Notes: generated from the sequence alone by a model not told the origin. A stretch of DNA of 64,000 nt from Octopus sinensis (GCF_006345805.1 NC_042997.1:153698001-153762000), one strand, 5' to 3'. Shown: positions 1 through 64,000, counted from the stretch's first letter. Program-made: numbers and translations.

Positions 1-67
1 TGGAGTTTCTTTTGTACGTATACAAGTGTTTCAGCTTTAGAAGAAGACTTGGGGCCGAGAGTGTATA

Positions 68-484
68 TCTATTTCTTTATTACCCACAAGGGGCTAAACA
101 TAGAGGGGACAAACAAGGACAGACATAGGTATTAAGTCAATTACATCGACCCCGGTGCGTAACTGGTACTTAATCTATCGATCCCAAAAGGATGAAAGGC
201 AAATTGACCTCGGCGGAATTTGAACTCAGAACGTAGAGGCAGACGAAGTACCTATTTCTTTACTACCCACAAGGAGCTAAACATAGAGGGGACAAACAAG
301 GACAGACATAGGTATTAAGTCGATTACATCGACCCCAGTGCGTAACTGGTACTTAATTTATCGACCCCGAAAGGATGAAAGGCAAAGTCGACCTCGGCGG
401 AATTTGAACTCACAACGTAACGGCAGACGAAATACGGCTACGCATTTCGCCCGGCGTGCTAACGATTCTGCCAGCTCGCCGCCT
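68..484 (-). repeat. tRNA-derived SINE family A (Nin/Deu-type core), dimeric form
   Basis: Head aggcggcgagctggcagaa...gagttcaaattcc, core gcctttcatcctttcggggtcgataaattaagtaccag; 3' part duplicated in tandem. Confidence 0.85.
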
Positions 485-1432
485 AAGCCGAGAGAGCATA
501 TCATTAGCTGATTCATTGAGTGACTGAACGATTAATCAAATAATCGATTGGTTAATTGGTTAAACTTTAACGAATTGACTTGTAATTTAAAAAAAATGAA
601 ATAGAACGAGTACATATGTTAATTATTGGCATAAGGGACCTCTCGAGATACCGTACAACCTGTTTCATCATATGAATTCCTATCAAGAATCTTACAAACT
701 AAATGCAAAAACAAATTTACTTGTAAGTACACTTTCTATAGTATAGCATTGCAGGGAGATTTTTTTTTCTTTTCAAGTCTGTTTTGTGCAACCCAAAAAT
801 CTTCAGCCTGTCACTGCTGAAATGCATGTTATAGATTCGCCATCACGGCCCTAGATATACGCCTTTCACCAGAACAGACCTTGACTTAAATAACACCAAC
901 ACCAACAACAATAGCGGCGTCTTTGAATCCCAGTTGTAATTGCTATCATTTTACAACGAAGCCACTTTTCTGATTTATTCTTTTACTTGTTTCAGTCATT
1001 TGACTTGGGCCATGCTTAATCACCAGCATTAGTCGAATAAATCGACCCCGGGACTTATTCTTTGTAAGCCTCTTCCGCAGAACCGCTAAGTTACGGAGAT
1101 GTAAACAAACCAAAATCGGTTGTCAAGCGATGTGAGGAGGGGACAGACACAGACACACACAAATATATATACACAACGGGTTTCTTTCATTTTCCGTCTG
1201 CTAAATCCACTCACAAGGCTTTGGTCGGCCCGTGGCTATAGTAGAAGACACTTGCCCAAAGTGCCACGCAGTGGGACAGAACCCAAAACCATGTGATTGA
1301 GAAGCAAGCTTCTTATCACACAGCCATGCTGCGCCTATTTGAAAGAAATATTTTATTCTTTAAATTCTGTTTGAATTTCTGATGGGATGGTACTTTTTGG
1401 TGGGTGGTTGTTTGTGAGACTATTTCACTTAG

Positions 1433-1479
<47 letters not shown>

Positions 1480-2068
1480 TCTTGTGTGCGGTTGTATTAA
1501 AACATCGCCTATACACAATTTTATTACAGCTCCTTTTCTATCTTCTTATTACTTAGCATTTGCACAAAAATATGGCAAATTTAGTCAGATCTAGCTGAAT
1601 CTTGGTTAGCATCAAAAATGGCTAGTGTTTCTTCTTTCACTTAATTCTCAGTGTTTTTTCTCTTTTTTTCTTTTTTTTTTTTTTTTTGAGGTGGGGAGAA
1701 ATTTCAGAGTGAAAAATAGCTTTCTATTTTTATTTTATTTTTAATATATTCTATACATAAGTATAAAAATATAAATTTTGAATTTCCTATTTTTTATATA
1801 TTTATAAAAATATATAAAATTATTTCAGAACTTGTGATAAACCTTGCAACGTTGGCTAAGCTGTGACAACTGTATAGCATTCTAGTATACGTTTTATTAT
1901 ATTTGTTCAAGCAGCTAAGTAAACCTTGTTTATGTGTGTCTAAATATATGTGTGTGTATGTATGTATGTGTACATATAACAACATAGGTACAGGAGCCAA
2001 CGAAGGAATATTTGTGTTGTTGTATGACTTACTAGCAGTAACTGCTAACACCCCCCCCCCCATAACAA

Positions 2069-2477
2069 AGGCAGTGAGCTGACAGATTCGTTAGCACGCC
2101 GGGCGAAATGCTTAACGGTATTTCGTCTGCCGTTACGTTGTGAGTTCAAATTCCGCCGAGGTCGACTTTGCCTTTCATCCTTTCGGGGTCGATAAATTAA
2201 GTACCAGTTACGCACTGAGGTCGATGTAATCGACTTAATACCTATGTCTGTCCTTGTTTGTCCCCTCTGTGTTTAGCCCCTTGTGGGTAATAAAGAAATA
2301 GGTATTTCGTCTGCCTCTACGTTCTGAGTTCAAATTCCGCCGTGGTCGATTTTGCCTTTAATCCTTTCGGGGTCGATAAATAAAGTACCAGTTACGCACT
2401 GGGGCCGATGTAATCAACTTAATCCCTTTGTCTGTCCTTGCTTGTCCCCTCTATGTTTAGCCAATAACAGAAATAAG
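2069..2477 (+). repeat. SINE family A, dimeric form
   Basis: Same structure and internal junction as 68-484, inverted. Confidence 0.85.
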
Positions 2478-3291
2478 TAACTGCTAAATCTCCCTCAAAT
2501 TTGAATCTACTGTCTTAAATAGAAAGGGACACCTTGCAAAATGTAGTCATTGATGTTCGAAAAGATAGCAACGTCCCTGCAGAAATGTCTTTCATCATAG
2601 GTCTACTCGATAATGATACGCCTTGAGTAAACAAGAACAACTGGCAAGCCTGTGGGTAAGATTCTGTGTGATTACTCGACAAGATATATTTACCTAGGGT
2701 GAAAGGAAAATGGTCACCGCTAGAATGCCTTCTACTAATGGTCTGCTTACTTAAGGCTGACCTCGATTAAACAAGATCAAATAAGACATAAAAATATATG
2801 TGTGTGTGTTATGGAAACAATTAATACTAAAAGACAGAAGACAACAAAAGGGACAAGTTTTTACAAATGATATAATAGTTTAATGCCTAAAAGGTAGTTT
2901 TGGACGCAGGTCCTTCCCCAGACGAAACATAGAAGAAACACAAAGGACAGCGGATGAGACAAAGGAACTGGAGGAAGAAAGCGGGCGAGGAGGTTAGAAA
3001 CCAAATGAGAATGCGGTTCTATGGGAGAGTTAAGAAGGGGAAAGGGCGATGGCGTGTGCAAATATATAGGAGTGTCGAAGCACTAAGATGGTCGTAGATG
3101 GGGGTCTGTGTACGTGGATTTTTTTAGGTTATGTGTGAAGACGTACGTGTGGGAATGTAGTGGCGTAGAATAGCCATGATGGAGTTGGTTGGCATGTAAG
3201 TCTACTCGTAGTGTGCAAGGAAAACGTGGATGTGTAGATGAGGCAGCGGGTGTGAGTGTGGCGTGAAACGGACGATAAGTGGAATGTAGAA

Positions 3292-3524
3292 AGCGGCGAG
3301 CTGGCAGAAACTTTAGCACGCCGGGCAAAATGCGTAGCCGTATTTCGTCTGCCGTTACGTTCTGAGTTCAAATTCCGCCGAGGTCGACTTTGCCTTTCAT
3401 CCTTTCGGGGGTCGATTAAATAAGTTCCAGATACGCACTGGGGTCGATACAATCGACTTAATCCGTTTGTCTGTCCTTGTTTGTCCCCTCTGTGTGTAGC
3501 CCCTTGTGGGCAGTAAAGAAATAA
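3292..3524 (+). repeat. SINE family A, monomer
   Basis: Full head, core and tail. Other copies at 33808-33956 (-, internally deleted), 53414-53612 (-) and 63860-63985 (-, partial). Confidence 0.85.
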
Positions 3525-3908
3525 GAAGGTCTGTGTGTACCCTTGAGATAATATCTAAGTTCAAATTTAATATATAAGCCCTTGATCAAAACATCTAATA
3601 ATGTCCATTAAGACTTAGGAGCTGCTGCTCCTAATTCAAGCTCAGCTTACAATAGCATATTCATTCTTTTAATGAAAACGAAATCAGTATTTCAAACCGT
3701 GTACAAACTTTTTAAATATATGATATATAAAAGGGAAATTTTAAAAACGACAGCATGTCAAGAGTATACAGTAATCCCTCGCCATATCGCTGTTCACCTA
3801 TCGCGGGTTTTTTTGGAATGTAACACTCGCGATAGTCGAGGGATTACAGTACTTTATATGTATGTGTGTGCGTATTTTGTATGCATTCATGTGTGTATAC
3901 ACACCTGT

Positions 3909-4250
<342 letters not shown>

Positions 4251-4381
4251 AGATTGAGTGAGCGAAAGATTAAAGAAAGACTGGAGGAAAAGAAAACTGA
4301 GTTTGGCGTGACAAACTGACAACGTTTCTGTAACTCATGCTAACATTCCCATTCTTCAGCTACTCTATCATAAAATTCCCT

Positions 4382-4423
<42 letters not shown>

Positions 4424-6355
4424 ATATATATATATATATATACACTTTCTTGACTCGGCATTATTTCACAGCAAAGTGTCTTTGGATCCAGGATGTTTTG
4501 ATGCATTATTTTGGGCCGCATTAGGATCTGCCCTGTCAAATAATTTGGTTAAAGATTCCTTGAGAAATGGCATCATTGCTTCAAGAGAAACAAACATGAT
4601 TCTTTGAGATATAAACGCACATGCAAATACACATCACACACACACACAACATATCTTCTACACTTGATAGTTTTCATAAACAATCCAATATTCCTGGTTG
4701 AGGCTAATGAAATTGGAAAGTCCATTAAAACAATGAATGCTCACTCAACTCCACTTATATACCCATAGTTGTATCTATGGTGCGAATGTGTCATTTCCAT
4801 CTGCTATTAATCAGATTCAAAACTAATTCCTCGAAGCCCCGTATGTCTTAATAAGGTAGGCGTGTAATCGTTAAGTATAACTACACATCCATGAACAATG
4901 GAATTAAAATCGTTAATAAAAGCTTGACATCTGTTTAAAATCATAAAGACTGAATAGCAGTGTTTGAAGACGTTAGGTTGAAGTTCATTATATATCCAAT
5001 TATTATGTAATTAAGTGGATGATACAATATTTAATGTGGTTGACTGAAAATAATTTTTAATCAACTGAAATTATGATTTTGAAAAATTCAATAGCTACCA
5101 GAGAATTACTCTCAAAAGTGGTAAGGGAAAAAATTCATGAAATTCAGTTCATCAAAATATAGAGATATGCAAGCGTGTTATGATATATCTGATCTGTGGT
5201 CGCTATAGTTACAACTGCGAACATGTTTCTCTCTTATTACATCTCCATGATTAAGCAAAGTCAACACAAAAATGCCAAACCCGAAAAATGTTAAGGGAAA
5301 CTACCAAACCCGAAAGTGGCAAGGGAAAAAATTCATGTAATTCCCATTTATCAAAACTTAGAGATATGCAAACGTTTGATGATGTGTCTGATCTATGGTC
5401 GCTATAGTTACAACTGTGAGCGGGTTTCGCTTTTATCAGGTATAACCCATAGCTATATATAGGACAAATCAGACTCACTCATCGTCACTACAACTCTGTT
5501 TAATTTTTGTCTAATTGTAATGTAAAGGTTAACTCCCTTGCCCCTATTGGGATTAGTTTTCATTACTGCTCGTGGCTTTCTTTTATTTTTCAGTTATAAT
5601 TTTACTTGATTAATAAGTAATTTCAGGTCAGTACATTAAATATAGTAGCCTACATTTAAGTATATATTCTTTGTGCAGAAGGCATTGTTGGGAAATTTTC
5701 CAGTGATACGATGCAGTACTTAAAAGACAGCTTCGACTAATCTTATACTTCTATGTCAATCCTTCCGTTTAATATAGATGCTATCATTGTCACAGTTGAT
5801 GTAAAAATTACCAATAGTTTTCAATTCTTGTGCTCACAGTACCAAGCGTTTCGACAACAGCTGGGACCAGCTCAACCTCTTCCATTGCACACAAATGTTT
5901 AATCTCCTATGCCAGTAATTCTTATCTTTCAGTTTTCTTCAATTCTTTGTCACAAACCACATTGTCAGCTGGACAGGCAACATCTTGAATCAAACTCTAT
6001 TTATTGACATGGTTAATCACCACTATATCTGGTTTGCAGTGTTCAATTTCATATTCACATTATAGCATAAATTCCCATAAAATCATGGCGGAATCATTTT
6101 CTGTGATTCCTTCAGGCTTGTGCACATACCACAGGCTAATACTATATTTTCCACCTAATCCCATGTCCCCAGCCAGTGCCCAAAGTTTGTATTCTTTCTG
6201 TTAAACTTTGGGCACTGGCTGGGGACATGCCATATAGTTTCTCTTTTTTCTCGCATATCCTACACTTTTCTGTTATACTTGAGCTGTCAATCTTGTGCTT
6301 AACAAAATTTGTTCCCGGGGCTTGCTCTTGTGCTGTACAAATTAAAGCTTCTGGT

Positions 6356-6402
<47 letters not shown>

Positions 6403-6405
6403 ATG

Positions 6406-6441
<36 letters not shown>

Positions 6442-6444
6442 TCC

Positions 6445-6487
<43 letters not shown>
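6356..6487. repeat. (TAG)n/(TTA)n microsatellite
   Basis: Directly visible; abuts the 3' end of the R4/Dong-like element. Confidence 0.95.
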
Positions 6488-6488
<1 letters not shown>

Positions 6489-6490
6489 CA

Positions 6491-8200
6491 CAACAGATTA
6501 GATTGTTGGAAAAGAAAAGAATCCTAACATCGAGCCACAAGAAGTTGCCTTAGATGCCAAAAACCCTCCTATCGGATTACAGTAACCTTAGATGCCAAGA
6601 ACTCTCCTAAGTATCCTAGCTGTCCCTAATAACATTGTTTTCTGCTGCTGTACTAAACTAGATTTTATGTCTATTTCCTCTGTCCATCTGTTCAAATCTT
6701 TAGGGATAGTTCCCAATGCACCTATAAATATTGGGATACATTTTACACGCACTTTCCATAGTGTCTGTAATTCAATAATTAAGTCCTGATACTTTGCCAT
6801 TTTTTCTATACTTCTGATATTAATTTTTTCGTCATTTAGGACTGTAAAGTCAATTATCTATTCTCTTTATCTACTACTACTACTACTACTACTACAATTG
6901 ATCAGGCTTTCTAGCTTCTATTACTCTGTCAGTCTGAAAATGAAAGTCCCACAACATCTTGTACTTCTTACTTTCTAGTACTTTACTAGGTTCATGTTCA
7001 TACCATTTATCAGTATGTTCAAATCCTAGCTCTGTCAAGACCATACTTGTTGCAAAGCGTCCAATGAACAATCCTTGCTATATTGTCGTGGCGTCTCTTA
7101 TATTCCTTCTGGGCTAGTGGCGTACATTGGCTGGTAATATGCCATACGGTTTCACCATTTTGTCCACAGATTCTGCACTTACCACTTTTTGATGTGTTGT
7201 CTACTCTATATTTTATGTAGTTTGTTCTTAGTGCTTGCTCTTGGGCAGCACAGCTTAGAGCCTCCGTTTCCGGTTTTAAATTACTTTTAGTCATCCACAA
7301 CCATCTTTTTTCTCTGTCTGTCTTATCTTCAACATCCCATGCATTCTTTTCTTTACCCACCTATTTTCAGTTTCATTCGTTTTCAATTTTGGTATAGTGC
7401 TTTATTTTTGCAATCTTTCATCCTACACAAGCCTTTCCTTCTTACTTGCGGTTCTGTGGCATTCTTTACATACCATGCTATACTGTTTTTTTTTTCTGCT
7501 TGGGCTTCATCTTTACCATAAAGTTTGAGGTCATCCATGAATAATAAATGGTTGACTTCTTGTTGGCGGCTTTTGAATACATACCCAGCTTTTGCTTTCC
7601 TCAGAATCAGTGTCATTGGTATCAAGCACAGTACAAAGATCGGTGGGGACAGGCAGTCCCCTTGGAATATGTCCCTCCTAATTTTTACTGTCTTTAAACC
7701 TCTTCCGTATGCTGTCAAGTCCGTCCTCCAATTTGCCATACTTTTTCCAAGCAATCGCTCAACATTCGATGCAATCCCATACAGATTCATACACTCCATA
7801 ATCCAAGAATGAGGGATCATATCGTACGCCTTACGATAGTCGATCCATGACATAGCTAAGTTACTTTTGCTCCTCTTGCAGTCTCTGAGTATCAGGAGTT
7901 GTTCCTTGGTACCTCTGCACTTACGCTTGCAACCCTCCTGCTCATGTGGCAGGACTCCATTTTTTTCTAGATGTTCGTACATTGACTCTGCGAGTATTCC
8001 TGTCAATAACTTCCACATAAGTGGCAAACTGGATATCGGCCTGTAATTGTCTACCGTATTGCCTTTTTCGATGTTTTTCAAGCGCAGCACTGTCCTACCC
8101 AATGTTTTTGGTGAATAGATCATATTCTACAGGTCTATAAATAGATTCGGCAGATGGTGGAGAGGTCAGCCATAGAGACAAAAGGATCTTTGCACCTCTT
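6491..8200 (-). mobile_element. R4/Dong-like non-LTR retrotransposon (RT, CCHC knuckle, RLE remnant), degenerate
   Basis: RT: [53 protein letters not shown]. Knuckle CRICGQNGETVWHITSQC. C-terminus KYQDL...IPIFIGALG. (TAA)n tail at 6448-6487. Confidence 0.88.
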
Positions 8201-8340
8201 CGGTTCAGCAGAGGTCAAATGTGTTTACTATCACCAGTGGCCGCTGACAGCGCTACCTTGAAAAGAAGCAATTCAACCTGTTCTGGTCCATCGTTCTTTG
8301 GTTGGTTTTGTTATGGTTTCGTTTTTACAGTATTTACTTT

Positions 8341-8341
8341 T

Positions 8342-8379
<38 letters not shown>

Positions 8380-8390
8380 TATCATCATCA

Positions 8391-8437
<47 letters not shown>
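8341..8437. repeat. (ATC)n/(ATT)n microsatellite
   Basis: Directly visible. Confidence 0.95.
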
Positions 8438-8974
8438 GAATGTTACCACTCAGTCTCAAAATATTTTCTTTACACCGCTCTGACCTTGCCATATAACTAT
8501 TAAACTATTGTTTTGAAAGAGTTCGTTCCTATTTACTTGGTGCTATGTATTGCCAATTGGAAATGCTTAGCAACACGTAAATAAAGAACGAACTCTTTCT
8601 AAAAGATAGTTTAATACTTATATGACAAGATTATAGAGGTGTAACAAAATGTGGAATTTCAACAACAATGCCAATAATTGTAATCTTAAAAATTGAAGAC
8701 GCAGTGATTGTGTTTAAAATATAATCGAAAAGAAATAATTGAAATGCATTATAGTCTACTCACAGTACGTGAGATTCGAAAAATGTGTGATATATTCTTT
8801 TTTTATCGAAACTGTTTTTGCCTGAAGGTCGCAGTTGCATGAATCTTCAATCATAAAACACAATCTCAGTTTCATTTTTAATTAAAGCAAAAAAAAAACC
8901 CAGACAAACTGTATCTTCTACAAAATGTATTGAGCACTCTTCTCTCATTCGTGCGACATAAACCAGCGTACCTG

Positions 8975-9005
<31 letters not shown>

Positions 9006-10139
9006 TGTGTGTTGAGTCTATGTATCTTGAGACAATCACTTTTTTTTTCGAATTGTGCTGCTCTATAGTGAAGTCAACGAACAGATTAATGTTTACAGAG
9101 GATAAAAGTTGTTTGTTATTGCTTTTGGTTTGCTAGTTTGACTGATTTATTTTGTTGTTTCGTTATCATGTTGGGATTCTTTTAATTGGATTCACTTGTT
9201 GTTCAGACTCTTGCCATCCGGCAGGCAATTGATCAAAGATGTTCTAGTTGTTCTTATCCAATCGTTCCGCATATCTACGACTACACTGTCCAATGTGTCC
9301 TTCTTTTTAAAAAACGTTTCATGGTGTATTTGAAAGCTATTTAGCTGCTATTTCTTGCAGGATGAGCGTCCACGTCGATACTCTGTCTTCAGTTTCCAGG
9401 TTAGATGACGCTTTTGTTAATGGAATAATGTCTTTGGAATATACCTCGAGTGATTCGGTATTGATACACGATTAGTCACTGCACAAATAACATTGGAATT
9501 AGTATGGTGGCAATAACTCGCCTTTTCTGTCCTCTTCTGACTGAGAATTTTTAATTAATTTCTTTGATAAGCAAATCAAATCTGAGTTGACAAGAAACTT
9601 TATGAGTCAATGATAGATGAAATAGTATTTGTTATACATTGAACATTAGTGACGGATTAGCAGAATCATTAAAACTTCGGCAGGTGAGTGGGGAGAGATC
9701 ATCGTCATCATCCGGTGATACTGCTTGTACGGATTCCTGTGACTCTCCATCGCCACCCAATTCTATTATTTATATTTGAATTAGGAGCTTCACTTATAAT
9801 GCAGTTACTCCCTTGATGGAGCTTTGTGATCTTGACCAATTGATCTAGGATTTTTCCGCTGAGCACCAATGTAAAAAGTGTCGTTGACTCAGTTGACCTC
9901 CGCTGCCTTTTCCCCATCTGCCAATCTACAGTCCCATGACTTTGCCATATTCTTGGTAGGATAGCTGAACGGATGCCATGCCTTGTCAAAGAACAGCCCG
10001 TAACTACGTAAGGCACGGTAGTCACTCCGTGGGGTATTTTCAAAATGCCTTCATACCCAAGGGGAAGAGACGTCCTTACAAACTGAGCTAAAATCCCACT
10101 GAGGACGACTTTGCCTTTCATTCCTATAGTCTTGAATCT

Positions 10140-10835
10140 AGTCTAAGTTGACTGGAAAGTTACCAATGGTGAATAAAATTAAGAGATCCAGGAATAGATT
10201 TGTTGACCGACAACAGTATTATAGAAGGCTTTGCTACAAAATTATTGGCACAATAGTTGACCAACTAAAAGCAAGATGTTCCTCCTTAGAAGAGCTTAAA
10301 TTCATGGAAGCTTTCATGACAATTCGTTTACAGAGTGAACTAAATGTTATATATTCAATGGAAGACTTTTAAAAATAAAGTGTATGTAATTTAATGCATT
10401 ATATTTACATCAATGACCTTATCAAAGCTATGCCACAACTCATCAATTTGATTTTGACATTTCCTTCCACTACTACCTTTGTATTGAAGAGAATTAAAAC
10501 TTACTAAAGAACTACAACCGGGGCAAAGAGACTTTCAGGTTTAGCTCTTATGTAAATTGAAAAACATTTACTCCAACAACAATTAAAGCAGGTGTTTTGA
10601 TGAGAATTTAATAAATATAGAGTGGTTGTATACTGTCAACTTAACGTGACTGTCGCGTTAAGTTGACAGTATACAGCCACTCTATCGCTCCACCACCGCA
10701 CATATCTCTATGAGATATTTAGAAATTTAATATTAATAAATATATTTTTGCCGCTAAAAGTTACGGCTGAAAATAGATTTTTACCGCTATCCGCGGGTGC
10801 CTCGGGAAAAAAATAAGTTGACAATACCCAGATAG
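10140..10835 (+). mobile_element. hAT transposase C-terminal (dimerisation domain) remnant
   Basis: 10487-10565 reads, across stops, LKRIKTY*RTTTGAKRLSGLALM*IEK (hATC consensus LKRIKTYLRSTM.Q.RLS.LALMSIE). Confidence 0.65.
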
Positions 10836-11656
10836 GATGTTGACGAATGTCCTAAAATTTGAGCGACATGCGTGCTAATTTGTGGATGTGCATAAACTAC
10901 AATCACGTACACACACACACACACACGCACACACATCTTGCTGTATATATACACAGATATATATAAATATATATGTACTATTGCGTGACACCTTGGGCAA
11001 GTGTCTTCTGCTATAGACTCGGGCCGACCAAAGACTTGTGAGTATATCTGGTTGACGTAAACCGTAAGAAGCCCGTCTTATATATGTATATATATAATTA
11101 TAGTATATTCTGTTAAGAACGTAGTAGAATACAGTATAAAGCTCACTCGTTCACTTTCACATTTAAACTGTGCTTTCCAGTAGTATATGTATTTCCAGGT
11201 TTGCGTTTGGGAATCTGTCGTGTGTGAATAGATAATTGAAAAAATTGGAGTCAACAAGAAGGGTACGGTTGGACATTTATTTTTTAATCACTACAATTGT
11301 TTGCACGCAACGTAGTTCTCCAGATGTGCAGGTACTTAATTAAGAAACTATTTCCCTGCATTATGAGGTCTAGTTGTGTTTCCTCAGGTGATATGTAAAT
11401 ATTGTCTCTGTAAATTTAAAATCCTCGGCTTCAAGAACATTCTATCTCTCTGTCGTGGCCTTAATTTAGTAGTAGTCACAAAGCCTATCAGGGTATGTTG
11501 TTGGTGAAGGGCCGTTGGCAAACTGCTTTGAATGCGTAAATGTAGTGGGATGGTGATTCTCATACTCTTAAAGTGGTTGCCGCTTTAAAGAGATTGGTAT
11601 TTTATTTCTTTGTACTGTTGATTTGTTCTTCATGGTTGGTTACACATGATTCTCCT

Positions 11657-14600
11657 TGAATATTGAATGAATACATTCACCAATTTCATCCACACTGATT
11701 CCATACATATAAGAGTTGCCAATTGGAATTGCTGAAAAATAAAGAACCTTATTAGCTTATGACTGAATCCAAAATTTAAAACAAAATGTACAGAATTGTA
11801 ATTTAAAAACCAAAAGGGAAAATATAAACAGGTGTTACACACTAGATATTTATTACCAAGTAACAGAGTTAATACCCAGAGCATTACTGTCTCAAGCCCT
11901 AGGGCACATGAGGCTAGTTTCCGGGCCCAAAGTTCTAAGTTAGTGTCATTAATATTCTTGTTTAAGAACTATAAATTTCGGATTAAAGTAAAATTGTTTT
12001 TATTATAACTGATCAGGAAGACAAACACTGGCCATGCTGGGGCACCATTTTGAAGAATTATTAATCCAATGAATTGATCCAGTACTTTGTTTTTTAAAAG
12101 CCTTGTACTTATTCAATCAGCCTCTTTTGTTGCATTGCTATGAGGTGGTATCAAAAAGTTACTGGACTAGTTCTATAGCATGCCAACAGGTGGCAGCACA
12201 TGGTTGCGTGCGCAGTGAGAGCTAGTAGTGTACCGAGTGACATCATTGTGTTTACTTTGCAAGTTGTGAAACTTGTGTTTTTGTAATCACGTGTATACTG
12301 TAGTCTGCGATTTTGTCATGGATAGGAAGTTGGAGCAAAGAGCCAACATGAAATTTGGCATTAAATTGGCAAAGTCTGTTTAAAATACATTGAGCATGCT
12401 TTGGCAAGGTTATGGTAATGAGTTGTATGGGCACTTTAAAAGTGAAAGTATGTCCCTGGGAGACGATGAGCGAGCTGGAAGACCTGCCACAAGCGTTACC
12501 CATTGAAATGTGGAGAATATTTGACAGTTTGTGCATTAGGATTGTTGGAAGGTGATCAATGACATTGCTGGTGTTGGTCTAAATTAAGCATGTGATGAGT
12601 CTCTATCAAGTTTGTTGCCCTCCTGCTGACTACTGAGCAGAAAGAACATTGTGTCGAAGTCTGTCAAGATTGCTGTCAGTATGCTGCTGATGAACAAGCC
12701 TTCATGTCAACGGTCATCACAGGTGATGAGAGTCGGGCCCTGAGATGGAGCAGCAGTAGTCATAATGGAAGAGCCCTCCATTTCCACAACTGAAGAAGGC
12801 ACAACAGAACTGCAGCTCAATCAGGAGCCTGCTCTTCGCTTTTTTTTTTTTTTTTGAGTAGGAGTGGCTGTGTGGTAAGTAGCTTGCTAACGAACCACAT
12901 GGTTCCAGGTTCAGTCCTACTGCATGGCATCTTGGGCAAGTGTCTTCTACTATAACCTTGGGCCGACCAAAGCCTTGTGAGTGGTTTTGGTAGACGGAAA
13001 ACCGAAAGTAGCCCATCGTATATATGTATGTGTGTGTCTGTGTTTGTTCCCCCGCACCAACATCGCTTGACAACTGATGCTGGCGTGTTTACATTCCCGT
13101 AACTTAGTGGTTCGGCAAAAGAGACCGATAGAATAAGTACTAGGCTTACAAAGAATAAATCTTGGGGTCGATTTGCTCGACTAAAAGGCAGTGCTCCAGC
13201 ATGGCCACAGTCAAATGAGTGAAACAAATAAAAGAGTAAAGAGAGTATCCATGGTAGTGTGCATTGAGAATTCGTCTCCCAGGGCCAGACTGTCAATTGA
13301 GACTTCCACTGCAACATTTTGAAGTGTTTGAAGGAGGACATTTGGTGACAATGCACCTTGCTACTAACTTCTTCTCACTCGTTTCTCATAATTTTGCAAT
13401 TCTTTAAATAAATCAACTTTACGCAACTGTGCAACTCTGTTTCCATGTGTGTCTATCTTATATCTTTATCAATCTATCTATCTAAACTAGCAACATGACC
13501 ATACCCAAAATACAACAATATCTATCTATCTTTATCTGTTTATCTTCTCTATCTTCCATTCTGTTAGTATTGTGATATCAAGCTTGCTTCATCATATAGA
13601 ACAAATTTATTAGACAAATGTTTTAAGTATGCACATGTATATATAAGTCTCTATGAATCTGTTTTCTCTTGTAACACAAACACACATGAGCAAACAATAT
13701 GTTCTGTTGATGTATAAGCATGCTTTCATTTGTATGTAAAAGCAGGTAAGCGCTATGTGCGTCTTATAAATTATTCGAATGTATGTTATGTCTATGCCAC
13801 CTGCACACTGAGTCAAATTTAAGGATAATTCTACCCAATACACTTTTACTGCATTTCTTGCTTAAAACAACATGGTATTGCTTCTGCACCAACCCTATTT
13901 GCCAGATTTAGCACCTGAGGACTTCCATTACTTCCCCAAGAGGAAAATACAGCTCAAAGGTCATGGTTTTAACATCATTAATGTGATCAAAAGCGAATCA
14001 CAGAAGGTTCTTGACATGGAAAATGACTTCCAGGCCAGATTCCAAAAATGGCAAGAAGGCTAGGACAGGTGTATTGTGTAAGGTGACTATTTTGAAGGAG
14101 ATTAGGTTAAAACTTAGGTAAATAAGTTATTTTTTATTAAACATAACTAGTCTGGGAATTTTTTGATAATACCTCATAAGTTATGTGGACATAAACACAC
14201 CAACGCTGGTTGTCAAGTGATGGTGTGGGACAAACACAGATGCAAAGACACACATACAGAGGTAGATCCAGGAAGACAAGGTAGTGAAGCATGATCTTTG
14301 AATGTTGGGCCTCATGAGGCGATGACAAGTGACCATGACTTGTGCTTGGGAAGTCTCGTCAAGCCAAGTGAAATTGTAGTTGTGGACATTGGCTGTGTCA
14401 TGCCAATGGCACTTGTGAAATTGTAATCATGACCAATATTAGAAGCATGATCTTCAAATGGTGAGAGTCATAGAGGCGATGACAAGAGATTGAGACTGCA
14501 ATATGCTATGCTGAGAAGACTCATTAAGCAAAATGAAATCATAATTGTGGCCACTGCCTGTTAAGCCAAGTGAAATTGTAGTCATGGCTGTTGAAGGTGT

Positions 14601-14821
14601 CATGTAAATAGCACCTGTACTGGTGGCACATAAAAAGCACCCATTACACTCTTTGAGTGGATGGCATTAGGAAGGGCATTCAGCCATAGAAACCAAACCA
14701 AATCAGGCTAGAACCTGGTGTGGCTTTCCGGTTTACCAGTCCCAGTCAAACTATCTAACCCATGCCAGCATGGAAAGTGGATGTTAAATGATGATGATGA
14801 ATGTATGTATGTGTATATATG

Positions 14822-14852
<31 letters not shown>

Positions 14853-17800
14853 GTATGTAAGTATGTATGTATGTATATATATATGCACAATGGTCTTCTT
14901 TCATTTCCTGTCTACCAAATCCACTCACAAGGCTTAAGTCAGCCCAAGGCTATGGTAGAAGACACTTGCTTGAGGTGCCACACAATGGAACTGAACCATG
15001 TGGTTGGGAAGATCAAGACATCTTTTTCAATGTTGTTTCTCCATGCATAATATAACAGTTATTTCACTTTCCTATGCGGCTCTTTTTTAAAGCAACAGAG
15101 TGTAATTTGAGGGAGATTTGGCTATTGTTTCTAACAGGTTGATTGAACAACCCCACCCCTACTTTATTAGCTTGATAACTTTAAATCAACTAGGGATTTG
15201 GGGTTATTTTTGAGAAGTCTATATATATAGCTTTATATAGGACTATTTAATACTCTGTGTCAGGAAGGTATTCACTGCTACAGGAAAACCTTTTTACAAA
15301 TTATTTTTTTACAGTTCCATCAGGGGAGAATCATTTCAGCATTCTCTTTTCATTTATTTCTCCACACCCAATTGTTAAAAAGTTCTACTGTAATTTTTAT
15401 GCCTGGGTCATTTACAAAGAGATGTAGTAGAAGTGTCAGCATCCTGGTTACAAAAGCGAGACAGAAGTTTTTGATACTTCACAGCAGACAATATGATTAA
15501 GAAAAAAATGAAAATCATACAACAGTTTTTGTCTGTTCTCAAATGATTGCAACAATTGTTTTGCAATGTAACTGTTTCAGTTTGTCATACAGGTAGCCTA
15601 ATTTTTCCCAATATTTTACGAGAACATGTCTGGCAATGAGGAAATATTGTCTTGCTTGGAAACAGGTGAAGGTTGGTCACAGAATGGATATTTAGATGTA
15701 GAAAATCTGTTTCAATAAACTTCATCCCACCCATGTAAGCATGAAGAGGTGGAGATTAAAGACGATGGTATTGTTGGGAAAAACATGACTGTCCAGTTAT
15801 TACTTCAAATCAGTCATAGCCAAGAGAAGCTGAGCTGTAAAGTCATGGGGAATGATGGCTTTAAAGACAAGCAACGAAAGAATTGGGAGATCAATAGAAA
15901 CACCAATATATTTAAAGACATGGAAAAGAGAAACCATGAGCTATAAGATATGGAATCTTTTGTTAATGACGTTCAGAACTGTAAAATAGACTTATGTTAA
16001 AATTCGACAGCCAAAGCTATTAGTTGCAATTGTGTATATTGGAGAAGAGGGAAGAGAAAAATTTTACAATCTACATTTCACTTGTGTTTACCATTGCAGT
16101 TAATGACATTGGCCAGGTTTGAAATCCAGTGCTTTTTTAGGTTGTGAGGAAGAACAAGTTATATGTTACACAACAAGTGATAGAGCAATCTTTTATATGA
16201 GCTTCTGTTGGGTAAATATCTACACTGGTACCACCTGACGACCAACAGAGGGGTACACGACAAGTCTTTGTTATTCTCAAACCTGGTAGCTAGCTTGAAT
16301 GTTTGCAATAAGGTGAAATCTGTGATGGGTGCCTGAGGGTTGAGAGGTAGTATTAACCCTTCAGTGTTCAGATTACTCGGGCAAATGTAATGCTTATTTA
16401 TTCACGTTGATGTTTTTAGAATGATATTGTAGGATAGGTGAGAGAAGCGAGATCTGACCAGTTTGTCCATAAAGCAGGAAGAATATTTGGGCTAGATATG
16501 GCAAGCTTAAATGACCTTAGACAATAAGTAAACATATTGAGTGATACAAATCTTTATACCATATGGCTGGATGTATAATCTTATGAGTTAACCTTTAGAA
16601 TTCTCTGAAGAACCAATACCATTTACACTTTTTAATATACAGGCTTGTGTGAGGAGGTCCATCAGTTCATGGAAACAGCAACAATTACATGGTGATTATA
16701 TAAATATAATAAAATACAAAACAAGAATAAAGAATTTTATAGCTGATAGGTTTTGGTTACTTACATAGTTTATACTTATTTTCTGATATTTTCTGTGGAG
16801 GAGTATTTTCATAAAGATTTTCATAATACCATGGTAGTCGTATAATGGTGTACTTATTAACTCCGCTATTTTTTACATATTCTTCAACTTCAGCTTTGCC
16901 ATCAAAGTGATTGCACACTAGGCCACTGATGCGAACTGCACTTTCTAAACCACTGTAGACAACGTGGTTAACTTTTAGTTCACAACATGTGTTTATAATG
17001 TTCTTCCCCTGCAAAGAGTAACAATGAATTATAGAATAGATTTCTCTCGTTGTATCTTCATATATACATGAAACCATGGAAAAGTTAAATGCAAAATGTT
17101 TCTGAAAAATTTACTCATGAAATATTTAACATACAAAAGACAATCATCATCATTTAATGTCTGCTTTTTCCAGGGTTGCATAGGGCAGATGGAAATTGTT
17201 GAGACAGATTTTCTATAGCTGGATGCCCTTTCTGTTGCCAACCCTCACCTGTTTCCAGGCAAGATAACCAGACATGGTTTTCATGGAACACTGGAAACAA
17301 GCACCATAACTTGTATGATGGTGATGCTAATATATAATAATCATGTGATGTCAATACAAGGGTACATACAAATACATATATATATAAATATATATATATT
17401 GTGTGAATGTTTATGTCTGTGTTTGTGTGTGTTTCTATGTACTTGTCTTGACATGTGAGATATATGACAAGCGTCTTCTTTCTGTCTACCATATCCACTT
17501 ATGAGGCTTTGGCTGACCCGTGGGTATAGTGGAAGACATTACTCCAGGTGCCACACAGGGGCATTGAACTCAAGATGACAAGGTTAGGAAGCAAGCTTCT
17601 TAACCACACAGCTACATCTGTGCTGCAAGGCAAAGTTAAATGCAAAAGGTTTTTGAATATTTTTGCATCAAATATTTGAGACATAAAATTTCTTCAAATA
17701 TAAGCAGCTGTTATCTTTTACCTTTTACTTGTTTCAGTCATTATATTGTGGCCATGCTGGGGCATCTCCTTGAAGAATTTTAGTTCGAAGAATTGACTCC

Positions 17801-19428
17801 AGTGCTTGTTTTTTTTTTTGGAAGCCTGGTACTTATTCTATTGGTCTCTATTGCTAAGCTACTAAGTTATGAAGGCATAAACACACCATGGAGGGAGCAA
17901 ACAAAGACATATGCATGCACACACACACATACAATGCGCTTCTTTCAGTTTCTGTCAACCAAATCCACTCACAAGGATCTGGTTGGCCCAAGGCTCTAGT
18001 AAAATACACTTGCCCAAGGTGCCGTGCAGCAGAACTGGTTGAAAAGTATTCTCCCTATCATTAACCAATTGAATCCAATAATTATAATTTTCAACTCCAA
18101 GAAAAACTTCTCCCAAAGGATGACTTAATACCATACAGTATTTTTACAGTCCAGTTCTAGGTCAGCCCCTTTAGAATGGATCTGTAATCAAAAGGTGTTC
18201 AGTCAGTGACCATAGTAACTTTCATCCATGCGTTATAATATCATATGGTCGAATGTTTCCTTATTACTTATTATTAAGACAGCAGATGTGAAGTGAAGGA
18301 CATCTGGGTGATATTTCTAGCTGGTTTGAGTGACTACATAAAAGCTCCCACATACGCTTGTATTATGCAATGCTTTCAACAACACTGATCCTCAACAAAA
18401 TGAAAGGAGGAGAACTGTATACATAGAGGAAAAGTTGATATTGCTTACTTGTTGCACTTCACAAGATTTATCCATTGTTTCAAAGTAATCTGTGACAGCA
18501 AAACACCCCCATGCTCCTTTTAGACAGTCTCTGATCAGGTCACATTCTTCATAATCTCCTCGACTACTTCACAACCTGTGAACACATGCAAAAAAGGGAA
18601 AATATTTAAGCTTTTGGCATTCTGATAACTCTCAAATGTAAAGCTAATTTATTCACATTGTTTTGAATTAGTCATGCATCATCTCATAGCTTCAAGATTT
18701 CAGCAGAATTGGAGAAGAAATTCCAGGTATGGAAACAAAATCTGGAATCAAACGGCCTTAAAGTTAACCTAGTGAAGACCAAAGTTGTTGTAACTAAGAA
18801 AGAAGATAAAACTCTTTTTCTCTCAGGTAAATGGCTCTCCTGAATATGTTGGAAAGGAGTTGGAAGAAATTCCACTCGCTGAACCCAGTATAAACTATGG
18901 ACATGAGGTGCAGTGGAATCATAGGTAGATTAACAGATAAGTCGTCTTAATGCCCGGGAGGCTCTCTTCAGGTTGTAAATCGTTTTTCTTACCTAGGTGA
19001 CCAAATTAGCAATGGTGGAGGATGCTCTGAAGGTATTGTTTCTAGAATAAGAATTGGGCGGAGGAAGTTCAGAGAACTATTACTTCTGTTAGCAACAAAA
19101 GGACTTTCTCTCAGAGCGAAAGGTAGACTATATGATGCTTGTATGCAAATGGCTATACTCCATGGTAGTGAGACATGGGCTCTGAATGCAGAAGACATGC
19201 GTAAACTAGAGAGAGAGAGATGAAGGTAGTATGTTCCATTGGATGTACAACATCAGTGCATATGTACAACAAAGTGCAAATGTATTGAGAGAAAAGTTGG
19301 GCATAAGAGGAATCAAATGTAGCATGCAAGAGAAAAGACTATGTTGGTTTGGGTATGTGATGTGTATGAATGAGGACAGCTGCATAAAGAAGTGCTGATC
19401 ACTGAAAGTGGATGGTATCTGCAGAAGA
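11657..19428 (-). pseudogene. Inverted partial duplicate of NMRAL1 (part of intron 1, exon 2, exon 3, first 75 nt of exon 4)
   Basis: Reverse complement of 24033-29075. Exon 2' 18449-18575 is 127 nt versus 128 (1-nt deletion, gtcgaaggag to gtcgaggag, frameshift). Exon 3' 16765-17008 is open (VCD to VCN). Exon 4' 11657-11731 is truncated. No exon 1 or 5. Confidence 0.9.
12141..14176 (+). mobile_element. Decayed mariner element with nested SINE
   Basis: TIRs tgaggtggtatcaaaaagttactggactagtt / aactagtctgggaattttttgataatacctca, TA on both flanks. Fragments EQRANMKF, TGDES, HQPYLPDLAPEDF. Confidence 0.8.
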
Positions 19429-19880
19429 TATCTGCGTCTGTATGATGGATACCCATCAGCACCTGTGTGAGTTTCTTGTAGGAATCTCCTTGGAAATCTT
19501 TTTGAACATATGCTGTCCTTCAAGCATGGTGAGTTTATGTTGAATCCACGCCCATATGGACCATGTACCATGTTTGCTTTAACTATTTTGTATAGTTCTT
19601 TGTCTAAAGCTGGATCAGGAAGCTCTACAGAGATTATGCTGTCGATGTCATTGGAATTGATCTTCGCTGAGAGCCAAAGCAGGATATGAGCATGTGGAAG
19701 GCCCATTTTTTCCCACTCGATTGTGTACATGTCACATTGTATGGGCCCAAAGACTTTCCCTTTTTGTATGAGCTCCATGAGAGAGATTAACTTCAGATGG
19801 AAAACTCGGGCTTTGAGATTCCGGTTCGAATGTAAGGCAGGTTTGAAAGTGTTCCCAACAGTTATTAGTTGTAGTGATAG
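19429..19880 (-). mobile_element. Helitron Rep (HUH endonuclease) fragment
   Basis: ORF 19206-20060 contains ARVFHLKL...KGKVFG...YTIEWEKMGLPHAHILLWL...ELPDP...MVHGP..CSKRFPR...DGYPSYRRR. It ends at the duplication breakpoint. Confidence 0.9.
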
Positions 19881-20899
19881 AGTGTTTATGCCGAATATGT
19901 ACGTATGCATGTATATATATGTATGTATGCCTGTATATATGTACAAAATCCACTGAGAAGGCTTTTGTTGGTCTGAGGCTACAGCAGAAGACACATGCCA
20001 AGTCACCACACAATAGGACTGAACCCAGAACCATGTGTTTGGAACGTAGTTTGTTACCACACAGCCACACCTGCCCCAATGTATGTGTGTGTGTGTGTAT
20101 GGGTAGATACATTATGTATGTATATATGTGTATATATATGTGTACATATTACATGTACATCTATATATATACATCTACACATAAAATACAAAATACAAAG
20201 TTATATCTTGATATCGCAAGTGATAACAATACTCAAAATATATAACACACTGGAATTGTAGGCCCATCTCTCGCAATTTCGATCAATTGGATCTTGTCCT
20301 CCCTCTTGTATAGAAGTGTACGGCTGCAGCGAAATTCATTCTATCAAAGGCATTTTAACAAAAATGCTTCCGTAAAGACGGTGAAAATATTGTCAATTTC
20401 CCCAAACAGGGACAATTCAATTTTTAAACAATAACCAAAGCCTCTTCTCCGAAAAGGGGAGGGTTACGGTTTACAATTATTTAGCAAATGCAACACAACA
20501 ACGTTTCCCTGACGAGGAACCAACAAACGTGATTACAATAGTCAAACAGTAATAATAATAACAAACCTTTTTAATTTATCCCCATTTATGTGAAACCACT
20601 TATTCAAGTTCAAGTCATTGATGCAATTTTATATGAATTGCTAATACACACACACACACACACACATAATAAGGGTGAAAAATTGAATATTAATTTGATT
20701 AATATGAATTGAAAACCAGTGGTGTAGCATATAAGACCATAGCAGATCTTCTGCTAGCAAAATGGATGACCATTGTTAATGGTTCATCCCTGTTATATAA
20801 TACTTTCACTTTAATAGTAAAAGTGTCTGCATTACAAAAGAGAGATGTTTTTGTTTCACTTTTAACACGTAATACTGAAATAGTGGAGAAGATATGATA

Positions 20900-21074
20900 T
20901 TGCTGTGGGGTCGCCCTAGGGAAAAAGTTAAGTTTTTTTTGCTGATGACACTCCCCGGACCTTAGGTAAGACATGTGTAAAATTTGAATGAAATTGGTTG
21001 TGTAGTTCTCAAGTTTTAGGGAAACACACAGACAGACAGACAGACACACATTCTCAGTTTTATATATAGAGAGA
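20900..21074 (-). mobile_element. Helitron-type 5' terminus
   Basis: Minus strand a|TCTCTCTATATATAAAACTGAGAATGTGTGTCTGTCTGTC: the A|TC start plus short microsatellite typical of animal Helitron 5' ends. Confidence 0.6.
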
Positions 21075-21110
21075 TTATTTCACTAATGAAATATGCTATC
21101 CGAAACTGAG

Positions 21111-21503
21111 CAGGAGTGGCTGTGTGGTAAGTAGCTTGCTAACCAACCACATGGTTCTGGGTTCAGTCCCACTTCGTGGCATCTTGGGCAAGTGTCTTCT
21201 GCTATAGCCTCGGGCCGACCAATGCCTTGTGAGTGGATTTGGTAGACGGAATTTGAAAGAAGCCTGTCGTATATATATGTATGTTTGTGTGTTTGTGTGT
21301 CTGTGTTTGTTCCCCTAGCATTGCTTGACAACCGATGCTGGTGTGTTTACGTCCCCGTCACTTAGCGGTTCGGCAAAAAGAGACCGATAGAATAAGTACT
21401 GGGCTTACAAAAAGAATAAGTCCCGTGGTCGATTGCTCGACTAAAAGGCGGTGCTCCAGCATGGCCGCAGTCAAATGACTGAAACAAGTAAAAGAGTAAA
21501 GGA
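21111..21503 (+). repeat. tRNA-derived SINE family B (CORE-type)
   Basis: ggagtggctgtgtggtaag...gggttcagtccc...cttgggcaagtgtcttc...gactgaaacaagtaaaagag. Copies at 983-1337 (-), 12857-13243, 29617-30003, 63522-63858, 62000-62620 (-), 63030-63300 (-) and more. Confidence 0.85.
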
Positions 21504-22136
21504 GTAAAGTGTCTGAAGTAGCTAAATATATAGGCTAAGTCTTCTATCGCTTTCGGTAAATTAAATTCAATGCAAAGGTCTTCCTGAAAGACCGTTATAT
21601 GGAGTTTAATTAGGAAGCCATTAAAATAAGCAAAGTTTTCCTTTATTAGAATTCTACTCACGACCAGAATGCATTATGGAAGGTCAGATTGATCCTGTAA
21701 TTTGACAGGTCAAATATTTTATGCTTAATTATTAATGATTACAGGCAAAGTAAATTTCGGCAGGATTTCAGCTACATTTTATATTGTGTACAAAATTTTA
21801 TGAGAATAAAATCATTTTCAAGATTTTATTGAGTAATAATTTTTTTTTTAAATTAATTGATTTTTTTAATTTTAAAGAAATGATTTAAGCGTTCTCATAA
21901 TGTTTTAACTATATCAAAGGGAGACTACTGATAAAGCACTTGCTAATCGTCAACTGTCACTTCGCCACCGCTCATAGTGTTTTCATTTAAAATATTCCTT
22001 AAGCGGCTCATTCCAGCGTGTGTGTGTGTGTTTTTATCTTTTTTTGAATGCTAATAAACATTTGAAAATTGCACTTATTTATATCAACATACCACTTATT
22101 TGAGTTGTAAAAATTCCACCCAAAAATATCAAAATT

Positions 22137-25100
22137 ATGGCGGAGGAAGCTGAGAAAGAACCTGAGACAGCAGAACCCGAGACAGAATCAGAAAATGAGA
22201 CAAAAATTATAACAGTTTTTGGTGCCACTGGTATGCAAGGTGGATCTGTTGTTAGAGCCCTGTGCCAAGAAAGTTCAAAGTTTAAAGTAAGAGCAGTAAC
22301 AAGACATCCAGACGGAGAAAGAGCCCAAGAATTAAAAGAGTTAGGTACGTTATTGTATTTCATTTCGATAAATTTTCGACCAAATTTAATGTGTATATTT
22401 GAAACAAGCTGTTCAGTTTTTTTTTTTAATTTCGTATCTTTAACTAAATTCGAATAATGGGAAAATGTAGTCAAAATACTTCTTACATATATCAGAAAAG
22501 ACTGAACTTTAAATTTTTATAAAGTTTTAAAGGGTAATAAATAACTGAACGAAAAACATTGATGTTGCAAATGAAATTTTAAATCTATTTACACTAAAAC
22601 CGTTCTTTGTTTCCTGCAATATCTTTATTCGGGATATTCTTAATATTAAAGAACACAGAATAACGTCATTCATCACTAGACAGAAAAACAAAAGCTTTTA
22701 ATTATTAATTTGAGATATGTGAATGTTTACCACTCTATAATTATTGTAGAATATTGTGCAATTTATATACAGTTTCAAAGTTACATATTTTAATTTTTTT
22801 TTCTCGTCCAAGTTTTACATTTTCCTCGCTTTTTTTTATTTACCACGATAAATAAATATTTTGATACAGGGGATACAAATCTGGTGAAAATGGTTTACAA
22901 GTGCGAGTTAGCTTGTCAGTAGAGATATATCGACTTCTAACGGAAGGCTCAATGCCACAAATGTTATACGTAAAAAAGCAATCAATTAAATATGACCCAA
23001 AAGTTGACTAGTATTTGTTTTATCGACCTCAGAAGTATAAAGAACGGAGTCGACCTTGGCGGGAATTGAATTTGAGCGTAAAAGGAAAGTAAACAATCGT
23101 TTCTGTGGCACATTTCCCTAATCAGGATTTGTTTTAGGAAGATAAATATTGAATGTTTTAGATATTTCCCTAAATCTCAGTTCCTATGTTCATAATAAGT
23201 TGATAATTAAATATTATTTCCATTTATTTTATCTATTAATTAATACCATATAACTCAGGACAACCTTCCCCGTGATCGGCGATTGAGCTGGGTTATCCTA
23301 CCCTATTCGCTTAGTAAGGAGAGGTGTGACAATGAAACCTGTCTAACGGGCAAAATCCCTCGAACAGAGACACCCAACGGCCCACCATGTTTGGGGTGGG
23401 GGACACTACATGATGATGCAGATAAATTATTTAAGAGAGGGGACATTGGAGGATGTGATCTTGTGTCAGATGATGAAAGGTTATAGTGAGGCAGAGAGAC
23501 AGAAACAGGTGTCTTGCTGTAGAGGTGGTACAAAGTTACCCCGCCGGAGAGAGAGAGAGAGATCAGGGATGAAGGCAGAAACAGGTGCGCTGCTGCTAAG
23601 GAAATACATGGTTACCTAACCAGAGGAACGTTCAGGAGAAGGAGAGAGAGGGAGACAGCAGGATAGAGATGGTGGCAAAGTGCTGGGAATACACAATGAT
23701 ACAGTAAGACAGAGCATGGGTAGAACAGGTCGGAAGCTTGCAGATAGCAGTGATACAATTGCACAGAGCCAAGAGGACAGGATAGGGGAGTGGGAAGTAA
23801 GCTGAGCGCATGAAGTGGAAATGTGAGGAAAAGAAGAGATGTAGTTTGTAGTGTGTGAGAAATTTTCTTAAGTGTGTATGGGACACACAGGACTTCTAGA
23901 ACTCAGTTTCACTGACGTGGATGGGTTTTCTCAAGAACTTCAGGTGTCTTCGTTTATTGTCATTTCCTCCGTGAGGCCCGATATCCAGAGATCAGTCCTT
24001 ACTACTTCATCGCATGTCTTCCTGAGCCTCCCTCTTCTGCAAATACCATCCACTTTCAGTGATCAGCACTTCTTTATGCAGCTGTCCTCATTCATACACC
24101 TCACATGTCCAAACCAACATAGTTTTCTCTCTTGCATGCTACATTTGATTCCTCTTATGCCCAACTTTTTTCTCAATACATTTGCACTTTGTTGTACATA
24201 CGCACTGATGTTGTACATCCAATGGAGCATACTACCTTCATCTCTCTCTCTCTCTAGTCTACGCATGTCTTCTGCATTCAGAGCCCATGTCTCACTACTA
24301 TGGAGTATAGCCATTTGCATACAAGCATCATATAGTCTACCTTTCACTCTGAGAGAAAGTCCTTTTGTTGCTAACAGAAGTAACAGATCTCTGAACTTCC
24401 TCCACCACCCAATTCTTATTCTAGAAACAATACCTTCAGAGCATCCTCCACCATTGCTAATTTGGTCACCTAGGTAAGAGAAACGATTTACAACTTGCAG
24501 AGAGCCTCCTGGGCATTAAGACGACTTATCTGTTAAACTACCTATGATTCCACTGCACCTCATGTCCATAGTTTATACTGGGTTCAGTGAGTGGAATTTC
24601 TTCCAACTCCTTTCCAACATATTCAGCAGAGCCATTTACCTGACAGAAAAAGAGTTTTATCTTCTTTCTTAGTTACAACAACTTTGGTCTTCACTAGGTT
24701 AACTTTAAGGCCCTTTGATTCCAGATTTTGTTTCCATACCTGGAATTTCTTCTCCAATTCTGCTGAAATCTTGAAGCTATGAGATGATGCATGACTAATT
24801 GAAAACAATGTGAATAAATTAGCCTTACATTTGAGAGTTATCAGAATGCCAAAAGCTTAAATATTTTCCCTTTTTTGCATGTGTTCACAGGTTGTGAAGT
24901 AGTCGAAGGAGATTATGAAGAATGTGACCTGATCAGAGACTGTCTAAAAGGAGCATGGGGATGTTTTGCTGTCACAGATTACTTTGAAACAATGGATAAA
25001 TCTTGTGAAGTGCAACAAGTAAGCAATATCAACTTTTCCTCTATGTATACAGTTCTCCTCCTTTCATTTTGCTGAGGATCAGTGTTGTTGAAAGCATTGC

Positions 25101-28100
25101 ATAATACAAGCGTATGTGGGAGCTTTTATGTAGTCACTCAAGCCAGCTAGAAATATCACCCAGATGTCCTTCACTTCACATCTGCTGTCTTAATAATAAG
25201 TAATAAGGAAACATTCGACCATATGTTATTATAACGCATGGATGAAAGTTACTATGGTCACTGACTGAACACCTTTTGATTACAGATCCATTCTAAAGGG
25301 GCTGACCTAGAACTGGACTGTAAAAATACTGTATGGTATTAAGTCATCCTTTGGGAGAAGTTTTTCTTGGAGTTGAAAATTATAATTAAGTTCTGCTGCA
25401 CGGCACCTTGGGCAAGTGTATTCTACTAGAGCCTTGGGCCAACCAGATCCTTGTGAGTGGATTTGGTTGACAGAAACTGAAAGAAGCGCATTGTATGTGT
25501 GTGTGTGCATGCATACATATGTCTTTGTTTGCTCCCTCCATGGTATGTTTATGCCTTCATAACTTAGTAGCTTAGCAATAGAGACCAATAGAATAAGTAC
25601 CAGGCTTCTCAAAAAAATAACAAAAAAACAAGCACTGGAGTCAATTCTTCGAACTAAAATTCTTCAAGGAGATGCCCCAGCATGGCCACAGTATAATGAC
25701 TGAAACAAGTAAAAGGTAAAATATATCAGCTGCTTATATTTGAAGAAATTTTATGTCTCAAATATTTGATGCAAAAATATTCAAAAACCTTTTGCATTTA
25801 ACTTTGCCTTGCAGCAAGATGTGGCTGTGTGGTTAAGAAGCTTGCTTCCTAACCATGTCATCTTGAGTTCAATGCCCCTGTGTGGCACCTGGAGTAATGT
25901 CTCCCACTATACCCACGGGTCAGCCAAAGCCTCATAAGTGGGTATGGTAGACAGAAAGAAGACGCTTGTCATATATCTCACATGTCAAGACAAGTACATA
26001 GAAACACACTCACAAACACAGACATAAACATTCACACAATATATATATATATATATTTATGTATTTGTATGTACCCTTGTATTGACATCACATGATTATT
26101 ATATATTAGCATCACCATCATACAAGTTATGGTGCTTGTTTCCAGTGTTCCATGAAAACCATGTCTGGTTATCTTGCCTGGAAACAGGTGAGGGTTGGCA
26201 ACAGAAAGGGCATCCAGCCATAGAAAATCTGTCTCAACAATTTCCATCTGCCCTATGCAACCCTGGAAAAAGTGGACATTAAATGATGATGATTGTCTTT
26301 TGTATGTTAAATATTTCACGAGTAAATTTTTCAGAAACATTTTGCATTTAACTTTTCCATGGTTTCATGTATATATGAAGATACAATGAAAGAAATCTAT
26401 TCTATAATTTATTGTTACTCTTTGCAGGGGAAGAACATTATAAACACATGTTGTGAACTGAAAGTTAACCACGTTGTCTACAGTGGTTTAGAAAGTGCAG
26501 TTCGCATCAGTGGCCTAGTGTGTGATCACTTTGATGGCAAAGCTGAAGTTGAAGAATATGTAAAAAATAGCGGAGTTAATAAGTACACCATTATCCGACT
26601 ACCATGGTATTATGAAAATCTTTATGAAAATACTCCTCCACAGAAAATATCAGAAAATAAGTATAAACTACGTAAGTAACCAAAACCTATCAGCTATAAA
26701 ATTCTTTATTCTTGTTTTGTATTTTATTATATTTATATAATCACCATGTAATTGTTGCTGTTTCCATGAACTGATGGACCTCCTCACACAAGCCTGTATA
26801 TTAAAAAGTGTAAATGGTATTGGTTCTTCAGAGAATTCTAAAGGTTAACTCATAAGATTATACATCCAGCCAAATGGTATAAAGATTTGTATCACTCAAT
26901 ATTTTGACTTATTGTCTAAGGTCATTTAAGCCTGCCATATCTAGACCAAATATTCTTCCTGCTTTATGCGCAAACTGCTCAGATCTGGCTTTTCTCACCT
27001 ATCCTACAATATCATTCTAAAAACATCAACGTGAATAAATAAGCATTACATTTGACCGAGTAATCTGAACACTGAAGGGTTAATACTACCTCTCAACCCT
27101 CAGGCACCCATCACAGATTTCACCTTATTGCAAACATTCAAGCTAGGTACCAGGTTTGAGAATAACAAAGAATGTTGTGTACCCCTCTGTTGGTCGTCAG
27201 GTGGTACCAGTGTAGATATTTACCCAGCAGAAGCTCCTGTAAAAGATTGCTCTATCACTTGTTGTGTAACATGTAACTCTTTTCCATGTCTTTAAATATA
27301 TTGGTGTTTCTATTGATCTCCCAATTCTTTCGTTGCTTTTCTTTAAAGCCATCATTCCCCATGACTTTACAGCCCAGCTTCTCTTGGCTCTGGTTGGTTT
27401 GAAGTAATAACTAGACAGTCATGTTTTACCCAACAATACTATCATCTTTAATCTCCATGTGTTCATGCTTACATGGGTGGGATGAAGTTTATTGAAACAG
27501 ATTTTCTACATCTGAATATCCATCCCGTCACCAACCTTCACCTGTTTCCAAGCAAGACAATATTTCCTCATTGCCTGACATGTTCTCGTAAAATATTGGG
27601 AAAAATGACACTACCTGTATGACAAACTGAAACAGTTACATTGCAAAACAATTGTTGAAACCATTTGAGAACAGACAAAAACTGTTGTATGATTTTCATT
27701 TTTTTCTTAATCATATTGTCTGCTGTTAAGTATCAAAAACTTCTGTCTCGCTTTTGTAACCAGGATGCTGACACTTCTACTACATCTCTTTGTAAATGAC
27801 CCAGGCATAAAAATTACAGTAGAACTTTTTAACAATTGGGTGTGGAGAAATAAATGAAAAGTGAATGCTGAAATGATTATGCAAATGATTATACCCCTGA
27901 TGGAACTGTAAAAAAATAATTTGTAAAAAAGTTTTCCTGTAGCAGTGAATACCTTCCTGACACAGAATGTATTAAATAGTCCTATATAAAGCTACATACA
28001 TAGACTTCTCAAAAATAACCCTAAACCTCTAGTTGATTTAAAGTTATCAAGCCAGTAAAGTAGGGGTGGAGATGTCCAATCAACCTGTTAGAAACAACCA

Positions 28101-28329
28101 CCAACTCTCCCTCAAATTAAACCCTGCCGTTTTAAAAAAAGCTGCATAGGAAAGTGAAATAACTGTTATATTATGCATAGAGAAACAGCATTGAAAGATG
28201 TCTTGATCTTCCCAACCACATGGTTCAGTCCCCCTGTGTGGCACCTCAGGCAAGTGTCTTCTGCCATAGCCTTGGGCTGACTTAAGCCTTGTGAGTGGAT
28301 TTGGTAGACAGGAACTGAAAGAAAACCAT

Positions 28330-28364
<35 letters not shown>

Positions 28365-31300
28365 CCCATGCTAGCATGGAAAGCGGATACTAAATGATGA
28401 TGATGATGACATACAGACATTCATCATCATTATTTAACATCCACTTTCCATGCTGGCATGGGTTAGATAGTTTGACTGGAACTGGTAAGCCAGAAAGCCA
28501 CACCAGGTTCTAGTCTGATTTGGTTTGGTTTCTATGGCTGAATGCCCTTCCTAATGCCATCCACTCCAAGAGTGTGATCGGTGCTTTTTATGTGCCACCA
28601 GTACAGGTGCTATTTACATGACACCTTCAACAGCCATGACTACAATTTCACTTGGCTTAACCGGCAATGGCCACAATTATGATTTCATTTGGCTTAATGA
28701 GTCTTCTCAGCATAGCATATTGCAGACTCAGTCTCTTGTCATCGCCTCCATGACTCTCACCATTTGAAGATCATGCTTCTAATATTGGTTATGATTACAA
28801 TTTCACAAGTGCCATTGGCATGACACAGCCAATGTCCACAACTACAATTTCACTTGGCTTGACGAGTCTTCCCAAGCACAAGTCATTTATTGTGTAACAC
28901 CTGTTTATATTTTCCCTTTTGGTTTTGAAATTACAATTCTGTACATTTTGTTTTAAATTTTGGATTCATTCATAAGCTAATAAGGTTCTTTATTTTTCAG
29001 CAATTCCAATTGGCAACTCTTATATGTATGGAATCAGTGTGGATGAAATTGGTGAATGTATTCATTCAATATTCATGAATTCAGAGAAATACCATAAGAA
29101 AACAATTGGATTGGCAGCAGATCAGTTCCTTATACATACTTGTTGTAAGATCCTAACAAAGCATCTTAGTCCACTAGAATTCGTCCATGCCCAGGTGAGT
29201 GAAATTAAAGATTTGCTTTCTATTTTATGAGCTTCTCAGTCAATAGAAAAACTACAATAAGGTGTCTTAAATATTTCATTATAGCCTGTAAGTCATTTCA
29301 TTTTCTTCCAGTGATGCACTGATGTGTGTGTAGGTGAAAAATCCCTTCAGTCATGAATGACCATGGGATTGCACCTAGGAAGTTCCCCTCCAAGGAACAA
29401 GTCTGGGTAAGGTTGTTTATGGAAGACCGGCAGTTTCCCATGCAGACAAGCCTCTCCTCTCCATGCCAACAATGTTATCCAAGGAAAGGCAGCCTGGCAC
29501 CAGTGGTATCACAACTCATTCCTACAGCTGAGTGAACTGGAGTATTTTGCTCGATAACTCAACACACAGCCCTGTCCAAAAATTGAACTTGCTACCTCAT
29601 TATATATATATATATATAGGCACAGGAGTGGCTGTGTGGTAAGTAGCTTGCTTACCAACTACATGGTTCCGGGTTCAGTCCCACTGCATGGCATCTTGGG
29701 CAAGTGTCTTCTACTATAGCCTCAGGCCAACCAAAGACTAGTGGAATTGGTAGACGGAAACTGAAAGAAGCCCATCGTATATATGTATAGATATATATAT
29801 GTTTGTGTGTCTGTGTTTGTCCCCCCAACATCGCTTGACAACCAATGCTGGTGTATTTACGTTCCCGTAACTTAGCGGTTCGGCAAAAGAGAGCAATAGA
29901 ATAAGTACCAGGCTTACAAAGAATAAGTGCTGGAGTTGATTTGCTTGACTAAAGGCAGTGATCCAACATGGCCACAGTCAAATGACTGAAACAAGTAAAG
30001 AGTATATATATTGGGTTGGCAACTAAGTTCCCGCCGTTTTTTTAAATTTAAACTTTTTTAAAGGTTTAATAAAAAATAGCAACTAATTAATCAATAATGT
30101 ATTCACCCTTGTTTACAACATCTTTCCAACATTGAACAAGATTTCAGTACCTCGAAAAATTGATCCAACCAAACTCTCAATTCTGCATCAGTATTGAACG
30201 AAACTCCATGCATAGCACTTGAAAAAGATCGAAAGGGGTGGAAATCCATTGGTGCCAAATCAGGAGAGTACGGCAAGTGCGGCGGCATTTCCCAGACATG
30301 CATTTGAATGGCTTCCTTGGTCATATTGGCGATATGAGGCTGGGCGTTGTTGTGGAGCAGCAGAACTCCATACTGCTGCTGAGGACTTTTCTCTTGAATA
30401 GCCGTGTTGAGTTGTTCTATCTGTTGAACATAGTTTCACGTTGACCATTTGGTTCTGTTCAAACAATTCATACGCACATCGTTTTACATCGATGAAGATC
30501 TTGTTTCATATGTGGTGTTGCTTGTTTACCAGGGCTAAGCCATTCCTTATGCTAACAAGCAAGCAAACCAGCAGAGATTGTGGATCTTTGATTTTTGCTA
30601 TTGTCACTTAAAGCATGCGGAAGCCATGCTCCATACTTCTGAACCTTCCCCATCGAGTGAAAATGCTTCTCTATGTGGGAGCATTCCATTTTCTCTGCCA
30701 GTTCCCTTGATGTTTGAAGAGAATTTTCGTGCAAAAGTTGGTTTAATTGCTCTTCATCGAACTCAACTAGATGGGCAGAATGAGGTGCATCTTTGAGGTC
30801 AAAATTTCCATGTTTAAACTTGGCATACCAATCACAAATGTCACGAGCAGCTTTTGCAGCCTTAGAACTTTGATTAAAAGCAAAAAGGTGTCAAAAGTGC
30901 TTGCTTTTCTTAACTTGACATTTCATTATAACGATCTGAAAATAATTAAAATTTAACTAGACAAAAATATAAAAAAACCGTGGAAACTCAGTTGCCAACC
31001 CAATCATATATATATATACTAGCACCTGGCATTGAAATTTATTCTTCAATTGGGAAATCAGTCATGCATTCATAGTACAAAAACAAAAAGTAATAATTTA
31101 AAAAATGCAAACTTTTATGAAGGGAGATTACCTAATAGCTTCTGATTTGGAGCATAGACAAATAAGTCTTGCAAACTACCAACATAAAGTTGACCATGAG
31201 AAAAGCAAGGCTCAATTAAGTGCAAGCCAGTAGATTTCAGTCTGACTTCGAGCTTTATCAAGACACTGCAAAGCAAAGTTGCACTGGGAATTGTATTCAT

Positions 31301-32830
31301 TTGAACTCAAATGACATGTTTGTTGGTTTGATTGGAATTCTTGGAATAAAAATGTCTTCCCGGAAGCACATCCAATAATGATAATAGCTTCTATCACATT
31401 AGATAACCTTCTCATTGCATAATTTAGGAGGATTTCTTAACAGTATTAGGACTCCTACCTTCAGAAAAAGTTTATGCAATGGAGTTCCAACCATGTCTGT
31501 AATGTCATAATTTGTCTCTCTTGCCATGTCACTTGAAATTAATTCACAAATTTGACAGTTTCTCTTTGGCAATCGAAAGTTAGACTCTTGTAAATTTTTG
31601 CTTCTCATGGCCAAAACTTGATCCTCAATTTCAATCAGTGCTTGGTTAGAAATTGTTTCAGAGAACTGAATATCAATATCTAGGTTTGTCTATTGAACTG
31701 CATACTTTCTTTTAGTGTTTAGATTGGCCACAACCGACCGAAAATTACTCCCCTTTATTTGAACTGGCCAATTCCAGCTATATCCGATTTCTTTACATAG
31801 TCGCTAAGAAAAATATAATCATATTGAATTCCCGTAGCATTGAGATAATGCAAGATAAAACCCTTTCCACCTTTATTCAAGTGAAATTTTTGAGACTTCT
31901 TAGTTTTTGCAACGTTTGAAGAGTGTATATCTTAGTTTTTAAAGAAATGGTGCCAGCAAGTAGCAATTCAGGCTTCAAAGATTTTCTTCTTGATAATAAA
32001 GACCGATTTCTCTTTGGATTCAGGTCGCAATGCTCATTTTCTAGAAAACCTTGTTGATAGCACGTTTCTATAAGTTTCACACACGACCATTTACCCTCCT
32101 TGATTCTTTGAATGATTTAGGACCATATACTTCATGCAAAAGGAACTGCAAGTAGTAGCATTCTACTTGGCGGTGGGGGGGAGGGCTTTTTTTCTTCAGG
32201 TGTAATAATTGGGTAAAAGACTTGTCAGCACTTGTTCTAATAAATTACGTTTATTCTTAAAGTGCCCCATTACTGTTACGTCGACTTTCCACATTATTTA
32301 CTACCATTGCTTTAGTAATAAGCTAAGAGACATCAGTTGTATTGTGCAAGTATGATAATGACGTATATGGCTGAAGACAGCTGCATAAGTGCTGATCTCC
32401 AATTGTGAATGCTGAACTTGTTTTAAACGGGGCCACATTCATTGACTTACGTTTCAATAGAATTGTCAAGCAAAAATAAGCACACAGTTAACAAGCATAA
32501 TGACTAGGCTATTCCCCTTGGACCTGTGCTTTCTCTTTTTAGTTGAGTGGCTACTGCTCTCTTTGTGGGACCATCATAGCTAAATTTAAAACCTTTGTCT
32601 ACTTCCAGATTTCTTGTGACGAATATGAAGATCAGAATCAGAGTATTCCAGGTGTAAAGGAGCTGTCAAATATGTTCCGGTTTTATAAACAGGCAAGAAG
32701 TGACCGTAACATAGAAGAATCACGAGAACTGAATCCTAAACTTGCAAATTTGGATGATTGGGTGAAACAGAACAAAGAAAAGTTGCTGAAAGCCCTAGAA
32801 GAAAACGATAAACTAACTGCAGAGAGCTAG
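22137..32830 (+). CDS. NMRAL1: NmrA-like family domain-containing protein 1 (NADPH-sensing atypical SDR), 5 exons, 331 aa
   Basis: Exons 22137-22344, 24891-25018, 26428-26671, 29001-29194, 32609-32830. All have GT-AG sites, phases are consistent (1,0,1,0) and the total is 996 nt. Motifs: ITVFGATGMQGGSVV (Rossmann), VRAVTRHP, HFDGKAEVEEY, IRLPWYYEN, ELSNMFRFY..R..E....LNPK. AATAAA at 32890. Confidence 0.93.
23280..24790 (-). mobile_element. RTE-clade LINE 3' fragment in NMRAL1 intron 1 (part duplicated at 18680-19428)
   Basis: QVWKQNLESKGLKVNLVKTK, GRLYDACM...LHSSETWAL, ERKLCWFGHV. Confidence 0.82.
30011..31003 (-). mobile_element. Mariner (Tc1/mariner) element, internally deleted, both TIRs present
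   Basis: TIRs ttgggttggcaactaagtt / aactcagttgccaacccaa; TA at the left end. Transposase fragments GAWLPHAL and HLPYSPDLAPMDF. Confidence 0.88.
31019..32250 (-). mobile_element. Decayed Helitron middle/PIF1-helicase fragment with 3' CTAG end, NMRAL1 intron 4
   Basis: Fragments CYYLQFLLHEVYGPKSF, PLHKLFLKVG..ILLRNPPKLCN, CFSHGQLYVG. Minus strand ends gccaggtgCTAG|t at 31019. Confidence 0.8.
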
Positions 32831-32972
32831 TTTAATCACCTAGACTGGTTCTCAAAAAGAAAAGGCATGTAAAAATATTTTGCGATGCCAATAAAAAACC
32901 AGAAGTGTTTTTATAAAAAATTTTATAGCTATTTATATATACAAGTCCAGATCTTATCACAGAACGGAATAA

Positions 32973-35900
32973 TTATTCACTTTCAGGCTCAGATTTAATT
33001 TTTTTCTTTTTCTTTTTCTTCTTTTTTACTTCTGTTGTGTCATCTTTATCTGTAAAGTAAAATATATTACATATTAAAAGAATATCGATTCATAGAACAA
33101 CAAATATCTGAATATTAATAATAATACAAATAGCTTTGAAAATCAAAAGGTTCGCCATCAGAATAGGGTGATGGATAAGTGTCATCATGAGCTTAACACT
33201 TCAATGGATAAATTCATCATCTGACGACCTTTATTACAAAGCTACCTTCCAAGATTGAAATATGAAGTAACTTTTAAGCAAATATACATACCGGCCTCTT
33301 CTGGTTCTGATTTGACCTCTTCCTTCACTGCAAGTTAAAAGAAAGTAAATCTATTATAAATCATCATCATCATCGTTTAACGTCCGTTCTCCATGCTAGC
33401 ATGGGTTGGACGGTTCGACCGGGGATCTGGGAAGCCAGAAGGCTGCACCAGGCTCCGGTCTTATCTGGCAATGTTTCTACAGCTGGATGCCCTTCCTAAC
33501 GCCAAATCAATGAAAATAATTCATTAGCAGAATGTAGCACTGCCATGGGGTAAATTCATCTTGGAAATGTAAGACCAAGTTTCACTCCAGAAATATTAAA
33601 AGAATGTCTACAGGATTCAGAACTGAAGTTATTCAATTTATTTGTATTACTAGTGTATGCCTCACCCTAAAAATTATCAATTCAACTGAAAATGTATTAT
33701 GTACACATTTCTTGCTCTCTTACGTTTTGTGTTGTTTCAAAATAAACAGTGCAGTATCTCATTTTCACATCCATGACAGCCAGATTGCATGTGTCTATTT
33801 CAGTAACCTATTTCTTTATTACCCACAAGGGGCTAAACACAGAGGGGACAAACAAGGACAGACGACCTCGGTGGAATTTGAACTCACAACGTAACGCAGA
33901 CGAAATACCGCTAAGCTTTTCGCCCGACGTGCTAACGTTTCTGCCAGCTCGCCACCTTTTCAGTCTATTTCAGTAACCTACATACTCTTCTCTTATGAGA
34001 TTGAGGCACACATGCCTCACCTCTAACCCCTACATTCCTCTGCTAATGCTTATTTTCTCTCTCAGCCTGCCATTCTTTATCATTTCTGAATGATAGAACA
34101 TGTCTAATACCTGTTTGTTACCATGCAACTTCACACACAAAAATCTGATTTTATTCGGTGGATTCAATGTTCACAGAGATCACAAGCAGTCAAAATGCAA
34201 CATTCATCATGAGAAAGACATACCAGTTGACAGGTCCATTGCTGCCATCTAGGATCTAAATACTTAATTGACTTCACTCTCTAACTAACCCTTTAGCATT
34301 TGAACCGTCCATACCTAGCCAAATAACTGCATGTTTTATGTTCTAACTGGCCAGATCTGGAATCTCTCATCAACCCTATGTGATTCAAAAAATTAAATTA
34401 TCATATCATCAATTATCTCAAAGCGACAGAATAATGCTTGATTAATTAAAAACAATATAAATTTACAAGTATTACATTTGACAATGATCTGAATACTAAG
34501 CAGTTAAACCAACCATATCCAATTCAATGAAATATACTGTTTTAACCCCTTAATGTTCAGATTACTGTCAAATGTATAGCTTATTTATTCACATTGTTTT
34601 GAATAAACCATGCATTATCTTGTAGCTTCAAAATTCCAATGATGTGGTATTTTAAAAATAAACTAACGTTGTAGGGTACATGTAAGAGGCCAGATCTGGA
34701 TAGTTTGAACATAAAACAGACTATTTTGGCTGGTTTAGGTGCTATCATCATCATTTAACATCCGTCTTCCATGGGATGGTTCCACAAGAGCCAGCCGGGT
34801 CGAAGCTTGCACCAGCCTTCTGTGACTGTTTTGGCAAGGTTTTTACAGCTGGATGCCCTTCCGAACACCAACCACTTTACACTGTAGATTCTGAGTGATT
34901 TTAAGTGGCACCTGCACTGATAGGGTCACCAACTACTTGCTAGACCAAAAAATAAAGAGGCATCGGTTTAGGTGATGATGGAAAGGTTATATAGTGAGAC
35001 AGATATAGGTGTCCTGCTGTAAAAGAAGTACAAGGTTACCTGGCCAGAGAGAGTTAGGTCAGAAATGAAGACAGAAACAGGTGTGCTACTGCACAGAAAT
35101 ACACACTTACCCAATCTGGGGGAAGTGCAGGATTTAAATATCTCATTATCAAGCTAGCCCTTCGAAAATGAACTAGAATTGAATTATAGAAAATTCTAAT
35201 TTAAATCACTTTAAAACGGTGACTTGGTGATCTCAGGTGAGTTTATATGCAAAATGCTGACGGCTTTTAGGCAAATTCATATAGGCATGTATGTATATAT
35301 ATATATATATGTAATAGTATGTTTGAGAGTTTTCCAGCGTGAAGTACAATAAAACTATACTCCCGAGGATAGCAATCAAGGCTTTTCTTTTGGCATTTCA
35401 GTGTCACAGTTGACAGAATCTTCAACTGTTAAAAATAGAAATGCACCCTATTAAAAGAATGTTTTTGCAATTTTATTTTGTGGTGGAGTTTCTGCACTAT
35501 CTTGACAATATCCCCAAACCTGAGCTTAACCCTTTAGCCTTCAGATTACTTTGTCAACTGCAATTCACATGCATTTTATCTTAGCTTCAAAATTTCAAAG
35601 ATGCTATTGTATAATCTTTAGAATGATGTGGGATAGTTGCAAAGAGCCATATCTGAAAATGAAGTAGACAGAATATTTGGGTTGATTTAAATGCTAAAAG
35701 TTAACATCACATTTTTCAAGTCTTTTCTCACCAATTTCTAGAAATTGGAATTACAACCATTATTATTAACAAGTCTCAAACATAAATATCTCTAAATGAA
35801 GATTATATACTGAAAGAGAAATATCTCAATTACCAGATTCATCAACTTTTCTCTTTTTGGAAGATTTGCCTTCTGTCACAGACTCATCTAATTTTCTCTT

Positions 35901-38900
35901 TTTGCTCTTACTCAATGTGGAATCTTGGCCTTCATCATATTTCTTAACAACACTGCAAAATAGATGCAAAATTTTATAACCTGAGGTTAAAAAGTGCAAA
36001 ATGGAGATTTAATAAAATGAATTTTTTTTTTTAATTAAACTTGTTTGCAATTTATCTTATTTTAAAATTTAAACAAGAGCCAACTTGTTTCAGGTGATAC
36101 GAAAAGGATGGGAGTCCTTTATTTCAATACAACTGCCTCTTGGTTGTGTAGTGGCTACAAATAAATCGATGTTAGAAAACAAGTGCCGTTCCCCCATCAT
36201 TTGATGATGGAGAGGGATCACTTAGCTATGTGTTGAGAGTATTTTGGTTACATTCCAAGTTTAAACAGCAGCCAAATTTACTTTTTCAATTCTTTTAAAG
36301 GCAGTAATAAAACAAATGCCAGTCCTGAATTAAAATGTTGTCCAAACAATAAGGTCAATATATTCAACTATACACTCTAAAAGTAGTGTCACAGTAAAGA
36401 AAATATCCTACTAATAATTCACATCAATTCTGTTTAGACACTAAGGTCAATATAACCTAAAATCAACTTACCTTTTATTTTCATATTTATCAAATGTCTT
36501 TCCTTTCCCATGCCCACTCAGTCTCCGTGACTGCAAAACAGAAATAAAATAATGAAAAATCAAAATACTAAAGGCTTCAAAAAATTTCAAAGAGAAACAG
36601 AAATTCATAATAAAATAAGCACTTACATTGCCTTCTTCCATTAACTTTAACCGTTTTTCTACTTTCGCTCTCTGTGCAATTCCTAATTCAGCACTGTCAT
36701 CTTCGCCAAGTGCATCATATCTCACAGCTAAGGATACCTTAGCAGCAAGTGAACGTGAAATCTGAAATAATTAATTTTTAGACTTGAAATATAACCAAAG
36801 ACCAAGTGTATGTAAAGAATAAATTTACTGTTATTTCAAAGAAAGCCAATGAGTATTTCAACATCATTTAACCTTTCACAACCCCAACCTACCTCTGAAT
36901 CCCAGATATAAAACCAACAATGATATATTTAACTTTTTATCATGTAAACCAGCCATATCCAGCCCAACAATTTTACTTGAATCATGTTCAAACTGGTCAG
37001 ATCAGGCCTCTCATACCTACACCACGTTATTCTAAAAATAAAGAGCCATCACCAAAATCTCAAGCAAAGCGAGATTAATTCAAAACAATGCAAAAAGCAC
37101 TCAGTACACTCAATAAAGTGATAGATCTTAGGAAGAGCTTCCAGGTGTAGTAACCAAACCAAAAGTTCAGAATTTAGTGCAGCCCCTAGCCTTGCCAGTT
37201 CTTATCAAGCTGTTCAACCCATGCAAAATGGACTTTTATTGAAAATAACAATTATGTGAATAAGCACTACATTCGACAGGGTAATCACCATCATTTAGCA
37301 CCTGTTTTCTATGCTGGCATGGGTTAGACAGTTCAACTGGAACTGGTAAGCCAGAGAGCTGTACCAGGATCCAGTCTGATTTTGGCTTGGTTTCTATGGC
37401 TGGATGCCGTTCCTAATGCCAACCACTCCGAGAGTGTAGTAGTGGGTGCTTTTTACGTCACCATCACAGGTGCCTTTCATGTATCGCCATCATTGAGGAG
37501 GGGCTTGACTGCTAAAAGTCTAGATTAGGATCTTTCATCATAATAAGAATAATTTTCTAAGTTATTTACCAACACCTATAAATCAAGAAACAAGTTCTTT
37601 CAGAGTGAAATGGTGCATTTTATTTATTTAGTTGCCAACAGCAGGTGGGATGACTAAAGACTTTACCCCATATTGTCTCCATTTCTCTTTGATAATATAG
37701 GTTGCATACTCATTCTTACACATGTATAGAATAAGAGCGATGGTCAATCATAAAAATTGTTACTAAGGTGGCTGTAGCCAGCCAAGAATTTTACTTGCAT
37801 GTGTCACCAAGCAACCACAAGTGGTTGAAATAATTTAGTCATATTTTTCCTGAGAATTTCAGTGCAAATCTCAATAGGACATTTGTGAAAACATGATGTC
37901 ACTATGTAAACAATTGAGTTACACTGTTCAACATCTCAAAATGTAATTCATTAAAGCCCTACACATACCAGACAAGTACTGGGATCAATTTAATGGGCAA
38001 ACCTTTCCTCCTAAATCTGTAGCCTACATCTTACTGAGCAGCATAGAAGTAGAATTGATGAGACATTTAGCAAAATGTGTGGCATTTGTTAATCTCGTTA
38101 CATTCCGAGTTCGACATCCAGGGTCACTAAAAGTGCCAATTAAACACTGGAGTTTGTTGTTAAAGAATTCCACTTCCCACAATGACCTGTACCTACATTA
38201 GATTACTGCAGTCTTTATATTCAAAAAGATATGTTTGATCTCGCTCATTTTCAACCCCTTTCCATCTTCTGTACCCAATACAAAATACAATAAGACAACT
38301 TACCCTTCCTTTTAGCTTCGCATTTGTCTGTGAAACAAGTGCAGCATGATAGATAAGTCCATATTTCGGGGTATCATGCATAGACTTAATTGCTTTAAAT
38401 AAAGCTTTCTCAGCTCCTAATATCTGTACAGTAGAGGATGGATGTTTTGCCAAGGTTAGAAGAGAACCTGAAGTAAATGTAGAAAAGAATAAAAACTATA
38501 ACACTGTCAGAAAGTCATTGCAATCTCAAAAGAACTCACTAGTTTCTTGCAGCATTACATAATTAGATGCAGAAGAACGTTCAAATGAAACTAAGCAATT
38601 TTAACCCTTTAACATTTAAACTTGTCACATCTGGCCTCCTGCTTTATGTTCAGACGGGATAGATCTACTCTCTCTCACCTATTCTACAATGTCATTCTAA
38701 ATATAGATAATAACATTGTCAAAATCTCAAAACTATGAGATAAGACACGATTAATTCAAAAAAATATGAATAAACAAGCTTTACATTTGTCATGAACACT
38801 AAAGGGTTAAATATGAATTTTTTTATTAAGTTGTAAAGAATATATTGGTGCTCAAAATTTGTATAAGGCTATTTATGACTTGCATTGTAAGAAAGACAAC

Positions 38901-41900
38901 ATAGAACAAGCCTGATTAATGTATATAATCCAATAAAAATAGCAGCCATTATCATCGTTTAATGTCTGCTTTCCATGCTGGCACAGGTGGGATGGTTTGA
39001 CAGGAGCCGACCAAGCAAAAGCATGCACCACTTCTGTGATTGTTTTGTCAAGATTTTTACAGCTGGATGCCCTTCCTAACACCAACCGCCCAGCAGAGTG
39101 AATGTAATGCTTTTTATGTGGCACAAGCACAGGCAAGGTCAGTTTTGGTAAGGTTTTTGCAGCTAGATGCCCTTCCAAATGCCAACCACTTTACAGTGTG
39201 GGCTGGATGGTTTCTAAGTGGCACCTGTACTGACAGGAACACCAATTAAGTCCCAGGGTCAATAAATTAATGCTATTGTATCATAAGACCACATTGGTTA
39301 AGGTGATCCAAGAAACACACTACATGGTAAAAAGATATACTGGTCAAGGCTTGAATCACCATAACCCTTTTGCATTCATATTACTTTATCAAATGTGATT
39401 ATTATTTCTTCACATTGTTTTACAATAATCATGCATTACATTCTGGCTTTGAGATGATGGATTTAGTTTTTAGTATGAGATACCAGATCTGCCCACTTTG
39501 AGCATAATGCATGTAGAATATTTTGGCCTGATGTGGCTAGACTAAATGCTTAACAACAGAGCCCAAATTTGGCAAAAACAACCTACCTGCATGAGCTATT
39601 AATCTGGCACCAACATGTTCACCTACAAGGACTGTAAGATTCGGTGCAATTGCCACCATGCGATTTTTTAAATAATCAAACAATGTCGTTCGATATTCAG
39701 AGATTTCTATGATCTGAAATACAAAAAAGACCAATATTAATAAAGAGAATGAAATAAAAAAAGAATACTCGAAATGCAGACAGAGTAGCTGATAAATTGC
39801 AGCTAAATATTGACATTTTACAAACTGGTTCTTAGGCGTTTCATCATGGTTACAAACAGCTAGAGCTTTTACTGATTGCAATAACTGGGTGTTTTTTTCT
39901 GTTTGGATGTGATTGATATAGCATAGTGTTTCCAATACAATACTGTCACAGTATTATTTTTACTTTTGTCATGGTGAGAGATGGCATTTTCCTGAATCTT
40001 GCTTTTAGCTTAGGGCAAGCCTTTTTTTTTTTTTTTCTATTTTCTTCTTGCAGTAAATTCATCTCAACCAAGACACAAAGTATTGGACAAGTCCCCAAGA
40101 CAGAATGAATAGATATATGTGAGTGCTTGCATATTTAGCCAGACATGTGAAATGAGAAGCTTCTTACACTTGGTGTTTTTTGTTTTTTTTTCGGAGCTGT
40201 ACTGTTGGTCTCTGCGACTGGTTTTGAGAGTTGCTACTGAGAAATGTGAAATATAAGCCGCTTGCTCAAGAAGCTTCCATTTGTGACCTGAATACTCTAA
40301 ACTATGTGCCTTCACAACTACCATCTAAGGACATAAATGGTCTTTCCAACAGACTTCTGCAGTTTCTATTTGCTCAATTCAAACCTATAGTGGAAGGCAT
40401 TTGCCCAGATGTTGCACAATGGTACCAAATATGAAACCACATAATTATAGACTTAATTTCTTAACCACATAGCCATACCTAAGCAAAAAAGTAAAATCTT
40501 CACCTACCTGTTTACATAACTCTTTAATATTTCTAATATCCTCCTCTGTTATTTCTGTGCCCATTGATATTTCTGCTGTTACCTTCAGTTCCTCTTCAAC
40601 CTCTGTTGGGAGAATGGAAGAAAAGTCTAAATTCACAGCATTGGTCCTATCACCTAAAAGAGAAAAAAAAATTAAGAATTTCAGTCAACACCTAGTACAA
40701 TAGTGAAACAAAGTTATCACAAACTACATAGAAGAAAAAAAACTTACCCATTAAATCAACAGTTTTAGCAAATGCAAGATTATCTAATACTATTTTAGAT
40801 AATTCTGGAAAATGCCAACCATACCATTCTTTAGCTCTCATTACATAATTATTGAGTTCTTTGTCTAAATCATCAAGGAGTGCTGCAAGAAATATAAAAT
40901 TCTATAATTAATTTCAAAATATACATTTCCAAAAAATTCTATATGTAAATCAACACTTAACACATCCATTCTTATTAAATTTTTTGTTACCATAATTCTA
41001 TTTAAACACTTTGTTCCAATAAATGTTCAAAATGAAAAAATTTAATAAAACTGCTTTGTCATTATTAATCTGGAATTAACATGAAATTAATTAGGGGAAG
41101 AATTTAACTTAGATCACTTAGGAAGTTTATATCGGAGAATCAAGGGTGGTCTCAGGTTAGTATCAACTATTAAAAAATTAAAAATACCTGATTTCTAAAC
41201 GTCTAAGTGTGTTGTTTAACATTTTTGTTACCACTATTTCTGTTGAAATATCATTCTTTTAATTATTTTGCAATTAATGAAGAATTTAGTAAAATAACTG
41301 TCACTAAGCTGGGGGTCTGGATCAAATAAGGAATTTTGATGGAAAATTTTAATTCAGATCATTTTAACACACTAAGTTTGTATTGTGGAACCAAGGATGA
41401 TTGCAGACATGTTGGTATGAAAAAAAGCTAGACTAATATTAAGTAGAATACTATCAACTTGGTCATTTGTCATAGTCAAAACAAACTGGTTTAATATCTA
41501 CTTACTAATTGCTTGAACAATCATCGTGTCAACTTTATCAGGACTGAACTTCAGTTTATATCTTGAGAGGCTGAAAAGGAAAATTAAAACAATAACTACC
41601 AAGACAGGAATACACCTCTATTGCAAATACATCTCCATGGAAACATCTAGTCTTTACTCAACACCTAATTTTAATTTATGTATCTCTTAATATTGTGTAA
41701 CTTAAGAAAAATTAATGAAAGTGTTGTAAAGTCAGAACATTAACCCTTTCAGTACCAACACAGCTGAAACCGCCTCAAGCTCTATAGTACAAAATGACTT
41801 GTTTTCGTAAGGTTTGAATTAAAATCTTTCACCAAACCTTAGTCACAATTTATATTCCTAACATCAGCTTAATAATAACTAAGTTATTTTACTAAATGCT

Positions 41901-44900
41901 TTGTTATATTTAAAACTAATTGAAAAAAGCAGAGAATCTCAAAATCAATACACTAAGAAAACATGTAACAAGTTTAACATTTTAAATATTGGAATTCTTT
42001 CAAGATTAAAAAAAATAACCAAAACTAAAGATCCAATCAAGCTCATCATACGACTGCTAATTTGTGAGTTTGTTACAAAACTTTCTTCATAACCATGTAA
42101 AAAGAAAAACCTTTCGTTGTGCCTGTTTCTCAAAATATAACCCACAATCGGAATTTGGATCAATTTCCATCTAAGTATTAAGCCAATGTCTCAGTGGTAG
42201 TGACGAATAACAAATTCATCAAGGTATATATGTTCATTGCCTTCATCATAGACTCTGGCTTAACAACTTACAAATGACAAACACAGGAAGGGATGATTAA
42301 CCCTTTCATTACTGTATTTATTTTGAGATGCTGTTTCTTTCAATTAACTTTAAATATAACTAAGAATTTAGTAAAATAACTTAGCTATCATTAAGCTAGT
42401 GTTAGGAACATAAATTGTGACAAACGTTTGGTGGAAGATTTTAATTCAAAAGTTATGAAAACAAGACATTTGTAATACAGAGCCAGAGGCGGTTTGGTAT
42501 CGAAAGGGTTAAATAGAAATTTTTTTAAAAAAGACAAAATGGAACAAGAACAAGAGATGTGGGATGTCACAGAATGTGACAACAGAACTTTGAGAAAGAA
42601 ACTATAATAATAATAAAGCTGAAGACCAAATATACAGTGCATGTGTTTAATTGGCAAAATGTGACCATCTCCAAATATATCAAAAAATATAAACAAATGT
42701 AGGAATCTACCACATTTACTCAACACCTATTCTGCATAAACCCTTTAGCATTTAAACTGGCCATATCTGGGCCCAAATATTCGTTTTTCTCGGTGGTGAA
42801 GCACGACCTGCGAACTTTAGGTCTCACCATGGAAATGACTAGAGACCGAGACCTATGGAAGTATGCTGTGCATGAGAAGACCCGGCAAGACTAGTGAAGC
42901 CATAACCCGTGGCCCCTACCTGGGACGTAGTCAGTCCACCTGTGCATACCTTCCTTCTTGTGACACTTGTGAAGACCTGTTGAGGCAAGTGAAAATCAAA
43001 TCAAAATAGATGAACATCAATGGAATTTGTATCTTTGTGGTACCAGTGCCGGTGGCACATAAGAAAACCATCCGAACGTGGCCGTAGCCAGTACCACATC
43101 GACTGGCCTCCGTGCTGTGGGCACGTAACAAACACCATCCGATCATGGCCGTTCGCCAGCCTCGTCTGGCACCCGTGTCGGTGGCACATAAAAAACACCA
43201 TCCGAGCGTGGCCGTCTGCCAGCCTCGTCTGGCACCTGTGTCGGTGGCACATAAAAAAACACCATCCAAGCGTGGCCATTTGCCAGCCTCGTCTGGCACC
43301 TGTGTCGGTGGCACATAAAATCACCCACTACAAATTCGGAGTGGTTGGCATTAGGAAGGGCATCCAGCTGTAGAAACACTGCCAGATCTGACTGGCCTGG
43401 TGCAGCCTTCGGGCTCCCCAGACCCCAGTTGAACCGTCCAACCCATGCCAGCATGGAAAGCAGACGTTAAATGATGATGATTTTTGGTCTTATATTCCTA
43501 TTGAAACACTGCTTTTATTACAATTAATCCTGACTTGGAAAACTGTCATTATTAAGCTGGTGTTTGGAATGTAAACTTGCTGGAAGGTTTTAATTTAGAC
43601 CACTCTAAATCAAGAAGTTTGTACCATATAATCAGAGTCAGCCACAGGCAAGTTGGTATCATAAAGGTTTGAACTGGTCAAATCTTTCCCCTGACACACC
43701 CTACAATGTCATTGTAAACATAAATAATCACGTCATTGAAAGCTTGAAGTTACAAGATAACACATGATTAATTCAAAACAATGTGAATTAAATAAGTATT
43801 ACATTTGACAGTGATCTGAATGCTAAAGGGTTAAAGAATATAAACTAAATCGAAATTACACAAAATATTGGAAATGAATGACACGGTATGACAGTGACAC
43901 TCATTAACAGCTCTCATGCAATGCCATGACAAGGAGATACAAACACATGACAAGCTTCTTTCAATTTCTGTTAGCTAAATCCACTCACAAGGTTTTGGTT
44001 AGCCTAGGGTTACAGAAGACACTTGTGCAAAATGTCTCAGTGAAATGAATCCAAAATTATGTGGTTGGGAAGCAAACTTCTTAATCATAAAGCCAAGCCT
44101 GCATTTCCTAACCACAAATGCTTCATTGAAGGATTTCCATATCAAAGACATTGAATCACCTACCACCAAGGATTTTAACCTTTTTATGGATATTTCTAAT
44201 ATGTAGGCTGTTTAAGTTTCAATTTATTTTCACTAGACTGAGTTAATAAAATACCTAAAACATTATATAATTAGGATTTTGTTAGTGATGTGGGTCCTAC
44301 AAAACCTTTGAACTTAGAAGCCAAGCTTGATGAGTATGTCTGTCAAATTTTTGTCAGAATGGAAAATGTCATGTACACCAACAGGATAACACTGCTACAT
44401 TATGGAAATGGAGCTTTAACCACTACAAATTGATAATTACACCCACATTTTGTACCAAAACACCAGCAACATAGTGTATTCTAAGTATAATGCTACTCGC
44501 AATATTGATCTTGTTATTCTACAATCAAGTTTTCATCTTTATAAATATTTAGTAACATTAACCCTTTAGTATTTAAACAGGACATAGCCAAAATATTTCA
44601 CCTGTTTTATCTTCAAACTGGCCAGATCTGACCTTTTACACTTGAACTACAATATCATTCTAAAAACATTCATGTCACTGAAATCTCATAACTTTGAGAT
44701 AATGCATGATTAATTCAAAACAATGTGAATAAATAAGCATTAAAGTTGACAAATCTGAATGCTAAAGAGTTAATATTCTAATGTCTCAACAAATCAAACA
44801 GTTGCTGTCTTTAAAAATAAGAAAATGAGCTGGGTTCATCAATGAAGAAGTTCATTGTCTTCTTCATTGATCCCCGACTCCATGTTTTCAATCTTATTAA

Positions 44901-47900
44901 TGATCCACTAAGATAACTAAATCTAAAATAGTCTATGTGCACTTCCGTTTATAAACTACACCACTGGATTTAAATATTACAAATTTGTACAGAAATAAAT
45001 TACCTGTGAGCTAAACCTATATTCATAGCTGTTACCTCTTTACTCGTGACACCAGTCAGTAAATTATCAGCTTGCATCCGAATGCATCTAAACAATTCAA
45101 CAACACTGGAATTGCAGACACAAGGGATATCAAACTTTTCCTATGGGCAAAGAAAACAAAAACAAAGAAATAAATGCATAGAAACAAAATGTGATGTTGA
45201 CATTGTCAAAAAAAAACATTCATTATGATAGTTTTAATTAACCTTCTTAGGAAAAAATTTATTTAACAATATGATGAATCAGGAAAAAATTTACTCGAGT
45301 TTCAGGAAAATTATCCAAGATACTTAAAGATTGAATTTCTGAATAATCATGGGCCTCTGTTGATAATCATTAGTCAATAATGTGGAAATCACTACTCTTC
45401 CCCCAACGGAAAATGCATTAGTTAACAACAGAACAGACATTACCAAATTACATCAAGGATAGAGAATTATGAACTAAAACAACGCTAAAAGCTTTAATCT
45501 CTAAGTGTCAGAATTACCTTGATGAGATTACCAATTTTGGCATCAGCAACAATCAATTCTTCTGTGGCATCTTTCACAAGTGTTTTCTTGAGGAATTTCT
45601 TTAAGTCACTGCCTAACTTGCTTTCTACAGAAGCAGTAATTGCTGAAAGAGAAATATCACGATCAACAGCTGCAGAAACCCTTCTACAGTATATAGCAAT
45701 TAAAATTGAAATTGTTTTTATGTTAAGACATTTATTATCTAATTGAAATAGCCAGGAAATGAAGTTTTAAAAAATAATTCTGAATGACAAGAGACATTAT
45801 AAATTGAAATTTTGCGTTTAGTTAATTCACAATTATGTACCAAATTCAATTCACAAGGGAATTTAATTTGTTTAAAAGAGAAACACTTACAGGCTCGATA
45901 AGTGGTAGTAATGATTGTGATTAGTTTTAGCAAGAATCAGTCAGAGAATACAGAAATTTAGTTCCCACTTCTCTCATTATCATTGAGATTGATTGAATGA
46001 GTATGTAATTGTAAGACACATTGGCAATAGCCACCAAATCTAACTTGAATCACATTCTATCGTCTTGAAAAAAAATGTAGTAGCAGTGGCCTCTCAGGAG
46101 GAAATGATATTGCAAATAAACTTACCAGCAAGACCTTTAGTAGTATCTTCAAATTTCTGGAAATATTTTAACTTTAATCTACAAAAAAAAAAAAATTCCA
46201 ATAAGCCAAATATGACTTGATTACAAACAACAAATTATACGGCACTGTCATTACTACTTATACACACATACAATAAATACAGACACACACACATTAGTCA
46301 GACATATAGCCACATATACACACACTGCAAGAATATATTTATTTATAAAGTTTAAACAGCATGACAGTGCCGATAAGGCGTAAGTTAACGAAGATATAAA
46401 CCTGACGTAAATAGTAAATACACGAAGTTGACGACTTTCACTTCTGACAGCTAAAAGCATGACAGTGCCAATTATACACTCAAATTTTAGATCAATAGGA
46501 AAGACCAAATTGAATTTCATATCAAACCAAGCAATAGAGAAAACATTTTAATTTCAGTAGGATGAAATGCTGTACTTACATTTTGTTTGCAGAATCAGAA
46601 GTCTTAAAGTCGTGAAATAAGTTTTCGGATTTCGATAATTTGCTCTCATCTAATAGCTGAAAAGAGAAAAAACAACATTGCACTCAAATATTAAATTGAC
46701 TGAAAATGTACTTATTGCCTTTTGCTAAGGTCAACTGCCTCAGAAAGCTCGTTTAAAATCTTTTTTTTTTTTTTTATCATGAGGACATTTAAAAATTGAT
46801 TATTGATTTAGCACACAGATCTCAGATGATTCTAAAAAAAATTCTACCCAAAGGTTCCCCTCCCCTACCAACTCCAAGCAAAGTATATTTAGTGGGTATA
46901 TCAAAATCTTTTCTCCTACCCTAATCCTTTCATAATTTCCTGTGCCTCTGGGGTGCTTTTACTGTCTATGTCCACTGTACTACTTACCATTTTAACACGA
47001 AGAGTTATCTACCAAGTTCTAAGTATCGTATGTAATACACACACATTATTGTTAAAGAATGAAAATTTCTCGACGTCTATTGTTTGCTTCAAAATATTCC
47101 TGCTTAGTTGGGTTCCCAATAACTTTCATCGATCGACTTTCTGTCACTGAACCGCGGTCATACTGGGGCACCGCCTCGCACCCAGCAGTTTTGGTAAAAC
47201 TAGATTACCTCTCCGTCATATCGTTACGAAGATGCATCGGGACCCGTTTCTAAGTAGTGCCCGTATTTCTTCAAGTCTGGTAGTCGGTTCTTTTGACGGT
47301 AAAATTTTCGAGTATTTTACCCTTTTGATGAACCGCTAGTTACAAAGACGTGAACAAACAAACTCCGGTTGTCAAGCGGTGAGGACAGGCAGACTCACAT
47401 ATATTACACGAAGGACTTCCACACGTTCCGTCAATCAAATTAATTCATAAGGCATCGACTAGCCTGGGACTCTGGAGACACCTAAGACGTCGGGCAGTGA
47501 GATTGAACATGGAACACACTTGCCAAGGGAATTTAACCACACATACAGAATTTCATATAACTCAGTCGCAATTTTAACAATTTAAAAAATTTATTTCAGA
47601 TACCTAACTTTTGATAGTACACTCGATCAAATTGAGAAATGCAAGTAAAACCACAATAAAAGAGAATTTTTTTTTTTTACCCTCAACACTGGATTTAAAT
47701 CCCGAAAAACAGAGATCAACTTTAACTTTCCCCTTTTTGCGGTCGAAAGAAGTATTAATCTTGTGTGATGTACTGGCGAAGCAGTTAATGAGTCGGGGGG
47801 TCATTGCGTCGTCCGCAACGACAGTGACTAGCTGCACCGGCACACATCAGTAGTGTAGAGATTTGCATGTATGTGCAACTAAGTCTTGCTCAGGCCTACA

Positions 47901-48637
47901 AATACCTGTGCAAATGGACGATGGCCAACCTTGATCCATGGAAGACGAGACGATTATGCCTGGAACGCATTCGATGATATTTTGGAACTAATCAAAGTTT
48001 ACTAAGTTTAAGCAACCCATGACCGGAGTAATTGATGCATGTCTTCCTGTATCAATATTTAGTCGTGCCCGTGATTTATTTGTTTAAAAATTAAGGTGCC
48101 GGCTTTATTTAAGTCTCCGATGTACGCGTGGAGCGGGTAGAAATGAAACACGTGATGACATTAAAATGATGGAATTATTTTAATCACAAAATATCAGGAA
48201 AAAACTTGTTTCAGATATTTTCAACAATTTGAAAAAGCACGAGGAAGATTTGAATTGTCGAAGTAAATAAAAAAATAACTTTTTTTCAAAGATAAGATCA
48301 GAGAAATTAGTTTAAGAAAATTTAAAATAAAAAATAATAAAATTAATAAATTATAAAATTAATTGTAAATTACATTTAAAAACATTTTCTAGTCGATTTA
48401 TTTAACAACAGATAATTACTTCCAAAGGACCTTATTTCGTCACCACGTGGACAAGGCATGGAAGGATCACGTTATGTAGGGCAATGTTAAATAATGACCA
48501 GATAATGCGGCTTTTAGTTCATAGAAATGCACAAAAAATGTTAATCAACATGTATTGCACAATATTTATTTCATTTAATTGTTATATCTTACCTTAAATA
48601 TGGCATAGCCAGTGGCCGTGTCGAATAAAACCAACAT
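32973..48637 (-). CDS. NOP58: Nucleolar protein 58 (box C/D snoRNP core), 15 exons, 499 aa
   Basis: Exons (minus): 48637-48593, 46656-46580, 46178-46126, 45642-45518, 45140-45004, 41570-41506, 40882-40748, 40653-40508, 39713-39587, 38467-38304, 36761-36627, 36530-36472, 35952-35834, 33327-33292, 33049-32973. Total 1500 nt, phases consistent. Motifs: [86 protein letters not shown], Lys-rich tail. Confidence 0.96.
33146..33232 (-). ncRNA. Box C/D snoRNA candidate, target unassigned, NOP58 intron 14
   Basis: C ATGATGA 33220-33214, D' TTGA 33204-33201, C' ATGATGA 33188-33182, D CTGA 33161-33158. Terminal stem aaaggt-cgtca / tggcg-a-accttt. Confidence 0.75.
42181..42260 (-). ncRNA. SNORD70: Box C/D snoRNA, SNORD70-like (predicted guide for 18S rRNA, human Am512 equivalent), NOP58 intron 5
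   Basis: Minus strand: C box ATGATGA 42249-42243, C' TTGATGA 42222-42216, guide TTCGTCACTACC complementary to 18S GGUAGUGACGAA, D box CTGA 42194-42191, terminal stems agcca/tggct and gtc/gac. Confidence 0.82.
42790..43482 (-). repeat. LINE-3'-type repeat (family C) with internal ~60-bp minisatellite (43040-43322)
   Basis: Family motif (atc)n gtttaacgtccg..ccatgctagcatgggttg...ggatgcccttcctaatgccaacc, also at 33361-33505, 37290-37490, 38950-39240 and 60943-61130. About 4.5 units of cacctgtgtcggtggcacataaaaaacaccatccgagcgtggccgtctgccagcctcgtctgg. Confidence 0.75.
47759..47915 (-). ncRNA. Box H/ACA sno/scaRNA candidate, NOP58 intron 1
   Basis: Hairpin closed by atttgca/tgcaaat, H box ACACTA (47856-47851), hairpin closed by tgatgt/acatca, then ACA plus 3 nt. 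GC-richer than the surrounding intron. Confidence 0.45.
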
Positions 48638-48685
48638 GCTTGACGGGAGAGACGGCCTCACGACGAAGCAGTCAACACCCTCGTG

Positions 48686-48706
48686 GTAAGAAAGAAAGCA
48701 AAGCGT
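48686..48706 (-). promoter_or_regulatory. Candidate TCT/5'TOP-type start for NOP58
   Basis: Pyrimidine run CTTTGCTTTCTTTCTT about 50-65 nt upstream of the ATG, with a CGGAAG (ETS-like) motif just upstream. snoRNA host genes often have 5'TOP starts. Confidence 0.35.
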
Positions 48707-49526
48707 GCTTTACCGCTTTCTCCCACAATTCCTAACTTCCGTTAAACTGAACATCATTACCATAAACCAATGGATTACTGTCGTCATTTCATGCAAGTGC
48801 TCGCTCTCTCTCTTTCCCTCTCTATCTCTCCCCCTCTCTCTCTCTTTACGTAGCACTTAATAAATATTAATAAATACCGTGTTTAGGCCAAGTTTCAAAT
48901 TATTAGAATGTTGTATATCAAATTTGTATATATTATATATATAAATATGATGGGTCAATTATTGCTGAAATTTGGCGGTTATAACGAGTTGGTTTACGGC
49001 CGAATTCAACCGGTGTAGCATATTTGCACTTGCGTGCAGTAATCGAAAGATTTCATTATTTAGGAGAAATAAATGATAAGATACTTATTTTATTAACATA
49101 AAATGGAGAAAACGTTAATTCTATCAAAGGAAATTAAACCACATAGACATGTCATGAGCGATAATATACCATAAATAATAGTCCCAGTAATTAAATATTT
49201 TAAGATGACTAACTGACTAAAAGTGATTCCTATTACATAATGACAACATAATTCACATTATAGCATTTCAAGATACGTAGCGGAGAGGCCGCATTTTATT
49301 CAACGTGTTTAAAGGGTAGATAAAACCAGCTTTTCCAGTTGAATTTGTAAATTAAACTTCTCAGAATTCTTATTCAGAAAGTAAAGGGACGTAACTAAGT
49401 GTCATGTGTTCTATAGTGTAAGCTGCTTTCTAACAAATCAAGAGAACGAATGATGGCAAAAAGTTGAATGTGAAATATTAATTGAGTGATAGAATAAAAC
49501 CTTGCAGTATTTAGATACAACCTTTA

Positions 49527-49571
<45 letters not shown>

Positions 49572-49643
49572 TACTGGAGTAAACACATAAAGGCGAAACA
49601 AGGTGGGAAAGTAGTACCCGAATACCAGAGGTACAGTAATATG

Positions 49644-49788
49644 CTTTATTGAAAAGCAGCAGAAATATCACAAAAACTTTTACTCAGAGTTTCACGTTTC
49701 CGTTCGTCGGACAGTTTTGTTTAGATTCTAAACGGGAACGTTGAAACTCTGAGTAACAGTTGTGATATTTCTGCTGCTTTTTATAAAG
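49644..49788. mobile_element. Short inverted-repeat element (~60-bp arms) with a hammerhead-like motif on the minus strand (49672-49718)
   Basis: Arms 49644-49704 and 49731-49788. Minus strand reads aaaactgt-CCGACGA-ACG(GAAA)CGU-GAAA-CUC(U)GAG-UA^aaaguuuu. Confidence 0.55.
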
Positions 49789-50249
49789 TATATATATAGT
49801 GAGCTCAAACTCACCCATGTCAACTTATCTATCCTCTGGGATCGATTAAATCGACTGCGCCTGGACGTTATATCTGTGGTCTTCTGAAAAATCATTTTGT
49901 TACCAACAGATCTATAGCAGTCGAGTGAAACTTCTTTCCTTGTCATTCCTTTCACATTAAAAATATTTTTGAGAAGCATATCAGATCTTATTGTCCAAAC
50001 GGAAAACTTGAACTTGGAGGGATTTGAATTTGGAACTTGAAAAAAAATTAACAACTAACAAATATCATTTAATCTAGCGATCTATGGTTTTTAATTTTTA
50101 ACTACTCTAACATCTTTGGAAAATAATTACAGCCGTAACTGATATTTATTTTACTGGCATTTCATAAATGACAGGCTAAATATATAAATGAAATCTTTAT
50201 TCAAAATATGAAAAGGAATATATTCTACAAAAGAAAAAGAAAATAAAAA

Positions 50250-50500
50250 AGAATGAGAAAGAAAAAAATATCAATGCAGCACCAAGTGCTTCCATTGGTC
50301 GCACACCACAAGGTTCAACAGGGAACCTACAGAAACAAGAGGCGATGGCGAAGCTAAGGCGCTGGAAAAGCCAACCATCATCACGGACATCACTGACACC
50401 TCGGTAAGGCGAATTGCCAACTTTGACAAGAACTTCGTCCTTAGTTGTCCAGTCCCTCCAATCGTCACGTGCTGGAAGACATAGTTCACAACAGGCCCCG
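50250..50500 (-). mobile_element. 3' end of a related CRE-like element, opposite orientation
   Basis: GGTGQLRTKFLSKLAIRLTE. 3' UTR cgaccaatggaagcacttggtgctgcattg matches 53247-53276. Confidence 0.7.
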
Positions 50501-50799
50501 ATACTTCAGGGTTTTGTTCCGTTCAAGCTAAATATGAATTCAGTTCGGTGCTCAATCGTTCTTTCAAAAAGTCTTCATACCCTACATATCAAAGCATGTG
50601 CTTAAGTGCTCCGCTATTAACAACCTCAGTTATAGGAGACACGAAGATAAAACCGAAATATTTTGACAATGAAACCAGTTCGAGTGTTAGTCTTTCTAAG
50701 CTTAAATATGGAACGAAATCGAAGACATAATTTAAATCTTTAGTCTAAAGAAACAACGGTATAAAGATATATATGTAGGTGGAATAATATCAGAGATGC

Positions 50800-51560
50800 A
50801 GGAGCTACCCTAAAGTTTGCCAGCTCTTCTAAATCCATTGCAATGCTGGAAACCCTTCCGTATTGTCAGCGAGTATCTCAAGGTCACAAGCGTTTCGCCC
50901 CTTAGTCTGTACGCTTTGCCTGAGTGAGGCAGCAAGGATTGAGCTAGTCTTCACCTACGGAAGGTTCCATTTGAGGTCTTTTATCAACCATAGCCACCTT
51001 GAGCTAGTCTCAGCTGCTGTGCATAAGTCCTTGATGGGTTTTTTCAGTTGTGTGTGTTCCATACCTATCTTCTGCAGGAAATAGCACACTGACTTAGGTG
51101 GAAAGCCACGGCTGCCGACTTCAATTGGAGAATGAGGCTGCATACTAGCCCTTGACAAGGGTCATGTCGACTAAGTCCTGAGATTTCGATTTCTTAACCT
51201 GGTGGGAAATATCAAGTATGTCCTACCAGGGCACAGTGAGTTCGGCCACAATGATCGTTTTTGTATTCCCGGAGAGCAGGAACATGTCTAGTCGGAGTTA
51301 TGCTACCACTATTTCCTTAGGTGCATTTGCATCTCGCCTCGGGAGCTTTGTCCCCTTCCTTTAGGAATTTCATACCCTTTGGTGGCGGTGGTTGGTGTTT
51401 ATTAGCTTTCGTCCTTAGTAGATCAGTCCATTTGGCAATTTCTGCAAGAACCTTGTCATGCATCCACTTATATCGGCCTTCTCCCAGTGCCCTGGGGCAT
51501 CCGTTCAAAATGTGGTTCAGAGTGCAGAGTTGCTTCGTACTGCTTGCAGGACGGGTGTTC
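50800..51560 (-). mobile_element. RLE-type non-LTR retrotransposon 3' fragment (HERO/NeSL-like)
   Basis: GCPRALGEGRYKWMHDKVLAEIA, TIIVAELTVP, PIEVGSRGF, AAETSSRWLW. Confidence 0.7.
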
Positions 51561-52189
51561 TTTTTTTTTTTTACCCCATATTTTATAAAGATATATAAAT
51601 TTAATGCATCAGAATAAAAATAAAAACATTTATAAAACCTGCAGTTTTCATGGGACCCGTAGCTGACTGTAATACAAAGGCAGTATGCCGGCAGAAACGG
51701 TTAAAGCCTCTCTCTCTCTCTCTGGGTGCGAATTTCACATGAGACAATTATGTTATGAATCTCTTGGTTCATAAAATAAATACCAGAATCGAATAAATCT
51801 TGTACAAAACCTATTATTAGATATGTAAACACATAATGACCCAGCAAGAACAAAATTATAAAGAGACTGTATTATCTTTAGTAGGAATGCTGCAATTAAC
51901 TGGAATACTCAGAATATAGGCTACTGATCCTCTACCTTCACATGTTATAAGTCAATACTTAATTCTCTGTACATTCTATGTTCAAATTCAGATGCCTTTC
52001 ATTCTCTAGAGTTCGATGTGATCACTTTCAGATGAAGCTTTCCTTTTTTCTATAACAATAACTAACTGACCTACCCTTGCTTGTCAATTCTTAAGCTACT
52101 GTATTTCCTGAGAGTTAGTCCCTCTTATAGGTTCTTGTCGTTCCTCCATTACTTTGACGACCTAATCTTCAGGAAACTCGAATGCTTGG

Positions 52190-52273
52190 TCAATGTCAAA
52201 CTCTTCCCCAGAATCCTGCGACCAAGCTGCTTTGCCCAAACGGTTTGGAGGTCTAGGTCAGCACAAGCTGCTC

Positions 52274-52308
<35 letters not shown>

Positions 52309-53290
52309 CTGTTTTCATTCCTGCATGCATACTTGCTCTCCTTTGGTAGGCAACATCCTCTCCTCTCCAACATGGACTAATTCCAAGAGGGAGATGGATG
52401 AAACTATATCACAACGGAGAGAGCTGGGTTTGTCAGTTCCTGTTACAGTTGAAGATAGTCAAAAACAGAGAGTATGGGATAACCTGCATTCAGGTGCCAC
52501 TTTCAACACTCTCCTTGATCAATCTGATCAATTTTCAAGGTGTCGCCCACTTTCAGCCATTGCAAAATTCTCGGGGGACTGGATTGATGCTCTGCCTGTA
52601 GCCAATATTTGAGGTCTACTCAGTCTAAATGAACTCCGCATCTCCATCGCACTCAGAGTGGGAACTGAGATGCCGCTGTGGTAGGCCCCTCAACCTTACA
52701 GGTCTTCATAGTCTGTCTTGCTGCCTAAATACTGGTCGCTTCGCTCGTCACACCGAGCTTAACATAATCATTAAGCGGGTCCTAGCTCGGATTAATATCC
52801 CCTCAGTTCTGAAGCCGTCGGGGTTATCCACAAGTGATGGAAAGAGACCAGATGGTCTTACCCTCTGTTCCTGAGTGTAGATGTCTCATTTGGGACGCCA
52901 CAGTCTGCGACTCTTTTGCTCCCTCCCACATCCTCGATGCTGCAGTAAATGGGAGGGTCACTTCTTCCGTAGCCGAACGGGAAAAAACCTGAAGTATGGG
53001 TTTCCTGAGAGTGAACTATCTCTTCCAGCCTGTGGCATTTGAGATGTTCAGAGGGATTGGGCCACTAACCGCGAAGTTCTTGTCAACGTTGGCAGTTCGC
53101 CTCACCGAGTTGTCAGGTGATGCCCGTGAGGGTGCTTGGTTTTCTCAACGCCTTAGCCTCGCTATCGCTCGTGGTAATGCTGCGAGCGTGCTGGCTTGCT
53201 GGCTTGCTGGCTTGCTTCAGTAGGTTCCGTTAAACCTTGAGGTGTACGACCAGTTGAAGCGCTTGGTGCTGCATTGTTTTTTTTTTTGGT
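52190..53290 (+). mobile_element. CRE-clade-like non-LTR retrotransposon, 3' fragment (RLE domain)
   Basis: QAALPKRFGGLG, GRFARHTELN, DGKRPDGLTL, FQPVAFE, FSQRLSLAIARGNAASVL; broken by stops and a (CT)n tract. Confidence 0.78.
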
Positions 53291-54604
53291 TTTTGGTTTT
53301 CTTTAGATAAATATATTCAACAGAAATGGTACACTAATAAGCTGGAGCTGCAGAATAAGTTTTGCTTGGCTATATTTTATTTTCAGAGTTAAAATAGTTA
53401 ACAATTCAAATTTTGACACAGGGCCAGCACTTCCGGAGAGGGGATAAGTCAATTTCATCGACTCCAGTGTTTGACTGGTACTTACTTTATTGAACTCGGA
53501 AGGATGAAAAGCAAAGTCGACCTCGGTGGAATTTGAACTCAGAACGTTACAGACAGACGAAATGCCGCTAAGCACTTTGCCCGGTGTGCTAACTATTCAG
53601 CCAGCTCGCCGCCCAAAATGCATTTGATATCCATCTGTTGTACCAAGTGTCTAGAAGGTCGTGAGTTCATTAAAAGAATACATCATATTCAACAAGTGAG
53701 CCTGCCCCAAAGTAGGAAATAAACGGTGTTGAGGTACAACGTTTCGTCCTTTTTGTCTTGTAGGCATTATAGTGTGGTTTAAGGAAGATCTGGCAGGACT
53801 TCAAGCAAGTCGGGAGACCACGTAAAGGTCTCGTGTGGTCTGATCTCAATGGCAATGGAGATCAACAGACATGATATGTTTACAATGGAGGTTTTCGACT
53901 GGATAAAATTACATAACTTTACATGCTCGTAACATCTTTATTATCAATTTCTAGAAAAGAAAAAAATTAAAGCGATTTTTGTCATCAGTTTACCAGGCCA
54001 CATTTTATGAAAAATAATTTGGTGAAAATTTGAAAAACTTCAAGAGGTTGGAAAAAATTTAACAAGATCCAGATCCCGGGCTCCCACGCAGTTTCCAATC
54101 TCCCAAATTAATTCATTACGCATTAGTCGGTCCGGAGTTCCAGGTACTACGTATTGGGACTAAACCCGAAGCCACGTGGTGTCAAGGCGAGCTTCTTAAC
54201 CACAGCCATGTGGAGGGAAAATAGATATGTTATGTTATAAATGAACTTATATCAACATTTCTTATTGTTAAAAATGCAGGGATAACTACTTTAAAACTTT
54301 TTTTTTTAGTTTAGCATTCAATGTTTCGAAGAGAAAATATGCCAAATAAAAAGCTTGTTTGCTGTGTTGTATTTTGCTTGTTCGTAAGTCATTTTCAGAG
54401 TATCAATTTTTAACTAAACCTTTTGCTGTGTACTGTTTCAGATAGATCCCAGAACAGTGAAATTAATTTATCATTAATTATAAACTAAAATCTCACTTAA
54501 AATTTAGGAATTTAACATTATTCCTACGGTCAATCTTTTTTTTTTTTTTCGTAATAGCGGCTTTGAATTGTTAACTATTTTAACTCCACTTTACGAAATC
54601 CAAA

Positions 54605-57600
54605 ATGGCGTCGTCTTCAGTTAAAATCGGCAAGAAGGAACCAGAAATTGTAGTGTTTAAAGATCCCTGTAAACAAAAAAAAGTAAGATACTTTTTGAAA
54701 TAACAATTTGATAAATTTTTCACGTTTTCCTATAGGGATTAAACATACATTATGTTCTATATATATATTTCATGATTCGAGTATGTTTAAGGGGTAGGGT
54801 GGGGCAAAATGAGGTCGTTTGGCTGCATTTTTTACTTTGAGACAAAATATATCTTTTACAAATGTTCACTACCTTACAAAAACTATATCAACTAAGCAAT
54901 TGGTCTTCCCTAAATGCATTAAAAGCTTATAACATAATCTGATCACTATTTCAAAAAGTTACCGCCGTTCTCTTTGAGCATATGAAAAACAAATTTTGCT
55001 GGGGCAAAATGAGTAAGACAAGATAATGTAAATTTGCTATTTTAATTCTCCAGAAAACAGACTCAAACACATCAGTATTCATCCCTATACATCTGATATT
55101 GATCAGAGATGCAAGAAAAAAAATTAAATATCTAGATCAAATGAAAGAGGAACAGGGATGAGTAGCACATGATGTGAAATTAAAGAAACTCGACTAAATT
55201 TTAAAAGATCCACATCAAATATTCTCTGTTGCTTCTTCTCAATCTGCTGGCGTGTCCCCTTTGTAATATATTTACTCACCATGCGATTAAAGAGAAGAAA
55301 TTATTGAAATTACTCATTTTACCCCGTTTTAAACATTAAACTTGAAAATGATCAAACTAAACATTAGTGCTGGTAAAAATTGACTTGGAATCTAACAGAG
55401 GAAAGAATATTGATTGCTAAGCAACTCTCTAGTGGATGTCCCTTAACTAGTGAACTGCTTATGTATTAAGTGTAATGTTACATAATGAAAAATAATTTTA
55501 ACACCTGCCATTAAATAATTTTAACATGGGTAAGACAAAGTTTCTTGAGGCTGATTTTCTATGGTCAGCTATGTTTTCTACAGGATTTTGGAAATGAGAT
55601 AGCCTTTTTTCAGTTTCTGTCTACCAAATCCACTCATAAGCATTTGGTTAACACAGTGCTATAGTAGAAGACACGTGCCCATGGTGCCATGCAGTAGGAC
55701 TGAGGCTGAAGCCATGTGGTTGAAAAGCAAACTGCTTAATCACACAGCTACTCTTTTACCTGAACATGAACATTAAATATTGGGTATAGACAAAAGCTTA
55801 AAAGAAATGAGGCTTGTATGCTCTGTAGACATGTAATGTTAGTGTGTATGAATGAAGGAGTATAACTGAGGTGAGAGGAAAAATTGGTGTAAGAGGAATT
55901 GAGTGTAGTGTGCTAAAGGGAAGACTGAGTAGGATGACCGTGTGATGCATATGATGGATGACATTTGGGTGAAGAAGGGCCAAATGACCCAAGTAGAAAG
56001 AACCTGTTGAAAAGGAAAATCAAAGATATGGAAAACAGTGCTAAAGACTGATATCTTGAAAGAGATTAGGCCTGACTCAAGCAAGAAAATAAACAGTGCT
56101 GTGGCACAATGTTTCATACCTTAATGCACATATTTCCCCCCAGCACAAGCTAGTAAGAGCTGTAGATCAAAATATGAAGTGCAATATCATATTTTATCTA
56201 ACAACTTTTTGTTACCCAATGTTTCAGTCTTCATTCACCTACACCTAGTTTACCTTCCTTGCTGTATCAATTTCTTTTTTAGTTCTTAGTGTATTGCATA
56301 TTAGGATATTACAACAGAAGATATCACATATGTTGTTTATTGTGAATGTCAGTATTATATTTATTTTCATAAAAGATCACAATAAGTGAGGAGATCAAAT
56401 GCTAGAAAAGATTTGTCTAACCAATGCAGGTATGGAAAAATTAACATAAAATGGTGATAGTGATGATTAGCTTTCATATGGTTTTTTTTGACCTCCTAGA
56501 AATATTGCTAAGATCACACCATTTAACTTTAAAATATAGGATACGTTGAATATTGTAGTCCTAGATGCACTGAATACAAGACAGGATAGTCATGGCTAGA
56601 ACTCTGCTGGATCAGGGCTGAACTGGTGCTAAACAACCACTCTGCTCTATCATTTAACACCCTGGCATGGGTTGGGTGGTTTGGCCAGAGTTGGCAAGCC
56701 AGAGATCCTCACCAGATTCCAATCTAAATTGGCTTGATTTCTACGACTGGATGCCCTTCCTAATGCCAACCACTTTACAATGTGTGCTGGGTGTTTTAAG
56801 CGTGGCACTGAATATGACATCAAATTTATATTTTTGTGGATCAAAGCTAGGGTGTTAGAAAGCCAGATAGAAAACATTGCAGAATTTGTTCCAACATTGA
56901 AGGTTGTGAGCTCATTAAAAGTTTACATTCGTACGTTAATACATATATTATTTCCCCCAGCATATGCTAGCAAGAGCTGTAGATCGAAATATGAAATGCA
57001 ATATATTTTATCTAAAATTTTGTAGAATATAGAGTACTTAAAATAACTAAACACTTACCCAACGTTTCAGTCTTCTGCTCACCTAGGTTACCTCCCTTCC
57101 TGTATCACAATTCCTCTTTCAGTTTGTAATGTATCATATATTAAGATATTACAACAGGATATCGCAAAATTGTTTATTGTAAATGTCACTGTTATATTAT
57201 TTTCATAAATACACATTAAAACAAGATTTTTTCAGTTTTTGTTTGCTAAATCCACACACAAGGCTGAATAGTTATGCTCACACACACACACGCGTTCAGT
57301 CCATACCAGCATGGAAATAATGATGATGAGCATGGAAGGTGGAATAGACTATCGTTATGAATATTTTTAACATTTTACAACAATGCTTCAAATATGCCAT
57401 GACAGTTAAGTTAAGTTTTGCAATAACAGATAACTCTGACATAGCCAGTATCTAGTCTTAATAACTTTTTTTAGACTATATTATAGAATTTTCAAAAATT
57501 CAAAGATAATCATATGTGCAGTGAAATTTCCAATATATATATGCATGTGTATGTATGTATGCGCGTGCACATACACGCAATGCCATTTCACTGTTTTTAT

Positions 57601-60600
57601 TTGTCAAAATGTGGTGTAATGACAAACACTTCTAAAATATATTGTTTTTCTTTATTTCCAGAATTTTCATAAGCAACATTCTAAAAAGAAAAATGAAAAA
57701 TCCACAGAGAAACAAAAACAGATAGAAGATTTTAGATATGGTAATTTAAAACGAGAAGTTTCCAAGTTAGCTCTGTCAGCTTATACAGGAAAAGAAAGAG
57801 AGCAGGCTATGGAATCTTATCTCATAAAACTTGGAGCACATGTAAGTCTTCTGTTTACTTCTTCATTGACTTCTTCATTATCATCATTAAAAGTCTACTT
57901 TTCCATGCTTGCATGGGTCAGATGGGGTATATTTGAAGCAAATTTCTGATGCCAAGCCTCTCCTATTTCCAAGTGAGGTAATATTAGTCCATTGCCAAAT
58001 ATATTTTTGATGAATATTGGAAATGAATGACATTGCTTGCATGGCAATGGCAACACACACACACACACATACGTATATATACATATAGTTATGATGATCT
58101 TCTTTTGGTTTCTGTCTACCAAATCCTCTCACAAGGCTTCTGTTGGCCCGGGGACTATAGTAGAAGGCCATGCAGTGGGACTGAACTCAGACCCATGTAC
58201 TTGGGAAGCAAACTTCTTTGTCTAAAATATGCATGAGGAATAGTAATGGACTGGATAGTCATGTCACACTGCTTGTACAGATTCCTGTGATCCTCTGTTG
58301 ACACCCATTTCTGTTGTTCATCATGTTCTGCAGGTCAGAGGGTTTGCAGTTTATGTTGTCACAAATCTGCTTGATATAGGTCTTGGTTTGCTGTTGCCTG
58401 CCAGCTCTTGTGTAGGCTCCTTCACACTGTCTACAGCAGGCATAAACAAGCTTCCTCTAGTGGTGGTTCTTTTGAGATATTGCTCACCACAAATTGGCCA
58501 CATTGCTAAAAGAATAATTTAACAAACATCTTATACAAGCAAGGTACACCATATATTATACTTAGAAAACTATGAAAATATTTTAAAAAATTTATATAGG
58601 TTTTGCACTGGCATGGGTGTTTGGTTAAAAGTAGGCACAGATGCGGTTGTGTGGTAAAGGAGTTCACTTCCCAACTGCATGATTTCAGGTTCAGTCCCAC
58701 TGTGTGGAAACTTGGGCTAGAGTCTTCTATTGCCCTAAACTTTGTAATTATATTTGGCAAACACAAACTGAAAGAAGTCCACTGTCTGTTTGTGTATGTA
58801 TGTGTGTGTATGTGTGTCTTCTCATCTTGATGATAGTTGTAAATGTGTGTCATCATCATATGTGCTGTGTCATTTATTTCCAATCTTCTGTGGAAACATG
58901 GCCAATATTGTGAAGGATGGCAAGAGAAAGGGCAGGCGACTGCAGAAAATCTGTTTCACTGAGAACTGTCGAATCATGCAAGCATAAAAAAGTGAGTATT
59001 AAGACAACAAAGATGATGATGATAATAGAAAAAAAGAAATTACTTGAAAATTTTAATATGTAACTCGATGATGCAAAACTTAGTTTCAGTTTTTGGAAAT
59101 ATTTGACATAGTCAACTAACAAATTGTTTTCAATATCATTTGTCTATAATTTTAGATGTTTTTGACTTAATGGCTTTCATTCAGAGAAAATCGTACTCAT
59201 ATTTGTAGGAACTATGGAACATAGTGACGTATCTACTAGCAAAGCATGTTTTTTGTGGGGTAGGATTCTTCAGGAAGAAGTATATAAAACTGTATTAAAG
59301 GATTCGTTTTGAAATGTTAGGCTCAAAAGTGGCTCTCTCTGAATTTCGGTTATTTCCCCTTGCACTTATTTTTTTTGTTTTACTTTTTGCAACAATATTA
59401 AATGGACTTGCAAAATACAGAAATCATTAAACCTAGATCACGGTTCTGTTTTAAGTCATTTTCACTCAGCAGCATGAATTACATATTCAGACTTCTTGTG
59501 GTTGGTTAATGTCACCAGTCCTGTGTTCATTTGTTTTACAGCCATTTTTCAATGCTAGCATGGGTTAGGTGAATATTTATTGATTTTCCTAAGCTAGATT
59601 TCAAAAGCTTTGGCATGATGATACAGTTCATAATTTACTAATTTTTATTTTACAATTTTATTTAAGAATTATTATTTGGGTTATAATATCCATGTGAAAT
59701 GCAAGATCGGTTTGGGAACAATTTTTTTTCATCTCCAAAAGGCTGCATATTTCTTCTTTGAGGCAATAAAAGTGTTAAAACATCTTCTCTTTACACAGCC
59801 AGTGATCTTCACAATAATGTACCAGATTCCCAAATTTATAATCAATTTGTGAAAAGTCATTAAATTGTTCATTAAATCATTAAATGATCAGCTGGTCTCA
59901 GTCCTTAACTTCGGAAACATGTTACTGTAATAATCATCTTCAAGAATATTAACTTCACTGCCATTGTTGATGTTGGCCTAATACTCAAACATCATTGTCA
60001 ACATCATCATCGTTTTAATGTCCACTTTTTCCATATTAGCATATTGTTTGATATTTCTGCTCAGCTTTCGTTAAATTTAATGCATTGTAGGGAAAAATTT
60101 ATATAAATATTTCACAGTTCTATATTTAAGATATGAGGAATTATGTACATTATTTACATTAGATGGATATTTGTCCTCATCTTGTTTGTTGTTAACACAA
60201 CGTTTCGGCTGATATACCCTCCAGCCTTCATCAGGTGTCTTGGGGAAATTTCAAACCTGGGTTCTCATTCCTTAGGTATTTTTCGACGTGGCGTAGTGGT
60301 TAAGAGCGTGGGCTACTAACCCCAAGATTCCGAGTTTGATCCCAGACAGTGACCTGAATAATATAATAATAATAATAATAATAACATCGAAAAATACCTT
60401 AGGAATGAGAACCAAGGTTCGAAATTTCCCCAAGACACCTGATGAAGGCTGGAGGGTATATCAGCCAAAACGTGTTAACAACAAACAAAATGAGGACAAA
60501 TATCCGTCAAATGTAAATAATGTACATAATTCCTCATCTCTTAAATATTTCAGTTTAACCCAATTTGTTGTTCTAAATTTTGCATGAGTTTCTTGTTGTA

Positions 60601-62402
60601 AACTTCCTTGTTTCTTTTAGATTAATTACTTAAAAGTATGATTCATTATGTGAAATATAATAACCAGTTGGATACCACAGCTGGCTAACAGGAAGAAACT
60701 TCGGAATGTTTTGAGGCACTTTCAGTAAAACTGGATGACTGCTCTCTTTTGTTACCAACCCTACTTGTTTCTAAATAAAATACTGTTTCCTTTGAGCTTT
60801 CATTTGATAAGCTATTGAATGGTCAAACATGTTTCTGTGACTGATGTAATTAATAAATAATACAACCTACACAGTGACATTGCTTTTGCACAACATGCAA
60901 ACAAGATCAAGACTATAGGAATACAGACTCACACACACATATCATCATCGTCGATTAACGTCCGTTTTCCATGCTAGCATGGGTTGGGCGGTTCAACCGG
61001 GGTCTGGGAAGCCAGGAGGCTGCACCAGGCTCCAGTCTGATCTGGCAGTGTTTCTACAGCTGGATGCTCTTCTTAACACCAACCACTCCATGAGTGTAGT
61101 GGGTGCTTTTTACGTGCCAGCGGCCACGATCGACATATATATGTGAGGGTACATGGCCTTGTGGTTTGGGTGTTGCACTCATGATTGTGAGATTGTGGTT
61201 TCAATTCCTGGATTGGGTGGTGTGTTGTATTCTTGAGCAAAACACTTCATCTCATGTTTCTCTACAATCACTTCAGCACCTGATGTATAGTACACCTTGT
61301 ACCTGTTCAGGCAACATTGATTTGATGGAGGGAGCGAGCACAAACGCTTGATCACTATAGACAACTCGTTTGTGCAAATATGTTTGGCAAGAATTTGCTA
61401 GAGCACTCACACTATTCAGTCTATTTGATGTCATCCACGGTTATGATATAATTGTTGCTGGATCTATAATTATAATGAATGAAGGAAATGAAGTATGGAG
61501 TTGGCAAGAATTTTTATTCAACACATCCTGCATTTGTCCCTTCCGGGTGGGATATTGCACAGCTAGTTGTGTTGCTTCCATATTTGCAGCTTGCATCTCA
61601 TCAGATGTCGCATTTTTAATAAGATACTTTGTTACATATACTGAGTTTCGCTTGGCATGTTGTAGTCCCTTGTAGGATATTGGCTATACTGACAGTGAAT
61701 AGAAAACATTTCTGGGTTATAATTGGTAAATGGATTTGGCTATAGATCACAGTGAATACATAACATAAAGTAATACAAGAATAAAACATGACAAAGGATC
61801 TCAATTAAAAAATAAAACGAAGAAGGATGGGTCTACACGTGTTAACACATATATAGATGTACACACACACACATCTTGCCCACTCATGTCATTGTTTATG
61901 ACTGTCTTTCAGTGACATCAGAATGCCAAAACCCGATAATTAGCACCCCAGAGGTCTCTTACTGACAATAATATTGTTTGCCTATTCCTATCTTGTATCT
62001 TTACTTGTTTCAGTCACTTGACAGTGGCCATGCTGGAGCACCACCTTGAAAGATTTTTAATCAAACAAACTGACCCCGGGAATTTTGTTTTGAAGCCCAG
62101 TACTTATTTTATCAGTTCTTTTGCTGAACTGCTCAGTTACAGGGTCGTAAACACACCTACACCAGTTGTTTAGTGGTGGTGGGGGACAAACACAAAGACA
62201 CATATATACATATATGTATATACATACATACACACACACACATACATACACGATGGGCTTCTTTTAGTTCCTGTATACTAAATCCACTCAAAGCTTTGGT
62301 CAGTCCAAGTCTATAGTTGAAGACACTTGCCCAAACACAATGACACACATATATACATACATACACATTATACACATACATATATATATATATACATAAA
62401 TA

Positions 62403-62436
<34 letters not shown>

Positions 62437-62924
62437 CACTCGTACATAATGGGCTTCTTTCAGTTCCTATATAATAAATCCACTCAAAGCTTTGGTCAGC
62501 CCAAGTCTATAGCTGAAGACACCTGCCCAAGGTGCCATGAAGTAGGATTGAACTCTGAACCATGTGGTTGGGAAACAAGCATCTTACCACACAGCCACTA
62601 TACAAAATAGATTAATAAATAATATGTTGCTTCTGCCTTGATGCTTGTTTAAATTTGGACATTCTTTCATATTTATTCAGAATAAGCATAAAATAAGGTT
62701 AAAAACAATTGATTTGATTCTTTAGGATGATTATATGCTTTGAATGACTAACTTTGTGAATTGCTTTTACTTTTTAAGCTTAACAAATTTCTGACTTTCT
62801 TTCCTATTCTGTTTTATGTTTGCAGCCTGTCAAGAAAAAAAAACCTGAAAATTATAAATTATTTCTTGAAAGAAAGAAAAATGAGAAAGATGAAGAAAAG
62901 ACTAAGAACACTGAAAAATTCCGA
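54605..62924 (+). CDS. C1orf131: C1orf131/FSAF1-like (DUF4602; 40S/SSU processome assembly factor), first 3 exons, 3' end outside window
   Basis: Exons 54605-54682 (MASSSVKIGKKEPEIVVFKDPCKQKK), 57662-57841 (...LKREVSKLALSAYTGKEREQAMESYLIKLGAH), 62826-62924 (PVKKKKPENYKLFLERKK...), all phase 0 with GT-AG sites. LGAxPxK..NYK resembles the remembered human ERAIMLGAKPPKKSYVNYK. Confidence 0.8.
54790..55325. mobile_element. Possible pogo/Tigger-like DNA transposon remnant in C1orf131 intron 1
   Basis: ggggcaaaatgag at ~54801 and ~55001, inverted ctcattttacccc at 55313-55325. Confidence 0.35.
60194..60239 (-). ncRNA. Minimal type-I hammerhead ribozyme motif
   Basis: GACAC-CUGAUGA-A-GGCUG(GAGGGUAUAU)CAGCC-GAAA-C-GUU^GUGUU. 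Stem I GACAC/GUGUU; stem III via the palindrome AACGUU. Confidence 0.7.
60288..60357 (+). other. tRNA-derived SINE-type head (Pol III A/B boxes), not a functional tRNA
   Basis: gtggcgtagtggttaagagcgtgggctactaaccccaagattccgagtttgatcccag. No matching acceptor stem; B box is degenerate (TTT for TTC). Confidence 0.7.
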
Positions 62925-64000
62925 GTGAGTATAAAATGTCTTCTTTTATTATTTAGACTGTGGCCAAGCTGGAATACTACATATAAAAATTTTAATCGAA
63001 TGAATTAACTCCTGTACTTATTTTGTTTTTTAAAGCCTGGTACATAATCTATTGGTCTCTTTTGCTGAACTCTTTAGTTACAGGGATGTAAACGCATTAA
63101 CACCTGTTGTCAAGTGACACTGGAAGACAAACACAGACACATACACCCTGTGCTTCTTTCAATATCCATCCACCAAATCATATCACAAGACTTTGGTTGG
63201 CCCAAAGTTACAGTAGAAGACACTTGCCCAAGGTGTCATACAGTGAGACTGAACCCAGAAACATGTGGTTAGAAAGCAAACTTCTTACCACACAGCCATA
63301 CCTGTGCCTGTCTTGATAAAGATTATAAACTTTTTGCTTGGAATCATCAGATGAATTTTTTATGTTAGGGTTCTCAACTATTTTTTGCCTATGGACCCCT
63401 TTGGTTTCTATTTTACTTAGGTGGACCCTCATAGCCATTTGATGTTTAAAAAATTATGATTACATTTTTGTAATTTGACATTATTGGGAATTGCATAAAA
63501 AAGTTGTTAAAATACATTTAGCAGGCGCAGGAGTGGCTGTGTGGTAAGTAGCTTGCTTACCAACCACATGGTTCCGGGTTCATTCCCACTGCGTGGCATC
63601 TTGGGCAAGTGTCTTCTACTATAGCCTTGGGCCGACCAAAGCCTTGAGAGTGGATTTGGTAGATGGAAACTGAAAGAAGCCCGTCGTATATATAATGTTT
63701 GTGTGTCTGTGTTTGTCCACCCCCACCCCCCCAGCATTGCTTGACAACTGATGCTGGTGTGTTTACAGCCCCGTAACTTAGCGGTTCGGCAAAAGAGACC
63801 AATAGAATAAGTACTAGACTTACAAAGAATAAGTCCTCGGGTTGATTTGCTCGATTAAATCATTTTATTGACCCTGAAAAGATTAAAGGCAAAATTGACC
63901 TCAGCTGCATTTGAACTCCAAGCTGGAAGAAATGCTGCTAACTAAACATTTTATCCGGCATGATAATGATTCTGCCAGCTCACTACATTATAATAGTACC

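What the first reader, a model, noticed from the sequence alone, without database searches (positions are those of the whole stretch)
11657..21074. Inverted NMRAL1 exon 2-4 copy fused to a Helitron Rep fragment: candidate gene-fragment capture next to the source gene
On the minus strand the order is: Helitron-type 5' end (21074), Rep HUH fragment (19880-19429), then with no spacer the NMRAL1 sense sequence from 24033 through exons 2 and 3 to nt 75 of exon 4. The Rep frame stays open across the junction (..DGYPSYRRR|YLLQIP..). Helitron gene capture is established in plants and some animals; that it caused this duplication is inference. I found no 3' hairpin/CTAG at the distal end, and the DNA between Rep and the 5' end is interrupted.
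Basis: partly seen in the sequence, partly recalled or inferred. Interest (0 to 1): 0.75.

Follow-up and report, generated by a model that had tools for sequence, protein, structure and literature searches.

The report
Inverted NMRAL1 copy abutting Helitron relic
Just upstream of the octopus NMRAL1 gene lies a real, backwards, partial and broken 7.8-kb copy of that gene, joined to a 0.4-kb scrap of a Helitron transposon; two octopus species share it, and it looks like an ordinary local DNA-repair duplication rather than proven Helitron gene capture.

Summary
The window is Octopus sinensis chromosome CM016859.1. NMRAL1 has 5 coding exons on the + strand (22137-32830). An inverted copy (L arm, 11657-19428) covers intron 1 from 24033 through exons 2 and 3 to nt 75 of exon 4. 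It is 96.4% identical to its source (R arm) over 5006 aligned bases. Its inner end abuts a 137-codon Helitron Rep fragment (19841-19431, minus strand) with only 2 extra bases between them.

An independent O. vulgaris assembly has the same junction, so it is not a mis-assembly. O. bimaculoides and Argonauta show one exon set only. RefSeq already annotates the copy as a 120-aa NMRAL1-like protein. It is nevertheless decaying: it lacks exons 1 and 5, exon 2' is frameshifted, and O. vulgaris has deleted exon 2'.

Helitron capture is only partly supported. 21074 is a true insertion boundary and starts TC after A. No 3' terminus exists, the Rep piece is cut at both ends, the geometry excludes read-through capture, and the junction shows no microhomology.

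Best reading: a break inside a dead Helitron relic was repaired by copying about 7.5 kb from the neighbouring gene in inverted orientation. Modest interest.

The parts
11657..19428 (-). L arm: the inverted partial copy of NMRAL1 (intron 1 distal part, exon 2', intron 2, exon 3', intron 3, first 75 nt of exon 4'). It reads sense on the minus strand.
   Evidence: Self-BLAST and MAFFT give 96.4% identity over 5006 aligned bases to 24033-29075. The arm is present in O. vulgaris.
24033..29075 (+). R arm: the source segment inside the functional NMRAL1 gene.
   Evidence: Both ends are contiguous with the rest of the gene. It is collinear with the single-copy O. bimaculoides gene across the 24033 point (L004 14967-18288).
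18449..18575 (-). Exon 2' of the copy. It carries a 1-nt deletion (frameshift) and keeps AG/GT splice sites.
   Evidence: This exon lies inside a ~1-kb deletion (18120-19118) in the O. vulgaris copy.
16765..17008 (-). Exon 3' of the copy. It has 5 substitutions (including D->N, and P->S at the exon boundary) and is otherwise intact.
11657..11731 (-). First 75 nt of exon 4' of the copy, identical to the source. The copy ends here, at the distal junction 11656/11657.
11640..18475 (-). CDS range of the RefSeq gene model on the copy (XP_036361584.1, 120 aa). It starts at a Met late in exon 2' and ends ...HSIFKENHV* five codons into the left flank.
11848..14336 (.). 2489 bp present only in the L arm. 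Part of it (11848-12820) is ancestral intron 3 that the source gene lost later. It also holds a SINE (12855-13247) and an ORF I recognise from memory as a mariner transposase C-terminal fragment (13866-14060; Pfam gave no hit).
   Evidence: O. bimaculoides L004 18994-20107 aligns to 12820-11657. The O. vulgaris R arm also lacks this segment. ORF; Pfam.
19429..19430 (-). Two bases (TA on the minus strand) between the Helitron and NMRAL1 homology. This is a junction insertion with no microhomology.
   Evidence: Three-way comparison of the window, Helitron locus L001 and the R arm. The bases are identical in O. vulgaris.
19431..19841 (-). Helitron Rep (HUH nuclease domain) fragment of 137 codons, corresponding to aa ~530-658 of a 1490-aa RepHel. 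It is cut at both ends and has no internal stop.
   Evidence: Pfam PF14214 at E=6.7e-12. tblastn/phmmer. It is 87% nt identical to O. bimaculoides Helitron locus L001 11068-11443.
19938..20084 (-). Truncated SINE copy flanked by microsatellites. It interrupts the DNA between the Rep fragment and the 21074 terminus.
20796..21074 (-). Repeat 'X', the terminal segment of the inserted element. On the minus strand it starts TCTCTCTATATATAAAACTGAG directly after host A. It is a candidate Helitron 5' end.
   Evidence: It is 79% identical to L001 14062-14330, which also starts TC after A but lies 137 bp downstream of the RepHel stop. O. bimaculoides homology breaks at 21074/21075.
8971..11656 (.). Left flank of the copy. 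It is 2.7 kb of unidentified DNA, including a SINE piece at 10915-11113 and (TG)n at 8972-9010, and is also absent from O. bimaculoides. It has no Helitron similarity.
22137..32830 (+). Functional NMRAL1 gene with 5 coding exons and a 331-aa product. Its start codon is 1063 bp from the 21074 boundary.

Best explanation
This is a lineage-specific inverted segmental duplication that left an unprocessed, partial NMRAL1 pseudogene. Its inner breakpoint happens to lie in a dead Helitron relic.

Proposed sequence of events:
1. (Inferred) After the split from the O. bimaculoides lineage, a Helitron-family element, or a non-autonomous derivative of one, sat about 1 kb upstream of NMRAL1 on the opposite strand, with one terminus at 21074.
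2. (Inferred) A double-strand break or collapsed replication fork occurred inside its Rep region. It was repaired by copying about 7.5 kb from the neighbouring gene body (24033 to 29075 of the then-longer intron 3 version), using the opposite strand as template. This is a fold-back or inverted template switch.
3. (Shown for the inner junction) The newly copied DNA was end-joined. The inner junction has a 2-nt insertion and no microhomology. (Inferred) Whatever lay to the left of the break, including the rest of the Helitron, was lost or displaced.
4. (Shown) All of this predates the O. sinensis/O. vulgaris split.
5. (Shown) Afterwards the source gene lost 2.49 kb of intron 3. The two arms partly homogenised by gene conversion. 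The copy decayed, with a frameshift in exon 2' in O. sinensis and deletion of exon 2' in O. vulgaris.

In this reading the Helitron is a passive landmark, not the engine of the event.
For: Structure and junctions.

Reality of the structure: an independent O. vulgaris assembly carries the same arms and a base-identical junction.

Lineage specificity: O. bimaculoides and Argonauta show one exon set only. L and R are equally distant from O. bimaculoides (0.051 vs 0.050) and closer to each other (0.023) on shared sites.

Order of events: the 2489-bp L-only segment is ancestral intron 3. It is missing from the R arm of both species. The duplication therefore precedes that deletion, which precedes speciation.

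Gene conversion: there are 19 'same-species' informative sites against about 15 unclustered 'orthologous' sites and 4 discordant sites.

Pseudogene state: the copy has no exon 1 (which carries the Rossmann GxxGxxG motif) and no exon 5. Exon 2' is frameshifted and is deleted in O. vulgaris.

Helitron is a relic: only 137 Rep codons remain. No RepHel N-terminus lies upstream and nothing Helitron-like lies left of 11657. No 3' hairpin/CTRR was found.

Geometry: the copy is inverted relative to its source, and the source lies 5' of the element. This fits strand-switch repair and not read-through (direct reading of coordinates; models as summarised in PMC6544945).
Against: The break falling inside one of the few Helitron pieces in the region, rather than anywhere else, is unexplained. 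It would be natural if Helitron activity caused the break.

The ancestral empty state could not be reconstructed. O. bimaculoides carries 6.8 kb of unrelated DNA plus a 2756-N assembly gap where O. sinensis has 8971-21074.

The origin of the 2.7-kb left flank is unknown.

RefSeq models a 120-aa ORF on the copy, and exon 3' is intact in both species. Residual expression or function is therefore not excluded.
Confidence: 0.6

Rival explanations
1. Helitron 'filler-DNA' gene capture caught at the donor site. A break inside a then-active or mobilisable Helitron was patched with NMRAL1 DNA, making a composite Helitron. That composite could have been, or was, mobilised.
For: Rep sequence and NMRAL1 sequence are joined directly and lie on the same strand. 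21074 is a genuine insertion terminus starting TC after A, and it matches a repeat linked to the same Helitron family in O. bimaculoides. Helitrons were active in this lineage, with a burst at JC 0.09 and 178 recently active copies in O. vulgaris (PMC13282606). The filler-DNA model allows internal capture in any orientation (PMC6544945).
Against: There is no 3' hairpin/CTRR between 8900 and 21100. The left boundary shows no similarity to the post-ORF region of the related Helitron. The junction has a 2-nt insertion, not the 2-13 bp microhomology reported for filler captures. The Rep piece is also cut at its 5' side, and 1.2 kb of non-coding patchwork separates it from the terminus. Seven and a half kb is very long for filler DNA. 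No second copy is known, though I could not search for one.
Confidence: 0.2
2. Multi-template replication patchwork (MMBIR or chromoanasynthesis-like). The whole 8971-21074 block was stitched in one event from several templates. The Rep scrap would then be a copied filler piece rather than part of a resident Helitron.
For: The block is a mosaic of unrelated pieces. From left to right it holds the unknown 2.7 kb, the NMRAL1 copy, the 415-bp Rep scrap cut at both ends, unknown DNA, and repeat X. All of it is absent from O. bimaculoides.
Against: Repeat X ends exactly at the host boundary, with a TC-after-A start that is reproduced at an independent locus. That is what an ordinary transposon insertion gives and would be a coincidence for a template switch. 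X and Rep both resemble one Helitron locus, which suggests they arrived together. The SINE and microsatellites explain part of the mosaic as later insertions.
Confidence: 0.12
3. The Helitron is a later, independent insertion next to a pre-existing duplication.
For: Helitrons were active in the lineage. The orientation and position alone do not forbid it.
Against: A later insertion would place a Helitron terminus at the border of the duplication. Instead the Rep ORF is cut in mid-domain, between the HUH motif and the catalytic-tyrosine region seen in relatives, exactly where NMRAL1 homology begins. Only 2 bases lie between them.
Confidence: 0.03
4. End-bypass (read-through) transduction. The Helitron missed its 3' stop signal and carried off flanking NMRAL1 DNA.
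For: It is the classical capture model (PMC6544945), and the source gene is adjacent.
Against: The gene lies on the 5' side of the element, and the copy is inverted relative to the source. Read-through would copy collinear 3' flank. The Helitron's own 3' part, which read-through requires upstream of the captured DNA, is missing.
Confidence: 0.02
5. Assembly artefact: a collapsed or misjoined haplotype, or a fold-back chimeric read.
For: Inverted repeats with short spacers are a known long-read artefact class (general knowledge).
Against: The arms differ by 3.6% and by indels of 2489, 228 and 42 bp. The same structure and junction occur in the independent O. vulgaris assembly GCA_951406725.2.
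Confidence: 0.01

Closest known systems
Inverted (fold-back / DUP-INV type) segmental duplications produced by break repair or replication template switching (FoSTeS/MMBIR), leaving unprocessed partial pseudogenes
   Same: The copy lies a few kb from its source in inverted orientation and retains introns. It starts and ends at arbitrary points (mid-intron and mid-exon). One junction carries a small insertion. The copy then decayed, and the arms underwent gene conversion.
   Different: The mechanism class is inferred from the architecture only. The second junction partner and the pre-event sequence are unknown. The inner breakpoint lies in transposon-derived DNA.
[quoted passage not shown]
   Same: Helitron Rep-derived sequence is contiguous with a host gene fragment containing several exons and introns, on the same strand, behind a TC-after-A terminus.
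   Different: There is no 3' terminus and no evidence of more than one copy. The source gene is adjacent and the copy is inverted. The captured piece is ~7.5 kb. The junction has no microhomology. The Rep sequence is a 415-bp scrap.
O. bimaculoides Helitron at CM046602.1 (locus L001), the closest retrievable relative of the Rep fragment
   Same: It is 87% nt and 78% aa identical over the Rep fragment. It carries repeat X at 79% identity.
   Different: L001 holds a near-complete RepHel ORF (9734-13925), with X after the ORF. The window holds only aa ~530-658, with X before it.
Human NMRAL1/HSCARG (PDB 2wm3, 2exx), an NADPH-sensing NmrA-like protein
   Same: The parent gene product aligns end to end at E=2.6e-63.
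   Different: The copy lacks exon 1, which carries the N-terminal GxxGxxG motif (GATGMQG in the 331-aa product), and the C-terminal exon 5. It cannot encode an equivalent protein.

Membership tests
Helitron carrying a captured gene fragment | RepHel-derived sequence is present | tested here: met
   Pfam Helitron_like_N at E=6.7e-12. There are 5710 phmmer hits. 137 codons align to aa ~530-658 of full RepHel proteins. It is a fragment only; no helicase or N-terminus belongs to it.
Helitron carrying a captured gene fragment | 5' terminus begins TC, immediately after a host A, at a true insertion boundary | tested here: inconclusive
   The boundary at 21074/21075 is real relative to O. bimaculoides and reads A|TCTCTC. 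A second copy in L001 reads A|TCTATA. In L001, however, this repeat lies 137 bp after the RepHel stop codon. It may be the head of a tandem element or a 3' region. The 5' end of L001's own element is hidden in an assembly gap.
Helitron carrying a captured gene fragment | 3' terminus: short GC-rich hairpin followed by CTRR, then host T | tested here: not met
   No perfect hairpin (stem of 6 or more) plus CTRR-T lies on the minus strand between 8900 and 21100. Only 1 such site exists on that strand in the whole window. The left boundary is a (CA)n run with no similarity to the related element's post-ORF region.
Helitron carrying a captured gene fragment | Empty A|T site in a relative, with both host flanks adjacent | tested here: inconclusive
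   The gene-side flank is conserved in O. bimaculoides up to ...ATAA|T. The DNA on the other side (L004 9590-10473) has no counterpart in the window or in O. vulgaris, and a 2756-N gap follows.
Helitron carrying a captured gene fragment | The chimera exists in more than one genomic copy (it was mobilised) | not testable with these tools
   No DNA search of octopus genomes is available. Exact-protein look-ups of the junction-spanning ORF found nothing. The 120-aa product maps to one contig only.
Helitron carrying a captured gene fragment | Geometry fits end-bypass: captured DNA is collinear 3' flank downstream of the element's own 3' end | tested here: not met
   The source lies on the 5' side. 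The copy is inverted. The element's 3' part is absent.
Helitron carrying a captured gene fragment | Filler-DNA signature: short microhomology between acceptor and source at the junction | tested here: not met
   At the inner junction, Helitron homology ends ...CGCAGA, then TA, then source homology begins TCTTCTGCA. There is no shared bases at the switch point. The outer junction is not assessable because the acceptor sequence is unknown.
Inverted segmental duplication / unprocessed partial pseudogene | Copy retains introns and intron-exon structure of a nearby parent at high identity | tested here: met
   96.4% identity over 5006 bases. AG/GT splice sites are retained at exons 2' and 3'.
Inverted segmental duplication / unprocessed partial pseudogene | Incomplete and disabled coding capacity that is not conserved between species | tested here: met
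   The copy lacks e1, most of e4, and e5. Exon 2' has a 1-nt deletion. O. vulgaris deleted 18120-19118, including exon 2' and the modelled start codon.
Inverted segmental duplication / unprocessed partial pseudogene | Real in the genome (independent assembly) and lineage-specific | tested here: met
   It is present with an identical junction in O. vulgaris GCA_951406725.2. O. bimaculoides (apart from its gap) and Argonauta hians show one exon set only.
NmrA-like family (NMRAL1/HSCARG), parent gene | Full-length NmrA domain with an N-terminal NAD(P)-binding motif | tested here: met
   Pfam NmrA on exon 1. The 331-aa product aligns to residues 4-294 of 2wm3_A at E=2.6e-63. It is identical to XP_029638764.1.

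The most novel reading that the evidence does not exclude
Two more novel readings are not excluded. (a) This is the first documented Helitron-associated gene-fragment acquisition in a cephalopod, caught at the donor locus by an internal filler or strand-switch route that copies a neighbouring gene in inverted orientation. (b) The 5-7 kb inverted arms flanking the NMRAL1 promoter and exon 1 are functional. Read-through transcription across the L arm, the spacer and the R arm would fold into a very long double-stranded RNA overlapping NMRAL1 exons 2-4. That would be a substrate for the unusually active cephalopod ADAR editing or small-RNA machinery, and could tune the parent gene.
Probability: 0.12. 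Interest if true: 0.6.

Novelty: new member of a known kind. Interest (0 to 1): 0.3.

Why it matters
The locus has three uses.

It is a cleanly datable example of how a partial gene copy arises and decays in octopus genomes. The order is: duplication, then a 2.49-kb deletion in the parent, then speciation, then independent decay and gene conversion in each species.

It corrects an annotation. The RefSeq 'nmrA-like family domain-containing protein 1' of 120 aa (XP_036361584.1) is a truncated, frameshifted inverted duplicate, not a second NMRAL1 gene.

It is a caution for Helitron-capture claims. Adjacency of Rep sequence and host exons on one strand is not enough without termini and additional copies.

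If further copies of the chimera were found, it would become the first Helitron capture described in cephalopods.

Tried and rejected
(1) One split Helitron. A second Helitron remnant (H1, 32169-31127, minus strand, NMRAL1 intron 4) covers RepHel aa 866-1478. That is complementary to the Rep fragment and on the same strand, so I considered that a rearrangement had split one element. I rejected this. H1 is only ~50% aa identical to Helitron locus L001 and has no nt similarity to it. The Rep fragment is 78% aa and 87% nt identical to L001. They belong to different families.

(2) Rest of Rep to the left of the copy. I looked for the continuation of Rep left of 11657, which a simple insertion of the copy into a Helitron would predict. 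None was found with eight RepHel queries.

(3) Helitron 3' end at the outer boundary 8971. Local alignment to the post-ORF region of L001 was no better than shuffles: 76 of 300 shuffles reached the observed score.

(4) Hairpin plus CTRR scan. No site was found in the relevant interval.

(5) Pfam on ORFs of the left flank, repeat X, the LINE-like ORF and the mariner-like ORF. There were no significant hits.

(6) Exact look-ups of the junction-spanning ORF (GTG-start and ATG-start versions) in public assemblies, to find read-level support or other copies. Nothing is on record.

(7) Reconstructing the pre-duplication site from O. bimaculoides. This was blocked by non-homologous DNA and a 2756-N gap. 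Argonauta is too distant for non-coding alignment.

(8) The open reading frame across the junction as evidence of a fusion protein. I rejected this because the frame is already open for 201 codons in the source.

(9) A first exon-only protein search returned only short ORF fragments. The full-length query was needed to reach the annotated octopus orthologues.


Full report
SOURCE AND GENE

The window is Octopus sinensis. Locus L006 from GCA_006345805.1 chromosome CM016859.1 equals window 28475->1640 at 100% identity.

On the + strand lies a five-exon gene: e1 22137-22344, e2 24891-25018, e3 26428-26671, e4 29001-29194 and e5 32609-32830. Its 331-aa product aligns end to end with human NMRAL1/HSCARG (2wm3_A, E=2.6e-63). 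It is identical to O. sinensis XP_029638764.1.

Self-comparison shows an inverted repeat. 11657-19428 (L arm) matches 24033-29075 (R arm) with 4824 of 5006 aligned bases identical. The L arm is longer by 2489 bp (11848-14336), 228 bp (15931-16158) and 42 bp.

R is contiguous with the gene at both ends. O. bimaculoides is collinear with R straight across the 24033 point. R is therefore the source, and both novel junctions belong to L.

Homology ends at 29075, which is nt 75 of exon 4. In L, exon 2' (18575-18449) has a 1-nt deletion, exon 3' (17008-16765) has five substitutions, and the exon 4' piece is identical to the source. Splice dinucleotides are kept.

THE HELITRON PIECE

The ORF 19206-20060(-) hits Pfam Helitron_like_N at E=6.7e-12. 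Word-indexed and exhaustive protein searches find thousands of Helitron Rep relatives. tblastn with eight RepHel proteins aligns only 19841-19431, which corresponds to aa ~530-658 of the 1490-aa P0049.

Relatives continue after ...YPxYRRR with KPxDGG...DNRWVVPYNP. The window switches to NMRAL1 intron 1 at that point. Nothing upstream (19881-21074) encodes the RepHel N-terminus, and nothing left of 11657 is Helitron-like. The Rep sequence is therefore a 415-bp scrap cut at both ends.

The junction reads Helitron ...ACAGACGCAGA, then TA, then TCTTCTGCAG... of the source. That is a 2-nt insertion with no microhomology.

The frame does stay open for 74 codons beyond the junction. The same frame is open for 201 codons in the source (ORF 23872-24474). 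It runs antisense to an ORF I recognise from memory as a LINE ORF2 C-terminal region, although Pfam gave no hit. Only the phase match is a chance event.

IS 21074 A HELITRON 5' END?

Comparison with the O. bimaculoides orthologous locus (L004) shows that homology upstream of NMRAL1 stops exactly at 21074/21075. On the minus strand the insert begins A|TCTCTCTATATATAAAACTGAG.

The first ~280 bp (repeat X, 21072-20796) recur at 79% identity at another O. bimaculoides locus, L001. There too X begins TC after A. L001 also carries the closest relative of the Rep fragment (87% nt, 78% aa), inside a near-complete RepHel ORF at 9734-13925. X and Rep therefore belong to, or travel with, one Helitron family.

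In L001, however, X lies 137 bp after the RepHel stop codon, following a (TG)n run, and not upstream of the ORF. It could be the head of a tandem second element or a 3' region. L001's own 5' end is hidden in an assembly gap. The claim 'Helitron 5' end' is thus plausible but not established.

No 3' end exists. A scan for a perfect hairpin plus CTRR-T found nothing on the minus strand between 8900 and 21100. The outer boundary of the lineage-specific block (8970/8971) is a (CA)n run with no similarity to the related element's 3' region.

COMPARATIVE DATING

O. vulgaris (L005, an independent assembly) has the L arm, the Rep fragment, repeat X and a base-identical junction. This excludes mis-assembly and places the event before the sinensis/vulgaris split.

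O. bimaculoides and Argonauta hians have a single set of NMRAL1 exons and no inverted copy within 10 kb upstream. The caveat is a 2756-N gap in O. bimaculoides. On sites shared by all five sequences, L and R are equally far from O. bimaculoides (0.051 and 0.050) and closer to each other (0.023). L therefore arose from R after that split.

The 2489-bp L-only segment is partly ancestral intron 3: O. bimaculoides L004 18994-19919 aligns to 12820-11848. It is missing from R in both O. sinensis and O. vulgaris. The parent gene therefore lost it after the duplication but before speciation. The 228-bp difference is a deletion private to the O. sinensis R arm, because the O. vulgaris R arm is collinear with L through that segment.

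Informative sites split as follows:
- 37 sites group orthologues, but about 20 of them cluster in a poorly aligned 60-bp patch.
- 19 sites group the two arms of one species.
- 4 sites are discordant.

This indicates gene conversion between the arms, so the 3.6% arm divergence underestimates the age. One paper equates JC 0.09 with 25 My (PMC13282606). On that calibration, 3.6% pairwise divergence is very roughly 5 My as a minimum. The upper bound is the O. bimaculoides split, put at 13-33 My in the same paper.

STATE OF THE COPY

RefSeq models a 120-aa protein on the L arm (XP_036361584.1). It starts at a Met late in exon 2' and ends five codons into the left flank.

The copy lacks exon 1, with its GxxGxxG motif, and exon 5. 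It is frameshifted in exon 2'. In O. vulgaris a ~1-kb deletion (18120-19118) removes exon 2' and that start codon. This is the profile of a decaying unprocessed pseudogene.

MECHANISM

Read-through (end-bypass) capture is excluded by geometry. The gene lies on the 5' side of the element, the copy is inverted, and the element's own 3' part is missing. The models are as summarised in PMC6544945.

A later Helitron insertion is unlikely, because the Rep ORF is cut in mid-domain exactly at the junction.

What fits is repair of a break or collapsed fork inside the relic by copying ~7.5 kb from the neighbouring gene on the opposite strand, followed by end joining. If one calls that 'filler-DNA capture', it is capture without any sign of a functional or mobilised composite element. 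The junction also lacks the microhomology that model predicts.

My estimates are:
- passive-relic inverted duplication, about 0.6;
- active Helitron filler capture, about 0.2;
- one-step multi-template patchwork, about 0.12;
- the remaining explanations, a few percent together.

A FALSE LEAD WORTH RECORDING

A second Helitron remnant (H1) lies in NMRAL1 intron 4 on the same strand, at 32169-31127. It covers RepHel aa 866-893, 979-1030 and 1346-1478, which are exactly the parts the Rep fragment lacks. That suggested one element split by a rearrangement.

H1 is only ~50% aa identical to L001 with no nt similarity. The Rep fragment is 87% nt identical to L001. They belong to different families and are independent insertions.

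VERDICT

The feature is a new member of a known kind: a lineage-specific inverted segmental duplication, or unprocessed pseudogene, abutting a transposon relic. Interest is modest.

Noticed in passing
window 31127-32169 (minus strand), NMRAL1 intron 4: A second, internally deleted Helitron remnant (H1) matches RepHel aa 866-893, 979-1030 and 1346-1478 of P0049. It belongs to a different family from the Rep fragment (~50% aa to L001). It is present in O. vulgaris. The surrounding 29615-32219 has no aligned counterpart in O. bimaculoides.
   Followed up: yes
window 11640-18475 (minus strand): RefSeq XP_036361584.1 ('nmrA-like family domain-containing protein 1', 120 aa) is modelled on the inverted partial duplicate. 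It probably annotates a pseudogene as a protein-coding gene.
   Followed up: yes
window 33153-33225 (minus strand): Rfam SNORD83 (C/D-box snoRNA) matches just above its gathering score (36.9 vs 35 bits). The site lies between the NMRAL1 3' end and the neighbouring minus-strand gene.
   Followed up: no
window ~33000-42700 (minus strand); L004 22637-32493, L005 20643-30500, L002 17543-27430: The downstream neighbour, in convergent orientation, is a NOP56/NOP58-family gene (Pfam NOP5NT + Nop in the orthologous loci). Synteny of NMRAL1 with this gene is conserved from Argonauta to Octopus.
   Followed up: partly
L002 and L003 (Argonauta hians BAAFZT010000002.1 and BAAFZT010000006.1): The Argonauta assembly carries the NMRAL1 + NOP locus twice, on two different sequences, with the same 331-aa NMRAL1 product and gene coordinates that differ by one base. 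This is either an uncollapsed haplotype or a recent large duplication.
   Followed up: no
window 21107-21506 (+): A full-length octopus SINE copy inserted between the Helitron-type boundary and the NMRAL1 promoter region. It is absent from O. bimaculoides (L004 10515/10548) and present in O. vulgaris. Related copies lie at 12855-13247, 29622-30004 and 63527-63859.
   Followed up: partly
window 24063-24347 (minus) and its copy at ~19114-19398 (+): A 94-aa ORF (…LYDACMQMAILHSSETWAL…WFGHVRCM…) resembles, from memory, the C-terminal part of a non-LTR retrotransposon ORF2. Pfam gives no hit. The duplication breakpoint 24033 lies 30 bp beyond its stop codon.
   Followed up: partly
window 30561-30797 (minus) and 13866-14060 (+): There are two mariner-type transposase fragments. 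One matches the non-Helitron tail of P0033 by tblastn. The other is recognised by eye (…PDLAPEDFHYFPKRK…), with no Pfam hit.
   Followed up: no
window 65-484, 2068-2462, 3290-3501, 33860-33958, 53435-53613; L001 1117-1294 and 21939-22121: A ~170-180-bp interspersed repeat family occurs in direct and inverted pairs at the left end of the window. Copies are 81-90% identical, and copies also occur in O. bimaculoides.
   Followed up: no
L004 9590-10473 (O. bimaculoides): The alternative first exon of O. bimaculoides NMRAL1 isoform X2 (MIFSFPATSIDGPVRG, L004 10001-10047) lies in DNA that has no counterpart in O. sinensis or O. vulgaris. It sits next to a tandem repeat and a 2756-N gap. The isoform may be species-specific or spurious.
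   Followed up: partly
window 28033-28532 vs 14690-15190: This stretch of the arms is only 87% identical, against 96-99% elsewhere. It coincides with SINE and microsatellite sequence and with a cluster of about 20 'orthologous-pattern' sites. It may reflect misalignment or an unconverted older tract.
   Followed up: no
L005 2922-3756 (O. vulgaris): The O. vulgaris L arm carries an ~830-bp insertion relative to O. sinensis at window ~14870-14885, in addition to its ~1-kb deletion of 18120-19118.
   Followed up: no
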